64,000 nt of DNA, from NCBI GenBank assembly GCA_040377305.1, contig JBEIPA010000022.1, positions 1-64,000 of the forward strand, in the 5' to 3' direction. The translations under genes and the position numbers were made by a program. The notes beneath the pieces are model-generated. The model was not told the DNA's origin. It searched no databases and worked only from the letters and a program-made list of their open reading frames with translations. The DNA comes from Flavobacteriales bacterium. Its GTDB lineage: Bacteria > Bacteroidota > Bacteroidia > Palsa-965. This document shows positions 1 through 64,000 of this stretch, in pieces; the first letter of the stretch is position 1, and each line of letters begins with the position of its first letter.

Positions 1-301
1 TAATCCGTTTTGAAAAACTATTCATGTGTGCTATCGGATATTACTGACCGATGCTCTGGTTATGTTGCACCAGGTTAATGGCCCCCAATAGGGGCCAAAC
101 ATGTGTTGCCAAAGGCAACTCCCTCTCCCTTTTTTATTCTGCGCGACACCGTAGGTGTCGCGCTCACAAAAATCCTGTTCTCACATGACCACTTGCAAAT
201 AGATCGCTGCCAGATCCAATGCTTCCTTTACCACATCCTGTTTTCCAATCGTATATTCGTATGGAATCGTGAATGTCCCGCGTCCTATTCAAAACCGCTG
301 T

Positions 302-1621
302 ATGCAACGACTACTTACACTGCTGATTCTGTTTGCAGGTTCTGTGCTTTACGCGCAACAGGAACTTCCGCCGTTGCTGGTAATGGGGAGAATTGTTTCA
401 GCGTCAGATTCAACGCCGGTAGAAGGTGTCGTTGTAAGCTGCAAAGATCCGGCACGATGGTCGACTTCGAATGCGAACGGGAAATACGCTTTGTTCCTAA
501 TGCAGAAATCAGGTCTGGTCATTGAATTCCGTCACCCTGCATTTGAAACAAAGTACGTTCCAATTACGAAAGCTACCCTCGTTGATACATTACGCCTCGA
601 TGTAGTGCTTAAACCAAAAACAAATGAGCTGCCTATAATCGACATTACGTCTGGTCCGCAAACAGTGTTCGGTAACTGGACATTCTTCGTGGAGGATTTC
701 ATGTTTGTAGATGAAAACAGAATGGTGTTGCTCACATTCGAGAAGACGCTGAAGGATGCGAAAGTTTTGCTTGTAGACAATCAGCAGAAAGTGCTCAGCA
801 GCTTCGATGTGCCGGTAGAAGCGAAAGAGCTCTATCGCGATTACCAGGGCAATATTAACGTGATGTGTGTCGATTCCGCATTCCGTGTGAAAGTTGTTCC
901 GCCTTCGATGGTTATTCTGCTCGCATTGCCTTACAGAGATTTTTGCGATCGCATGTTGCCTTGTGTCGATACATGCGGCGGCAATATTCTCTTCTCGAAT
1001 TATGTGGAGCAATATCCTGCATTTTCCTATTTCGCATTTAGTCCGGCAGACACCACCATACGTAAGCTGCGATACGTAGTCGATGGTGAGCTGCTGGACT
1101 CTTACAATTGGGAATTCGATTTTCTCAAACCGAAAGACCGTTTGTATGCACGCAAAATGGAAATCTACACAGGCATAGACAAGCGTGTGATCGCAGCAAC
1201 AATGACTGGCTTTCCAAGTTCGATTTATTACACGCCACTTTACGCACCCATGTTCGTGAAGGGAGACACGATTTGCGTGTTCGATCATTATGTCGACACG
1301 CTTTTCCTCTACAATAAGAACATGGAACTCATCGGCGCGAACAAAATTGACTATCACCATCCGAAAAACTGGAAAGAGTGGGACCGACAGATTCACCAGG
1401 ACGAAATAACCGGCGAACTATATGCGCGTTTCGAGAAAGGTGGATATTACACACTCAAAAAAATCGACATCGCCACCGGCAAAATCACCGGCGAATACAA
1501 AATCGATAATCCATGGGTGAAACACATCCGCATCCGCAACGGAGACGTGTATTACATCTATCGCCCAAAGGATTCTATTCAGACGAAGTATTTGTATAAG
1601 GAGCACGTGCAGCTTTCTTAA
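302..1621 (+). CDS. Secreted protein with N-terminal carboxypeptidase-regulatory-like domain
   Basis: Signal peptide MQRLLTLLILFAGSVLYA|Q; GRIVSASDSTPVEGVVV...SNANGKY...FRHPAFET pattern typical of CarboxypepD_reg-like domains. Start moved from 269 to ATG 302. Confidence 0.7.
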   Translation: MQRLLTLLILFAGSVLYAQQELPPLLVMGRIVSASDSTPVEGVVVSCKDPARWSTSNANGKYALFLMQKSGLVIEFRHPAFETKYVPITKATLVDTLRLDVVLKPKTNELPIIDITSGPQTVFGNWTFFVEDFMFVDENRMVLLTFEKTLKDAKVLLVDNQQKVLSSFDVPVEAKELYRDYQGNINVMCVDSAFRVKVVPPSMVILLALPYRDFCDRMLPCVDTCGGNILFSNYVEQYPAFSYFAFSPADTTIRKLRYVVDGELLDSYNWEFDFLKPKDRLYARKMEIYTGIDKRVIAATMTGFPSSIYYTPLYAPMFVKGDTICVFDHYVDTLFLYNKNMELIGANKIDYHHPKNWKEWDRQIHQDEITGELYARFEKGGYYTLKKIDIATGKITGEYKIDNPWVKHIRIRNGDVYYIYRPKDSIQTKYLYKEHVQLS

Positions 1622-1691
1622 TCCGTGTAAATCCGCTTAATCCGCCCAATCCGCGTACTATTATAACATTGCTTCTTCGTAACTTAGGGGT

Positions 1692-2315
1692 ATGAAAAAA
1701 TTACTCCTTATTCCCGCACTCGCACTCGTTGCTATGTCTTTCGTCGCAGTAGAAATCACTCCGATTGACCTCGGCACAACACTTCCGCTTGCTGATCGCA
1801 AAATGGAAAATGCATCCGATGGCAAACTTGTTTCCCTGAACGATGCAAAGAAGAATAATGGGTTGCTCGTTATTTTCTCATGCAACACATGTCCGTATGT
1901 CATTGCACAGGAAAGCCGCATCACTGATATGCAGAACAAAGCAGGTCGTATGCAGATTGGCGTTATCATCATCAACTCCAATGAAGACAAACGTTCTTCA
2001 GACGATTCTAAAGACGCCATGAAGAATTATGCTTCAAAGCAGAAGTACACTGCACCTTACGTAATCGACTCAATGTCTATGATGGCAGACGCGTTCGGTG
2101 CAACACGTACACCAGAGTGCTTCCTCTTCGACAAAGACGGCAAACTCGTTTACCGCGGTTCAATCGACGATAGTCCGAAAGACGAAAAAGCGGTGAAGAA
2201 CAACTACCTCCTCGATGCAATGACTGCAGTTTCCAAAGGCAATGCAGTTACAGTTGGAACATCCGTTTCTTCGGGTTGCACGATTAAGCGCAGGCAGATT
2301 TCTTCGACGAAGTAA
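1692..2315 (+). CDS. Exported thioredoxin-fold (AhpC/TSA-like) protein
   Basis: Signal peptide, FSCNTCPYV CxxC, GATRTPECFLFD, YRGSIDD and C-terminal GCTIKR motifs. Confidence 0.85.
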   Translation: MKKLLLIPALALVAMSFVAVEITPIDLGTTLPLADRKMENASDGKLVSLNDAKKNNGLLVIFSCNTCPYVIAQESRITDMQNKAGRMQIGVIIINSNEDKRSSDDSKDAMKNYASKQKYTAPYVIDSMSMMADAFGATRTPECFLFDKDGKLVYRGSIDDSPKDEKAVKNNYLLDAMTAVSKGNAVTVGTSVSSGCTIKRRQISSTK

Positions 2316-2336
2316 GATTTCCTTAAACGCTGATAA

Positions 2337-4736
2337 ATGAAACAGAAACTATACTCTGTACTTCTTGCTATTTGCATTCTCGGTAATGTTGATGCTTTCG
2401 CCCAGCAATGGCAACCGCACACGAATGATTCAAATCTGATGGGCATTTTCGGACTGCGTCCGATATTGCGCATGGGATCTGAACATTATGCTTACAACAA
2501 AAATACATGGTACAGGATTCCTGATATTACACAACCATGGTTGGAAACTTCACAATCAGGCATCACGCCCGGTCAGCAGAAGTATGTCCGCGCGTTCGTA
2601 ATAAGCGACACGATTTTTTGTTACACAGAAAGTAACGAATGGCTGTATAGCACGGATAGCACGAATAGCTGGAATATTTATACACCTAACGGATTTCCTG
2701 TACTCTCTGGTTATGTGAACCTGGAGTTTTTTAATTTGGGAACGAAGCGTTTGGCATGGTGGGGAACTTCAGTGTACACTACGTATGATGGATTTAATTG
2801 GACTTTCTCCGGAATCACCACAGATGTAGTACAGGTAATTGAAGACACTTTGTTAAGGGTGAGAACCGCGCCGAACTACACAATTTATGATACAGGTTTC
2901 GTTGCATTGAATACAGTTCCGGCGTATGCTTATATGGGAGGTGGCAACCGCTATTTGTATTCGTTTGTTCCCGGATGTGTTGCACCACCGAATTGCTGGG
3001 ACTCCATATTCCGTATTGATATTACAAACCCTTTCCCGGTATGGATGCCTCATGGAGAGATGGTTTTTGATTCTGTGTTTGAAGATTGTTTGCCAATAAT
3101 TTACCATGTAGTCGATAGTATGCACTTGCTGATTGGAAATCATATTTCTCCAATCGGAACTTCTGCTCAGATGTATTATCAGTCTTTGGATAATGGTGTA
3201 ACCTGGAATCTTAGAACAGATTTAAAATGGATTGGTTATGGATGGGAGATTGGCATGCTTGGTGACGACACGCTTTATGCTTTCGATAATTTCGCATTCA
3301 ACTACAGATATTCTATAGATGAAGGAGCAACATGGCAATTGTTTCCGAACCAGGTGTTAGGCCTTGATTATAGTCAGATATGTTATTCCGCTACTGGCGA
3401 CACGATGTTGTGGTATAAACACACAGATGGTGGTGGATATCATTATGCGGAAACAATTTTCAAAAGTCATGATGGCGGATTGACCTGGTCACGAGCAGAT
3501 AATGGTCTGGCTACACTTCCTTCCGCCAGTGATTCGACAGTTACTACCTATAGCCGTTCCTCACCGGTTTACCGTTGTGGAAATCAGTTTATGATTTGGC
3601 AGGAAGATATTAGCCGCATGTATAGATCAAACGACGGAGGAACTACATGGCAGCAAACCACAATTCCTCCGGGTAGTGTAATGGTTCTATGCGGTAGTGA
3701 TGATAACGAGTTCTTTCTCGACGGCTGGTATTCGAGTACGGATGTAGATCATTTCAACCGTACATCAGATGGGGGACAAACCTGGAATCCAATGCAAGTC
3801 CCGCGCGGCGATTCAACGAACGGTTGCAATTACAACAATCACGTTATACAGGGAATTCACGACACGCTTATTTGTAAGTTCGATCAGTATAACAATCCGG
3901 TGTATGGTCCGGGTATGTATGTTCGTCGTGTGTTTATTTCTACGGATGACGGAATTAACTGGACTGAAATAACGCCTCCTGGGTTACAAACCAATCTTGC
4001 ACGAATACCGGATGCATCCATTTTGTGGGGGCCGATTATTCTGGCTTATGCGGGGCATGCTGATCAATTCATGATGGTCACACGTTGGGTAGACTCCACA
4101 AATTCGGGTTCATATTGGGATCCACTCGTGTATCAGGATTCATTGTACTGGTTTGATGGCTCATCATGGACCATCATTCAGCATGCTGGACTTCCTTCCG
4201 ACATTGATATACAATCGCTCATGTATGATGGTACAGATTTTTACTTGGGATCTAATTATGGCGTATACATGAGTTCAGATACCGGACTGACGTGGGGATT
4301 GAGTGCGCGATATTCAGGTGTCGGATCTTCTCCGCAGTCAAATGCTGGATTCACAGGAAGACTAACATTGTATTATCTGAACAAATTCAATACACATTTC
4401 CTTACCGCAACCGACGGCAATGGACTCTGGCGCTACGATTTGCTATCAATGGATGAACATTCACCTATCGCACAAACTACAGATCATTCAATGTTAGTAT
4501 TCCCAACACCTGTGGGCGAAAACGGAAATATTTACTGGTCACTCACCGAATCTGCAGAGAACGCAATTGTAGAAGTGAAAGATATTCGCGGCGCAGTGAT
4601 TACGACCTCAACGTACAATGGCTATGCCAGCAATACCGTGATGTCGGAATCAGTAGAAGGACTTGCTGCCGGAGTTTATCTTTTCAGTGTGACAGCGAAT
4701 GGTACTACGGAAACACAAAAAATCGTGATTGAATAA
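2337..4736 (+). CDS. T9SS type A cargo with BNR/Asp-box repeats (beta-propeller)
   Basis: Signal peptide AFA|QQ; repeated Asp boxes (SLDNGVTW, SIDEGATW, SHDGGLTW, SNDGGTTW, SDGGQTW, STDDGINW, SSDTGLTW); C-terminal VFPTP...GVYLFSV...QKIVIE CTD. Confidence 0.8.
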   Translation: MKQKLYSVLLAICILGNVDAFAQQWQPHTNDSNLMGIFGLRPILRMGSEHYAYNKNTWYRIPDITQPWLETSQSGITPGQQKYVRAFVISDTIFCYTESNEWLYSTDSTNSWNIYTPNGFPVLSGYVNLEFFNLGTKRLAWWGTSVYTTYDGFNWTFSGITTDVVQVIEDTLLRVRTAPNYTIYDTGFVALNTVPAYAYMGGGNRYLYSFVPGCVAPPNCWDSIFRIDITNPFPVWMPHGEMVFDSVFEDCLPIIYHVVDSMHLLIGNHISPIGTSAQMYYQSLDNGVTWNLRTDLKWIGYGWEIGMLGDDTLYAFDNFAFNYRYSIDEGATWQLFPNQVLGLDYSQICYSATGDTMLWYKHTDGGGYHYAETIFKSHDGGLTWSRADNGLATLPSASDSTVTTYSRSSPVYRCGNQFMIWQEDISRMYRSNDGGTTWQQTTIPPGSVMVLCGSDDNEFFLDGWYSSTDVDHFNRTSDGGQTWNPMQVPRGDSTNGCNYNNHVIQGIHDTLICKFDQYNNPVYGPGMYVRRVFISTDDGINWTEITPPGLQTNLARIPDASILWGPIILAYAGHADQFMMVTRWVDSTNSGSYWDPLVYQDSLYWFDGSSWTIIQHAGLPSDIDIQSLMYDGTDFYLGSNYGVYMSSDTGLTWGLSARYSGVGSSPQSNAGFTGRLTLYYLNKFNTHFLTATDGNGLWRYDLLSMDEHSPIAQTTDHSMLVFPTPVGENGNIYWSLTESAENAIVEVKDIRGAVITTSTYNGYASNTVMSESVEGLAAGVYLFSVTANGTTETQKIVIE

Positions 4737-4746
4737 TTGATGTAGC

Positions 4747-4779
4747 AAACCTTAAAGGTTTTTAAAACCTTTAAGGTTT
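4747..4779. repeat. REP-like palindrome between convergent genes
   Basis: AAACCTTAAAGGTTTT-T-AAAACCTTTAAGGTTT, 16-bp perfect arms. Confidence 0.7.
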
Positions 4780-6742
4780 AGCTACCAAGCTTCCTAAACG
4801 CTTTACGCATCACATTAAAATCATTCTCCAGTTTGTAATCTTTCGCGTACAAAAGATTCAAGCGCTTGCTGATTTCCGGCGTGCGTTGTTCTTGAGGTAA
4901 AACTTCAACCGGACTCAATACACCCTTCTTGATTTTCGGAAGGTGAATGTTGTCATCGCTTGAAGGGGCATATCCAACCCAGGATTTCGCACCAAACATT
5001 ACAGTAAACACATTCCCAACATATCCGAACGGATTTTTCTGTGTCCACATAACCAGCGGAAAAGTAGAGAAGAGCAGGAGTGAAGTCCCGAAATCAAACA
5101 CGCGCTTATTGCGTTTGTTCACCGGTTTGCTCACAGAGTTGATGTCAATCACATATAAATCACCGGCTGTATCAATCGAGTTACTTCCGATGATCGACAT
5201 ACTTTCGGGTGGAGCAATCTTGTATGCCGTTTTGCCTTCGTCGCGCAATGCAGCCATGCGATCGATGATGTCTTGCGCAGCAATATCTTTCGCGCAGAAA
5301 ATCACTTCATCGATGTTGTAGATGTTCACAATCTCCGGAAGTTGATCGAATCGCCCGAGAAAAGCAGGATTTGTGTTCTCTCCTTCCACACTCACAAATC
5401 CAACGAAGCTGGCTTTGATTCCTGTTTGACCAAGTAGACTTTTCACGCGATCGCATTCTTCAGCACTTCCTGCAATGGCAATGCGCTGTGAAGTTGACCC
5501 GTCCATGCGCATAGACTTGATCTTCATCGCATGCATGATCAATCGCGAGAACGTCAAACTGATCATCGACAAGCCCGCACCGAATAAAATCATCGCACGT
5601 GAGAAGCGATAAATCTCCGGAAGCAATGAATACACGATGAGAATTCCGGCAGTTCCAACAAGAATACCGCGCATGATCTTCAGCAAGCGCACTGGTTTGT
5701 CATAACCGCCGCTGAAGTATACCGACAAGAGCCAGACGAGTGTGTAAATCGGGAAGAAGATATTCACGAGCTCATTCTGAAAGTAACCACCTTGTTCAGA
5801 GAGTTTCACTTTCTCCTCGTAATATCCTTTCACGAAATACATTCCCGCCAAAATGATTGCTGCGTCTAATGCGGGTAGTGCTGCTTTTTTTATGAAGCGG
5901 GAAGATATTGCCATTCCTGCTCGCAACCAGATTGCAATGTTGATCAGGAAGGAGAATAAGCTTGCATTGCTTTGTGAAAAGTGTTTCTTTGCGAAAATAA
6001 CCATCGCGCGATAAAACACGAAAACGTAATTCACACTGCTCTTCTTCGTGCTTTCACCTTTGTAGTGAATGATGCGTGTATCGTGGAAATAGAAATTCTT
6101 GTATCCGCCGAGAATAATTCTGTACGAGAGATCAATGTCTTCTCCGTACATGAAGTAATCTTCATCGAGCAAACCAACTTTGTCGATTGCGGCTTTTCTC
6201 AGCAACATGAATGCACCCGAGAGAACATCTACCGAATGCGTTTGATTGCGATCAAGATAACCGAGGTGATATCTTCCAAATGTTTTTGATTTCGGAAACA
6301 AGGCCGACAATCCAAACACTTTGTAAAACGCAACCGATGGAGTAGGTAAGCCGCGTTTCGATTCAGGAAGGAACTTTCCTTTGCCGTCAATCATTTGCAC
6401 TCCAAGTCCACCGGCATCTGCATGCGAATCCATGAAGTCGATGACTTTACTAAATGTGTTTTCTTCTACAACCGTATCCGGATTGAGCAACAAAACATAT
6501 TCACCTTTTGCAAGACGAATAGCCTGGTTGTTGGCTTTGGAAAATCCGGTGTTGTCTTTATTGGCGATAAGAATGACTTCCGGAAATTTCTCCTTCACCA
6601 TTTGCACCGAGCCATCAACCGAGTTGTTGTCAACAACGAAAACTTCCGAGTCAATTCCTTGGACAGCTTTCCGCACAGAATGCAGACACTGCTCCAGGAA
6701 ATGCTGGACGTTATAGTTGACGATTATTACGCTAAGTTTCAA
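4778..6742 (-). CDS. GT2 glycosyltransferase fused to membrane segment, Rossmann-like domain and truncated sugar-transferase-like tail
   Basis: LSVIIVNYN, VVDNNSVDGS, LLNPDT and FMYGEDIDL motifs; about five TM helices; RIAIAGS...IDEVIF domain; KRVFDF tail. TTG start. Confidence 0.9.
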   Translation of the reverse strand: MKLSVIIVNYNVQHFLEQCLHSVRKAVQGIDSEVFVVDNNSVDGSVQMVKEKFPEVILIANKDNTGFSKANNQAIRLAKGEYVLLLNPDTVVEENTFSKVIDFMDSHADAGGLGVQMIDGKGKFLPESKRGLPTPSVAFYKVFGLSALFPKSKTFGRYHLGYLDRNQTHSVDVLSGAFMLLRKAAIDKVGLLDEDYFMYGEDIDLSYRIILGGYKNFYFHDTRIIHYKGESTKKSSVNYVFVFYRAMVIFAKKHFSQSNASLFSFLINIAIWLRAGMAISSRFIKKAALPALDAAIILAGMYFVKGYYEEKVKLSEQGGYFQNELVNIFFPIYTLVWLLSVYFSGGYDKPVRLLKIMRGILVGTAGILIVYSLLPEIYRFSRAMILFGAGLSMISLTFSRLIMHAMKIKSMRMDGSTSQRIAIAGSAEECDRVKSLLGQTGIKASFVGFVSVEGENTNPAFLGRFDQLPEIVNIYNIDEVIFCAKDIAAQDIIDRMAALRDEGKTAYKIAPPESMSIIGSNSIDTAGDLYVIDINSVSKPVNKRNKRVFDFGTSLLLFSTFPLVMWTQKNPFGYVGNVFTVMFGAKSWVGYAPSSDDNIHLPKIKKGVLSPVEVLPQEQRTPEISKRLNLLYAKDYKLENDFNVMRKAFRKLGS

Positions 6743-6911
6743 TGTGCAGATGTGCAGATGAGCGAATGTGCAAATGCGCGCAAAACGCTTCTTGCTGTCG
6801 GGTGCGAAGGTACAAACGGAAATTGTGCGGAAATAGTATAAAACCCCTGTTTTTGGCGAATATTTAAGGGTTTAACATCTGCAGATCTGCACATTTGCAA
6901 ATCTGCACATC
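6742..6911. repeat. Inverted arrays of 8-bp (ATGTGCAG-like) units flanking the putative GT2 promoter
   Basis: 6742-6760 ATGTGCAGATGTGCAGATG vs 6876-6894 CATCTGCAGATCTGCACAT (18/19 inverted match). Confidence 0.7.
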
Positions 6912-6920
6912 GTCGGAGAG

Positions 6921-7541
6921 TTATCTGGAAAATGTCGCCTCGTAAGGCACCCGATTCACAATCGATCTGCCTAGCGTAATCTCATCGGCATATTCCAGTT
7001 CATCGCCAACCGCAATTCCTCGTGCAATTGTGCTCACCGGAATGTTGTGGTCTTTCAGCTTGCGATAAATGTAGAAGTTGGTCGTGTCGCCTTCCATGGT
7101 TGTGTTCAGCGCCATGATGATTTCTTTCACGTTGCCGGACTTCACACGTTCAACGAGCGAGTCAATACTCAGATCATTCGGACCAACACCATCCATTGGA
7201 GAAATGATGCCTCCAAGAACGTGATAAACACCACCGAACTGCTGCGTGTTTTCAATGGCCATTACATCGCGCACATCTTCTACAACACACACCACACCGT
7301 GATCGCGTTTGTAGTTGTTGCAAACTCCGCACATATCTGCATCGCTGATGTTATTACAGATTCTGCAATGCTTAAGATCTGTTTTGAGTCGCTGAAAAGT
7401 AGCTCCAAACTTATGTACGATGTTGTCATCCTGCTTGAGCATGTGCAACACGTAACGCAAAGCCGTCTTGCGGCCAACACCGGGCAAGGAAGCAAACGCC
7501 TCCACAGCCTCTTCAATCAATTTCGACGGATACTGGATCAT
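6921..7541 (-). CDS. recR: Recombination mediator RecR
   Basis: [11 protein letters not shown] HhH, C4 zinc finger (CRIC...CGVC), [32 protein letters not shown]. Confidence 0.97.
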
Positions 7542-7613
7542 TGAGGCGTAAAGTTAATACAGTTCACAGTTTTTTCATTCCCATTTGCCTTAATAAAGTC
7601 AACCGGTAGTTGT

Positions 7614-7759
7614 TAGTTGCGCCTTTGGCGCTTTGCCACAGATTCGCAGATTTCTCAGATTGCGCAAATTATTTTTTTTCACTGTATGCCCCACAAATTA
7701 CAATCTGAGAAATCGGCGTAATCTGCGAATCTGTGGCAAGCGCGCTGGCGCGCAACCAA
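7614..7759. repeat. ~145-bp palindromic intergenic element (GCAGATT-type units)
   Basis: TTGCCACAGATTCGCAGATT / AATCTGCGAATCTGTGGCAA 20-bp inverted repeat plus inner ATTTCTCAGATTG / CAATCTGAGAAAT. Confidence 0.75.
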
Positions 7760-7784
7760 GTCTGGCTTTTCGTAAATTCGAAGT

Positions 7785-9350
7785 GTGAGCCGCATCCTCA
7801 TTTCCAGTTTAATTGTTCTTCTCTTCCATTTGGGAGAAATGCCAGCCCAAAATCCCGGCGACATTCTTTTCGGTCTCCCAGGAATCCATACGGTCGAAAT
7901 CAATTTCCAGCAAACGGGCTGGTGGGACACGCTTGTCAACAACAAAACGCTGAGCGATCAGACTCTGCAGGATGTTTACACGAGCGGAAACATTGTCATT
8001 GACGGAAACAACATCGACAGCGTGGGCGTTCGTCTAAAGGGAAATTCCAGTTACGGACATCCCGGAATGAAAAAGCCAATTAAGCTGGAGTTTGATGAGT
8101 ACCGCAACAATCAACGTTACGACGGTCTCACCTCTCTGCACCTGAACAATTCCGCGTACGATCCAACGATGTTACGGGAGAAACTGATGCTTGATATTCT
8201 CATCAACAACGGAATTTCGGCTCCGCGTTGTGCATTTGCATTGGTGTATTTCAATTCCACATTTGTTGGAGTGTACAACATGATCGAACACATCGACAAG
8301 AAATTTCTCGGGACGAATTTCAACGACAATCGCGGTAATCTCTACAAAGGTGATCCGAATGGCACGCTGGAATGGTATGGAAACAATCCTTCATCGTATC
8401 ACGGCAATTATGAACTCAAAACGAACGAGACACAAAACGACTGGAGCGGACTCATCAATCTCATTGACGTGATCAACAACAGCGGACCGAATTTTCCTAC
8501 TGCTATTCGTCAGGTGATGGATATTGACGCGTTCCTGTGGTATCTCGCTGCGCAAAATGTTTTCGGCAATCTCGATTCGTATGTACATAATCCGCACAAC
8601 TACTATTTGTATCATGATTCGCTGACAAATAAGTTTGAGTGGATCGCCTGGGATGTCGGTCTTGCATTCGGAGTGTTTCCAACATTCTTCGACACGAAAC
8701 CACAAGACATGGATGTGTTTTACATTCCAGGAAACGGAGAACGAACTCCGTTAACTGTCGAATTGTTTAAACACGAGGAGTTCCGACAGATTTACCTGAA
8801 TGCAATGTGTACGTTCATGAATCAGGAATTGAATCCGGCGATTTTGTATCCGAAGATTGACAGTCTGGCTAACGAAATTCGTCCATGGGTTTATCAGGAA
8901 TCAGCATCGAACAAAATGTACTCAACAGATCAGTTCGAAGGAAATCTCGGATACACGTCGTATGCCGTTTGGATACTTGCCGAAATTCCCGGACTCAAGC
9001 AATTTGCCTCACAGCGAATCGGCAATCTCTCTGTTAGTTTGTGCCAGGAAGGTTGGAGCTGTTACTTAGGAACAGCTGCGACTCCAATCGGTGAGGATGC
9101 AATTCACGTTTTACCGAATCCTTCAACCGGGAAAGTAATTATCAGGTTCGATTCTCCGGATGCCCGCACATCTGTTTATTACCGCGTAACCGATATGCTG
9201 GGCAACACGATCGTGCAGGAAAACGTGCTCATTGATATGTCCACTTATTCCCGTGAAATGGATTTCAGTGGTTACGCAGCCGGCGTTTATGTTCTCAAGG
9301 TTATCGGTACGTGTGAGGTGATCGAGCGGAAGATTGTGATTGTGAAATAA
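7785..9350 (+). CDS. CotH-family kinase with T9SS type A CTD
   Basis: GVRLKGNSS, MLREKL, GVYNMIEHID, GNLDSY...HNYYLY and WIAWDVGLAFG motifs; LPNPSTG...GVYVLKV...RKIVIVK CTD; signal peptide. Confidence 0.88.
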   Translation: MSRILISSLIVLLFHLGEMPAQNPGDILFGLPGIHTVEINFQQTGWWDTLVNNKTLSDQTLQDVYTSGNIVIDGNNIDSVGVRLKGNSSYGHPGMKKPIKLEFDEYRNNQRYDGLTSLHLNNSAYDPTMLREKLMLDILINNGISAPRCAFALVYFNSTFVGVYNMIEHIDKKFLGTNFNDNRGNLYKGDPNGTLEWYGNNPSSYHGNYELKTNETQNDWSGLINLIDVINNSGPNFPTAIRQVMDIDAFLWYLAAQNVFGNLDSYVHNPHNYYLYHDSLTNKFEWIAWDVGLAFGVFPTFFDTKPQDMDVFYIPGNGERTPLTVELFKHEEFRQIYLNAMCTFMNQELNPAILYPKIDSLANEIRPWVYQESASNKMYSTDQFEGNLGYTSYAVWILAEIPGLKQFASQRIGNLSVSLCQEGWSCYLGTAATPIGEDAIHVLPNPSTGKVIIRFDSPDARTSVYYRVTDMLGNTIVQENVLIDMSTYSREMDFSGYAAGVYVLKVIGTCEVIERKIVIVK

Positions 9351-9606
9351 TCTGCATCGAACCCTTTACGGTCTCTGCGCCGGAGCCTGTCCTGAGTTTT
9401 CGTCGAAGGGCGCCGTTGCAGTTATCGACCATGTAAATCCTGGTTCTCACGACAAGCCACGATCTAGGTTCTCACAAATCCGTTTGATTCGTATTTTCCG
9501 TCCTTTCCGCGTACCATTAACCGAAATCCTCTTGTCAGCATACAATAGTTGATAAGTCAACGAATTGTCTTTCCGTTTAACGGTCGAATAACTGAACTTC
9601 GTCCCA

Positions 9607-11103
9607 ATGACACCAGGCCTCATCTTACTCTGCGTAGGAATCTACACGCTCATGCTCTTCGCCCTCACGTGGTGGACATCCCGCGGAGCAAGCAATGAAT
9701 CGTATTTCGTCGGTGATCGAAAATCGAGTTGGTACCTCGTTGCCTACGGAATGATCGGTGCTTCACTTTCCGGAGTAACCTTCATGTCCGTTCCCGGAAA
9801 CGTGGGTAAAGTCAACTTCTTTTACTTTCAGGTTGTACTCGGATATTTCGTCGGTTACTTCATTATCGCGAAAGTATTGCTGCCTCTGTATTACAAAATG
9901 CAGCTCACTTCGATTTACACGTATCTCGAGAAACGACTTGGAGTTCACGCTTACAAATCAGGAGCATTCTTCTTTTTAGTCTCTCGCATTTTTGGCGCAG
10001 CGTGCAGAATGTACATTGTTGTGCTCGTACTTCAGAAGTTCATCTTCGAGGCATGGGATGTTCCGTTTGCAGTTACTGCCGGAATTTTCGTCCTGCTCAT
10101 TTTAGCCTACACGTACAAAGGCGGAGTGAAAACGATCATCTGGACAGACACGTTGCAAACTACTTTCATGTTGTTGTCGTTGGTGCTGAGCGTTTACCTG
10201 ATTTCCGATCACCTGGAAATTGACGGACTGGTTAACCACATTTTTACGGATGAGCATTCCCAGATTTTCAACTGGGACTGGAAATCAAGTTACTTCTTTC
10301 CGAAAGCATTCTTTGGTGGAATGTTCGTCGCCATTACGATGACGGGCATGGATCAGGAGATGATGCAGAAGAACATCTCGGTGAAAACGCTTGGCGCATC
10401 GCAGAAGAATATGATCTCATTTAGCACCGTAATGGTAATCGTTAATCTGCTGTTCCTTGGCTTGGGTGTTCTGATCTGGGATTACGTGGCGGCGAATCCT
10501 GAAATGCAAGCTGCACTTGCGGATGGCTCCATGTCTCGCGACGAACTGTTTCCGACCATCGCACTCGGCAAGCTCGGAACCGTTTGCGGATTGTTCTTCA
10601 TTATCGGTTTGATTTCAGCAGCGTATCCAAGTGCAGACGGAGCATTGACTGCGCTCACGGCTTCATTCTGTATCGACTTTCTCGGATTCAATCACATTGA
10701 AAAAGGTTGGACCGAAGAACGCAAGGTGCGCATTCGAAAGCTTGTGCACATTGGATTTTCGGTTTTACTCTTTCTGACATTGCTTGTGCTGAAAGCCATA
10801 AACGATGCTGCCATTATTGATCTCATTCTTTTCCTGGCTGCAATCACGTATGGACCTTTGCTCGGATTATTCGCGTTCGGTATCTTCATGAAGAACAGAA
10901 CAGTTTCCGGTTGGCCGATCGTGGCAATTTGTCTCACAGCACCTGCAATCTGTTTTTTCCTAAACTACTTCGCAGGACCTCCGGATGCAATCAACTACTT
11001 CGGTGGTTATCGTTTCGGCAACGAATTGCTGATCATCAACGGCGGAATTGTTTTCCTGAGTCTGCTTGCAATCTCAAAACGCGCACCTTCCAATGAGCAA
11101 TAA
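9607..11103 (+). CDS. Sodium:solute symporter (SSS family)
   Basis: Many TM helices; GASLSGVTFMSVPG, SIYTYLEKR, GGVKTIIWTDTLQ and TGMDQEMMQK motifs. Confidence 0.93.
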   Translation: MTPGLILLCVGIYTLMLFALTWWTSRGASNESYFVGDRKSSWYLVAYGMIGASLSGVTFMSVPGNVGKVNFFYFQVVLGYFVGYFIIAKVLLPLYYKMQLTSIYTYLEKRLGVHAYKSGAFFFLVSRIFGAACRMYIVVLVLQKFIFEAWDVPFAVTAGIFVLLILAYTYKGGVKTIIWTDTLQTTFMLLSLVLSVYLISDHLEIDGLVNHIFTDEHSQIFNWDWKSSYFFPKAFFGGMFVAITMTGMDQEMMQKNISVKTLGASQKNMISFSTVMVIVNLLFLGLGVLIWDYVAANPEMQAALADGSMSRDELFPTIALGKLGTVCGLFFIIGLISAAYPSADGALTALTASFCIDFLGFNHIEKGWTEERKVRIRKLVHIGFSVLLFLTLLVLKAINDAAIIDLILFLAAITYGPLLGLFAFGIFMKNRTVSGWPIVAICLTAPAICFFLNYFAGPPDAINYFGGYRFGNELLIINGGIVFLSLLAISKRAPSNEQ

Positions 11104-11533
11104 CCGTTCAGGCTCGGTAGTTTTTCTGCTCGACAGAACACTACGTCAGCTGCGATTTTCCCTGCAACAACATTTCACCGAGAAGGAAGTGAATCTCTCC
11201 GTTGATCAATGGATTGTGTTGAACGAAGCACATGCATCCGGAATGATCTCGCAGAAATTACTCGCCGATCGTGTGGCAAAAGATCCTGCATCCGTTACGC
11301 GCATTGTTCACGATCTTGTAAAGTCAAAACTCATTCAGCGTGTTGAATCGGAAAAGGATCAGCGGATTTCCTTGCTGAAAGTCACTGCGCAAGGGAAGAA
11401 GGAATTGAGTAAATCTCAAATTGCAGTTCAGAATTATCGCAAGACAGCGTTGAAAGGAATTTCGAAGGAAGAATTGGCGCCGGTGAAAGCGTTGCTGGAT
11501 AAGTTGTTTGAGAATACGGGAGGAAGGCTGTAG
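11093..11533 (+). CDS. MarR-family transcriptional regulator
   Basis: LSVDQWIVL...SQKLLA...DPASVTRIVHDL...DQR...TAQG winged helix; ATG 11093 overlaps the end of the symporter gene. Confidence 0.9.
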   Translation: MSNNRSGSVVFLLDRTLRQLRFSLQQHFTEKEVNLSVDQWIVLNEAHASGMISQKLLADRVAKDPASVTRIVHDLVKSKLIQRVESEKDQRISLLKVTAQGKKELSKSQIAVQNYRKTALKGISKEELAPVKALLDKLFENTGGRL

Positions 11534-11542
11534 AAAGAAAAA

Positions 11543-11737
11543 GGAACGCGGATTTTGATGTGCGAGGCGTGTTAGTCTTTCACTCGGATCACTCCGGTAT
11601 ACAGTTCGACTGGTTATTGGATCTTATGAGATAAACTTAGCAAGCCCATCTCATAAAATCCGATTCACAAATTTTCAATTCTCCGCACTCATCCGAGCGA
11701 AGGAATAGAAAACAACGGACATAGAAATCCGCGTTCC
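11543..11737. repeat. 195-bp rod-like palindromic element, copy A (MITE/REPIN-like or structured RNA)
   Basis: Terminal GGAACGCGGATTT / AAATCCGCGTTCC, nested stems; homologous to the reverse complement of 50635-50827. Confidence 0.85.
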
Positions 11738-11743
11738 ATTAGA

Positions 11744-12616
11744 CTAGAATCCCGTCGCAAACAATCTTCTCGCTCCACCAATCCCGCACTTCACATACTT
11801 ATCATACGCCACCGCAGCTCTCTCCACGATCTGTGCACCAGTTTCATTCAGCAACCAACCATCAATAGCGGCTTTCAACGTGTAAGCTTCCGGACCCATT
11901 AAGTTGGTTGTCCACAAGACCGGATTTGCTCCTGCAGTTGCAATGGCATCTTTGAAGTAGAGTTTGCTGGCGCACGCGAGAATGATCACGTCTTTGTTCG
12001 CACCGTTTTTCTGCACAGGTGGTTCCAAACTGAAATCCATCAGTCCATCGTGACCAACGTAGCACACCATGTCGGCATCAACGACAGGAACGTGAACAGC
12101 TTTTCCATTGTCTGTTGTCTTGATTGTATCGTTCAGATTTCCGGAAGCACCTTTCAGAAAATCAATTGTACACGGTTTGATACGCGCGCCTTTCCAGGCA
12201 TCTGCAACCATGATACAGTTGTAACGGCGGTGTTTCCAGATACAACGTTCGAGAATGTGAACCGTTGGATTCTTCACCGTCTCAAGTAAACGCCAATCTT
12301 CACTCGCATTGAAAAACGTGCGAACACCGTATCCATTTCCCCAGTACAAATTATTGTTCGGATCATTTCCGTTTCCCATTCGCTTCGAAACAGGAACAAT
12401 TCCCTGGGAATCGTTGTCACATAAAGCAACATACACATGGATAATCTGCATGTTCGTGTCTACAGCCGGATCAATAACCACAACCATAGGACTTTTGACC
12501 TCAATAGCAATAACCGAATCTGCTTTAGCTTCCTTGGCAACCGTTGGTTCGCTACATGCAATCAACACAAACGTTGCTGCAATTACGGTCAATACGATGA
12601 CGAAATATCTTTTCAT
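11744..12616 (-). CDS. Lipoprotein of unknown function (possible His-Cys peptidase fold)
   Basis: Lipobox VLIA-C; long ORF with YVGHDG and IILACAS motifs. Confidence 0.7.
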   Translation of the reverse strand: MKRYFVIVLTVIAATFVLIACSEPTVAKEAKADSVIAIEVKSPMVVVIDPAVDTNMQIIHVYVALCDNDSQGIVPVSKRMGNGNDPNNNLYWGNGYGVRTFFNASEDWRLLETVKNPTVHILERCIWKHRRYNCIMVADAWKGARIKPCTIDFLKGASGNLNDTIKTTDNGKAVHVPVVDADMVCYVGHDGLMDFSLEPPVQKNGANKDVIILACASKLYFKDAIATAGANPVLWTTNLMGPEAYTLKAAIDGWLLNETGAQIVERAAVAYDKYVKCGIGGARRLFATGF

Positions 12617-12688
12617 TTTATTCTCTCTTTACGATTACCTTTGGCGTTCGAATTTCAAATCTTCAAATTTTCGAATTTCGAATCGACA

Positions 12689-13027
12689 ATGTCTCTAGCT
12701 AAACAAGCCAAACTTAGTTCGCTCTGGTTCCTCGTGCTCTCTTTCGTATTGCGCTGGGGATACAACGTGTTGTTCCTGCTGTACAAAGGATTCACGCCCA
12801 TGCAGAACGCCATATTGCACATGGTATTTGCGGTGATTTCTCTCGTGTTGGCTTTCATGGCAGTTCAGCTGTTCCGCAAATCAACTCCGAGCGGATCTAA
12901 TCTCGGTTGTTTCTTTATTGTTCTCCTGTTACTGAATTTCGTGTTCGCACTGGGCTCTGTCTTCGCTGCGTTGATTCACCTCTTCTCCGCAAACGGTGGT
13001 GAAATCGAAACGATTTGGTTGATGTAA
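12689..13027 (+). CDS. Small membrane protein (about three TM helices)
   Basis: MSLAKQAK start within the 12437-13027 ORF; three hydrophobic stretches. Confidence 0.6.
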   Translation: MSLAKQAKLSSLWFLVLSFVLRWGYNVLFLLYKGFTPMQNAILHMVFAVISLVLAFMAVQLFRKSTPSGSNLGCFFIVLLLLNFVFALGSVFAALIHLFSANGGEIETIWLM

Positions 13028-13036
13028 GTTTCGAAG

Positions 13037-13180
13037 GATTCCGTGATTTCGTGATTCCGGATTTCGTGATTCTGAGACAACATGTGACTGTAACAATGTA
13101 CGTTTGAGTCTGAAAGTGTCTCTATGTTTTTGAGATTTCGACTTTCTTTCGGAATCTCGCAATTACGAAATCACGGAATC
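13037..13180. repeat. Palindromic intergenic element built of 8-bp GATTTCGT-like units
   Basis: GATTCCGTGATTTCGT / ACGAAATCACGGAATC 16-bp perfect terminal inverted repeat between convergent genes. Confidence 0.75.
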
Positions 13181-14353
13181 TTAAGCTGCGGTTGCGAGTG
13201 AAGCAGAGACTCCACCAATTTTCTCCTCACGAACTTTCTTTCCTTCTCCGATTTTACCCATCCACCAGCCGAGAATTACAAGCCCAAGTGGAAGAGAAGA
13301 AAGCGTGATCAGTTCAGAATAAGAACTGTAGTGAAGCAAAGCATCCGTGTCTCCAGCGCGAACTAAGGAGAACATGAAAGTCAAACCCAACAGGAATATT
13401 CCAGCGAGCCAGCGCTTTTCGTAACGGGCAGAAGTTATTACAGCAATGATGAGTGCAACCGAAGCAAATATTTCTCCGCTGTTTGCCAATCCGGAAAGCT
13501 GGAAAGGCGCGAGGTACAACAGAACTGTAAGTGCCAGCAAATAGATAACCGGACCAGGAAGTTTTGCTGTAACAGCCTTACGCATTACGAATCCAATGAG
13601 CAGAAGCACTCCAATAATCACGAAAGGATTCATCAGAAAACCTATTGCACGCTCCGAGAAATTTGCTTCGTGTTCTACAATCGTCAGATTACCAAGACCT
13701 GCATTGTAAAGAATTTCGTTCATCGTTGCATCGCTGCTGCACGGTTCGTCCGGGGCAGATGGTTTGTTCTCCGTTACTGCAACAACTGCAGCCTTTTCAT
13801 TGGAAGATTTTGGTTTGGCCTGCGGTTTTGCAATTGCTTTCTTATTCGAAATGGTGGAACCCTTTTTCGTATAGATGCTATCTGCGCCCATTGAAATAAA
13901 GTTCGCAGCAGGAATAGTCTGGTTGTTTACGTAAACCATTACCGGACGATCGTATCTGATAATTTCCTGACGTATATTTTCAGCAACGTCCCATCCACCT
14001 GCAAATCCATCAATGCGAATAAGAACGCATGCAGCATTCATGTTCTTCGCTTTCTCGAATGCAGAATGAGTTTGGTTGATCGAAGTCGCCCCATCTTCCG
14101 ACGACAAGTCAAAAGTGTAAACGATGTTCGAAGTAGTTGAGTTTTCAGTCGTTGTACCTTCTGTTACATCACCAGCAACCGGAAGTCCGATTGGAAGTGT
14201 TACTTCAGTTCCAGTACTGCTGTTACCGGTCGTATTTCCGGCACCATCGCCATCTGTGACACCGGGAAAAATACCGGGACCAATTTTCGGCTTCGCTGCA
14301 ACTGCAGCAACGCATAATAGAAGACTAGCAAGTATAAACAGCGATTTTCTCAC
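13181..14353 (-). CDS. Divergent NfeD-like protein (ClpP-class domain plus TM segment)
   Basis: AFEKAKNMNAACVLIRIDGFAGG...RQEII...PVMVYVNN...ISMGADSIY resembles the NfeD N-domain; then FLMNPFV and TM helices. GTG start at 14353 gives a signal peptide. Confidence 0.65.
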   Translation of the reverse strand: MRKSLFILASLLLCVAAVAAKPKIGPGIFPGVTDGDGAGNTTGNSSTGTEVTLPIGLPVAGDVTEGTTTENSTTSNIVYTFDLSSEDGATSINQTHSAFEKAKNMNAACVLIRIDGFAGGWDVAENIRQEIIRYDRPVMVYVNNQTIPAANFISMGADSIYTKKGSTISNKKAIAKPQAKPKSSNEKAAVVAVTENKPSAPDEPCSSDATMNEILYNAGLGNLTIVEHEANFSERAIGFLMNPFVIIGVLLLIGFVMRKAVTAKLPGPVIYLLALTVLLYLAPFQLSGLANSGEIFASVALIIAVITSARYEKRWLAGIFLLGLTFMFSLVRAGDTDALLHYSSYSELITLSSLPLGLVILGWWMGKIGEGKKVREEKIGGVSASLATAA

Positions 14354-14480
14354 AGAATACCTTTTTTCGGAAGTTCTAAGGTACAAATAATTGCCTAAAA
14401 ATAATGCCATTAGTCCCTTGTTATCAACCGTTTGTCACCCGAAGTGTTAATAGTAACAGGAATTAACAGGTTTCCGGCTT

Positions 14481-15833
14481 CTAGCGTTTCAGTTTCGGGT
14501 CCAAAGCATCTCTCAATCCTTCTCCAATCAGATTGTAAACCATAACGGTTACAAAAATTGCGAGTCCAGGAAATAGTATCAGCCACCACGCATGGAAGTT
14601 GCCGCGACCTTCATTCAGAAGTTTACCCCAGGTCATAACGTCATCGGGAACGCCAATTCCAATAAACGATAAACTTGCTTCTATCAGGATGGCTGCGGCG
14701 ATTCCGAAAGCGATGTAGACAAGAGATGGAGAAATTCCGTTAATCAAAGCGTGACGGAAAATGATGCGTTTTTCTTTGAATCCCATTCCTTCCGCGGCTT
14801 TGATATAATCCATCGTGCGGATTTTCAAAAACTCTGCGCGTGTGAATCGTGCTATTCCTGTCCACGACGTAAGGCCGATGATGACCATCACGTAAACGAT
14901 GGATTCATTCTTCGTCAATGCTGCGAGCGAGATGATCAGAATCAATACAGGAATAGAATTCATGATTTCAATTCCACGCGATATGATGCTGTCGAGCGGC
15001 ACGAAAATTTCGGAGCTGAGAAATTTCCCGCGGGCAATTTTCTTGCCGATGAAATTAAAGATCGTCACCACAGTTGCGAACAGGAGAATACTGATCAGCA
15101 ACTGAAACAAGAAACTCATTCCTGATTCTTCAAGCGAATCCTTCAGCGCAAACATTCTTACGCTGAATCCATAGAACCACGCAAATGGAATCGACAGTAC
15201 AATGAACCAGAATTGTCCACGCCGCATTCTCGAACGATAATCGCCGAAGTAACCGGCAACTGCTCCAAGAAACAATCCGATGATGGACGCAATTCCCATC
15301 GAGATCAAACCAATCGTTAACGAAGTTCTTGTGCCGTGAATAACAGCCGAAAGAACATCTGTTCCATTGGATGTTGTACCCAGAACGTGTTTGAATCGCG
15401 GTGAAATGTAAAGTGTATCTCCGGTTGCAGTTACGAATCGTTGCGGATCAGAAGGACCAACGTAGTTCCGATTTGCTTTGTCTGGAATTGTCGACGACCA
15501 CGGCACAGGAGCCCACCATACTGACTCGAGTTCGAGACGTTTCCAATCGGCGATGTCGAGCTGCAGATTTATTTCCTCTCCGGTTGACTCGTCCGTAAAT
15601 CGGTAATTCGTTTCGAAAGAAAATGCCGGGAACAACGATTCTCCTTTGTACTTCGCGTAAAGCGGCTTTTCATTCGCAAGAATTGGAGCGAGCAAGGCAA
15701 TTACAACAAGTAATCCCAACGTGTACATGGCAAACAACGCAGGCTTATTCTTTTTGAATTGCCTCCACGAGTATTTGCGGAAGCTGAATCTGCTTTCGTC
15801 TTGCTCGATTGCTATGTCTTTCCCGTCGCTCAT
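14481..15833 (-). CDS. oppC: Oligo/dipeptide ABC transporter permease (OppC/DppC-like)
   Basis: WRQFKKNKPA, LGTTSNGTDV, DYIKAAEGMG EAA loop, EASLSFIGIG, GEGLRDALDP. Confidence 0.9.
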   Translation of the reverse strand: MSDGKDIAIEQDESRFSFRKYSWRQFKKNKPALFAMYTLGLLVVIALLAPILANEKPLYAKYKGESLFPAFSFETNYRFTDESTGEEINLQLDIADWKRLELESVWWAPVPWSSTIPDKANRNYVGPSDPQRFVTATGDTLYISPRFKHVLGTTSNGTDVLSAVIHGTRTSLTIGLISMGIASIIGLFLGAVAGYFGDYRSRMRRGQFWFIVLSIPFAWFYGFSVRMFALKDSLEESGMSFLFQLLISILLFATVVTIFNFIGKKIARGKFLSSEIFVPLDSIISRGIEIMNSIPVLILIISLAALTKNESIVYVMVIIGLTSWTGIARFTRAEFLKIRTMDYIKAAEGMGFKEKRIIFRHALINGISPSLVYIAFGIAAAILIEASLSFIGIGVPDDVMTWGKLLNEGRGNFHAWWLILFPGLAIFVTVMVYNLIGEGLRDALDPKLKR

Positions 15834-17356
15834 GTCTTGTCGAAAGAAATTCGTGGATCAGCAATGGAGTACAGAACATCAGCAACGAGATATCCGATAA
15901 GCGTCATAAATCCGGCAAGCGTAAAGACGGCAGTGATCATTGTAAAATCTCCGGCCTGTACTGCTCTGAGAATTTCCTGTCCCATTCCCGGAATGCCGAA
16001 CAAATACTCGAGCACAACCGATCCGCCGATTGCAGCCGGAAATACATTCGCAAAAACTGTAATGATCGGGAACAACGCATTGCTCAATCCATGACGGTAA
16101 TAGAGCAAGCGATCTCCTAGACCTTTTGCTCGCGCAGTACGCATGAAATCCTGAGAGTTCACTTCCAACATGGCCACGCGAACCGTGCGACTCAAAAAAG
16201 CGAGTGAGCTGTAGGTGTAACAAATGATAGGTAGAATGAAGTAGGGGAGACGAATCATGGTTTTGTCCCACCATCCGAGGTTCGGATCAATTCCGGTTGC
16301 AGGTTCTATTCCGTTCGAAGGAAAAATATTCCACGTATCCGGATTCGCAAGTAAGACAAGCAACACAATTCCCATCAGGAAAGGCGGCATGGAATACAAC
16401 ATGAACAAGATCACAGACGAACCGCGATCGAACCAGGAACCACGTTTTGCTGCAGCTTGAACTCCAATCGGAATACTGATGATATAAGCAAGTATTACCG
16501 AAATCAACGTGAAGAAAACCGACCATGGAAGTGCTTTGGAAATCGTATCGGTTACAGGCAGTTTTGTAGAATACGATTTTCCAAAATCACCACGCACAAC
16601 TCCTTCGCAATACTGCGCTCCGTTTCCGGTAAACATATTTCCGTCACCGAAAAGCCAGCGATGGTATTGGTTGTAACCGTAGAAGTGAAGTGATGGAACA
16701 TAGTTTTTCCAAACAGTTGGATCTGCGTTCATATCTAGAAATGATTGCGAACACAAATTCAATGAAGTTAGATTATGCTTGAGGAAACTATTGTCACCGA
16801 ACTTTTCTTCTAGTCGAAAATATTCGCTCCACAAATAGTTCAGCTTGGATCTTATTTCCACTGTATCATTCGTCAAAAGCAATGACAATGCAATGTGATG
16901 AAAATGTTCGGTCACATATTTGATTGAGTCTTCCCCAAAATCACTTGTCACCGCAGAATCCAAGGTTACCTCTGAGCCGGAAGTTTTCTCTAACCACTTC
17001 AGTGAGTAATACCAGTGGTAGATGTAATCCCAATTTCCATAAATTCCAATCAGTCGCTCCAGATTCTCCCGCTCCCCCTGATTTCCGATTTTGTAAAACG
17101 TATCCGGTTTCGCCAGCGATGTCATCGTCACATAGAAAACAGGAAGATCCAATCCCATTTCGTGACGTAACGCTTGCTTGTCGCCTTCAATTTTACTTCC
17201 CGATTCTGTTCCGATCTTTCCACCTTTTGTTCCTTCGAAGAAAGCTTCAACAGGATCACCCGGCGCATTGATGCTGATCACGAATGCAATCAGCGAGATC
17301 GCAAACATCGTTGGAATGAAGATGAGAATCCGTCGAAGAATGTACCTGTAGTTCAT
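15830..17356 (-). CDS. oppB: Oligo/dipeptide ABC transporter permease (OppB/DppB-like)
   Basis: YILRRIL, APGDP, GDFGKS, DFMRTARAKGL, EYLFGIPGMG, ADPRI; 4-bp overlap with oppC. Confidence 0.9.
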   Translation of the reverse strand: MNYRYILRRILIFIPTMFAISLIAFVISINAPGDPVEAFFEGTKGGKIGTESGSKIEGDKQALRHEMGLDLPVFYVTMTSLAKPDTFYKIGNQGERENLERLIGIYGNWDYIYHWYYSLKWLEKTSGSEVTLDSAVTSDFGEDSIKYVTEHFHHIALSLLLTNDTVEIRSKLNYLWSEYFRLEEKFGDNSFLKHNLTSLNLCSQSFLDMNADPTVWKNYVPSLHFYGYNQYHRWLFGDGNMFTGNGAQYCEGVVRGDFGKSYSTKLPVTDTISKALPWSVFFTLISVILAYIISIPIGVQAAAKRGSWFDRGSSVILFMLYSMPPFLMGIVLLVLLANPDTWNIFPSNGIEPATGIDPNLGWWDKTMIRLPYFILPIICYTYSSLAFLSRTVRVAMLEVNSQDFMRTARAKGLGDRLLYYRHGLSNALFPIITVFANVFPAAIGGSVVLEYLFGIPGMGQEILRAVQAGDFTMITAVFTLAGFMTLIGYLVADVLYSIADPRISFDKT

Positions 17357-17372
17357 GACGGAAGATGAAAAA

Positions 17373-19253
17373 CTAACGTGCGTTCATTGTCATCGTTGAC
17401 GGAGAAAGCAACTTGAGGAAAGCTAAACAGACACCTGGCTTATCCCAGAACATGTATGCATTTCCAAAACGTTTGTGAATGACAACTTTTCTGGGAGTCA
17501 GGTACATGAACACGTACGGCTGATCGTCGTAAATGATTTTCTGCAACTCTTTCTCCATTGGAATGCGAATGCTGTCGTTGGTTTCAATTCTGATTTTGTC
17601 AATCAACGCATCCGCTTTCGGATTAGAATATCCAATGTAATTCGATCCGCCATTCTCCCACGAGGATGAATGCCAAAGCTGTTTGTAATCTTCCGGCTGA
17701 CTTGACCCCGACCACGCACTGAATATCATGTCGTAATCGTGAGAAGGCAAGCTCGCGAAAAACGTATTCGCATCCATTTCTTTCACGTTGCAAACCAATC
17801 CGGCGAGATAGAATGAATTCTTCAAATCGGTTGCCATGTTGGTCATAACTGCATTACCAGCCATGATACGGAACTCAAATTCGAATTTGGTTTTCGTTCC
17901 GTTGATCATTTTGTCGCGAACGTTATCTCCGTCTGTGTCTTTCCAACCCGCTTCGTCAAGTAGTTTCTTCGCTGCTTCAACATCGTAGGCAAGTGGTTTG
18001 AGATCACTGTTGTACGCGTCGAGTCGCGTCGGACATACAATGCTGGTCATTCGCAGTGCTTTTCCTTCGAGATAAGCCTCGTTCATTTCATCCGTTGGAC
18101 ACAACAATGCTATTGCTCGACGAACTTTCTGATCGGTAAAGAAAGGCGTTCTGTTCACCGACTCCGGACGCAAGTTGAATCCAATGTACTGCCAGTCGAA
18201 ATTCGGAATGAACGCGGAGTGATAGTTGCGATTAAACGTAGAATCTTTCTGCAACGTAGCAAGACTGCGTGTGCCTATTACACAGCTCACATCAATGTCC
18301 TGATTTTTCAAACCAAGTTCAATCGCAGCTTCCTCATTAATCTGCGTCATGATGAGCTGATCCGGGAAAGAAGCATCACCCAAAGTCTTTGTAGAAAGGT
18401 TGAAGGTCCAATGTTGTTTCTTGCGTGTGAGAACCATCTTGGTACGCTCCTGCCATTCGGTGACTTCGTAAGGTCCGAGTCCGTTGAACGTTGTAAAGTC
18501 GTGACCGTATTTCTCGTCGTTGAAATCTTTGCACCACGTTTCTACATCCTTGTGACTTCCTTTTGTGAATTCAGGATTCAGGAAGTCAGCCACTGTGTAG
18601 TTGCGTAGAATGTGTTTTGGGTCATGAAAATCTTCCTCAAGAATCGGAAACGCGGTCCACACAGAAACATTCTGGATGTACTTTTCGCTCATTACCATCT
18701 TAAACTTCAACGGATTGGTCGGGTCTTTCTCAATCGACTTCAGATATTCGAATGCAGGCTTGTACATTGGATTATCGGTAAGCGGACAAGCATTCGCCAT
18801 CAGCGTGAAGATCACATCATCTGCAGTGAATGGTTTGCCATCGTCCCAGGTAATTCCGCTCTTCAAAGTGTAGCTGTAGGTCAATCCATCTGCAGATTCG
18901 GTTGGCAAAGACTCACACAAATCGGAAGTAAGCTTGAGTGTTTCGTAATCGAGTCGCACCAGAAAGCGTTGGGTGTAGTCGAACACAACCATTCGTGGCT
19001 GAGAAGCTCCGTTAGTAGGGTGCAAATTGTCAGGTTCGCCTCGCCAGTGAAAAACCACCACGTTTTCTGTAGACCAGTCTGATTCCCATTGAGAAGGTGG
19101 TTCATTCAGGATGAACATCTTCCGGTTGCCCATGCTGTCTTTTGTCTCTGCCGTACTATCCACGAACTGCCCTTGCGGATCTGAACTTCCACACGAAGAG
19201 AGAAATGCAGCACAAATTGTCAGTAGGGAAAAGAATCTGGTAGCCTGAATCAT
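17373..19253 (-). CDS. oppA: ABC peptide-binding lipoprotein (SBP family 5)
   Basis: Lipobox FLSS-C; ITWDDGKPFTADDVIFT, GLGPY, DQKVRRAI and AKKLLDEAGW motifs. Start set at ATG 19253. Confidence 0.88.
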   Translation of the reverse strand: MIQATRFFSLLTICAAFLSSCGSSDPQGQFVDSTAETKDSMGNRKMFILNEPPSQWESDWSTENVVVFHWRGEPDNLHPTNGASQPRMVVFDYTQRFLVRLDYETLKLTSDLCESLPTESADGLTYSYTLKSGITWDDGKPFTADDVIFTLMANACPLTDNPMYKPAFEYLKSIEKDPTNPLKFKMVMSEKYIQNVSVWTAFPILEEDFHDPKHILRNYTVADFLNPEFTKGSHKDVETWCKDFNDEKYGHDFTTFNGLGPYEVTEWQERTKMVLTRKKQHWTFNLSTKTLGDASFPDQLIMTQINEEAAIELGLKNQDIDVSCVIGTRSLATLQKDSTFNRNYHSAFIPNFDWQYIGFNLRPESVNRTPFFTDQKVRRAIALLCPTDEMNEAYLEGKALRMTSIVCPTRLDAYNSDLKPLAYDVEAAKKLLDEAGWKDTDGDNVRDKMINGTKTKFEFEFRIMAGNAVMTNMATDLKNSFYLAGLVCNVKEMDANTFFASLPSHDYDMIFSAWSGSSQPEDYKQLWHSSSWENGGSNYIGYSNPKADALIDKIRIETNDSIRIPMEKELQKIIYDDQPYVFMYLTPRKVVIHKRFGNAYMFWDKPGVCLAFLKLLSPSTMTMNAR

Positions 19254-19370
19254 AGTTTGCACGTTGTTACACAAATATAGTGCTGGCGCTGCTTAGTAGG
19301 TCTGAAATAGGTCATATTACCGGTACTTAAAAACCATGCAAATGATACTGCGAAAAATCGGAAAAAGTTA

Positions 19371-19378
19371 TAAATTTG
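19371..19378 (+). promoter_or_regulatory. Bacteroidota sigma-A -7 element for tRNA-Ser
   Basis: TAAATTTG matches TAnnTTTG, ~30 bp upstream of the tRNA. Confidence 0.6.
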
Positions 19379-19406
19379 CAGCCCTGTTAAAGGTCAAGAC
19401 GCATCC

Positions 19407-19496
19407 GGTGAGGTGGGTGAGAGGCCGATACCAGTAGTTTGCTAAACTGCCGTACGATGTAAAGTTGTACCGAGGGTTCGAATCCCTCCCTCACCG
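19407..19496 (+). tRNA. tRNA-Ser(GCT)
   Basis: Acceptor stem GGTGAGG/CCTCACC, discriminator G, anticodon arm GTAGT-TTGCTAA-ACTGC, long variable arm, T arm GAGGG-TTCGAAT-CCCTC; CCA not encoded. Confidence 0.97.
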
Positions 19497-19640
19497 CAAC
19501 ACAATTCTCTAATGCCGCTAGCGATAGCGGCATTTTTTATTTGTTCGGACGGAGTCCGAACTTGTTCGAGCGAACGTTCGAGCAAATAAAAAATGAGAGC
19601 CTGCTTTTTCGCAGACGGCGGCATTAGAGAATTGTGTTGC
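19496..19640. repeat. 145-bp nested inverted-repeat element abutting the tRNA 3' end
   Basis: 23-bp perfect IR 19496-19518 / 19618-19640; inner CATTTTTTATTTG / CAAATAAAAAATG. Confidence 0.8.
19511..19540 (+). terminator. Intrinsic terminator after tRNA-Ser
   Basis: AATGCCGCTA-GCGA-TAGCGGCATT hairpin followed by a T tract. Confidence 0.75.
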
Positions 19641-19735
19641 AGGACCACCATCCGGGATCAACGCAGTTAATCCCTCTTACCTTGAACCTGGAACCTGAAA
19701 CTGGGAACCTAGAACTGGGAACCGTATATTTGATC

Positions 19736-20500
19736 ATGCGTATCACATTCCTCGGCACCGGTACTTCAATGGGCGTTCCTGTTATCGGATGCGGCTGTGA
19801 AGTGTGTACGTCGACAGATCCACAAGACAATCGCTTACGTTGTTCTGTTCTCGTTGAACACAACAACCGGAAAATTGTAATCGACACCGGACCCGATTTT
19901 CGCCAGCAGATTCTTCGCGTAGGAGTGAAGCATCTCGACGCTGTTGTGTTTACACACGAGCACAAAGATCACATGGCCGGACTGGATGAAGTCCGTGCCT
20001 TCAATTTCTTCAACCAGGGCAAAGAAGTTCCCGTGTATGCAACTGAACATGTGCAACGCGCAATTCGCAGAGAGTACGCGTACATTTTCGAAACGCCTGC
20101 TTATCCCGGGATTCCGAAAATCGATATTCGCACCATAGACGTTGCACCATTCAACGCAGAAGGAATCGAGCTGATACCGATCAAAGTATATCACCACTTA
20201 CTTCCCGTTCTCGGTTTTCGAATGGGTGGATTCGTTTACATCACCGATGCGAATCGAATTGACGAAGAAGAAAGAAAAAAAGTCCGCGGCTGCGATGTAC
20301 TCGTGTTAAACGCATTGCGTCGCGAGCCGCACATTTCTCATTTCACACTGCAGGAAGCAATCGATCTGGTTGCCGATCTCAAACCGAAGCAAGCGTACTT
20401 CACGCACATCAGTCACCAGATGGGAAAACACGAAGATGTGGAAGCTGAGTTGCCGGAGAATATCCGGGTTGCGTATGATGGAATGCAAGTAAATCTTTAA
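19736..20500 (+). CDS. MBL-fold metallo-hydrolase (PhnP-like phosphodiesterase family)
   Basis: FLGTGTSMGVP.IGC.C..C, IDTGPDFRQQ, THEHKDH, YITDA and THISH motifs; ATG 19736. Confidence 0.93.
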   Translation: MRITFLGTGTSMGVPVIGCGCEVCTSTDPQDNRLRCSVLVEHNNRKIVIDTGPDFRQQILRVGVKHLDAVVFTHEHKDHMAGLDEVRAFNFFNQGKEVPVYATEHVQRAIRREYAYIFETPAYPGIPKIDIRTIDVAPFNAEGIELIPIKVYHHLLPVLGFRMGGFVYITDANRIDEEERKKVRGCDVLVLNALRREPHISHFTLQEAIDLVADLKPKQAYFTHISHQMGKHEDVEAELPENIRVAYDGMQVNL

Positions 20501-20515
20501 TTAATCCATATAAAA

Positions 20516-23500
20516 GTGAAGAGGATGTTAAGACAGTTTTTTTTGGTTATAACGGCAATTGTCATTGGTTCAGTTCAAATGAATGCGCAAGCACAGTTTT
20601 GGGGAACTACTTCGAAAGGCGGGGAGTACGGTGCCGGAACAATATTCAGAACGGATGGGACAGGAAACAATCCTGTCGTGTCGCATTCGTTTTTCCAGAT
20701 CGAAGGTCATCAGCCTCATTATGCTAAACTGTTAGAAGGTACAGATGGAAAGTTGTACGGCGTCACCAACTACAAAGGGAAATTTGATTTGGGTGTACTC
20801 TATCAGTATGATCCCGTAACCGGGGTATATGTAAACAAATTTGACTTCGACGGTGTGTTGAACGGGGCTCATCCTCAAGGTTCGTTGATGCAGGCTACGG
20901 ATGGTTTAATTTATGGTATGACTTGGGGCGGCGGAAGTTTTGGATTAGGCGTCCTTTTTCGTTTTGACCCTGTAACCGGAATCTTCACAAAACTTATTGA
21001 TTTCAGTGGAACGGCAAATGGTGCAAATCCAAGAGGCCACTTGCTACAGGCTTCCGATGGAATGATGTATGGCGTAACTCAGGGTGGGGGGACAGTAGGC
21101 GCAGGCGTTCTGTTCAGATTTAATCCAGTTACCGCAGTATTGACTGTCCAAACGAATTTTATGGGAATTTCAAATGGATCTCAACCACTCAGCGGATTGA
21201 TTCAGGCTCTCGATGGAATGTTATACGGTGTTACATGCAACGGAGGCACCTACAACGACGGAGTGCTTTTTCAGTTTAATCCCGTTACCAGCGTGTATTT
21301 TAAGATGAGAGATTTTGCGGCACCAAGTCATGGAGAGGCACCCCAGGCTACGTTGGTACAGCTGCCCAATGGAAGGTTTTACGGAACGGCAACAACGGGT
21401 GGCGGATTGGGCTCAGGTTGTATCTATGAATTTAGTCTTGTAGATTCTTCTATCACTATCAGGGCAAACTTCACGAGCGGGTTGAACGGAAGTGGTCCTA
21501 AAACAGCTTTGCTTTTAGCAAGCGATGGTATGATGTATGGAACTGCCGTTTCGGGAGGCTTAGGGGCACAGGGAACACTCTTCCGTTTTGACCCGACGAC
21601 ATTTGCACTTACAAACTTGAGGAACTTCACTACCGGTGCATCGGGTTGCGGACCGTATGGATACTTGATGCAGGCAACAAATGGATTGTTGTATGGACTC
21701 ACAGTCGATGGAGGAAGCGTACTCAATCATAATGGAGTGATGTATTCTTATAATATCTCAACTTCGACGTACACCAAAATCCTGGATTTCGGCCAGGCTC
21801 CCACCGGCAATTCTCCGGAGCGTGGATTGATGACAGCGTCGAACGGAAAATTTTATGGAATGGCGCGACTTGGCGGAAGGTTCTATAATCACGGTGTAAT
21901 TTATGAGTACGATGCAGCCACAAATGTATTTGATACCATCAAAAATTTTGACGATGTGCTTTCGGGCAGGGATCCCCAAGGTCTGCTAACAGAATCGTAC
22001 GACGGATTTTTGTACGGTGTAACGCGACAAGGAGGTGTAAATAGTTTTGGTGTTTTGTTTCAGATTGATCCGGTAACGCACGCATTCGTCAAGAAACACG
22101 ACTTTTCAGCTTCAACGGGCATTGCACCTTCTGGTTCTCTTGTAGTAGGTGCGGATAACTTGCTTTACGGTGTTGCGGGATCCGGAGGTGCAAACAATCA
22201 AGGGGCTCTTTTCCGTTATGATCCGGCTACTTCAGTTTATTCGCTTATATACAGTTTCAGTACTGCAGTATCAGGCCGCGACCCTTTGGGTTCATTGTGT
22301 CTCGCACCAGACGGATTTTTTTATGGAGCAACCAATGGCGGTGGGGCCAATGGCCTCGGAACAATTTACCGCTTCAATCCGATAACACTTGCGCTTACAG
22401 TAGTGTACCATTTCTCTACCGGTTCAGGTGGATATGGGGAAGTAGATCATTTGATCCCATCCCAAAATGGGAAAATGTACGGAATGACTAATTCGGGCGG
22501 ACTGAACAACATGGGTGTCATTTTTAGTTTTAATCCTGTAACGCTTACCTACACTCCGGAATTCCATTTTGACGGCGTTGCTCATGGTGCTTATCCTAAT
22601 GGAAGTTTAATGGAAGCTTCGGACAACAATCTTTACGGAATGACCGCGCGCGGAGGAACCTTGGACTACGGAACGATGTTCAGGTTTGACCCTGTGTCCG
22701 GAATCTGCACGAGATTAACTGACTTCACTGGTCTTAACGGACAATCACCCCGGTTCTCTTCGCTGCTGGAGGCTCCGGTTAATATTCAGTTGAGTGTTAG
22801 TGATACATTTTATTGTCCGGGCGATACATTCACTATTGGTTATACATTATCCGGCGCATTTAATAGTGGTAACGTCTTCACGGCGCAGTTATCGGATGGC
22901 AACGGTTCGTTCTTCCAACCAATTACAATCGGAGCAATCACATCCTCTGTTCCCGGAAGCCTCTTGTGTACGTTGCCTGCGAATAGCCTGCACGGAACGG
23001 GTTATCGAATCCGGATTTCATCGTCGACACCTTTACTGAGTGGTGCCGATAACGGATTTGATCTTACCATTTCAAATCCGTTGACAGTAACGGTATCTGA
23101 TTCAGTAATTTGTTTAGGCGATACTGCCGGAATATTTGCTTCGGGAATGGATAGCTACTCCTGGTTACCCATAGCATCAACTTCAGATTCGGTGTTCGTT
23201 ATGCCGTCAGTTTACACGCAATACACTTTAACTGCGACGGATTCTTCAACGGGATGCGTATTGCACGATACTGTTGGTATTGTAGTCAATCAGCTGCCTA
23301 ATGTTATGGTAGCTGCTAACGACACCACGTTATGTATTTATGACAGCGTGCTTCTGGTTGGGTCAGGAGCAGACACTTATTTGTGGCCCGCATTTTCTTT
23401 TTCAGGCGATTCGCTGGTGGATGCGCCTGTTGTTACAACAGTTTATCTGCTTCTGGGCACAGATACCAACGGTTGCGTCGATTCTGCGCAGATCTCGGTA

Positions 23501-24988
23501 CAGATTCTATCACTTCCGGTGATCAATGTTTCTGCTAGTGACACTTCGCTTTGCCAGGGCCAATCTGTAACTCTCTTTGCATCCGGTGGTCACGACTATT
23601 CTTGGTTACCAGGGAATGACACAACAACGCAAGTGACCGATACATTGTTAACGACTGTGACTTATTCAGTGAGTGGGTCTGATACCATCACGGGTTGTAG
23701 TAGTCTGTCGGTGCTTACAATCGTAGTTTTCAGTATTCCACAGCTAAGCGCAACAATTGATAATGTTGCAGGATGCAACCAGTCTAATGGCAGTCTGACC
23801 GGTGCTGTAATTAACGGAACACCTCCTTATTCAACTGAATGGACTCCAGGTAACGTTACAACGTTGAACTATTCAGGAATCGCTTTTGGAAGTTACGTTT
23901 TGGTAGTGAATGATTCTGTTGGCTGTACAGATACACTTACGATTGCATTAGGGGATTCCTGTGCATTTGTCTGGCCGGGTGATGCGAATGAAGACGGGAC
24001 TGCAGACAATCTCGATATTCTTGCCATTGGAATTGCGAACGATTCAACAGGTGTTGCGCGCGTGAATCCAACCACAGTTTGGATTGGACAAGATGCTATT
24101 GACTGGAATCAGAATTTCGCTTCTGGTGTTAATTTCAAATATGCCGATTGTGATGGAAACGGATTGGTAGAACCTGCCGACACAACTGCGGTTATTCTTA
24201 ATTATGGTCTTACGCACATCATGCGAAGTAGTAATCCAGCGTGGCAGGTGAGCGCACCGGAACTTTCTGTAGTGATTTCTGATGATACAATCGGTTCCGG
24301 AATGGCAGCATTTATGGACATATACCTGGGATCTGCGTCGACAGTCAGCGATAGCACGTACGGTGTGGCATTCACGATCAACTTCGATCCATATCTTATT
24401 GATCAAACTTCACTGAATATCGACATGTCGGGTTCATGGATAGATTCACAAGGCAACATGATTGGTGTCCTACTTAATTCAACGCAGTTTCCCGGAACTG
24501 CACAGATCGGAATTACGCGACTGAATCACACAGATACTTCTGGCTATGGATTTCTATGTAGGATTTATTTCGAAACCACGGATTCATTAACAGGCACGGG
24601 GACAAGTGCACTTTCGTTTATCAGCCTGAGCAATCCAGTATTGCAGAGTAGTTCTCAGATTTTGCTGCCGGTTAATGCGGCACTTGATTCGATGTTTATT
24701 ATCGATAGCTTAGTCTATGTTGGTGTTCCTGAAACGAACTTGCCCTCAGTAAACATCTATCCTAACCCTACATCTGGAGAATCATTCGTGGTTTTCCCTT
24801 CGGAATACAATGGACAGCAGCTACAGCTCAAGATATATGATCCTTCAGGTCGGGTTGTATTTGCGAATTCAGTGATTGCTGGTCAATCCAACGTGCTTTT
24901 CGCTGATGGATTTGCTTCAGGTATTTATCTCGTAGAAGCTGTTTTTTCAGACAATACACGGGCAGTTGTGCGATGGATCATCGAATAA
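20516..24988 (+). CDS. Large T9SS cargo: ~14 Gloeo/Verruco-type tandem repeats, Ig-like stalk, dockerin-like and cohesin-like modules, type A CTD
   Basis: Repeated G..P...L....DG.LYG.T..GG...G.LF.FDP units of ~52 aa; WPGDANEDG...YADCDGNG EF-hand-like pair; IYPNPTSG...GIYLVE CTD. Confidence 0.85.
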   Translation: MKRMLRQFFLVITAIVIGSVQMNAQAQFWGTTSKGGEYGAGTIFRTDGTGNNPVVSHSFFQIEGHQPHYAKLLEGTDGKLYGVTNYKGKFDLGVLYQYDPVTGVYVNKFDFDGVLNGAHPQGSLMQATDGLIYGMTWGGGSFGLGVLFRFDPVTGIFTKLIDFSGTANGANPRGHLLQASDGMMYGVTQGGGTVGAGVLFRFNPVTAVLTVQTNFMGISNGSQPLSGLIQALDGMLYGVTCNGGTYNDGVLFQFNPVTSVYFKMRDFAAPSHGEAPQATLVQLPNGRFYGTATTGGGLGSGCIYEFSLVDSSITIRANFTSGLNGSGPKTALLLASDGMMYGTAVSGGLGAQGTLFRFDPTTFALTNLRNFTTGASGCGPYGYLMQATNGLLYGLTVDGGSVLNHNGVMYSYNISTSTYTKILDFGQAPTGNSPERGLMTASNGKFYGMARLGGRFYNHGVIYEYDAATNVFDTIKNFDDVLSGRDPQGLLTESYDGFLYGVTRQGGVNSFGVLFQIDPVTHAFVKKHDFSASTGIAPSGSLVVGADNLLYGVAGSGGANNQGALFRYDPATSVYSLIYSFSTAVSGRDPLGSLCLAPDGFFYGATNGGGANGLGTIYRFNPITLALTVVYHFSTGSGGYGEVDHLIPSQNGKMYGMTNSGGLNNMGVIFSFNPVTLTYTPEFHFDGVAHGAYPNGSLMEASDNNLYGMTARGGTLDYGTMFRFDPVSGICTRLTDFTGLNGQSPRFSSLLEAPVNIQLSVSDTFYCPGDTFTIGYTLSGAFNSGNVFTAQLSDGNGSFFQPITIGAITSSVPGSLLCTLPANSLHGTGYRIRISSSTPLLSGADNGFDLTISNPLTVTVSDSVICLGDTAGIFASGMDSYSWLPIASTSDSVFVMPSVYTQYTLTATDSSTGCVLHDTVGIVVNQLPNVMVAANDTTLCIYDSVLLVGSGADTYLWPAFSFSGDSLVDAPVVTTVYLLLGTDTNGCVDSAQISVQILSLPVINVSASDTSLCQGQSVTLFASGGHDYSWLPGNDTTTQVTDTLLTTVTYSVSGSDTITGCSSLSVLTIVVFSIPQLSATIDNVAGCNQSNGSLTGAVINGTPPYSTEWTPGNVTTLNYSGIAFGSYVLVVNDSVGCTDTLTIALGDSCAFVWPGDANEDGTADNLDILAIGIANDSTGVARVNPTTVWIGQDAIDWNQNFASGVNFKYADCDGNGLVEPADTTAVILNYGLTHIMRSSNPAWQVSAPELSVVISDDTIGSGMAAFMDIYLGSASTVSDSTYGVAFTINFDPYLIDQTSLNIDMSGSWIDSQGNMIGVLLNSTQFPGTAQIGITRLNHTDTSGYGFLCRIYFETTDSLTGTGTSALSFISLSNPVLQSSSQILLPVNAALDSMFIIDSLVYVGVPETNLPSVNIYPNPTSGESFVVFPSEYNGQQLQLKIYDPSGRVVFANSVIAGQSNVLFADGFASGIYLVEAVFSDNTRAVVRWIIE

Positions 24989-25005
24989 CAATAGTAGAAG
25001 TAAAG

Positions 25006-25266
25006 CACCGATGCGAATCGAATTGACGAGGAAGAAAGAAAAAAGTTCGCGGCTGCGATGTACTCGTGTTAAACGCATTGCGCCGCGAGCCTCACATTTC
25101 TCATTTCACACTGCAGGAAGCAATCGATCTTGTGGCCGATCTCAAACCGAAGCAAGCGTACTTCACGCACATCAGTCACCAGATGGGAAAACATGCCGAC
25201 GTTTCAAAAGAACTTCCTTCCAATATTTTCCTTGCACACGATGGATTAACCATTGAAGTGAACTGA
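25006..25266 (+). pseudogene. Second copy of the 3' third of the MBL hydrolase gene
   Basis: 25006-25193 aligns to 20242-20430 with six substitutions and a 1-bp deletion in an A tract, then continues to an alternative C-terminus; no 5' part. Confidence 0.92.
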
Positions 25267-25286
25267 AAACTGAAAATCAGAAGGTG

Positions 25287-25667
25287 TTAAAGTACCTTGG
25301 ACAGAAATTCGTTCAGTTCATGACGGATTGCATTGAAATTCGTCTCGAAAGAGTTCATCGATTCGCGCATCTTAGGATGATCATTCACCTTACGAACGCC
25401 TGCTGAAACCGGATTTTCTTCTACGCGGTTTTGCAGGTAATTGTCATGGTCTTTTACCGTGTGGCGTAATTCGTCAATGTTGTTCTTCTGAACAATCATT
25501 GAATTCTGAAAATGCTCTACCTGTGCAAGAGTTTCCTTTGCTGTGTTTTTTGATGCAACATCTGCAATCCTCTTATTCATGATGTTAATTTCATCCGCAT
25601 AAAAGTCAAGTCGCTTCTGCCAATCGGTATGTTCTGCGTGCAATTCGTCGATAGTCTTGGTGTCCAT
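25287..25667 (-). CDS. Hypothetical all-helical protein, 126 aa
   Basis: Clean ORF with amphipathic helices and several His residues. Confidence 0.75.
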   Translation of the reverse strand: MDTKTIDELHAEHTDWQKRLDFYADEINIMNKRIADVASKNTAKETLAQVEHFQNSMIVQKNNIDELRHTVKDHDNYLQNRVEENPVSAGVRKVNDHPKMRESMNSFETNFNAIRHELNEFLSKVL

Positions 25668-25779
25668 AGTACCTTTTTTGATTTGTTTATAGTGCTAAAG
25701 TGCAGACAATGTCGCACGACGAACATGACGGAAATCCTGACTAATCCTGATTCTTGTCACAAGCCGGAAATGTTGGGGC

Positions 25780-25810
25780 AAAAAAAATCCCCTCGCAAAG
25801 CGAAGGGATT
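25780..25810 (-). terminator. Intrinsic terminator after ssb
   Basis: ATCCC-CTCGC...GCGAAGGGAT stem with an A8 tract on + (U tract on -). Confidence 0.7.
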
Positions 25811-25837
25811 CCAAAACCATGACACTTGACTACGTTT

Positions 25838-26170
25838 CTAAGCGGCTTCGTCCATCAGCACAATGTCGTTCACCACGATTTCTGTGTTGGTGCGTTTCTG
25901 TCCGAGTTTGTCAACCCATGAACGCTGCATGAGTCGTCCGCTTACACCTACTTTTCTTCCTTTCTGAAGATATTGTTCAACCACGTCCGCTTGTTTTTCC
26001 CACGCAACCATGTTAAACCAGTGCACGTTGCTTTGTTTTTGTCCTTCCATGCTGGTTGTGTACGAAACGTGAGCGAGTGAGAACCGCGCTACTTTCTTTC
26101 CTGTTGTTGTTGCTTTTACTTCCGGATTCATTCCGAGTTTCCCGATGATCTGTACGTTGTTCGCTTGCAT
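25838..26170 (-). CDS. ssb: Single-stranded DNA-binding protein (short, no long acidic tail)
   Basis: NNVQIIGKLGMNPE, VARFSLA, HWFNMVAWEKQA and LQKGRKVGVSGRL OB-fold motifs. Confidence 0.92.
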   Translation of the reverse strand: MQANNVQIIGKLGMNPEVKATTTGKKVARFSLAHVSYTTSMEGQKQSNVHWFNMVAWEKQADVVEQYLQKGRKVGVSGRLMQRSWVDKLGQKRTNTEIVVNDIVLMDEAA

Positions 26171-26293
26171 CTTGATAAATTTTAAAATGGTTTAAAAATG
26201 AAATTGTTACTGTCGCAGCCTTCCTGCCCGCCGTTTGGCATTCAGGCGGGGTTGACTTGAACGACGGTGCAAAGATGTGGCGGAAGATTCGAG

Positions 26294-26354
26294 CTAGTCG
26301 GGTGTTAAACGTTTGTAGTCGGATGTAAATGTTTGTAAACGTTTGTAAACGGAT
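26294..26354 (-). promoter_or_regulatory. 10-bp-period direct-repeat array upstream of ssb
   Basis: Minus strand TCCGTTTACA AACGTTTACA AACATTTACA TCCGACTACA AACGTTTAAC ACCCGACTAG, just upstream of a CATCTTTG -7-like box. Confidence 0.6.
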
Positions 26355-26461
26355 ATAGTGCTGAAATACAGTGTTATATGGACTATTAGTAATTTCTTCA
26401 AAATTTGAATAATCACCTTTTACTGAGTTTCTCTGCGCAAAATGTCGGCCGGAATCCGCAA

Positions 26462-26574
26462 AAAAACACCCTGCAGGAGTTAAACGCTTGCAGGGTTAAG
26501 TAAGAAAAACACCCTGCAGGAGTTAAACGCTTGCAGGGTTAAGTGAGAAAAACACCCTGCAGGAGTTAAACGCT
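26462..26574. repeat. Tandem 43-bp REP-like units (2.6 copies)
   Basis: AAAAACACCCTGCAGGAGTTAAACGCTTGCAGGGTTAAGTRAG at 26462, 26505 and 26548 (truncated); each unit is a hairpin. Confidence 0.9.
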
Positions 26575-26595
26575 GGGTTATAAAATCCTGTTGCA

Positions 26596-27219
26596 TTACT
26601 CCGTCTTAAACGCTCCGCTCAATCGCACAATACCAATCTGTCCATTCCCCGGCTTCTCAACCGCAAGATTAAACGATCCGCATGCCTGATCACCTTCGAT
26701 ATAGTCAAGCTTCACCGAACCTTGCTCATCCATTCCTAGTACCCAGTTGAAGTAAACTTTACCTTTTGAAGTGGTCATAGTAGTGAATGAACTGTAGTCC
26801 ATATCACTCGCGCTGTGCTTGTACGTTGCAGGTTCAACTTTTTTTCCGTGACGGGCATAAAGCTCAATTACAAGATCAACCTGGTCGTCTTTGCGATCGC
26901 CTACTAATTCGTCAGAAGCATAATTCTTGAGTGTGATTATTGCATTCGAATCGTTTGTCCACTCAATGTTCGATTGCTTTACCACAAAGTTTCCGGTTTC
27001 GAATGCGTAGTCGCCCGACATTCCATACTCGTAATCTTTAATGGTAACCGCCACATTCGAACTTCCGGTACACACATCAACGTAAGCCGATTTAGGTTCT
27101 TCGTTCACGACAACTGTGTCGCCTTTTGCGGAATCGTTATCATTCGATTCTCCATCACCACAAGATGAAATTGTAAATGCTGCTGCAAACAGAGCAGGCA
27201 AGAGGATGTATTTTTTCAT
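26596..27219 (-). CDS. Lipoprotein of unknown function
   Basis: Lipobox TISS-C followed by acidic GDGESNDND. Confidence 0.75.
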   Translation of the reverse strand: MKKYILLPALFAAAFTISSCGDGESNDNDSAKGDTVVVNEEPKSAYVDVCTGSSNVAVTIKDYEYGMSGDYAFETGNFVVKQSNIEWTNDSNAIITLKNYASDELVGDRKDDQVDLVIELYARHGKKVEPATYKHSASDMDYSSFTTMTTSKGKVYFNWVLGMDEQGSVKLDYIEGDQACGSFNLAVEKPGNGQIGIVRLSGAFKTE

Positions 27220-27288
27220 AGGTCCGTTTTAGTTTCGCGAAAGCTACCCATAAACACCGGATCACCGTGAAATTCCACAGTGTGGAAA

Positions 27289-27774
27289 CTACTTTTCCAA
27301 CGATAAATTCGATATCAGGCTGTCTAATTCACGATAACTGGTTTCACGCGGAATGAAAACAGACTTGCCACTCTTCGCACTGTAAATCTTCGTCGCCGGA
27401 ATATTTCCCTGCCACAATGAATCCACTTTCGGAATCCACTCGTTGTCGTAAATCTCGTCGAGAAAGTTTACTTCAGAGTGATACTTCTTCTTCTCGAGAA
27501 ACGGAATCAGGCGACCATTAATGTCTTTCTTGAAGTCGGTAGAGACGAGAATCACTTTTACTTTCTTTCCGGCGTAAGCAGAATCAATCTGCTCGAAGTA
27601 TGGAAGCTCAGCCACACAAGGCGCACACCACGTTGCCCAGAAATTGACAACGTAGATAGTGTCGTTACCGGATTTCATACGGGAGTTGAGGTCGTCGATT
27701 TTTACTTGCGGAACTTTCAATGCTAACATCGAACCAACAGCAACAGCAGGAATCAGTAGGGCGAATAATTTCAT
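27289..27774 (-). CDS. TlpA/ResA-like disulfide reductase
   Basis: VVNFWATWCAPCVAELP; signal peptide; 4-bp overlap with the upstream gene. Confidence 0.9.
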   Translation of the reverse strand: MKLFALLIPAVAVGSMLALKVPQVKIDDLNSRMKSGNDTIYVVNFWATWCAPCVAELPYFEQIDSAYAGKKVKVILVSTDFKKDINGRLIPFLEKKKYHSEVNFLDEIYDNEWIPKVDSLWQGNIPATKIYSAKSGKSVFIPRETSYRELDSLISNLSLEK

Positions 27775-29477
27775 TTCTCTGAGAGGTATATCACATATCT
27801 GAATCCAAGTGTGCTATGTGCCGAATCAGGATTACAAAATGTTTTAGCCTGCATTCCAGCAACATTCTTGCCGTGTTTGAGGGCGAAGCGTTCATCGTAC
27901 CAATTTGCACCGCGTACCAGTTTACCTTTTTTCGGAAGTTTGTCGTAATAATATTTCTCGTAATTCCGGATTAACTGCTCTTCGTTTGCGTAAGGGCCGT
28001 TAGGTACACGAAGGTGGCGTGTGAAAATTGCTCTCCAGTTGAGATCGAGATCTTCGCGCATCCATTCACTGACGTTACCGTCCATCCAGCACACGCCAGT
28101 TGTTTTATCATAATGAGCTTGCGAACGTTCATTCGATTCGCGATACCGAAGGTGCTTGTTGAATCCATCAGCATCAATTTGTACAGGTCCCGGATGCAGG
28201 TAGCCATCCTCACTGAAGTTTCCCCACATTTTTTGGTTGTTAAGTTCATGCCGACGCAATGGTTTATCATAATCATCGGTAAATGCCCAGAATGGTTTGC
28301 GGGGTGGTTTACCCGGGGAGAGAATTTCTTTCACCGTGTCGCGTGGATCGAATCTATATTCGTAAACCGGGATGTCCGTGGTGTAATCAAAGTATAGGGA
28401 AAGGTCAGTTTGCCAACTCCGGTCTGCAATTTCAAAATAGCGTCCTGCAAGTAAAATGATGTTTTCATCCTTCGTTTCAGCTGTTGAAACATAATCCCAT
28501 TCTATTTCAGATGGCAACACACATTCAATTTTAACGTTGAGTTTCTTTTTATCTAAATATCTCTGCAACTGACATGTTTTCCATTCGAGAAATGCAAGAC
28601 ACTGCCAGTAGTTTATGCCGGCTACTGCATAATCATCATAAGCTGGATGCCAGAAGTACATATTGGTCATTGGTTCACTTACGATACCAAAATGCCAATC
28701 TTCGATCCATGACAGAGTATCGGGGTAAACGTTGATTGTATCGAATCCGTACTCTAACGGTCGTTGTACAAACTTGTAATTTAACTTGCGTGCATTAATG
28801 TCTTTTCTCGAATAAAACCGCTCTTCCTTCGGGAGAATAAGCATAGTTACAGAATCAGTTTTGTTGTCGTACAGATCATATTTCTTTTTTCGATCAAGTA
28901 ATCCGTTGGGAAGAATGTACCCCAGCCGTGTTCGCGCAATTGAATCTGTTACCCATTGAACAAATTCGCGATACTCTTTATTCGAGACTTCATACTTCCT
29001 GAAGTAAAATGGTTTTGCATAATCTGAAGTAATTGATTGTGGAAAGTTGCTCGAAACGAGTGACCCGTGAATGGGATTATCAATCATTCCGGTAGTATCT
29101 GCGTAAAACCGAATGGAAGCAGGAACTACACCACGTCCTAGTTGTTCAGTATTTCCACGATCAACGCCTATAAAAAACTGACGACTATGTCCGGTGGTTG
29201 CCATTTTCATGGGTTCAATAAGAATACAATCTTTAAACAAATCCTTCGGATGCGGTACTACCGGTTTCAGTCTTATTGCAAATTCTTTCGCACGGACTTC
29301 ACCCGCACTGTGAAAATCCCATCCCGCAGAATCTGTTGGAGTCAGGTAACCTGCTCGATAAGATTCGAACGCAATGCTTGGAGAGACACCGGGTAAAACC
29401 AGTAAACTGTCTGATCCACTCTGTGACCAGCAATCAAGAAACAACAAGGAACACCCCAAGGCAATCAGCTTTCTCAT
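27771..29477 (-). CDS. FGE-sulfatase-domain protein, GldK/PorK-like paralog
   Basis: FYFRKYEVSNKEYREFVQWVTDSIAR, VYPDTLSW, YFWHPAYDDY, LPSEIEWDY, MDGNVSEW, VRGANW, LGFRY. Start moved to ATG 29477 (signal peptide). Confidence 0.8.
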   Translation of the reverse strand: MRKLIALGCSLLFLDCWSQSGSDSLLVLPGVSPSIAFESYRAGYLTPTDSAGWDFHSAGEVRAKEFAIRLKPVVPHPKDLFKDCILIEPMKMATTGHSRQFFIGVDRGNTEQLGRGVVPASIRFYADTTGMIDNPIHGSLVSSNFPQSITSDYAKPFYFRKYEVSNKEYREFVQWVTDSIARTRLGYILPNGLLDRKKKYDLYDNKTDSVTMLILPKEERFYSRKDINARKLNYKFVQRPLEYGFDTINVYPDTLSWIEDWHFGIVSEPMTNMYFWHPAYDDYAVAGINYWQCLAFLEWKTCQLQRYLDKKKLNVKIECVLPSEIEWDYVSTAETKDENIILLAGRYFEIADRSWQTDLSLYFDYTTDIPVYEYRFDPRDTVKEILSPGKPPRKPFWAFTDDYDKPLRRHELNNQKMWGNFSEDGYLHPGPVQIDADGFNKHLRYRESNERSQAHYDKTTGVCWMDGNVSEWMREDLDLNWRAIFTRHLRVPNGPYANEEQLIRNYEKYYYDKLPKKGKLVRGANWYDERFALKHGKNVAGMQAKTFCNPDSAHSTLGFRYVIYLSEK

Positions 29478-29582
29478 ACAGTTATAATCGACGTCTATTC
29501 TAAAGTTACATGGAATAAACAGGTTCAAACGCGAAAGTGCCTTCAAAAATGCTAAATTTGACTCTCTCTGATACCCAAACCT

Positions 29583-30017
29583 ATGTCGGGCACTGTGCCC
29601 ATTTACAAGATTATCGCTCCCGCCATTCCATCGGCAGGTGTATATTTCTTTACCACGGATAGCGGTATCCAGTACGAAGTTCGCTTTGGACGCCGTCAAG
29701 ACAATATTCTTCACGCAACAATTGTATTTGGTGTCATCAACGATGAGTTTGATGGTGAAGAGTACGTGTTGACCAATCGCGGGGAAGTATTCCGCGTAAT
29801 GAGCACCATTGTACAAATCGTGAAGATGTTCATGATTGAGCACCCAAAGATTGTTTCGTACGAGTTTACCGGAATCCCGAAAGAAGGCGAAGAAGATGAG
29901 AAAGCGTCTCAACGTACGTTGCTTTACAAACGCTATCTCCCCCGTATTTTCGAAACCGGATTTGACTTCAACTTCAAGGGCAACTCTGCGCTTGTTACGC
30001 GTACATCGCGTTTTTAG
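29583..30017 (+). CDS. Hypothetical protein, 144 aa
   Basis: Clean ORF with host-like codons; YFFTTDSGIQYEVRF, TNRGEVFRVMSTIV and QRTLLYKRYL motifs. Confidence 0.75.
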   Translation: MSGTVPIYKIIAPAIPSAGVYFFTTDSGIQYEVRFGRRQDNILHATIVFGVINDEFDGEEYVLTNRGEVFRVMSTIVQIVKMFMIEHPKIVSYEFTGIPKEGEEDEKASQRTLLYKRYLPRIFETGFDFNFKGNSALVTRTSRF

Positions 30018-30104
30018 GTCGCGAGACTGAACAAACTCCGCATTTCTTTTCACGACTTTTCATTGGTAAAATGATTCATTCGCCTGAATGAGCATATTTG
30101 CGGA

Positions 30105-31418
30105 GTGAAAGAGAAAGCAGGTGTAGCAATTCATTGGTTTCGTCGCGATTTGCGGCTGAACGATAATGCAGCATTGTATCATGCGTTGAAAAGTGGGCTG
30201 CAGGTTCAATGCGCTTTCATTTTCGATGAGAACATTCTCAGCAAACTCAACAAAGGCAGTGTCGATAAGCGCGTTGTTTTCATACACGAGCAGATAGCCC
30301 ACTTGTCGCTGGAACTACAGAAGCTTGGAGCATCGCTGGCCGTTTATCACGATACTGTAGAAAATGCCTGGGAGAAAATCGTGAAAGATTATCCGGTGAA
30401 GTCTGTGTTCACGAATCACGATTACGAGCCCTATGCAAGAAACCGCGATCAGAAAATCGGAAAATTTCTGCTGTCGAAGAATATCGAATTCCTCACCTGC
30501 AAGGATCAGGTAATTTTTGAAAAGGACGAAGTAGTCAAAGACGATGGCAAGCCCTACACCGTTTTTACGCCTTACAAAAATAAGTACCGCAAAAAGCTGA
30601 CGGAGTTTTACCTGAAGTCTTATCCGAACAAAAAGTATGAAAAGAATTTTCTTCAGCAGAAACAGCACACGATTCCCACCATTGAATATCTCGGATTCGA
30701 AAACGCGGAACTGAAATTTTCAACGCCGGTACTGACTGAGGAGTTGCTGAAAGATTATCAGAAGCATCGCGACTTTCCTGCAATCGCCGGCACATCACGT
30801 TTGAGTTTGCATTTACGCTTCGGAACGGTAAGTATTCGCGAGTTGTTTTCGTTTGCCGATCAGCACAGCGAAACCTGGACGAACGAGCTCATCTGGCGGG
30901 AATTTTACATGCAGATTCTCTGGCATTTTCCGCACGTCGCGAAATCATCGTTCAAGCCGGATTACGACCGCATTCAATGGAGCAATAACGAAACAGAATT
31001 TGCTGCATGGTGTGAAGGTCGTACAGGCTATCCGCTCGTAGATGCAGGCATGCGCGAGCTCAACGCAACCGGATTCATGCATAATCGCGTGCGCATGGTT
31101 GTCGCGAGTTTTCTCGTGAAGCATTTGATGATCGACTATCGCTGGGGAGAAACCTACTTTGCGGAAAAGCTTCTCGACTTCGATCTGGCCGCAAACAACG
31201 GGGGCTGGCAATGGGCTGCAGGTTCAGGAACAGACGCAGCACCTTACTTCAGAATCTTCAATCCTTCGGAACAACTCAAACGTTTCGACCTGGAATTCAA
31301 ATACGTGAAGAAATGGGTGCCGGAATTCGGAACGTCAGCTTATCCAGAACCGATTGTCGATCACAAGTTCGCGAGAGAACGTTGCCTTACGGTGTACAAG
31401 AAGTCGCTGAGCAAGTAG
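30105..31418 (+). CDS. phrB: Deoxyribodipyrimidine photolyase (class I/III CPD)
   Basis: WFRRDLRLNDNAAL, TSRLSLHLRFG, NELIWREFY, GRTGYPLVDAGMREL, MHNRVRM, NNGGWQW. Confidence 0.95.
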   Translation: MKEKAGVAIHWFRRDLRLNDNAALYHALKSGLQVQCAFIFDENILSKLNKGSVDKRVVFIHEQIAHLSLELQKLGASLAVYHDTVENAWEKIVKDYPVKSVFTNHDYEPYARNRDQKIGKFLLSKNIEFLTCKDQVIFEKDEVVKDDGKPYTVFTPYKNKYRKKLTEFYLKSYPNKKYEKNFLQQKQHTIPTIEYLGFENAELKFSTPVLTEELLKDYQKHRDFPAIAGTSRLSLHLRFGTVSIRELFSFADQHSETWTNELIWREFYMQILWHFPHVAKSSFKPDYDRIQWSNNETEFAAWCEGRTGYPLVDAGMRELNATGFMHNRVRMVVASFLVKHLMIDYRWGETYFAEKLLDFDLAANNGGWQWAAGSGTDAAPYFRIFNPSEQLKRFDLEFKYVKKWVPEFGTSAYPEPIVDHKFARERCLTVYKKSLSK

Positions 31419-31486
31419 CTATGGCAGTCGCGGTATGCAGTCAGTATCCAGTGACTATAAACTGACTGCGACTGCCGCTGCAACTG

Positions 31487-32164
31487 CTACTTCTTTTTAA
31501 CCGGCGGCACAATTTTCTCCTTAAACTCCACTTCACACGGCACAACCAATTGATCCTCGAGAATGATCATATCACAACTCGTGGTCACCATCTCCAAGGT
31601 TTTAATGCTTCCATCCGGCATTTCCATTGGCATTTCCGAAGTAGTTGCAGCTGGTCCGGTAAAGACAAACGGATCTTCGAAGTGACTCGCAAGATCAATG
31701 TCTTTGATGTGTTGCTTCACACCAAAAACCTTCGTGTAAATTCCAACGATTGCACGCGTGACTTTTACGTTGATTAAGTTCTTCGTGCGGTCGTACCAGA
31801 TCATAACATCGCCCGTGCAGGGAGTCGAGTAGGAGAAGGGACCCGCAGTTACATTGACGTCCGTCACAAATTCCGATTTTCCCGGGTGCAGATAAATCTT
31901 CGGATTGATAAGCGTCCACTGAAAAGTATCTTCTACAAACAATACTTTGTAGGGCTCTTTGCCCGTTATATTTCCGAGTGCAGCCAGACTTTTGTTGATC
32001 ATCTCCTCGTGAAGAATCACCTTGAGATCATTCGGAGGATTTGAAACTACGGCCTTCTGCGGAGGCGGAACTGTCTTCGGCGGTTCAATTACAACGTGAC
32101 GCGATTTGCATCCGAATATAACAAGACAGAAAAGTGAAAAAGCAATCAGCGAAAATGCTCTCAT
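31487..32164 (-). CDS. Lipoprotein of unknown function
   Basis: ATG 32164 gives MRAFSLIAFSLFCLVIFG-C lipobox; beta-rich body. Confidence 0.7.
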   Translation of the reverse strand: MRAFSLIAFSLFCLVIFGCKSRHVVIEPPKTVPPPQKAVVSNPPNDLKVILHEEMINKSLAALGNITGKEPYKVLFVEDTFQWTLINPKIYLHPGKSEFVTDVNVTAGPFSYSTPCTGDVMIWYDRTKNLINVKVTRAIVGIYTKVFGVKQHIKDIDLASHFEDPFVFTGPAATTSEMPMEMPDGSIKTLEMVTTSCDMIILEDQLVVPCEVEFKEKIVPPVKKK

Positions 32165-32307
32165 GTTGACAAATGTACGGGGCCTGCGTCGCCTCTGTTG
32201 CATTCGGGCAAGCTATTTGTATAATTGTATTGAAATTTTGTTCAACCGGAGATGAAACTCTGACGTTGACTATCGGGCAAACGAATACCATAAATAAACC
32301 AAAAGCA

Positions 32308-32844
32308 ATGAGTAACGCAATTTTGTTAGCGGCGGGATTTGTAGCGGGTACGCTCATCCTTTCGACTCCACCTGTCGGAGATATTTTCCCTGAACTCAAA
32401 GCAGAAACACTCGACGATAAAACGTTGACAATTCCTACCGACACAAAAGGGAAGTCTACACTCATTTGCATGGCGTACTCGGCCGATGCAGAAACCGACC
32501 TCAAAACCTGGTACGAGCCGACCTACGATAAATTTATCGCGAAGACAGAACTCATGTCGGATATGTATGATGTGAACGTGTACTTCATCCCTATGTTCAC
32601 GGGTGTGAAAGCTGTGGGCGCCGACAAAGCAAAAGCCGACATGAAGAAAACGGTGCAGGAAGATTTACAACCGCATGTGGTTGTCTATCGGGGCAAGCTG
32701 GAAGACTACAAAGAGAAATTGAAAATGGATGACAAATCCAAGCCGTACATCTACGTACTTGATAAGGAAGGGAAAATCCTGTTTGTCACCAGCGGTGCGT
32801 ACACCGAGGATAAGATGGACGAAATAGACGAATTTATAGAGTAG
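32308..32844 (+). CDS. Exported thioredoxin-like (ATP10-like) protein without CxxC
   Basis: GDIFPELKAETLDDKTLTIP, PYIYVLDKEGKIL...SGAYTEDK; start ATG 32308. Confidence 0.65.
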   Translation: MSNAILLAAGFVAGTLILSTPPVGDIFPELKAETLDDKTLTIPTDTKGKSTLICMAYSADAETDLKTWYEPTYDKFIAKTELMSDMYDVNVYFIPMFTGVKAVGADKAKADMKKTVQEDLQPHVVVYRGKLEDYKEKLKMDDKSKPYIYVLDKEGKILFVTSGAYTEDKMDEIDEFIE

Positions 32845-32916
32845 TAACTGGCAAGTGGAAAGTGTCAGTGCAGTGGCCTTTGACTGCCTACTACGCTGCT
32901 GCACTACTGCCTACTG

Positions 32917-33117
32917 TTACGCTACTACTTTCGCATTCGGATACTTCACCATCCACATCTCAAGGGCCTTCTGTGACTTAACCATGATTACGGTGCGGTA
33001 ATCAACCTGAAGCTTGATAATGTCAGCACCAGTTGTTTGTGGAGCTACAAGTTTTGGTTTGCGTGTACGGAAGTTTTTCATTTGTTTGCTTTCGCGGACT
33101 AGAACGAGTGGTTTCAT
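32917..33117 (-). CDS. Small basic protein (66 aa), paralog of 33506-33658
   Basis: ORF aligns with the neighbouring 50-aa ORF (IKLQ...T...VK...AL.MWM..P.AK). Confidence 0.7.
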   Translation of the reverse strand: MKPLVLVRESKQMKNFRTRKPKLVAPQTTGADIIKLQVDYRTVIMVKSQKALEMWMVKYPNAKVVA

Positions 33118-33408
33118 TGTGGCTTGTTTTATATTCTATACAAATGAAACGATAATACAAGCGCACCTCTGGTCCAAATCGTTCAGTGGATTGAACCCCT
33201 CGATGAACCGTAACACCCTCTCGTTGAGGATAAAAACCACGAAAATTTTAACGTTTACAGCGTCGGTTTATAACCTGTTAATTGCCCGGTGGATATCCGG
33301 TTCATTAACGGTTTATCGGATTCAAATGTCTGAGGGTCAGTGATTGACGGCCCAATTACGCGACAAACAATTTTTCGCTGTTTCGTTGTGTCCCACTTGG
33401 AACGGTAC

Positions 33409-33436
33409 AAAAAAGCCCGCACTTAAAAGTGCGGGC
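33409..33436 (-). terminator. Intrinsic terminator between the two microprotein genes
   Basis: GCCCGCACTT-AA-AAGTGCGGGC with A6 on +. Confidence 0.75.
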
Positions 33437-33505
33437 CATACCGATTCGGTTAACCAGTATTTCAATGCAGCATTTGCGAAATTGTCTTCCGCACGTGCTG
33501 TGATA

Positions 33506-33658
33506 TTAAGTGATAATCTTCGCTTCCGGGTGACGACTCATCCACATTTTCAGTGCTTCTTTTGTCTTCACGATAACAATCGTATTCCGATTGATTTGCA
33601 ATTTGATTCGTTCTCCAATAGAGAGTTTCTGTGGGGGAATATTATTTGGCTTTCTCAT
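33506..33658 (-). CDS. Unlisted 50-aa basic microprotein
   Basis: Hand translation MRKPNNIPPQKLSIGERIKLQINRNTIVIVKTKEALKMWMSRHPEAKIIT*; homologous to 32917-33117. Confidence 0.7.
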   Translation of the reverse strand: MRKPNNIPPQKLSIGERIKLQINRNTIVIVKTKEALKMWMSRHPEAKIIT

Positions 33659-33731
33659 CTCAGTTCAGTTTATATTGTTGATACAGGTACGTCGAAAACC
33701 GTTCCACAGTTCACGGCATTAACAGAGTTTA

Positions 33732-36353
33732 TCAAGCTATGAGCTTATCTAATGCAATTGGCTCACGAAACACCATTTGCCGCTCAAAAACGTCGACTAC
33801 TACATGACCGCTGGTGGGAACTTTTCCGGCGAGAATCTGTTTTGACAGCTCATTCAGAACCTTCTTCTGTAGAATTCTTTTCACAGGTCGTGCACCGAAC
33901 TGCGGATCGAATCCAAGTTCACTCAGCCAACTGATTGCTTCCGGTGTAGCAGACAAGTGAATGCCGCTGGACTCAATCATCTTCGCAATGGAATTGAACT
34001 GAAGCTTCACAATCTGATCAACATCTTCCCGTGTCAATGGAGCAAACATGATGATCTCATCGATACGATTCAGAAACTCCGGTCGTATTGTCTTCTTCAG
34101 CAAATCGAAAACTTCAGAACGTGTGTTCGCCAATACTTCTTCACGATTCTTATCCGTCATCTTCTCGAATTTCTCCTGGATGAGATGTGATCCCATGTTT
34201 GAAGTCATGATGATGATCGTGTTCTTGAAATTCACCACGCGACCTTTATTGTCGGTTAATCTTCCATCATCAAGAACCTGAAGCAGAATGTTGAATACGT
34301 CCGGATGTGCTTTCTCAATCTCGTCGAGAAGAATTACGGAGTACGGTTTTCTGCGAACAGCTTCTGTAAGCTGACCACCTTCTTCGTAGCCAACATATCC
34401 CGGAGGCGCACCAACAAGTCGCGATACTGCATGACGTTCCTGATATTCGCTCATGTCAATACGGGTCATCGACTGATCGTTGTTGAACAGAAACTCTGCC
34501 AGCGCTTTCGCCAATTCTGTTTTACCAACACCGGTCGTACCAAGGAAAATGAATGAACCAATGGGTTTCTTCGTGTCCTGCAATCCTGCGCGACTTCTTC
34601 TCACCGCATCTGAAATGGCTTCAATGGCTTCGTGCTGTCCAACTACACGTTTGTGCAATTCATCTTCGAGATGCAGAAGCTTTTCTTTTTCACTCTGCAA
34701 CATTCTCGTCACGGGAATTCCGGTCCAACTGCTAACAACACCAGCAATATCTTCAGCATCAACTTCTTCTTTGATCATCTGGCGTCCTTCGCTTTGCATG
34801 ATTGCGAGTTCAGCCATTGCTTTATCTAAAGTGATTTCAGCTTCTTTGATACGACCATAACGTATCTCAGCAACTTTTCCGTAGTCGCCGGAACGTTCTG
34901 CTGCATCAGCTTCGAACTTGAGTTGTTCGATTTGTTCTTTCGCTTTCTGAATCGACTCAACAATCTCTTTTTCTGCCTGCCATTTCGCGCGAAGATCAGA
35001 ACGCTTGTCGTTGAGTTCTGCAATTTCTTTGTTCAGCACATCGAGCTTCAGCGTATCGTTCTCACGCTTGATGGCCTCGCGTTCAATTTCCAGCTGACGG
35101 ACTTTGCGTTCTACATCTTCCAGTTCAACCGGCATGGAGTTGATTTCCATCCGCATTTTGGAAGCAGCTTCATCAATGAGATCAATCGCTTTGTCCGGAA
35201 GAAAACGATCGTTGATATATCGCTGAGACAATTCAACGGCAGCAATAATCGCTTCGTCCTTAATGCGCACTTTGTGATGCGTCTCGTATTTCTCTTTGAT
35301 CCCGCGTAGAATAGAAACAGCATCTTCCGAATTCGGCTCATCGACCATCACTTTCTGAAAGCGACGTTCGAGTGCTTTGTCTTTCTCGAAATATTTCTGG
35401 AATTCGTTCAGCGTTGTTGCACCGATAGCTCGCAATTCTCCGCGCGCTAATGCAGGCTTGAGTATGTTTGCAGCATCCATTGCACCTTCACCTCCGCCAC
35501 CTGCGCCTACAAGTGTGTGAATTTCGTCAATGAACAAAACAATTTCTCCGTTCGAGCCAATCACTTCCTTCACTACCGATTTCAATCGCTCTTCGAATTC
35601 ACCTTTGAACTTTGCACCTGCGATAAGCGCACCCATGTCAAGAGAAAATATTTGTTTGCTCTTCAGGTTCTCCGGAACATCGCCGTTCAGAATTCTATGT
35701 GCGAGTCCTTCTGCAATGGCCGTTTTTCCTACACCTGGCTCACCAACGAGAATCGGATTGTTTTTCGTTCTGCGCGAGAGTATCTGCAGCACGCGACGAA
35801 TTTCTTCATCACGCCCAATCACCGGATCGAGCTTGCCGTTTCGGGCCTGCTGATTCAGATTAATCGCAAACTTGGAAAGCGCGTTGTACGTTTCTTCCTG
35901 CGATGCACTCGTTACGCGTTCTCCCTTACGCAGTTCCTTGATCGCTGCCTTAAGATCTTTGGCATTCATGCCTTGATCTTTCATCATCTGCGCAACCTGG
36001 TCGCCGGCATCAAGCAATCCCAACAACAAGTGTTCAATGGAGACAAATTCGTCGTTGAAGTCTTTGAGGCTGTTTACGGCTTTCACAACGGCTTTATTCG
36101 CCTGTTGGGATAAATACTGTCCACCACCCGAAACCTTCGGATACGACTGCGTAATGCGTTCTGTGAGCTGCGTGAAGAGTGCACCGTTAATGTTCAGCTT
36201 CTTCAGCAGGAATGGGGTCACATTTTCATCCACAGTAAGAATACCTTTCAGAATATGACCGGTTTCAATGGCCTGGTTTCCCAATGTCATTGCTTCCTGT
36301 TGTGCAGTTTGAATAGCTTCCTGCGACTTTAATGTGAAATTATTGAGGTTCAT
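33732..36353 (-). CDS. clpB: ATP-dependent chaperone ClpB
   Basis: Two AAA+ modules ([16 protein letters not shown]), [11 protein letters not shown], coiled-coil M domain, GAPPGYVGY. Confidence 0.98.
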
Positions 36354-36493
36354 AGTAATCGTGTTTGCACTTGTGCTTCAAACTGCATTCCATTCCGCAA
36401 TTGACGATTTTTCGTGCCACATTAACATGATCAAGGTCATTTTATAGACAAACTGGCATGGAATATAGATCATACGTGGACATTGTTAGGCAC

Positions 36494-36525
36494 AAAAAAT
36501 CCCGACCTGCATGAGCAAGCCGGGA
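36494..36525 (-). terminator. Intrinsic terminator of 36553-38472
   Basis: TCCCG...CGGGA stem with A6 on +. Confidence 0.65.
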
Positions 36526-36552
36526 CAGAAACTGAATTCCTAAATCAGTTTA

Positions 36553-38472
36553 TTACTGTACCACAACACGTGTAGTTGCAGTTGATTCACCAGTTGTAAC
36601 AGTGATCAGATAAACACCAGCTTCGAGGTTGTATGTGCTCATTTGGATGTTGTTTGAACCTGAGTTCATGGTGTATTGCTGTGATGAAACTGTTTCACCA
36701 AGCATGTTCACCAGGTTAACAGTTACTTTCTCGCTGTTATTAAGTGTGATATTTACATTCAACACATCAGTCGCCGGGTTCGGATATGCTCCGATTGATC
36801 CGAATGATGCTGCAGCTTCTTTCACGCCAACAGGCAATGTAAATTCTGATTCATCAAAATCAACATCACTGATGTAGTAGTGATCGAATGGAGTAGTGGT
36901 GTTGTGCGAATTGTCGCGATCCACTGAGTTAGTTGATGGAACACTATATGTGCTGCCACTAATCAATGCAAGATTGGAGTTGTAGTGCCAGTATGCATCA
37001 TCGGAGAATGTGAACTGTTTCTTCGCTGTCTTCATCATAGTAGTCCAGTCAACACCCACACCATACATGTTCGGGTATGCGTTCTCTCCACCTGCAATTG
37101 CAGGATCAGTATCAACCCACATGTAGAAGATATGATCGCGGCCTGGGCTTACAGAAGCCTGCAAACGCGCATCCAGATCATAAGCAGCAGAACCATCAGA
37201 GAATGGCGACTGTGTAGTTGTTGCACTAGTGAGCAAGGAATCAATCAGGACAGCGTCCCAGGTGTTTGCTCCTGTTGTGTAAACATCATAGATGTAATGT
37301 GTAGTAACACCGTTCGGAACCGCGAAGAAGCTCAGTGAATCGTTGTTATCAGAGAAACCGCTTTCAATCGTGCAGATGATGTGAAGCTGGTTATTGTGAT
37401 CTACAACAATATCCGAACCATTGCTCTGAGAGAACCATGGCTTAACGTCGCCATTCGAATTATAGGCGAATAGGTGGTCGTTGATTACCGGAATTGAAGT
37501 GAAGTCGAATGGAGCCCAGGCTGCTGACCAGTTGTCGCCACCATCTGTTGTGCTGTAAACAATAGGGTTGAAGCTGCGTGTTGGAATTGTAGAAGCAGCT
37601 GCTTGTACTCCGAAGAATACACAGTAACCATTCTGCCCGTTTGCGGAGAAGGAGAGGTGCGTGTTCTGGTAAGCGTCGGTTGCGCCTGCACCATCTGTGT
37701 GGAATGTAGGCTTAATCGAATCCATAGTCCACGTAACCTGAGTTCCATCCCAGCTTCCTTTGTTTAAAGAAGCACCACGGTAGGCACTGCCTGCAACGTC
37801 ATCGTCGGCGAGAAGTGCACCTGTTACCCATACTGTGCTGTCGTTGTATGAAGCCATGTCAATACGTGGGAATGAGTTCAGACTTGCTGATGCAACGCCC
37901 GTACCTGTGTTTCCGAAATTCGCTGCAATCGGAGCAGCCTGAAGGTAATAACCACCCCAGCCAGATCCAGGAGTATATGGACCTGCAATTGCCCACCATG
38001 CATTTGAAATGTTGGTGTTTCCAACTCCGTTAAGAATCGCTCCGGAAGGGTAACGGAACAATTGAACTCCATCGTTGTCGAAGTACATAGAATCCCATGA
38101 AACTCCATCATTCGATGTCCATGTGCCCTGGATGTAACCGTTATTAACGCCGGCTGGAGACCAGTCTGTTGAAATACGGTGCGTGAACAGTGCAATTCCA
38201 AGAGCCTGATTCGACGTCATACAATTCGACTGCGATACAAGCAACGTTAAAGCATTGCGTGAACTCGAAAAGTGAGTTCCTGTCATTTGTGCAGATGGGT
38301 TCTGGCTATTACGCTGTGTGTGCGCATCAGCGTAGAAACTGCTTTGTGCAGGATCTTCAGAACGACTGCCATCAAGTTTTAAATCGGGTTTGAGCGGCGT
38401 CAGCTGGGGCGACTGTGCGAATGCCACAAATGCTGAAGTGATGCCGATTGTTAAGAGTAATCCTTTTTTCAT
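36553..38472 (-). CDS. T9SS type A cargo, 639 aa, paralog 2
   Basis: Signal peptide AFA|Q; Asp boxes (SNDGVSW, STTDGGDNW); AYPNPATD...AGVYLITV...TRVVVQ CTD. Confidence 0.85.
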   Translation of the reverse strand: MKKGLLLTIGITSAFVAFAQSPQLTPLKPDLKLDGSRSEDPAQSSFYADAHTQRNSQNPSAQMTGTHFSSSRNALTLLVSQSNCMTSNQALGIALFTHRISTDWSPAGVNNGYIQGTWTSNDGVSWDSMYFDNDGVQLFRYPSGAILNGVGNTNISNAWWAIAGPYTPGSGWGGYYLQAAPIAANFGNTGTGVASASLNSFPRIDMASYNDSTVWVTGALLADDDVAGSAYRGASLNKGSWDGTQVTWTMDSIKPTFHTDGAGATDAYQNTHLSFSANGQNGYCVFFGVQAAASTIPTRSFNPIVYSTTDGGDNWSAAWAPFDFTSIPVINDHLFAYNSNGDVKPWFSQSNGSDIVVDHNNQLHIICTIESGFSDNNDSLSFFAVPNGVTTHYIYDVYTTGANTWDAVLIDSLLTSATTTQSPFSDGSAAYDLDARLQASVSPGRDHIFYMWVDTDPAIAGGENAYPNMYGVGVDWTTMMKTAKKQFTFSDDAYWHYNSNLALISGSTYSVPSTNSVDRDNSHNTTTPFDHYYISDVDFDESEFTLPVGVKEAAASFGSIGAYPNPATDVLNVNITLNNSEKVTVNLVNMLGETVSSQQYTMNSGSNNIQMSTYNLEAGVYLITVTTGESTATTRVVVQ

Positions 38473-38500
38473 GTCGTTTTCGTTGATGAGACTCTAAGTT

Positions 38501-38538
38501 AAAAAGAAACCCCGACAATCCGTAGATGTCGGGGTTCT
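38501..38538 (-). terminator. Intrinsic terminator of 38558-40477
   Basis: AACCCCGACA...TGTCGGGGTT stem with A tract on +. Confidence 0.7.
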
Positions 38539-38557
38539 GTATTGTTAACAGGAACGA

Positions 38558-40477
38558 TTACTGAACTACAACGCGTGTAGTAGCAGTAGAAGTACCAGTT
38601 GATACTGTGATCAGGTAAACACCCGCTTCCAGGTTGTACGTGCTCATTGAAAGGTTGTTAACACCTGCATTGAGGCTGTGCTGCTGTGAAGAAACTGTTT
38701 CTCCAAGAACGTTTGTCATCGCAACAGTTACTTTTTCGTTGTTGTTCAAAGTAACGTTGAGGTTCAACACGTCAGTAGCAGGGTTTGGATAAGCCGCAAC
38801 TGTTCCGAAAGAAGCTACTGCCTCACCGATTCCGATAGCGAGCGTGAACTCAGACTCATCGAAAGTTACGTTATCAAGGTAGTAGTGATCGAACGTAGTA
38901 AGTGTGTTGTGTGAGTTGTCGCGATCTGTAGAGTTAGATGAAGGCACTTTGTAAGTGCTTCCGCTCACAAGCGCAAGGTTTGAGTTGTAGTGCCAGTATG
39001 CATCATCAGAGAATGTAAACTGTTTAGTAGCAGTCTTCGTCTGAGCTGTCCAGTCGATACCAACACCAAAAAGGTTAGGGTATGCGTTTTCTCCACCAGC
39101 GATTGCAGGATCTGTATCAGCCCAGAGGTAGAAAATGTGGTCACGGCTAGGGCTAACAGAAGCCTGAATACGTGCATCAAGGTCATAAGCAGCAGAACCG
39201 TCAGAGAAAGGAGACTGGGTTGTTGTTGCGCTTGTCTTCAAAGAATCAATAAGCGTTCCAGACCATGAGTTAGTTGCTTGTGCAGTTGTGTGTACATCCC
39301 AGATGTAGTGAACGTTGTCGTTACGTGTCCAGGTGTATCCGAGTGAATCATCATCATCAGAAGAACCCCACTCAACTGTGCAGATGATGTGAAGGTTACC
39401 GTTGTTGTCAACTACCATGTCAGAACCATTGCTCATAGAGAACCAAGGCTTAACAGAACCGCCAACAGCAGCAATTGCAATTGGAGCTGAAGCAAATACT
39501 GTAGAGTAATCGTAAGGAGCCCAAACTGAAGACCAGGTTGTACCACCGTCAGTTGTTGAGTAAACGATAGGCTGGAAACCGCGAGTCTCAGGAGTTGTAG
39601 CTGAAGCCTGAACACCGAAGAACACTGCGTAACCAACTTGTCCGTTTGCAGAGAATGCAAGGTGAGTCATTGTATAGCAATCAGTTGCACCTGCACCATC
39701 AAGGTGGAAGCTAGGCTTGATCGAATCCCATGTCCATGAAACACTTGTTCCGTTCCATTTTCCACGGTTAAGAACAGTACCACGGTATGCGCTTCCGCCA
39801 ACATCATCATCAGCAAGAAGTTCGCCTGTTACCCATACTGTAGAATCGCTATAAGAAGCCATATCGATACGTGGGAACGAGTTAACGTTGTTAGAATAAG
39901 TTCCGGTTCCTGTGTTACCAACGTTCGGTGCGAACATTGCGTCATTCAGGAAATAACCATCCCAGGTAGATCCGCTCGTGTAAGGACCACCAACAACCAT
40001 CGCAGCATTAGCAACGTTTGTGTTGCCAGTACCGTTCAGAATTGCACCAGAAGGGTAACGGAAAAGTTCTGCTCCGTTGTTATCCCAGTACATTGAATCC
40101 CACTGCGTGCCATTCCACCAGCTAACTTCAATATATCCGCTGTTTACACCAGCAACTGACCAATCAGCTGACATACGGTGTGTGAAAGCTGCAATTCCCA
40201 ATGCCTGGTTCGCAGTCATACAGTTCGACTGAGAAACAAGAAGCGTAAGCGCATTGTATGAGCTAGAGAACATCTGACCAGAGATCTGTGTAGTTGGACC
40301 TCCACCGTTACGCTGATTAGAAGCTTCTGCGTAGAAGTTTACTTCTTGTTCTGTGTCAATTTGAGATTTGCTCGTAAGCGTCAGGTCGGGCTTCTGCACA
40401 CCATTTGCTTTCGGTGCCTGAGCGACCATAGCAAACGAAGCGGAGACTCCGATCACAAACAGTAATCCTTTTTTCAT
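38558..40477 (-). CDS. T9SS type A cargo, 639 aa, paralog 1
   Basis: Collinear with 36553-38472 over its full length; same CTD. Confidence 0.85.
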   Translation of the reverse strand: MKKGLLFVIGVSASFAMVAQAPKANGVQKPDLTLTSKSQIDTEQEVNFYAEASNQRNGGGPTTQISGQMFSSSYNALTLLVSQSNCMTANQALGIAAFTHRMSADWSVAGVNSGYIEVSWWNGTQWDSMYWDNNGAELFRYPSGAILNGTGNTNVANAAMVVGGPYTSGSTWDGYFLNDAMFAPNVGNTGTGTYSNNVNSFPRIDMASYSDSTVWVTGELLADDDVGGSAYRGTVLNRGKWNGTSVSWTWDSIKPSFHLDGAGATDCYTMTHLAFSANGQVGYAVFFGVQASATTPETRGFQPIVYSTTDGGTTWSSVWAPYDYSTVFASAPIAIAAVGGSVKPWFSMSNGSDMVVDNNGNLHIICTVEWGSSDDDDSLGYTWTRNDNVHYIWDVHTTAQATNSWSGTLIDSLKTSATTTQSPFSDGSAAYDLDARIQASVSPSRDHIFYLWADTDPAIAGGENAYPNLFGVGIDWTAQTKTATKQFTFSDDAYWHYNSNLALVSGSTYKVPSSNSTDRDNSHNTLTTFDHYYLDNVTFDESEFTLAIGIGEAVASFGTVAAYPNPATDVLNLNVTLNNNEKVTVAMTNVLGETVSSQQHSLNAGVNNLSMSTYNLEAGVYLITVSTGTSTATTRVVVQ

Positions 40478-40790
40478 TGTGTGTTGTTTTAACAGGTTAG
40501 GAATTCAATTTTAAGTGTCCAAAGCTAATCATTGTATCCATTCCTACAACCAATCAACCGCTCAAATTACTAACCCTCCTTTCATTGGGAAATTGTCATA
40601 AAACAGTCAGAATATATCATTCAACATGTCCACCAAAACTGTTGAACGAAAACTGACAGTTCTTAGCCGATATCTGGAACACAATTGGTCCGGAATTTAC
40701 ATGACCTACCACCTAAAATCCTGTATTTCAGGCCAAAAAACATCATAAGAAAAACTTCATAATTCTGACAGGGTAAATTGCCTTTTGAGC

Positions 40791-40798
40791 TATCTTTG
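40791..40798 (+). promoter_or_regulatory. -7 promoter element of rpsA
   Basis: TATCTTTG matches TAnnTTTG, ~100 bp upstream of the ATG. Confidence 0.6.
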
Positions 40799-40900
40799 TG
40801 TCCCTTTCAAAAGAAAGAGTCTGGCCGGTTACAGACTTTGTCTAACAATCAGGATAAACCGGGATTCTGAACAGTCTGCTTCGGCGGACCAAAAAAACAA

Positions 40901-42712
40901 ATGGAAGAACACACAACCGCACTTGCGGATTTCGATTGGAATGCAATCGGAAAAAAACAAGATCTCTATTCAAAGGAAGAAGTTGAACAACTCGAGAAGT
41001 TGTACGGCGGAACTTTGAAGTCGATCACAGATCATGAAGTTATTGAAGGAATTGTAGTTGCGCGCAACTCGAAAGAGGTTGTAATCAACATCAATTTCAA
41101 GTCAGATGGTGTAGTTCCTCTGTCAGAATTCCGCTACAATCCTGATCTGAAAATCGGTGATAAAGTGGAAGTTTATGTAGAAAGTCAGGAAGACAAAAAT
41201 GGTCAGCTGATCCTTTCTCATAAAAAGGCACGCGCTATGAAATCATGGGAGCGTGTTAACAATGCTCTCAACGGTGACGAGATTATTAAAGGTTACGTGA
41301 AGTGTCGCACAAAAGGTGGACTTATCGTTGACGTATTTGGAATCGAAGCATTCTTGCCAGGTTCACAGATCGACGTTAAGCCTATCCGCGATTACGATAT
41401 TTATGTAGGGAAAACAATGGAATTCAAAGTTGTGAAAATCAACAACGAATTCAAGAACGTTGTTGTATCTCACAAAGCGCTTATCGAGGAAGAACTCGAA
41501 GCACAGAAGAAGGAAATTATCTCCAAGCTTGAAAAAGGACAAGTCCTCGAAGGAACAGTTAAGAACATTACTTCTTACGGTGTATTCGTTGATCTTGGCG
41601 GTGTTGATGGTCTTATCCACATCACTGACCTTAGCTGGGGACGTATTTCTCACCCGGAGGAAATCGTTAAGCTTGATCAGAAAATCAACGTTGTTATTCT
41701 TGACTTCGATGATCAGAAGAAACGTATTGCTCTCGGCCTGAAACAACTTACATCTCACCCTTGGGAAGGCTTGTCAGCTGACCTGAAGGTTACTGATAAA
41801 GTAAAAGGACGTGTTGTTGTAATTGCAGATTACGGCGCATTCGTAGAAATCCAGCCTGGAGTAGAAGGTCTGATCCACGTTTCAGAAATGTCGTGGTCAC
41901 AGCACTTGCGTTCGGCTCAGGACTTCCTGAAAGTAGGCGACGAGGTTGAAGCAGTTGTATTGACACTTGATCGCGAAGAGCGCAAGATGTCACTCGGCAT
42001 CAAGCAAAACTCTCCTGATCCTTGGCAGGGCATCCTTGAGAAGTATCCGAAAGGATCACGTCACAATGCGAAGGTTCGCAACTTCACCAACTTCGGAATC
42101 TTTGTTGAACTCGAAGAAGGTATCGACGGACTCATTCACATTTCTGATTTGAGCTGGTCGAAGAAAATCAAGCATCCTTCAGAATTCACGAAGATCGGTG
42201 AGAGCATCGACGTAGTGGTTCTTGATGTTGACGTTGAAAACCGTCGCCTCAGCCTCGGTCACAAACAACTTGAAGAAAACCCTTGGGATGTGTTTGAAAC
42301 TGTATTCACAGTAGGATCAGTTCATCAGGGCACAATCACAAGCCTGAACGATAAAGGTGCAGTAGTTCAGCTTCCTTACGGAGTTGAAGCGTTCTGCCCA
42401 ACGAAGCATTTGATGAAAGTTGAAGGCGGCAACGCGAAAGTTGAAGAAGTAATCGACTTCAAAGTGCTTGAGTTCAATAAAGATTCGAAGAAGATCATCG
42501 TATCGCACCGTAATACTGACGAAACTATCGCAATCGCTGATACAGACAGCGGACGTGGTGGTAAGAAAGAAGGCGGAAACAAAGGCGGTGCTTCTGAGGA
42601 AACGAAGAAAGCAGTTAAGAAAGTGAAAGACAGCCAGGAGAAAACAACTCTTGGAGATGTGTCTGCACTTGCTGACCTGAAATCAGCTCTTGAGGACAAA
42701 GAGAAGAAGTAA
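40901..42712 (+). CDS. rpsA: 30S ribosomal protein S1
   Basis: Six S1 domains (AFLPGSQID, DGLIHITDLSW, EGLIHVSEMSW, DGLIHISDLSW), N-terminal DFDW, C-terminal KTTLGD. Confidence 0.98.
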   Translation: MEEHTTALADFDWNAIGKKQDLYSKEEVEQLEKLYGGTLKSITDHEVIEGIVVARNSKEVVININFKSDGVVPLSEFRYNPDLKIGDKVEVYVESQEDKNGQLILSHKKARAMKSWERVNNALNGDEIIKGYVKCRTKGGLIVDVFGIEAFLPGSQIDVKPIRDYDIYVGKTMEFKVVKINNEFKNVVVSHKALIEEELEAQKKEIISKLEKGQVLEGTVKNITSYGVFVDLGGVDGLIHITDLSWGRISHPEEIVKLDQKINVVILDFDDQKKRIALGLKQLTSHPWEGLSADLKVTDKVKGRVVVIADYGAFVEIQPGVEGLIHVSEMSWSQHLRSAQDFLKVGDEVEAVVLTLDREERKMSLGIKQNSPDPWQGILEKYPKGSRHNAKVRNFTNFGIFVELEEGIDGLIHISDLSWSKKIKHPSEFTKIGESIDVVVLDVDVENRRLSLGHKQLEENPWDVFETVFTVGSVHQGTITSLNDKGAVVQLPYGVEAFCPTKHLMKVEGGNAKVEEVIDFKVLEFNKDSKKIIVSHRNTDETIAIADTDSGRGGKKEGGNKGGASEETKKAVKKVKDSQEKTTLGDVSALADLKSALEDKEKK

Positions 42713-42784
42713 TTGAAAGAATAACCGGGGCCGGTGCCTCCTGTTCCCGGTTCGCTAAAAACTACGCCATGGTTTTTAGTTTTG

Positions 42785-42820
42785 AAAATCCCTCCGCAAT
42801 ACCAGCGGGGGGATTTTTTT
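42785..42820 (+). terminator. rpsA terminator
   Basis: AAAATCCCTCCGC...GCGGGGGGATTTTTTT. Confidence 0.8.
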
Positions 42821-42831
42821 GTGCCCTCAGT

Positions 42832-42946
42832 TCAACGGTCCAAGGGTTAAGCCCTTGGAGGGTATGTCCCAAATCAACCCTGCAAGCGTTTAACTCCTGC
42901 AGGGTGTCATCAACTCAACAGTCCAAGGGTTAAGCCCTTGGAGGGT
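42832..42946. repeat. BIME-like A-B-A mosaic of REP hairpins
   Basis: TCAACRGTCCAAGGGTTAAGCCCTTGGAGGGT at 42832 and 42915 flank 42876-42907, the reverse complement of the core of the 43-bp unit at 26462. Confidence 0.88.
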
Positions 42947-43174
42947 TACGCGCGCGCACGTAATAACAACTATTTATTCAACCTCGACAACCGGTATTTA
43001 ATTCAGGGTATCCGGATGCGTTGAAAAAAAAGATGACCTACGGTCATATCGTTAATAGTGACCTAAAATATTTACAAAAGACTTGCAGGTTTGAGAAATA
43101 TTTTAATTTCGTATTAAACAACTATATATTTTGATTAAAGTTTAACTGTATTCACATCTATCAAGGAAAGATTT

Positions 43175-43582
43175 ATGGCTAAGTATTGCATTGATTGCGG
43201 AGAATCGCTCAACGGAAGAGCAGACAAGAAGTTCTGTTCAGACATCTGCAGAAACGCGTTCAACAATAAGTTGAATAGTAACACGAACAATTACGTTCGC
43301 AACATTAACAACGTGCTCAGGAAGAATCGTCGTATTCTCAGTGAGATTTTGCTCGAAGACAAGATCACATTACATGCGGACAAACTTCTTGAAAAGGGCT
43401 TTCATTTCGGGTACTGTACACACATCTACACGACGCGTAAAGGCGATCTGTACAAGTTCATCTACGAGTATGGATACATTCAGCACAAGACAAACTTCGT
43501 AACGGTTGTGATGCGTCGCCCAGCAGGAGACAAAATCAGTGATAAACTGATGATGGATCCGCAGATGAACAATCTCAATTGA
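43175..43582 (+). CDS. Small protein with N-terminal C4 zinc ribbon (DUF2116-like)
   Basis: CIDCGESLNGRADKKFCSDICRNAFNN, then INNVLRKNRRIL and YEYGY. Confidence 0.8.
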   Translation: MAKYCIDCGESLNGRADKKFCSDICRNAFNNKLNSNTNNYVRNINNVLRKNRRILSEILLEDKITLHADKLLEKGFHFGYCTHIYTTRKGDLYKFIYEYGYIQHKTNFVTVVMRRPAGDKISDKLMMDPQMNNLN

Positions 43583-43831
43583 TAATCGGACTATAGAAAG
43601 ATAGAATGGGGGCATAGTCTCCCATTTTGTTTTTCACTCCAACCGATCCTTTCATCATCAACCGGTTTTTTTTGTCAGAGTAATGTAACCAGGTTTTGGT
43701 TGGTAGGAAAACCACCACACTTAATCGACCAATACTGTCAATTAACTCTTCACAGTTGATAATTCCGAACCTTCTTGGTAATATTAACGTAACGCTAGTC
43801 GTTTCTTAGTTGAGGAATTAAGCTGATTGTT

Positions 43832-44806
43832 ATGATGAAGAAAGGAATTGTTGCTCTCGCAACTGTAGTTGGATTTGCCTGCGCCTCGCTGAATGCACAG
43901 GAACCCGTGTTTCACGAATTGTGTCTGCGTCCTTTGCAAGGCGATACCACCATGTGTTATGTGGTGAAGACCAACCAGATTTACGAAGAAGGAATGGACA
44001 CCATGCCCCAGATCATTTTCTGGCGGAAAGTAATGACCATGACTCCGGATTCGGGCGTATTGTCTATGTACGGCAAGCGCACGATTTACGGCACTATGTC
44101 TGTCGCGAACTGGGATAAACTCGGAGAAACGAAGCAAAACGCTTTACGCGATAGTATCCGCAAGGAATACGCTTTGGATTCAACAACCCGCATTCTGTTC
44201 ACCGCAGGCAAGAACGATTTCTATAATGCCAGCGGAGTAATCACCGACATCAACAAGGCTGTACCCATTTTCGTGCAGCAAGGTGTTGACCCGTTTTATG
44301 CCCAGGCAATCCTGTTAATTGAGAGCCCGGGTAAGGTGAGAAAGTCGTATGCCGGTGCCATGGGATCGTTTCAACTAATGCCTTCAGTGGCGCGTAGTAT
44401 GGGGCTGACAGTCAATAAGAAAGTGGATGAACGAAAGGACTTCGATAAGTCGGCATTCGCTGCTTCGAAACTCATACGCACGATCTGTATTCCGCAGCTC
44501 AATGCCATGCTTGCTAAGCGCGGGATTGCCTGCGATTCCACCTCGTTGTGGTACCGCTGCATGGTGTTACATATCTACCACGCCGGTGCCGGAAACGTAG
44601 ACGCAGCATTGAATGTGATCAATCCGACGAGTGGTGGAATGTGGCTTGTTCAGGAATTGTGGACGACCAAAGCCGCTTCTTTCGGGAACGCATCTCAGAA
44701 CTATTCACAGCTTGCACTCGCACAAATGCTGGAAATGGATGCCGTTCTGGGCAAGGAAATAGAAACTCAGGAACCAACCGACGATCCACCAACAGTGGAC
44801 AAGTAA
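43832..44806 (+). CDS. Lytic transglycosylase (SLT domain)
   Basis: Signal peptide; LIES catalytic Glu motif, GAMGSFQLMP, YHAGAGNV. Confidence 0.85.
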   Translation: MMKKGIVALATVVGFACASLNAQEPVFHELCLRPLQGDTTMCYVVKTNQIYEEGMDTMPQIIFWRKVMTMTPDSGVLSMYGKRTIYGTMSVANWDKLGETKQNALRDSIRKEYALDSTTRILFTAGKNDFYNASGVITDINKAVPIFVQQGVDPFYAQAILLIESPGKVRKSYAGAMGSFQLMPSVARSMGLTVNKKVDERKDFDKSAFAASKLIRTICIPQLNAMLAKRGIACDSTSLWYRCMVLHIYHAGAGNVDAALNVINPTSGGMWLVQELWTTKAASFGNASQNYSQLALAQMLEMDAVLGKEIETQEPTDDPPTVDK

Positions 44807-44898
44807 GAAAGTTGATAAATAGCCCTCCCCAAAAGAGGGCTATTCTATTTCATAACGTTCTGTATACCGTATCTTTACGTTATACAAATCTGCCCACC

Positions 44899-47403
44899 AT
44901 GAGTTATCTCTACCAGAAACGCTCATCTCTTTTTCTAACCCTCTTGCTCGCATTGTTCTTTGTTCCGGCGACCTCGCAGATCATGATCAACGAATATTCC
45001 TGCGCGAACATCAGTCAAACTGCCGATAATTACGGACAGTTTAACGATTGGGTCGAGCTCTATAATGCAGGTGGTACCGCAGTCAACATTGGCGGCTACT
45101 ACATGAGCGACAATGTGAACAATCCCGACAAGTGGGCTTTCCCTGCAGGAACTACGATTGCTGCTGGAGGATACATCCGCGTAATTTGCTCCGGACTAAA
45201 CGTAGTGAGTGGAATCTGGTATCATACGGGTTACAAAATGACGCAGTGTAAACCGGAAGAAGTTTGTTTTTCAGATGCAGCCGGAAACATTCTCGATTCC
45301 ATGACACTTCGTCGTAACCAGTCCAATCACTCCTGGGGCAGAACAACTGACGGTGGACCAACGTGGAGCGTATTTATGACTCCTACACTTGGAGCATCAA
45401 ACGCAACGTCGACAGCTTACAGTCCTTACGCAACTACGCCAGCATTTTCTGTGTCACCGGGATTTTATCCGGGATCTCAAAACGTTTCTATTACGTCTCC
45501 CGATCCGAACATCACGATACACTACACCACAAACGGATTCGAACCCACAACAGGCGACCCGGTTTATTCCAGCGCCATTTCAGTTACCACAACGCAGGTA
45601 ATTCGTGCACGCGCATTCAGCAGCACAGCAACCATTCCGGCATCGTTCATTGAAAACAACACGTACTTCATTGGAAATACTCACGTTGTTGCAACGCTTT
45701 CCATTTACGGAGATAATCTCATGACGCTCATGAATGGTTCGTGGAATGCAGAACCAACAACCGGCTTAGAATACTTCGATAAAGGTGGAGTGTTCCGCAC
45801 GGAAGTTACCGGTACAACAAATAAACACGGGAATGACTCCTGGGCGTATGATCAGCGCGGTATTGACTTCGTTTCAGAAGATGAAATGGGATATAACGAC
45901 GCGCTCGATTGGCCATTGTTTCACCGTAAGGATCGTCCGAGCTTCCAGAAGATAATGATCAAAGCAGCGGCGAACGACAATTATCCATTTGAAAACGGAG
46001 CACATATCCGCGATGCGTATGTACACGACATTTCTCAGGAAGCACACCTTGCACTGGATGAACGTTCATTCGAATCGTGCGTGCTTTACGTGAATGGTGC
46101 ATACTGGGGCGTGTATGAAATCCGCGAGAAGGTTGACGATCATGATTTCACGGATTACTATTATGATCAGGATGCGGCTCATTTGCAGTTCCTGAAAACG
46201 TGGGGCGGAACATGGTCGGAGTATGGCGGAACACAAGCACAAACCGACTGGAACGCATTCGTCACGTTTGTTACTACGAACAACATGGCAACTGCGGCCA
46301 ACTGGGCGTATGTCGACAGCGTTTACAACTGGCATAGTCTTGTCGATTATATGATATTGAATTCCATTTGTGTTACATCCGACTGGCTGAACTGGAACAC
46401 GGCCTGGTGGCGCGGCATGGATACGCTCGGCGACAAAAAGAAATGGCGTTACGCGTTGTGGGATAATGATGCAACTTTTGGTCACTACATCAACTACACC
46501 GGAATTCCTGATACGGGTCCGAATGCAGATCCATGTAATCCGGAATCACTTCCGGATCCGGGTGGACAGGGGCACGTTCCGATTGTTAACGCACTGCTCA
46601 ACAATCCGATTTTCGAACAGTACTACATCAATCGTTTCGTCGATCTGATGAATACTTCGTTCAGTTGCGATTCGTTGTTGCAGGATCTCGATACGTGTAT
46701 TGCACACATTGCTCCGGAAATGCCGGCACAAATTGCGAAGTGGGGCGGAACTATGCCAGCCTGGCAAGCGAACGTTACCACGCTGCGTACCTACATTTCT
46801 ACGCGTTGTGTAGCCCTTACACAAGGCATGATCGATTGCTACAACTTAACAGGTCCATATCCGATTGTTGTTGATGTTGTACCTGCAGGAGCCGGAACTG
46901 TTACTCTGAATTCATTGTATCTCGATCAGTTTCCGTGGACAGGAAATTACTTCGGCGGTATTCCGATCATACTTACAACAGAACCAACATCTTCGCAGTA
47001 TACATTTGACCATTGGGAAATTCTGGATGTGCCAACCCCAAGTACTACATCCGATAGTATTCAGGTGAACCTTACACAAGCTCAAACCATCGTCGCACAT
47101 TACACAGAAGGTCCTCCCGTTGTGTTAGGGAATGTATTTATTCCAACGGCATTCTCTCCGAACGGAGATCAGAACAACGATATGTTCTTCCTGCACGGAT
47201 TGGAGCCGCAACAAACATTCACCTTCCGCGTGTTCAACCGTTGGGGACAAGTTGTTTTTGAAACATCAACTATGGCAAACGGATGGGATGGAAGTACAAA
47301 CGGAAAACCGAATCCGAGTGATGTTTACGCTTACACGATTGAAGTGAGTAATCCGGATGGCTCAACGGAGTCAAAGTCCGGAAACATCACATTAATGCGC
47401 TAG
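44899..47403 (+). CDS. Lamin-tail + Fn3-like + CotH kinase protein with T9SS type B CTD
   Basis: IMINEY...DWVELYN (LTD); IHYTTNGFEP; YWGVYEIREKVD and WDNDATFG (CotH); IPTAFSPNGDQNND...VFNRWG...GWDG...GNITLMR (type B CTD). Start ATG 44899. Confidence 0.88.
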   Translation: MSYLYQKRSSLFLTLLLALFFVPATSQIMINEYSCANISQTADNYGQFNDWVELYNAGGTAVNIGGYYMSDNVNNPDKWAFPAGTTIAAGGYIRVICSGLNVVSGIWYHTGYKMTQCKPEEVCFSDAAGNILDSMTLRRNQSNHSWGRTTDGGPTWSVFMTPTLGASNATSTAYSPYATTPAFSVSPGFYPGSQNVSITSPDPNITIHYTTNGFEPTTGDPVYSSAISVTTTQVIRARAFSSTATIPASFIENNTYFIGNTHVVATLSIYGDNLMTLMNGSWNAEPTTGLEYFDKGGVFRTEVTGTTNKHGNDSWAYDQRGIDFVSEDEMGYNDALDWPLFHRKDRPSFQKIMIKAAANDNYPFENGAHIRDAYVHDISQEAHLALDERSFESCVLYVNGAYWGVYEIREKVDDHDFTDYYYDQDAAHLQFLKTWGGTWSEYGGTQAQTDWNAFVTFVTTNNMATAANWAYVDSVYNWHSLVDYMILNSICVTSDWLNWNTAWWRGMDTLGDKKKWRYALWDNDATFGHYINYTGIPDTGPNADPCNPESLPDPGGQGHVPIVNALLNNPIFEQYYINRFVDLMNTSFSCDSLLQDLDTCIAHIAPEMPAQIAKWGGTMPAWQANVTTLRTYISTRCVALTQGMIDCYNLTGPYPIVVDVVPAGAGTVTLNSLYLDQFPWTGNYFGGIPIILTTEPTSSQYTFDHWEILDVPTPSTTSDSIQVNLTQAQTIVAHYTEGPPVVLGNVFIPTAFSPNGDQNNDMFFLHGLEPQQTFTFRVFNRWGQVVFETSTMANGWDGSTNGKPNPSDVYAYTIEVSNPDGSTESKSGNITLMR

Positions 47404-47406
47404 AAC

Positions 47407-48438
47407 ATGAGAAAGGTTGTTGCAGCAGTAATGATTGCCTGTGCGTGTGCCGGATCGGTTCAAGGGCAGGATGTTCATTTTTCTGAATTCAACGAAACGC
47501 CGTTGCATATCAATCCTGCGTACACCGGGTTGTTCGATGGAATTTTCCGTGTGTCGATGCATTACCGCAACCAGTGGACCTCGATGGGAAGTCCGTACAA
47601 AACCACTGCTGGCAGTTTCGATTGTGCGATTGGAAATCCGAACAGAGCCCGTCTGGGAATCGGAATGTTTCTTTACAAGGATCAGGCTGGCGATTCAAAG
47701 CTGGGCACGTTCAACGGATCATTATCGTTAAGCGGTCTGGTGAAAGTGGATGATCTCAATACACTTTCTGCAGGATTCATGTTTGGGTATGCACAACGTT
47801 CGGCGGACGTTTCAACATTGCAGTGGGAGAATCAATACATCAATGGTGCGTACGATCCGAATGCAGGTAGCGGAGAAGGAAATCTTCTTACTTCTTTTCC
47901 TTATGTGGATTTCGCAGGTGGCGTTGCATATCAATACAGAAGTGTAAGCGGAAGTATTGTTGGCAAAGATGTTTTCGAACTCAACGTAGGCTTATCTGCA
48001 TTTCACCTGAACAAGCCCGATCAGAAATTTCACGGCGGAGGCAATGAAGAAAAGGCCATGCGAATTGTTGGTCACACGCACGCGCGAATTGACATGCCCG
48101 GAACGGCGTGGTCTGTTCGTCCTTCTGTTACTTATATCATGCAAGGTCCGGGCAAAGAATTCATGATTGGCGGAGCGTTTCGTTATCGCATCACAAACGG
48201 AACAAAGACAACCAATTTCTCCAGTGAATCCGGAATCGGAGTGGGCGTTCACTACCGCTGGAAAGATGCCATTGTACCGCAGCTTTATTACGATCTGGGC
48301 GACTTCTTTATCGGACTTGCCTACGACGTGAACATTTCAAAGTACTCCGCTATATCAAAATACAAAGGCGGTTATGAAATCACAATACGATACGCTAACC
48401 TTAACGGTGCGTTATATAAGAACAAGAAGAAGTATTAG
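47407..48438 (+). CDS. PorP/SprF-family T9SS outer-membrane barrel
   Basis: QDVHFSEF..TPLHINPAYTG, YRNQW, AFHLNKP, GLAYD, GGYEITIRY; lies directly after a type B CTD gene. Confidence 0.92.
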   Translation: MRKVVAAVMIACACAGSVQGQDVHFSEFNETPLHINPAYTGLFDGIFRVSMHYRNQWTSMGSPYKTTAGSFDCAIGNPNRARLGIGMFLYKDQAGDSKLGTFNGSLSLSGLVKVDDLNTLSAGFMFGYAQRSADVSTLQWENQYINGAYDPNAGSGEGNLLTSFPYVDFAGGVAYQYRSVSGSIVGKDVFELNVGLSAFHLNKPDQKFHGGGNEEKAMRIVGHTHARIDMPGTAWSVRPSVTYIMQGPGKEFMIGGAFRYRITNGTKTTNFSSESGIGVGVHYRWKDAIVPQLYYDLGDFFIGLAYDVNISKYSAISKYKGGYEITIRYANLNGALYKNKKKY

Positions 48439-48488
48439 TAGTTTGCAGCTGAAGCGAACAACGGTATTTCATTGAACACAATTAGGCT

Positions 48489-48611
48489 ATGAATATATTC
48501 AACAAAGAATGGTGGCGCGATTTCTATAAGAAGTACCTCACTCAGTTTCCTGATTTTCTCCAGTACATCATATTAATCATCGGTGGATTAATTATGCTGT
48601 GCTTTCTTTAG
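48489..48611 (+). CDS. Candidate 40-aa membrane microprotein
   Basis: Hand translation MNIFNKEWWRDFYKKYLTQFPDFLQYIILIIGGLIMLCFL*; fills the intergenic gap. Confidence 0.45.
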   Translation: MNIFNKEWWRDFYKKYLTQFPDFLQYIILIIGGLIMLCFL

Positions 48612-48614
48612 GAA

Positions 48615-49985
48615 TCAGGAACTTACTTTCACTTTCTTCCTGCCGTTTACTTTAAATACTTCCGGATTGTCGGTTGCTTCAATCGAAGTGTATTTGGCAG
48701 GCAGAATAATTTTACCGCGTTCATCCATCATTCCAAACAATTGCGTGTCGTCATCATAGTAGATGATACGATGCGGATTGAATCCGGGAAATGAGTAATT
48801 GTCGGTATAATAACCGCCTTCTACGATGGCAGGAATGTAAATGGAATCCTGTAAGACAGTTCCTGAATCGGCATCGATGAGCGCAAAACACGCCATGACT
48901 TCTTCTCCGTATTTTTTACTCGGCAATATTTCCCATCCGCTTACAAGCATGAGTGTTTGATTTTTCCGCTCGCCAAGGAACTGGTGGTAATAACAGGAGT
49001 TCCTGTATTTGGAGTTGCAAAATGTCCACCCTAAGGAGTCGTAGATGAAGAAGGAAGAATAGTAGGCCGAATCATCGCTCCATCCCATCGTAATGTGATT
49101 GTCGCTGTAGCCCAATGATTCAAAATGTGCGGGAAGCAATTCGTAGGAGTTTTTTGTTCTTCTCATAATTACGATGTGCGAAAAATCCGACTCGTATCCT
49201 TCATAGCTGGACCAGGGCGCAGCTGTTACATAATCGTCATTCAGCTTACTCGTAAGAACATAATTGTCTTCCGGTTTAGGATCTTTTCGCATCACCGATT
49301 GAAGGTCGTTTATGATGCGCTGCAGCCAGTGCCGACATTCTTCTCCCGACAGTTCATTCTTCGAAATGCGACGGTAAATGAAAGCATTTAAATCTCCACG
49401 TGTTTCTTTGAACGTCCAGGGTTGATCATCAATCACAGCTTGTTCTTTGGCGAAGTCAAGCGTGTCGATATAATTAAGTCCGCCCCGGAAAATGTTCAGG
49501 AAAGAATTCTGCTCAGGAACGCTCATCTCTGCAAATGCCTTCTGGTATACCGGCATTAGCCAGTTGTACATGGCTTCCTGTACAATTTTGTTGGAGATAA
49601 TTTCATCTTTGATTCTGGCGGCTTTGTCTAACCAATCGACTGAATTGATGTATTCGTAATCGGAATTCCCGAGAAGGATGAAGTGCGCATCCAGGCTAAA
49701 TGCGTCTTGTTCATTGATGTAGTGGCTCTGCAGATGTTGAAACTGAAAAGTGTTCACTGCGTCGTTTGCAGTCTCCCGAAAATTCACGTCAAATGGAAAC
49801 GCACCGCTAATGACAAGAGGTGTAGGAGGAATGTTGTAATCCATATCCGGAACCCCGTAGCCTCCGTCATTCGGGTGAACACGAATTGATCCGATGCTGT
49901 CGCCTTTAGGCAGAATCAACAAGCGGTTCTGTGCATTCATGCATACGCAAAGACAAACGAAGAAGCAGAGAAGTGAGGTTTTCAT
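48615..49985 (-). CDS. Secreted protein with C-terminal WG-like repeat
   Basis: Signal peptide MNA|Q; FGMMDERGKIILPAKY. Confidence 0.7.
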   Translation of the reverse strand: MKTSLLCFFVCLCVCMNAQNRLLILPKGDSIGSIRVHPNDGGYGVPDMDYNIPPTPLVISGAFPFDVNFRETANDAVNTFQFQHLQSHYINEQDAFSLDAHFILLGNSDYEYINSVDWLDKAARIKDEIISNKIVQEAMYNWLMPVYQKAFAEMSVPEQNSFLNIFRGGLNYIDTLDFAKEQAVIDDQPWTFKETRGDLNAFIYRRISKNELSGEECRHWLQRIINDLQSVMRKDPKPEDNYVLTSKLNDDYVTAAPWSSYEGYESDFSHIVIMRRTKNSYELLPAHFESLGYSDNHITMGWSDDSAYYSSFFIYDSLGWTFCNSKYRNSCYYHQFLGERKNQTLMLVSGWEILPSKKYGEEVMACFALIDADSGTVLQDSIYIPAIVEGGYYTDNYSFPGFNPHRIIYYDDDTQLFGMMDERGKIILPAKYTSIEATDNPEVFKVNGRKKVKVSS

Positions 49986-50115
49986 GGGTTTGGTTTTCGG
50001 GTGAACTAATGTAGTTGTTTATGGCAGGATGCATCCGAAAACCCGATTTCACACACGAATTGCGTGAATTCCTAATTATCTTCGATCTGAGTGACTTTAT
50101 CTTTGCGAGCATCTT

Positions 50116-50625
50116 ATGCAGGTTTTATCTCCCGTTATGTTGAAGTTGAAAAAGGCTGTTCTTGCTGATGCAAACGCAATATCGTCGCTGGCAGGAATTA
50201 TCTGGCGCATTCATTATCCGTCGATTATTGGAAGTGTTCAGGTCGAGTATATGCTCTCAACGATGCACACACCTGAAAAAGTTGCAGAACAAATGGAGCA
50301 GGGAACCTCGTTCGCCTTTATCCAGGACGGAGAAAAAACAATCGGCTACATTGCAACGAGTATTCCTGCGGATGGAGAATTGTTCATTCACAAATTCTAT
50401 GTTGATCCGCTATTACACGGAAAGGGAATCGGGAAACTGGTGTTCGATGAAATTCTCGATAACAATCCGCAAGCGAAAACAATTCGGCTTACTGTAAACC
50501 GCATGAACTACAAATCAATCAACTTCTACTTCAAGGTTGGATTTGTAATCGAAGAAGTGAAAGACTTCGATATCGGCGGTGGTTACTTCATGAATGACTT
50601 TGTGATGAAGTGGACTTCGAAGTAG
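50116..50625 (+). CDS. GNAT-family N-acetyltransferase
   Basis: IHKFYVDPLLHGKGIGK motif A; LTVNRMNYKSINFYFKVGF. Confidence 0.92.
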   Translation: MQVLSPVMLKLKKAVLADANAISSLAGIIWRIHYPSIIGSVQVEYMLSTMHTPEKVAEQMEQGTSFAFIQDGEKTIGYIATSIPADGELFIHKFYVDPLLHGKGIGKLVFDEILDNNPQAKTIRLTVNRMNYKSINFYFKVGFVIEEVKDFDIGGGYFMNDFVMKWTSK

Positions 50626-50634
50626 TAGCAAGTT

Positions 50635-50827
50635 GGAACGCGGATTTTGATTTTCGTTGTTTTCTTTTTCTTCGCCCGGATGATTCTGGTGATTTAAAGT
50701 TTGCGAATCAGATTTCATGAGATAGGTTTGTTAAGTTTCTCTCATGAAATCCCAAACCAATTGTGTTGCAAACAAAGCTGATCCGACGGAAAGACTAACA
50801 CGTTTCGGACATAAAAATCCGCGTTCT
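50635..50827. repeat. 193-bp rod-like palindromic element, copy B (inverted relative to copy A)
   Basis: GAACGCGGATTTT / AAAATCCGCGTTC termini; internal blocks shared with 11543-11737. Confidence 0.85.
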
Positions 50828-53294
50828 ACTTCCTTCTCGACATCGCCCCAGTGATGTATTGATAATCGAGGAAGTACAACACACGAACTGAAATCTGGTT
50901 GAGCTGAGGCGCGTTCATGGTTGTCTGGAAGTTGTACTTGTAGCTGTTGTTGATAACGTTCTCTTCACTCATCGTGTTGAGTTTGTAAGCAACCGATACA
51001 ATACTTCCAGGTGCAAATATCCAGGAGTAAACGACATCGGCATTGATCGAGTTGAAACTGAAATCGTGATTACCCGGATACGTCACGTAGTCGTGCAACG
51101 TTCCATCTTCCTGCAAGACATAGTAGTTGGTGTAGTCTCCGGTTGCCCAGTAGTGACGAGCATTAAGCGTAAGTGTCATGTCTTTCATGAACACGTAGCT
51201 TGCCGTAAACCAACCTTCGATGTTGCGGATGTTGCGTCTGCCGAAAACAATTGTACCATCATCTTCAATGTTCACCCAGCCACGATCGCCCCAGTCGGTA
51301 TGCACACCCGGAATTACCTGCATCGTCAAACGATCATTAGCCCTCCAGGTCAAACGGAATGAACCACCGATCCATGGATTTACAGGAATAGTTGGCGAAA
51401 TGAATGCCGTTTTTCCAGCGTAAAGTTCAATTCCCCAATTGAATTTCTTGGTGTAATTACTTCCGTACCCCATGAACACATTTTGAATTCGAGTTCGTAA
51501 GAATGAACGTCCGGCAACCCGAGGTTCGAAGTAATCATAGAAATCTACTGGATTAAATTCGAAGCCAACAAAATAGTTCGAGAAGTTTCGGAACTGGAAA
51601 TAGTTGAACCAGTTGATTCCAACGTAAGTTGGCTTTCCCGTTGTGAGGTTGTAATTGTAATTAACGCTTACATCGCTTGACGCGTAATTGAAAATCCCTT
51701 TCGGATTAAAGAGCTGGTACATTCCCCAGACGCGATTGGCAGCGAAGTTATTGTCGAACGTTACGCCGAGATCATCAGCATCCCAGAGTCTACTTAAAAC
51801 GTTTCGTGAAATTCCACCTTGCCAGGTTCCGCTGGTTTTGTCAATACCGATATTGTATTTGTAACCAATATCTGAAGTGAATTCACTGATCTCTGTCGAA
51901 ATAGGATACAATACGTTGCTCACCGCACCTTCAATTCGCATACGATACGTGTTCGCCTTGTTATTCAGAAAAGCACCAACGCCAGTAACGTTCGAACTGC
52001 GGTAACCGGCCGTGCGGATTACATTCGTATTGATGAAGTAAACCGAAGAGCTGTTTTGAATCTGTTTATCAATTACGAAGATGTTATAATTCGATCGGGG
52101 CTCGGTGAGAACATTTCGCTGGGCACCGGTAGTGGTGTCTTCTGCAATCGCGTAGGTGTTTTCAACGAAGGCATTCAGAATTCCGAGTCCTAATCCTTGA
52201 TTAGTTCGACCTGAAACTTTCGTCGCATTCAGCAATCGTGCACGACTTGGGTTTTTCATGAGGACCTCGTTCGAATCACATAAGTCGCTGGCACTGTAGA
52301 ACTGCGATGGAGTTTTTCCTATCCTGCGCGAATAGAAAAGATCGCCGCGCTGAAACAAGTCTACACCTTCCGTGAAGAAAGGGCGAAACTCCTGAAACGT
52401 TTGCTCGAACGCACCAAGATTCTTCACCACGTTATCACTTTGTACCTGTGAAAAGTCGGGAAGAAGCGTCATGTCGACCGTGAAGCTTTCATTGATTCCC
52501 CATTTCAGATCCATTCCACCTGCGAGGCTCAATTCGGGTTCTGAAGCACCAAAGCGATCGTCATCCTGAAGAATGGTGGTGAAGTAGGGCGTGAGTGAAA
52601 GTCTAACCGGTGGATCAATATCGTTCAGACCTTTGAGTAGTCCCCAGTACTTCTGACTGTTCGAAACGTTTTTCGGAGTGAGCGCCCACTGATCGAATTC
52701 GTTCCAGCGTGTAATCTGTCGCGTAATCTGCAATCCCCAATCGTGGTTGCCGGTGGGAAAGCGCAATGCGGACCAGGGAATAAGAATTTCGCAGATCCAT
52801 CCGTTCGCAACAATTTGAGTGGAGCTTTTCCACACCGCGTTGTAGTTGAAATCGGAAAAACGACTGTCGAACTGTACTCCAGATGCTGAAACACTGAAAT
52901 CGAATGCGTCCTGTTGTGTGTTGTACGTGTCAAACACAATACGGAACTGGTCGGCAACCAGATTGTAGTCGTCACGAATTCCAAGTTGCTTCACGATACT
53001 GTCGGGTGCATTGTCAAACATCATTGCGCCAACATAGATGCCCACGTTATCGTAAATGATTTTGACTTCGGTTTGATTGCGAACGTTTCCGTCTTCTACT
53101 GGATTGTTCTGACGGAAACCATCGGCAACTTCAATTCCCTGCCAGGCAGCGTCGTCTAGTGAACCGTCAATCTTAATAGCAGATGTAGTACGAGTCGTGA
53201 GATATTCCCGACGCACGATTACAGAATCCTCTCCCTCTTTACCGAACAGGGAAATGCAAAGGGCGATTGCAAGTCCGGTTAGTGTAGCCTTCAT
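50826..53294 (-). CDS. CBM9-like + DUF5916 outer-membrane protein
   Basis: IKIDGSLDDAAW, TEVKIIYD, EILIPWSALRF, PDFSQVQSD, EFRPFFTEG, LFYSRRIG; C-terminal barrel-like strands. Confidence 0.85.
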   Translation of the reverse strand: MKATLTGLAIALCISLFGKEGEDSVIVRREYLTTRTTSAIKIDGSLDDAAWQGIEVADGFRQNNPVEDGNVRNQTEVKIIYDNVGIYVGAMMFDNAPDSIVKQLGIRDDYNLVADQFRIVFDTYNTQQDAFDFSVSASGVQFDSRFSDFNYNAVWKSSTQIVANGWICEILIPWSALRFPTGNHDWGLQITRQITRWNEFDQWALTPKNVSNSQKYWGLLKGLNDIDPPVRLSLTPYFTTILQDDDRFGASEPELSLAGGMDLKWGINESFTVDMTLLPDFSQVQSDNVVKNLGAFEQTFQEFRPFFTEGVDLFQRGDLFYSRRIGKTPSQFYSASDLCDSNEVLMKNPSRARLLNATKVSGRTNQGLGLGILNAFVENTYAIAEDTTTGAQRNVLTEPRSNYNIFVIDKQIQNSSSVYFINTNVIRTAGYRSSNVTGVGAFLNNKANTYRMRIEGAVSNVLYPISTEISEFTSDIGYKYNIGIDKTSGTWQGGISRNVLSRLWDADDLGVTFDNNFAANRVWGMYQLFNPKGIFNYASSDVSVNYNYNLTTGKPTYVGINWFNYFQFRNFSNYFVGFEFNPVDFYDYFEPRVAGRSFLRTRIQNVFMGYGSNYTKKFNWGIELYAGKTAFISPTIPVNPWIGGSFRLTWRANDRLTMQVIPGVHTDWGDRGWVNIEDDGTIVFGRRNIRNIEGWFTASYVFMKDMTLTLNARHYWATGDYTNYYVLQEDGTLHDYVTYPGNHDFSFNSINADVVYSWIFAPGSIVSVAYKLNTMSEENVINNSYKYNFQTTMNAPQLNQISVRVLYFLDYQYITGAMSRRK

Positions 53295-53588
53295 AGCGTT
53301 TGTCGGGTCAACAATGCAAATGTATTCCAGTTAAATTCACGCACAAGTGAACAATGACTAGCGGGTGATAAAGAATGTGAAAGGGTTCAAAGTTCTATGT
53401 GCTCGGTTCTAAGTTCCGTCATTATAGAACAGATGCAGGTAACAGAACGTTGAAATGCTTGATTTAATCTTTGAACGGACGGATAATACGTTCGAGTCTA
53501 TTGTTTATCGGGCTTTATGCCGGAATGCCGGAACAGGTAATAGAACAAGATGACGACATTGAACACTTAGGAAACTGTACTTCGCAGA

Positions 53589-56500
53589 TCAAATTCTAAC
53601 CCCAACAATCGTCACATCATCCACCTGTTCCAAATCGCCTCTCCAGTTTTCGAATGTTTCCAGAATGATTTTCTTCTGATCATCCATTGACTCATGCGAA
53701 ATTGAAACGAGCAATTCCTTCAACGGCTTATACTTGAATTTTTTGCCTTTAGGACCACCGAATTGATCGGGCATACCGTCGGTCAGTGCGTAAACGCAGT
53801 CGCCTTTCTGCAGTTGGAATTCCTGCTCAGTGAAAGGAACGTTGTCTTTGTCATGTTTTCCAACCGGCATCTTATCTGCCAGCAATTCGATCATTTCCTT
53901 GTTGCGAACGATCCATACCGGATTATTTGCTCCGGCGAAAGTGAGTCGCTTATTTGCAAAGTCAAAACTGATGAGGCTGCAATCCATTCCGTCTTTCCCG
54001 CCGTCGGTGCTTCCATCTTTCGAAAGGGTATTTATTATCCGGCTTCTCGTAAAGTTCAGAATATGGGCTGGTGAAGTCTGATGCTCAAAATCTACCGCTT
54101 TCTCGAGGCAGGAAATATTCAACATGCTCATGATTGCTCCCGGAACGCCGTGACCTGTGCTATCCGCGGTTACTAAAGCAAATTGATTGTTGGATAGGAG
54201 AGAAGCCCAGTAGAAATCACCACTCACAATATCTTTTGGACGGAAGAATACGAAATGTTCAGGCAAATGAGTCCGCAATACATTATCGCTTGCCAGTAAC
54301 GCACGCTGAATTCGTTGCGCGTAATTGATGCTATCGATAATGTCCTTCTGTTTTTCTTCTACAAGATGTTTTTGTTCTACAACTTCCGCGGTTCTTTCTT
54401 CTACGGTTTGTTCCAGTTCCTTTTGACGAACACGAAGTTGTCTCGTTCTGAATCTGAAGAATCCAACCACCGAAGCGATGATGAATAACACAGTGCCACT
54501 TCTGAACCAGGTTGTTTCCCACCACGGCGGGCGAACTTCGAATGCATATTCAAAAGGTTCACTCCACACACCACTTTGATTCATCGCTTTTACTTTGAAC
54601 ACGTATTCACCGGGAGGAACGTTTCCGTAAGGTGCTTCTGTGCGTTCAGTAATTGAACTCCAGAATTCGTCAAGGTTTTCGAGCTTGTATTGGTACTTGA
54701 TGTGGTTACGGCTTTGCATGTGTACGCCGATGTAGTTGAACGTAATGTTGCTATTGTCGTACGGTAAGCTTAAATGTTGCGGCAAATTATACCAAGGAGA
54801 GATACTGTCAAATTCAATTCCACTCAGGAGAATGCCGTTCGAAAGAATGGAGTCTTTGGAAACACCACTAATAGTTTCGTTCCCTGTTGAGTCCATCGTA
54901 AGTGCCCCAAGACTAGTCCATGCAATGTTTTCTCCATAGAGTTTTAGACTTGAAACATTTACCGAAGGCGCAATTAAATCTGCTTGATCACCTTGTGGAT
55001 CGTAGCAAGTAAGAAAATCTGTTCCCCACCAAATTCGTCCCTTGCTATCTTGTAAAACAGAATTGCGACGACAGTTTAAACCTAAAAAACCATCATTATA
55101 ACCGTAATTATAAAAGAGTGCCTCTTTTATGGGATTGTAATTCTCATTTTTTTCAGCTAACCTTATTAGCTGTACCCGACCAACTTTACTTAATCCTTTT
55201 CGTGTACCGAACCAAATATTTCCATCTACATCCTGCACCATGTTTAGTACCGCATTATTTGACAGGCCTTCTTTCTCTGTAAAATTGGTAAAGGATTTCC
55301 CATCGTAACGGCACACGCCCCCGCCATTAGTGCCGAACCAAATCCCGACTTCTCCAGTCGGGACGGTTTTATCTTCTAAACCACAATAAACAAAATTATT
55401 TGACAGGCCTTCTTCCTCCGTAAAATTGGTAAATGATTTCCCATCGTAGCGAGAGACTCCGCCCTGAGTGCCGAACCAAAAGTTTCCGGTTTTATCTTCC
55501 AAAATACTCCAAACAGTATTATTTGACAAACCTTCTTTCTCTGTAAACTTCGTGAAGGATTTCCCATCGTAACGACACACGCCTCCGCCGTAAGTGCCGA
55601 ACCAGAGGTTTCCCGTTTTATCTTCTAAAATACTCGAAACAAAATTATCTGTCAGACCTTCTTTATCTGTAAAGTTCGTGAACGATTTCCCATCGTAACG
55701 ACACACGCCTCCGCCATTAGTGCCGAACCAAAGGTTTCCCGTTTTATCTTGTAAAATACTCAAAACAAAATTATTTGTCAGACCTTCTTTATCTGTAAAG
55801 TTCGTGAAGGACTTCCCATCGTAACGGCACACGCCCCCGCCATAAGTGCCGAACCAAAGGTTTCCGGTTTTATCTTCTAGCATACTCACAACAAGATTAT
55901 TGCCCAGCCCTTCATTCTCGGTAATATTGGTAAAGGATTTCCCATCGTAGCGAGAGACGCCGCTTCCAGCTGTGCCGAACCAAAGGTTTCCGGTTTTATC
56001 TTCTAAAATACTCTGAACAAGATTATTGCCCAGCCCTTCATTATCGGTAAAATTGGTAAAGGATTTAACAAGTTTTCCATCTTCTCTTTTAAGGTCCTGT
56101 TGATCGCTTAAAGGAATTTTTTCGCCGCGTTCAATCGCTTCCACGCGATTCCCATCGTAACGGCATATGCCCCCGCCATATGTGCCAAACCAAAGGTTTC
56201 CGATTTTATCTTCTACAATTGCACTCACAAAATTATTTGACAGACCCTCTTTCTGTGTAAAGTTCGCGAAGGATTCCCCATCGTAACGGCACACGCCCCC
56301 GCCATAAGTGCTGAACCAAAGGTTTCCCGTTTTATCTTCTAAAATTGAGGCAACAACATTATTTGACAGGCCTTCTTTCTCGGTAAAATTGGTAAATGAT
56401 TTCCCGTCGTAGCGACAGGCCCCGCTATCAGTGCCGAACCAAAGGTTTCCCGTTTTATCTTCTAAAATACTCCACACAACATTATTTGACAGGCCTTGTT

Positions 56501-57293
56501 TCTCTGTAAAATTGGTAAAGGTTTTCCCATTGTAACGACACACGCCCCCGCCATCAGTGCCGAACCAAAGGTTTCCCGTTTTATCTTCTAAAATTGCATT
56601 AACAACATTATTTGACAGGCCTTCTTTCTCTGTAAAGTTGGTAAAGGTTTTCCCATCGTAGCGACAGACCCCACCTTTAGTGCCGAACCAAAGGTTCCCC
56701 GTTTTATCTTCTAAAATACTCCAAACAAAATTATTTGACAGACCTTCTTTCTCTGTAAAATTCGTAAAGGATTTCCCGTCGTAACGAGACACGCCCCAGC
56801 CATAAGTGCCGAACCAGAGGTTTCCGGTTTTATCCTGTAACATTCCACGCACGTTATTATTCTTTAAACCTTGCAGCGTTTTATAAAAACAAAAATTAGC
56901 GGGGTTAACATCTTTCGACGCGGCATCTTTGGCAATAACTACTTCAGGAATTCCTGCCGGCACAACTTTACCTTTTGCAGGAACGGTCTTAGGTGTGGAG
57001 AAAGTATCTGTTCCGGGCGTGCATACTCTTGGTGTTCCAACCGGAATAACTGTTGGCTCTCCGGCAATGTGAACATTCAGATTTGTCGGAATCACTGTCG
57101 GCTCTCCAGCGGGAATAACAGTAGGCTCTCCAGCGGGGATTGTAATCGGTTTTGCAAAACTATCCGGATTCATCCAAACACCTTGCGAGTAGGTAATTTT
57201 TAACCCGTGTGTTGATGTTTGTTCTTCCTGATCTGAGTTACAAGATGTAAGCAGGGAAATGATGGCGCAAAGAATGAATGCAGAACGGATCAT
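53589..57293 (-). CDS. Sensor phosphatase: 14 Reg_prop blades + Y_Y_Y + TM + SpoIIE/PP2C domain
   Basis: Repeats FTNFTEKEGLSNN.V..ILEDKTGNLWFGT.GGGVCRYDGKS; YQYKL...Y.NVPPGEYVFKVKA; PPWWET-TM; SINYAQRIQ, VSGDFYW, ADSTGHGVPGA, DGMD, TDG..DQFGG, QVDD. Confidence 0.93.
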   Translation of the reverse strand: MIRSAFILCAIISLLTSCNSDQEEQTSTHGLKITYSQGVWMNPDSFAKPITIPAGEPTVIPAGEPTVIPTNLNVHIAGEPTVIPVGTPRVCTPGTDTFSTPKTVPAKGKVVPAGIPEVVIAKDAASKDVNPANFCFYKTLQGLKNNNVRGMLQDKTGNLWFGTYGWGVSRYDGKSFTNFTEKEGLSNNFVWSILEDKTGNLWFGTKGGVCRYDGKTFTNFTEKEGLSNNVVNAILEDKTGNLWFGTDGGGVCRYNGKTFTNFTEKQGLSNNVVWSILEDKTGNLWFGTDSGACRYDGKSFTNFTEKEGLSNNVVASILEDKTGNLWFSTYGGGVCRYDGESFANFTQKEGLSNNFVSAIVEDKIGNLWFGTYGGGICRYDGNRVEAIERGEKIPLSDQQDLKREDGKLVKSFTNFTDNEGLGNNLVQSILEDKTGNLWFGTAGSGVSRYDGKSFTNITENEGLGNNLVVSMLEDKTGNLWFGTYGGGVCRYDGKSFTNFTDKEGLTNNFVLSILQDKTGNLWFGTNGGGVCRYDGKSFTNFTDKEGLTDNFVSSILEDKTGNLWFGTYGGGVCRYDGKSFTKFTEKEGLSNNTVWSILEDKTGNFWFGTQGGVSRYDGKSFTNFTEEEGLSNNFVYCGLEDKTVPTGEVGIWFGTNGGGVCRYDGKSFTNFTEKEGLSNNAVLNMVQDVDGNIWFGTRKGLSKVGRVQLIRLAEKNENYNPIKEALFYNYGYNDGFLGLNCRRNSVLQDSKGRIWWGTDFLTCYDPQGDQADLIAPSVNVSSLKLYGENIAWTSLGALTMDSTGNETISGVSKDSILSNGILLSGIEFDSISPWYNLPQHLSLPYDNSNITFNYIGVHMQSRNHIKYQYKLENLDEFWSSITERTEAPYGNVPPGEYVFKVKAMNQSGVWSEPFEYAFEVRPPWWETTWFRSGTVLFIIASVVGFFRFRTRQLRVRQKELEQTVEERTAEVVEQKHLVEEKQKDIIDSINYAQRIQRALLASDNVLRTHLPEHFVFFRPKDIVSGDFYWASLLSNNQFALVTADSTGHGVPGAIMSMLNISCLEKAVDFEHQTSPAHILNFTRSRIINTLSKDGSTDGGKDGMDCSLISFDFANKRLTFAGANNPVWIVRNKEMIELLADKMPVGKHDKDNVPFTEQEFQLQKGDCVYALTDGMPDQFGGPKGKKFKYKPLKELLVSISHESMDDQKKIILETFENWRGDLEQVDDVTIVGVRI

Positions 57294-57513
57294 TATGAAA
57301 TTCCGGGGTTATTTATTCGCGGTTGGATTTTGATTCACGTGAAATAAAATCGTGGAGAGTAAATATATCTTTCTTTTAGATCGAATTGCAACGATGGGAA
57401 AAAAGTGCCGTAGTACAGAACGGGGGACTTCCCGATAGAGGCAGTGCTCGAAGTGACAGTTCACCACTTTTCAACATTTCACCACCATTAATCCCACACC
57501 TCGGAATGATTGC

Positions 57514-57521
57514 TATTTTTG
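57514..57521 (+). promoter_or_regulatory. -7 promoter element of sucC
   Basis: TATTTTTG matches TAnnTTTG, ~48 bp upstream of the ATG. Confidence 0.55.
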
Positions 57522-57568
57522 CCTGTCCGAACGCAATTGTAGGCGGACTATCCTTAAACCAAAACCAA

Positions 57569-58783
57569 ATGAATCTCCACGAATATCAAGGCAAAGAAAT
57601 CCTCAAAGGATTTGGTGTTGCCATCCAGGAAGGAATTGTTGCCGACACTCCTGAAAAAGCAGTCGCAGCAGCTCAGGAATTGACGAAGACAACCGGCACC
57701 AGCTGGTGGGTCGTAAAGTCGCAGATACACGCAGGTGGTCGCGGTAAAGGAAAAATCGTAGGAACCGAACAGCGTGGTGTACAGCTGGCGAAAAGCCTCG
57801 ATGATGTGAAGAGCATCTCGAAGAATATCCTTGGCGGAACACTCGTAACGCTACAGACCGGAGAAAAAGGAAAAGTGGTAAACAAAGTCCTCATTGCGCA
57901 GGACGTTTACTATCCGGGAGCTGAAGAGCATAAAGAATTTTACATGAGCGTTCTGCTCGATCGTGCAAAAGGCCGCAACGTAATTGTTTACTCTACCGAA
58001 GGCGGAATGAACATTGAAGAAGTGGCTGAACACACGCCGCACCTTATTCACCGCGAAGAAATTGATCCGAGAGTTGGATTGAGAGATTTCCAGGCACGTA
58101 AGATTGCATTCAATCTCGGACTCGCAGGAGAATCTTTCAAGAGTATGATTTCTTTTGTGAAGTCGCTTTACAAAGCTTACGAGTCGATTGATGCGAGCCT
58201 ATTCGAAATCAATCCGCTTTTCAAGACTTCCGATGGCAAAATCATCGCGGTTGATGCAAAAGTTTCTGTTGACGGAAACGGATTGATTCGCCACAAGGAC
58301 ATTGCAGAATTGCGCGACACTACGGAAGAAGATCCTACAGAAGTGGAAGCAGGTTCGCACGGACTTAACTATGTGAAGCTCGACGGAAACGTTGGCTGCA
58401 TGGTAAACGGAGCAGGACTTGCAATGGCAACAATGGATATCATCAAGCTTTCGGGCGGTGAGCCGGCAAACTTCCTCGACGTAGGTGGTACGGCAAATGC
58501 AGCACGCGTAGAGCAGGCTTTCCGAATCATCCTTCGTGATGAAAAAGTGAAAGCTATTCTCGTGAACATCTTCGGCGGAATTGTTCGTTGCGATCGTGTT
58601 GCACAAGGAATTGTAGACGCATACAAGAACATCGGCGACATCAAAGTTCCGATCATTGTTCGTCTGCAGGGTACCAACGCTGTTGAAGCGAAGAAGATCA
58701 TTGTTGACTCAGGACTGAAAGTTTTCTCTGCGATTGAGTTGCAGGAAGCTGCTGATCTGGTGAAGAAAGTGGTTCAGGGATAG
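57569..58783 (+). CDS. sucC: Succinate--CoA ligase beta subunit
   Basis: MNLHEYQGK, QIHAGGRGK, GCMVNGAGLAMATMD, PANFLDVGG, NIFGGIVRCD. Start ATG 57569. Confidence 0.98.
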   Translation: MNLHEYQGKEILKGFGVAIQEGIVADTPEKAVAAAQELTKTTGTSWWVVKSQIHAGGRGKGKIVGTEQRGVQLAKSLDDVKSISKNILGGTLVTLQTGEKGKVVNKVLIAQDVYYPGAEEHKEFYMSVLLDRAKGRNVIVYSTEGGMNIEEVAEHTPHLIHREEIDPRVGLRDFQARKIAFNLGLAGESFKSMISFVKSLYKAYESIDASLFEINPLFKTSDGKIIAVDAKVSVDGNGLIRHKDIAELRDTTEEDPTEVEAGSHGLNYVKLDGNVGCMVNGAGLAMATMDIIKLSGGEPANFLDVGGTANAARVEQAFRIILRDEKVKAILVNIFGGIVRCDRVAQGIVDAYKNIGDIKVPIIVRLQGTNAVEAKKIIVDSGLKVFSAIELQEAADLVKKVVQG

Positions 58784-58810
58784 TCATACTTCGACTCCGC
58801 TCAGTATGAC
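58783..58810. repeat. REP-like hairpin overlapping the sucC stop codon
   Basis: GTCATACT-TCGACTCCGCTC-AGTATGAC; related to the CTGAG...GTCGAAG motif at 9383-9409. Confidence 0.6.
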
Positions 58811-58838
58811 AATTATCTGAGTAGAAATTCAAGAATTC

Positions 58839-58873
58839 AAAAAGGTCCGGGGTGAGAGCTTCGGACCTTTTTT
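58839..58873 (+). terminator. sucC terminator
   Basis: AAAAAGGTCCG...CGGACCTTTTTT. Confidence 0.8.
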
Positions 58874-58944
58874 GTTGAGATCAGTTTAACATTATGTTGA
58901 TGAAATTACTTGACTTAGATTTCAATTTGAATTACCTTTCATAT

Positions 58945-59874
58945 ATGAAGAAGGCGATGTTTATTGTGGTTGTGTTATTAGCAGTGCAGGCGAGTGCTCA
59001 GATGAATTTGGTGCCGAATCCGAGCTTTGAGGATACTGTAGCATGTCCTGTAGCGCCTGAAAATATTATTGATGCTACCTTCTATTATTCTGCATCGGGC
59101 TCTCCGGACTACTTCAATTCGTGTTGTTCGTACTATATGGGTGTCCCCAATAATTTTGCGGGAATTCAATTTGCAGCTCAAGGTAATGGCTATGTAGGAC
59201 TTGCTACATATTCTGCTGTGTCGGCACCAGGTTATAGAGAAATTATTGGCGTTAGGCTTTCCCAGTCTTTGACGGTGGGTGTCAGGTATTATGTCTCTAT
59301 GGTAGTTTCAAGAGCAGATACTGCTGGAAATAACTGCGCTACAAATAATTTAGGTTTTCGATTCTCTACGGTGGAACATAATGCTATAAATCTCAATCCT
59401 GTTCCCATTGACAATATGGCTCATGTTAATTACCCGGCGATCATATTCAATAATGTTACTTGGCATCAAATTACTGGAAGTTTCATGGCAGACTCCACCT
59501 ATGATTATCTGATGGTAGGTAATTTTTTTAATGATTTTAATACGGATACAGCACAGTGCGCTGACATTGGATATTATTTTGTTGATCTGTTATGTGTGTC
59601 TACTGATTCATTAATGTGCGATGATCCTACTGGAGTTTCTGAACATCATAATATGCCATTTTCAGTTTTCCCGAATCCTGCAGACTCTTACATCGAAATA
59701 ATGAATATTAAAGAGATGACTCGTTATCAGCTGATAGACGTATTTGGTCAATCTATTGAATCTGGTCAGTTAACGCCAGGTGAGAATCAAATTAATACTA
59801 CCAGACTTTCTACTGGGATGTATTTATTATTTATTGAAAATCAGATTCCGCTCCGAATTATAATTAGTCGTTAA
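58945..59874 (+). CDS. T9SS type A cargo with N-terminal NLVPNPSFE jelly-roll-like domain
   Basis: Signal peptide ASA|Q; SPDYFNSC, YREIIG, YLMVGNF; VFPNPADS...GMYLL CTD. Start ATG 58945. Confidence 0.8.
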   Translation: MKKAMFIVVVLLAVQASAQMNLVPNPSFEDTVACPVAPENIIDATFYYSASGSPDYFNSCCSYYMGVPNNFAGIQFAAQGNGYVGLATYSAVSAPGYREIIGVRLSQSLTVGVRYYVSMVVSRADTAGNNCATNNLGFRFSTVEHNAINLNPVPIDNMAHVNYPAIIFNNVTWHQITGSFMADSTYDYLMVGNFFNDFNTDTAQCADIGYYFVDLLCVSTDSLMCDDPTGVSEHHNMPFSVFPNPADSYIEIMNIKEMTRYQLIDVFGQSIESGQLTPGENQINTTRLSTGMYLLFIENQIPLRIIISR

Positions 59875-59890
59875 CCTAAAACAAACCCTC

Positions 59891-62104
59891 ATGAAAACAA
59901 TCCCATGGATATTTACAACAATTTCACTCTGCGTGTTTAATTTATCGCTTTGGGCTCAATCAACTGTTACCGGTCCAGTGGTTGGTCACATTGGCGTTGC
60001 GGCCGCAGTTGATTGGTGCGGCTGGAATGCCGCGACACCTATCCCATTTAACCTCGAACACCGTGGCACACAAAACATCAATTTTCTCACTGGTGGTGTT
60101 CAGCGTATGACAATTCGGGGAACAGCCGCAGGGGCTACTACTGGTTTTGTGGGTATCGGAACCGGATTTGCAAACCCCCAATCGTTACTTCACCTTCATC
60201 AACCTCTTGGGAATAACGTGTTTCTTAGGTTTTCAAATGCAGGAACTGGAGCAACGAACCTTGACGGTTTTGTGGTGGGAATGCTCAACGGGACGGTTAA
60301 TGGTGACGCCGCACTTATTCAATATGAGCCGAACCCATTGCGACTTTTTCAGGCGGATATCAATATTGCTGCTCTCGCAGCACCGGAGAAAATGCAATTG
60401 ACTTATGGCGGACAGATGGGTGGCGGCACAGCAGATGGTTTGAGAATTTTTAATCCGGGTTATCCTAATTCATTTGCCAACTCGTCGATTAATTCCATTG
60501 ATATCTTTTGCGGAATTAATAATAGTACCCACATCCGGTTAGATAACAGTGGGAATTTGGATACTGAGCAGAATCTTTTTAAGCAATCCGCTTGAATCAA
60601 TGGATTCTGGTTTAATGCTGCGCCAACAGCGACACATTATGCCAATGGTATTCGGGCACGTTATGTTTTTAATATCGACAGCGTTGAAGTAATGCGAATT
60701 GGAAGTGCGATTGGAATGGGTGCTAATGTTCCACCAGGCCCGAACTCATGGAATGTGAATGAAGGGTTCGTTCGTATTGGCGAGCAGCCCAATACGGCGT
60801 TGCCAGTAAACGCAGGTAACCGGTTAGAAATCGATGCATTTCCAAATACTACGTTTGCAACGCCTAATGCGAGTTGTGCAGGAAGCACTGGATTTAGCGG
60901 GCTACGATTGACAGATCTAACTTCTGCGTCCGTTCCATGTGCGAATCCCCCGACGACAAACGTCTTGAGTGTTGATGGTAACGGGGATGTAATTTTAATT
61001 CCAAATGGCTCTTTAGGTTTTGGAGGTGCGTGCGCTAATGTTAACACGATGACTCAGGATTTTGAAATTCCTATGGGCAACTTTAATTACATTTTCTCAG
61101 GGCAGAGTACAAGCAACAAGTCTCGAGTAGGGATTGGGCTTGCAGGAGGTAATTGTCAACCTGCCGCAAAGCTCGAAGTATTGATGAGCGCACCCCAGTC
61201 AACTACAATTGCAATTTTAACAACGAATACTAATACTGATGGAATTGCAATTAAGGCGATCAGCAACGGGACTGCATCAGCCCAGAACACCAAGGTGGCA
61301 GGATGGTTTGAATCTTCTGCAGGTGCAGGTTTACAACAGACAGCAATTTTTGTGCCTCAAGGTGGTGGTGCTGTTCAAATTGGATTTACCTATCCTACAG
61401 GAAGTGCTTACCTAATGGATGTGAATGGTTCTCTCAATGCGCTTGTCTATGGTCCTTCTGATGGGCGCTTCAAGGAGAACGTGGTAAATCTCACCAATGG
61501 AAGTGACTACATCAGTCGACTGCGTCCAGTTAGTTATGACTGGATTGACTCTTTAGTGACGGATTCTATGATGGAAGGCACTCAATATGGCTTTATTGCT
61601 CAGGAAGTTGACACCGTACTACCAGCAGTAGTGCGAACAAACGTCAATGGAAGAATGTCGATCGCTTATGATCAGATAATACCGGTATTAGTTCTTGCCT
61701 GGCAGGAAGAACATAGAAGAAATGATAGTTTAGCTTTACAGCTAGACTCACTAATAAATGTTGTGTCTGGTTGTTGCAGTAGTAATGCGCGTCAGTCAAA
61801 TCCCGCGGAAAGTCAACAAGACGTAACGCTCACGAATTCCCATTCAATCGTCCTTCAGCAAAACGTTCCAAATCCATTCGCAGAACAAACAACCATTTCG
61901 TTCTTGCTTCCGGAATCAGTTGTAAAAGCACAAATGTTGTTCTACGATGCGCAAGGCAAGCTCATCAAAGCTGTTGATTTGGAAGGTCGCGGTGCTGGAC
62001 AACTGAATGTATTTGCAGATGATCTCAGCAACGGAGTTTATTCGTATGCGTTGGTTGCAGATGGGCAAGTGATTGACACGAAGCAGATGGTGAAAACGAA
62101 ATAG
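59891..62104 (+). pseudogene. Tail-fibre-like T9SS cargo (Peptidase_S74 chaperone + CTD) interrupted by one in-frame TGA at 60593-60595
   Basis: ORFs 59891-60595 and 60692-62104 are in the same frame with no other stop between them; SDGRFKENV...LRPVSYDW...YGFIAQEV; QNVPNPF...GVYSYAL...TKQMVKTK. Confidence 0.8.
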
Positions 62105-62251
62105 ATCATTCGAAAAATTGAAGATTCGAATTCGAAGGACCTTGGGAGATCAAACTTTCAAGGTCTTTTCATTTTATTTAATAATCTTTGATTCGTAAAC
62201 GATTTTCGATTGAGAACATTGCAATCGAAAATTGAAAACCGTAATTCATAC

Positions 62252-62899
62252 ATGCTCAACCGCCTCAAACCTGTAACTCTTTCAAAGCTCAAATCTGCTT
62301 CCCACGAACAGAAAGTAAGGAAGGGTGACATGCTTTTTCCTGAAGGAAAGAATCCGCAGAACGTTTACTTCGTAATAAACGGTAAACTGAAACTGTACAC
62401 CACTGATCACCAGGGACGTGAGCAGATTGTCCATCTTGCATCGGACGGCGATATTATGGGCTACCGTGCCGTTCTGGGTGGCGATTCGTTTTCCTGCAGT
62501 TGTTCCGCACTGGAAGATTCTATCGTGCTCAGCGTTCCGAAAGAAACCTTTCTGAATGTCCTCGATATTGATCCTGAGTTTTCATTCGCTGTAATTCGCT
62601 TGCTCACACAAGAGCTTCGCGATGCAGAACATCATCTCGCCGGACTTGCCCGTAAAACTGTGCGTTCACGAATGGCAGAAGTGCTACTGATTCTCGCCGA
62701 CAAGTTTGGTTACCAACCCGATGGGAAATCACTTTCCGTTTCGTTGACCCGCGAAGAAATTGCCGGACTTGTAGGAACTGCCACTGAAACAGCCATTCGT
62801 ATTCTACACAGTTTGCAGGACGAAGGTTTGCTAGAAACCAATGCCAAGAAAATCACTTTACTTAAGAAAGACGAGCTGCGAATAATTGCTGGAGCGTAA
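62252..62899 (+). CDS. Crp/Fnr-family transcriptional regulator
   Basis: cNMP-binding barrel (LFPEG, GKLKLY, GREQIV, GDIMGY) and HTH LTREEIAGLVGTATETAIRIL; start could be TTG 62210. Confidence 0.93.
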   Translation: MLNRLKPVTLSKLKSASHEQKVRKGDMLFPEGKNPQNVYFVINGKLKLYTTDHQGREQIVHLASDGDIMGYRAVLGGDSFSCSCSALEDSIVLSVPKETFLNVLDIDPEFSFAVIRLLTQELRDAEHHLAGLARKTVRSRMAEVLLILADKFGYQPDGKSLSVSLTREEIAGLVGTATETAIRILHSLQDEGLLETNAKKITLLKKDELRIIAGA

Positions 62900-63013
62900 T
62901 TGTCTGATCAATTTTATAATTGGCCGGACAAAACCAGTCAATCTTCCACTAATCGTGAAACTATTCGATTAGTTGTACTGACATTCGATACAACAGCAGT
63001 TATTTTTGTAAGG

Positions 63014-64000
63014 ATGAACAAATTATACACTGCTTTCATTGTATTCATGTTCTTCGCAACAACTCAGATGTTCGCGCAGCAACCTGTTAACGGGTATGCA
63101 CGTGTGTCATCAATCGCAGGGAACACACTCACAGTAGTCAATTGCGCTGAAGCATTCGACTCGTTTGAGGATGGAGAATATGTGATCGTGATGCAAATGC
63201 AAGACAATATTCTTGGCAATACGACTACAACTTCCAGCAGTTTTGGTGATATGACTGCAACGCCGCTTTCAGCAGGATTGTATGAAGTAGCAATAATTTC
63301 ATCACACACGGAGAACGCAGGATTTGTGCCGCTTACAATTACACTTCAGTCGGCATTAGCACACACCTACAACACCGGAGCGAATTCCCGGGTACAGGTA
63401 ATTTCATATCCAGTTCTGGGATCACCGAATTACACGAGTCCGGCAGGAGGAATTGTTGCTACACCCTGGGATGGAAACAGAGGTGGCGTAGTTGCATTCT
63501 GGGTTCAGGGAACACTCACATTAGGTGGAAACATAACAGCCGATGCTGTTGGTTTTCGTGGCGGAGTAAAGAATACACCAAATGGATACTCAGCTTGCGA
63601 GGGTACTACCTACGCAACAACTACGGCTACTCGCTATGCGGGTAAAGGAGAAAGTATTTACCTGAACACAACAGCAGCTTACACTGGTGCGCGCGGGAAG
63701 ATTCTCAACGGCGGTGGTGGTGGTAACGATGTAAATGCAGGCGGCGGCGGCGGTGGTAATTATTCTTCCGGCGGTAATGGTGGAATCGGATGGACTCCTG
63801 CCGGAACCGGATGTTCACCCGGTGTTGGTGGCTTAGGCGGACTTACATTACAACCATACATTTCAGGTGCTCGCTTGTTCATGGGCGGTGGCGGCGGTGG
63901 CGGTCACGAGAATGATGGGGTGGGAAGCATTGGTGCAAATGGAGGAGGTATTATTCTGTTACGAGCAAATACAATTACCACAGTAGGTTCATGTGCGCTT
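63014..64000 (+). CDS. Secreted glycine-rich protein, partial (runs off the window end)
   Basis: Hand translation MNKLYTAFIVFMFFATTQMFA|QQPVNGYARV...VIVMQMQ...WDGNRGGVVAF...GFRGG...NAGGGGGGN; no stop seen before 64000. Confidence 0.8.
   Translation, partial: MNKLYTAFIVFMFFATTQMFAQQPVNGYARVSSIAGNTLTVVNCAEAFDSFEDGEYVIVMQMQDNILGNTTTTSSSFGDMTATPLSAGLYEVAIISSHTENAGFVPLTITLQSALAHTYNTGANSRVQVISYPVLGSPNYTSPAGGIVATPWDGNRGGVVAFWVQGTLTLGGNITADAVGFRGGVKNTPNGYSACEGTTYATTTATRYAGKGESIYLNTTAAYTGARGKILNGGGGGNDVNAGGGGGGNYSSGGNGGIGWTPAGTGCSPGVGGLGGLTLQPYISGARLFMGGGGGGGHENDGVGSIGANGGGIILLRANTITTVGSCAL

Follow-up and report, generated by a model that had tools for sequence, protein, structure and literature searches.

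Integrase-driven islands that target protein-coding genes restore the 3' end of the gene they enter, such that a replacement end lies on one side of the island and the displaced end on the other. The insertions with long target duplication described by Furuta, Abe and Kobayashi (2010; PMC2853133) are bounded by repeats that, in the examples set out there, measure 45-47 bp or ~390-420 bp and are not always identical. Of 60 recombinants obtained in E. coli, 56 had foreign DNA enclosed by a duplicated stretch of lacZ, and the duplications, which spanned 109-950 bp in the 14 that were sequenced, were ascribed in that report to trimming, recircularisation and a single crossover (PMC3240628). Here we analyse a 64,000-nucleotide window of a Flavobacteriales genome (contig JBEIPA010000022.1), in which the duplicated end of an MBL-fold hydrolase gene surrounds a gene for a large surface protein (Table 1). 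The locus is best described as an ordinary scar of an already known kind of insertion, and not as a new mobile element or mechanism.

Table 1. Features of the duplicated hydrolase gene end and its surroundings (window coordinates).
Feature	Position	Strand	Basis or remark
tRNA-Ser(GCT)	19407..19497	+	upstream, outside the duplication; no repeat of the tRNA near the cargo
PhnP-like MBL-fold hydrolase, 254 aa, intact host gene	19736..20500	+	PF12706, 130.6 bits
Repeat copy 1, codons 169-232, within the working MBL gene	20242..20430	+	alleles common to relatives
Tail A (HEDVEAEL...QVNL), expressed C-terminus, cargo-linked	20431..20500	+	sequence comparison
Cargo, 1487-1490-aa GloVer-repeat protein with T9SS sorting domain	20516..24988	+	ORF and domain searches
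Spacer, 17 bp, from cargo stop to non-homologous joint (25005/25006)	24989..25005	+	spanned by a 4677-nt contig, depth 14.4, run X1
Repeat copy 2, orphan without start, six synonymous changes and a 1-bp frameshift	25006..25193	+	BLASTN, alignment
Tail B (HADVSKEL...IEVN), silent alternative C-terminus with own stop	25194..25266	+	related strain (run X2) has 25114-25319, one letter different
126-aa hypothetical gene, convergent	25287..25667	-	adjoins the MBL gene in five genomes of the genus and in a metagenome contig
ssb, conserved right flank of the variable slot	25838..26170	-	domain searches, synteny

The hydrolase scored 300.8 bits against PRK02113, under the cut-off of 386, and its relatives in the PDB are 6b9v, 3py5 and 3g1p; identity as a class B beta-lactamase was ruled out (class B core score 23.5 against a cut-off of 100). 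BLASTN aligned the two copies of the gene end, whose recurrence had been spotted in the earlier note, over 189 columns with 96.3% identity (E 3e-82), and found just these two copies across the 5.18-Mb assembly. The differences are also those first listed, namely six substitutions (20266, 20284, 20320, 20329, 20368 and 20371), each at a synonymous third position, and a 1-bp deletion in an A tract at ~20275; the longest stretch without a mismatch was computed at 59 bp. The probability that six random substitutions in the repeat would all be synonymous is 1e-4 to 5e-4. Because all six are silent, both copies appear to have diverged as working genes, and we regard both as alleles that evolved in working form. 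Similarity between the copies sets in abruptly at 20242/25006 and the flanks that precede it are unrelated, which points to one homologous anchor and one non-homologous joint. That the orphan might be a decayed full-length paralog, a doubt that the earlier note had raised against its own reading, was ruled out, as the similarity starts abruptly at 25006 and a paralog is present in none of the family genomes.

Beyond the repeat the copies do run, as had been claimed, into different yet homologous C-termini: tail A (HEDVEAELPENIRVAYDGMQVNL) and tail B (HADVSKELPSNIFLAHDGLTIEVN) share 10 of 22 residues and are 47% identical in nucleotides. Among 117 homologs (6786 pairs) the 27 pairs that are at least 90% alike in the repeat segment all have tails at least 82% alike, and thus the step to 47% observed here reflects a true breakpoint. 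The junction of a 189-bp near-identical segment of the same species with a very distant 70-bp tail points to two events, of which the one behind the tail swap was most likely separate and older. The 3.2% divergence of the copies lies at the upper end of that between this genome and a related strain (31/2649 letters; 0-3.3% per piece). Comparison with homologs places all six differences on copy 2. Indeed, in 24 comparisons with the four closest homologs the copy 1 allele was found in 16 and the copy 2 allele in 3, and copy 1 has a tree branch length of 0. Because all six differences sit on one copy, a mid-repeat crossover is excluded, provided that they arose in one lineage.

The insert between the copies comprises 4575 bp and a single ORF. 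The earlier description of a lone 1490-aa T9SS cargo was right in that the ORF at 20516/20525-24988 is the only long one, and needs amending in its length, which is 1490 aa only from a GTG and 1487 aa, the length of the protein database entry, from an ATG. The protein contains 14 GloVer repeats (TIGR03803) and a T9SS C-terminal domain. Its gene starts 15-24 bp downstream of the MBL stop, and co-transcription with the MBL gene is therefore likely. There are 720 homologs of the cargo; the 119 others among the 120 matches listed are 33-46% identical. GloVer genes occur in 15 of 34 family genomes, and at none of their 19 loci does an MBL gene lie within 1.5 kb. A donor was found neither among the cargo homologs in the matches listed nor at the GloVer loci of the 34 family genomes. 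The composition of the cargo is not foreign (GC 45.7% versus 45.1% for the genome), its codon usage is ordinary (rank 72 of 151 large genes) and it holds no replication gene.

None of 29 other loci has the cargo after the MBL gene (flank up to 1.5 kb); the other species have a single MBL copy and lack the cargo, and the gene that follows the MBL gene varies across the genus (ssb, the 126-aa gene or others). From these sequences the cargo appears to be a newcomer to the slot between the MBL gene and ssb. A search of the 34 family genomes with the C-terminal 99 aa of the hydrolase returned one match each in 30 and none in 4, so that none contains a second MBL fragment. Nor was a second MBL match, or a self-repeat touching the MBL gene, found in the best 80 of 166 metagenome loci, 34 of which have at least 5 kb downstream; very short fragments could be missed in these genomes and loci. 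The proposal that the gene is an insertion hotspot is thus not supported by these 34 family genomes and 80 loci. Among the papers listed, judged by title or the beginning of the abstract, none concerned this gene as an insertion target.

The locus is best read as two haplotypes of the same species, brought together by a single crossover in homologous sequence and a single non-homologous joint. More specifically, the chances are a little better than even that it is the scar of a one-sided recombination, in which DNA from another strain of the same species, comprising gene end and cargo, was anchored on its left by a homologous crossover and attached on its right, at 25005/25006, by a non-homologous joint. 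The two haplotypes, with their different tails of 23-24 aa, would go back to an older exchange with a distant relative, whose in-register crossover lay at the conserved HQMGKH codons (20430/25193). A cargo-free cell would subsequently have received a fragment of the cargo haplotype, which integrated either after trimming and recircularisation, through one crossover within or ahead of the first 24 bp of the repeat, or alternatively as a linear piece via homology-facilitated illegitimate recombination (HFIR). The displaced end of the other allele would have lost its start and would since have gained one frameshift. Such a route would need no dedicated enzyme, as the ordinary recombination of the cell would suffice; ComEC and DprA are present in this genome, and likewise in 10 and 11, respectively, of 14 control genomes. 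The earlier idea that the cargo brought its own replacement 3' end survives in part, in that homology-anchored integration fits best, but it is too simple, since the end has two parts.

Loss of the unit would probably be a rare event, brought about by homologous recombination between the copies, and the unit would not be self-mobile. The predicted outcome of such an event, deletion of the cargo with a swap of the C-terminus, was borne out by computation for a crossover within the final 155 bp of the repeat, which leaves an unbroken enzyme of 255 aa that bears the other tail, but a crossover in the first 33 bp yields a frameshifted 190-aa stub. An excisable or mobile island, as also proposed, finds no support in the depth of the cargo, which equals that of its flanks, in the 59-bp limit of identity between the copies, in the lack of an integrase or in any shared motif.

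The earlier note inferred a direction, with cargo and gene end as the newcomer. A known direction is not supported, because the cargo-side copy has the ancestral alleles and a phylogeny of both C-termini, now built from 72 columns (AU tests 0.24, 0.44 and 0.26), rejects neither tail placement (p-AU 0.24 and 0.44). It should be acknowledged that ancestral alleles beside the cargo and derived ones on the orphan count against the one-sided scar set out above, and that an incoming orphan fits them equally. Of the four closest homologs, three are also slightly nearer to tail A than to tail B (shared residues 14 versus 11, 13 versus 11, 13 versus 11 and 12 versus 14), and a joint 17 bp past the cargo stop is improbable for a random fragment end. 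One might contend, therefore, that the MBL gene with tail A and the cargo were resident, and that the newcomer consisted of the orphan end, tail B and the 126-aa gene, entering through homology on the ssb side and an illegitimate joint after the cargo stop. Such an event would place all derived alleles on the orphan and would account both for a joint just past the cargo stop and for variable orphan lengths, as at the GH3 locus considered below; in addition, the three closest genomes have ssb directly after the MBL gene with no match to the 126-aa gene, and tail B finds its best residue matches in distant company (16/22 with a genome of another genus). Against this, the order MBL gene, 126-aa gene, ssb is old, as in five genus genomes and a 78%-identical metagenome contig the 126-aa gene adjoins the MBL gene (itself 74% identical over the C-terminal 46 aa), and the tail tree again rejects neither placement. 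We consider this reversed course of events unlikely, though it deserves to be taken seriously.

A scan for gene-end repeats revealed six further gene-end duplications in this genome, and in 7 of 7 the host gene is intact with the fragment outside it; relatives carry some of these scars at the same genes. At a GH3 locus three species have the same toxin-antitoxin cargo followed by orphans of 74, 107 and 215 bp, which begin 8, 11 and 0 bp, respectively, past the same toxin stop, and two of the three orphans are nearer to their own host gene than to the genes of relatives. The joint follows the cargo stop by 17 bp here and, where four other cases are co-oriented, by 0-41 bp, while positions no more than 45 bp past a stop make up 3.4% of the genome. 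As such a position is rare for a random fragment end, later trimming or selection must be added to the one-sided scar. Joints that hug cargo stop codons, together with the GH3 orphans, are what would be expected if the present fragment is the remnant of a longer duplication, through a whole-gene tandem or an integrase island, that was later trimmed by deletions sparing the cargo. This is doubtful, however, as the orphan is free of neutral decay save for one indel, with 0 non-synonymous changes in 189 bp, no integrase remnant was found on the contig and two MBL copies occur in no family genome. The seven scars in one genome, and GH3 joints 0-11 bp from the cargo stop in three species, are also the basis for a bolder view, which we think improbable, that in this Bacteroidota lineage genes are repeatedly added behind working gene ends, through an integrase-free route of unusual precision. 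If a dedicated process, and not later trimming, set the joints at stop codons, the mechanism of gene capture would be an undescribed one and the orphan a reserve C-terminus.

A non-autonomous, site-specific unit that has an att core close to 20242 and is moved in trans by an integrase or HUH enzyme from another locus is very unlikely. The genome does contain seven matches to the tyrosine-integrase family PF00589, the replaced gene end resembles that left by islands that restore their target, and a weak palindrome, CATC-ACC-GATG, overlaps 20242. None of the seven matches, however, is on this 81.5-kb contig, in agreement with the claim that the unit is integrase-less (the genome-wide search covered PF00589, and serine recombinases and DDE enzymes were sought by a Pfam/NCBIfam scan of the cargo and its neighbours). 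The palindrome is commonplace, since 7.5% of random windows and 141/724 windows of the same gene fold equally well, and a hairpin or REP-like joint was rejected, as nine joints examined shared no hairpin above background and no common motif by eye. Moreover, no second case was found in the 34 genomes and 80 loci, and the contigs of run X1 show neither excess nor deficit of cargo depth relative to the flanks, although these are contig depths and contigs drop rare variants.

An assembly artefact, in which two strains, or a chromosome and a 4.76-kb circle, were merged through the repeat, is hardly credible: the repeat does collapse to one 146-nt piece in the run contigs, so that the contig graph alone permits a chromosome plus circle, and run X1, as the probable source of the assembly, is non-independent, but one of its contigs links tail A to copy 2 across the cargo, spanning the joint at single-copy depth (left 14.3 and 14.4, cargo 14.4, right 15.0, collapsed repeat 23.2), the longest identical run is shorter than a read and the cargo lacks a replication gene. 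The mixing of strains that the earlier note had feared is therefore unlikely. Run X2, from a related strain, covers tail B and the right flank and stops short of spanning the joint; it has no cover on this cargo, nor on the C56 cargo and what follows it, which was not counted as evidence because its cover is patchy, at a depth of 2-4, and none of its contigs bridges the site. The organism was absent from runs X3 and X4.

The locus offers a clean natural example of how a 4.5-kb surface-protein gene can be added without a mobile element and without breaking the gene ahead of it. The more useful lead may be the seven scars and the repeated GH3/toxin-antitoxin scar, which bear on whether joints were set at insertion or trimmed later. 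Like integrase-driven islands, the locus has a replacement gene end on one side and the displaced end on the other, but it lacks a contig integrase, att-like symmetry and recurrence at the MBL gene. The variable slot between conserved MBL and ssb genes across species of the genus recalls minimal mobile elements as defined in PMC3787668, although these would swap by two homologous crossovers in the flanks, from which no duplication is expected, in contrast to the 189 bp duplicated here. In the T6SS effector-immunity/Rhs arrays portrayed in PMC5361080, incoming DNA anchored upstream similarly shoves the old 3' end downstream, where the orphan can recombine back; displacement there is repeated and selected (toxin, immunity), whereas the present case is a single event at a conserved hydrolase gene, in which neither tail brings a known benefit. 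Single-crossover integration of recircularised DNA and HFIR, as presented in PMC3240628, share with this locus one homologous and one non-homologous joint, the absence of an integrase and a gene-end duplication around foreign DNA, but that system is an E. coli laboratory construct and this a natural locus, and classical HFIR usually deletes recipient DNA where here it is duplicated. Events of this kind would be marked by 3-10 bp of microhomology at the joint and by dependence on RecA. The likeness to insertion with long target duplication, in the terms given in PMC2853133, extends to an insert of <20 kb with no mobility gene, a direct repeat of >30 bp that is unique in the genome and a target gene left intact. 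The cases there concern restriction-modification genes and are set against an empty-site genome, whereas the cargo-free loci here belong to other species, the repeat ends 70 bp before the stop and a distant homologous tail supplies that stop. What is shared is the architecture of the class, and this study extends an architecture described for restriction-modification genes to a GloVer/T9SS cargo in Bacteroidota.

A PhnP-like MBL-fold hydrolase gene (254 aa, intact) has its end duplicated around a single cargo gene, and the locus is a genuine recombination scar, without an integrase and of an already known kind. Copy 1, which comprises codons 169-232 of this host gene, and the orphan copy 2, which lacks a start codon, align over 189 columns at 96.3% identity (E 3e-82), with no third copy of the 189-bp repeat across the 60-contig, 5.18-Mb assembly. 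The hydrolase was assigned from a PF12706 match and PDB relatives, the nearest NCBIfam model (PRK02113) scoring below cut-off. As the earlier note described, the copies differ by six substitutions, every one a synonymous third position, and by one A missing from a tract of copy 2 near 20275; past 20430/25193 they continue in frame into homologous tails with a nucleotide identity of only 47% and with 10 of 22 residues in common. That observation is confirmed, and the interpretation built on it is partly supported.

Coordinates of features (L, extracted loci; G000, source genome, with its contigs C; plain numbers, window positions)
Feature	Location	Details
Imperfect inverted repeat	19496-19640	~145 bp; directly after tRNA-Ser(GCT), before MBL gene; self-match E 1e-10
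MBL host gene	19736-20500
Copy 1; tail A	20242-20430; 20431-20500
Cargo	20516-24988
Copy 2; tail B	25006-25193; 25194-25266
126-aa gene	25287-25667 (-)
ssb	25838-26170 (-)
Tandem 41-43-bp palindromic repeats	26462-26590; 42821-42954	one family, two intergenic sites, opposite orientation
Tandem 639-aa paralogs	36552-40477	spaced 2005 bp, 70-76% alike
Internal repeats of 1234-aa gene	53589-57293	~ten, 123-126 bp
GH3 loci with toxin-antitoxin pair	L187:1875-2585 (G000:C4:82374-83084); L194:2256-3241; L195:2070-2806; L196
SprB/CHU_C scar	L189:4003-7623 (G000:C56:11502-15122)	46-bp end around 1149-aa T9SS cargo (DUF7619); near twin of MBL case
Further gene-end scars	L188:2597-3300; L185:2037-2661; L186:2790-4368; L190 (G000:C6:61609-76767)
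Mur ligase scar		85 bp; RelE/ParE cargo
YceG/MltG scar		50 bp; relative G015 has own orphan
Glycosyltransferase 5' end scar		110 bp; decayed orphan in relative G007
207-bp end scar		around 15-kb block with no integrase, as assessed on translations alone
Intergenic direct repeat	G000:C60:3420-3530, 10979-11089 (L191)	111 bp, 89% identical, 7.6 kb apart; encloses several genes, two of which encode paralogous, secreted-looking proteins

Under neutral decay six of six synonymous changes would have a probability of 1e-4 to 5e-4, and both copies therefore diverged while working genes; the orphan, carrying one indel, fell silent recently. Since their divergence of 3.2% sits at the top of the range between this genome and a related strain in sequencing run X2 (31/2649 letters, 0-3.3% per piece), the copies look like same-species alleles. 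The sole copy 2 difference of that strain (25154, Gln to Arg) lies on one contig of depth 2.2, and may reflect an error or mean that this strain, too, has an orphan copy. The tails cannot be same-species alleles, because among 6786 pairs from 117 homologs the tails agree to 82% or more in all 27 pairs that agree to 90% or more in the repeat segment. Judged from sequence, 20430/25193 is a breakpoint in its own right, in register, with a distant relative as partner. The single 'replacement 3' end' proposed earlier comprises two layers, a near-identical repeat and a distant tail with its own breakpoint. The structure, joint and allelic pattern are observed; what happened, in which sequence and how the DNA got in is inference, and we lean towards the following: an older tail exchange would have created two haplotypes, and DNA of the cargo haplotype would then have entered a cargo-free cell and integrated by a single homologous crossover plus a non-homologous joint (25005/25006), displacing the resident gene end downstream.

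One-sided recombination between two alleles, whichever its direction, is probable; the reverse of the event favoured here is, by itself, unlikely. That the cargo side is the newcomer, as the earlier note proposed, may be argued from its absence behind the MBL gene at all 29 other genome loci compared (flank up to 1.5 kb), from the 33-46% identity of the cargo to the listed matches, with no close homolog among them, and from the old gene order MBL, 126-aa gene, ssb, the first two being neighbours in five genomes of the genus and on one metagenome contig. Against this, 16 of 24 comparisons with the four closest homologs agree with copy 1 and three with copy 2, the tree assigns every change to copy 2, the three closest genomes are without the 126-aa gene, and tail A is slightly nearer than tail B to three of the four closest homologs. 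The phylogeny of both C-terminal alleles suggested earlier was built, and the tail tree rejects neither placement.

The gene-end duplication pattern is common in the lineage. Of 237 repeats with both copies on one contig, a genome-wide scan retained seven, the MBL case included, as low-copy duplications of gene ends. Six concern a 3' end and have the orphan downstream; in the seventh, which concerns a 5' end, it lies upstream, and the host gene is therefore intact in all seven. Hosts include YceG/MltG, Mur ligase, GH3 fusion, glycosyltransferase and SprB/CHU_C proteins, and cargo includes ParE/RelE toxin-antitoxin pairs and a further T9SS protein (1149 aa). Codon changes over the five countable duplications (26 synonymous, 18 non-synonymous) are less clean than in the MBL case. 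One contig of run X1, the probable source of the assembly, crosses the SprB/CHU_C scar at depth 15; in G015 different genes follow that host. Relatives have orphans at GH3, MltG and glycosyltransferase genes. The GH3 orphans of G007 and G013 resemble the host gene of their own genome (88% and 84%) more than those of the others (72-79%), whereas that of the source genome shows no preference for its own (74-76%); in G015 the GH3 cargo is present and the orphan absent. The ParE/RelE pair lies behind the GH3/beta-lactamase-domain gene in four species and is missing there in G041 and G042; orphans in three species (74, 215 and 107 bp) begin 8, 0 and 11 bp past the toxin stop.

In five co-oriented single-operon cases the joint falls 0-41 bp past the cargo stop, and in three others the closest boundary of a cargo gene is 149-369 bp away. 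Because random fragment ends do not explain joints so close to stops (positions up to 45 bp past a stop make up only 3.4% of the genome, counted in the source genome only), trimming or selection is needed. That the MBL locus began as a larger duplication or an island and was trimmed afterwards is distinctly unlikely, and a lineage-wide, precise gene-capture route is doubtful to a similar degree. A site-specific unit mobilised in trans is more improbable still, there being no significant palindrome at the joint and none common to nine joints. An assembly artefact is scarcely credible: the contig graph by itself would also fit a chromosome and a circle in an exact 1:1 ratio, a very unlikely combination, but in run X1, which is not independent evidence, one contig spans tail A, cargo, joint and the start of copy 2 (20401-25077) at depth 14.4, equal to its flanks (14.4 over 19467-20314, 15.0 over 25164-26495; collapsed repeat piece, 23.2), and the longest identical run is only 59 bp, so that reads can phase the copies. 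The cargo depth is neither lowered, which argues against the strain mixing considered earlier, nor raised, which argues against an extra circle beside the integrated copy; rare excision is invisible in contigs.

The copies enclose one gene (1487-1490 aa, 14 GloVer repeats and a T9SS sorting domain), and all seven PF00589 matches of the genome lie off this contig, in agreement with the earlier claim of a lone T9SS cargo without an integrase. Cargo homologs with a taxon in their name point to Bacteroidota, and no foreign composition was found in the cargo. As TAnnTTTG, which we take to be the Bacteroidota promoter element, occurs just upstream of the MBL start (19725) and not ahead of the cargo, the latter is likely transcribed from the MBL promoter. 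The motif (19725-19738) stops 3 bp short of the MBL ATG, and the MBL mRNA would be nearly leaderless. RecA recombination could delete the cargo at low frequency. The earlier prediction that this also swaps the C-terminus holds in silico for crossovers within the last 155 bp of the repeat (255-aa enzyme with tail B), but not within the first 33 bp, which yield a frameshifted 190-aa stub. The proposed protein-coding hotspot finds no support: the C-terminal 99 residues matched once in 30 of the 34 genomes of the family and twice in none (tallies that include the unpublished genome G012, used only here), and no second MBL fragment occurs at 80 metagenome loci, 34 of them with at least 5 kb downstream, although very short orphans could escape. 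The MBL-ssb slot, whose content differs between species, is an ordinary variable locus.

Our literature search found neither a Bacteroidota case nor this MBL hydrolase gene as integration target. The architecture corresponds to the 'insertion with long target duplication' of PMC2853133, in which repeats at start or stop sites leave the target intact; the MBL locus departs from that study's class only in the kind of cargo, and no empty site turned up within the species. The same anchor-and-displace model is put forward for orphan 3' ends in PMC5361080, and E. coli experiments gave gene-end duplications of 109-950 bp flanking foreign DNA in PMC3240628. According to PMC2884548, 10-18% of variable segments have flanking repeats, mostly under 30 bp, and thus 189 bp is rather long, but not exceptional.
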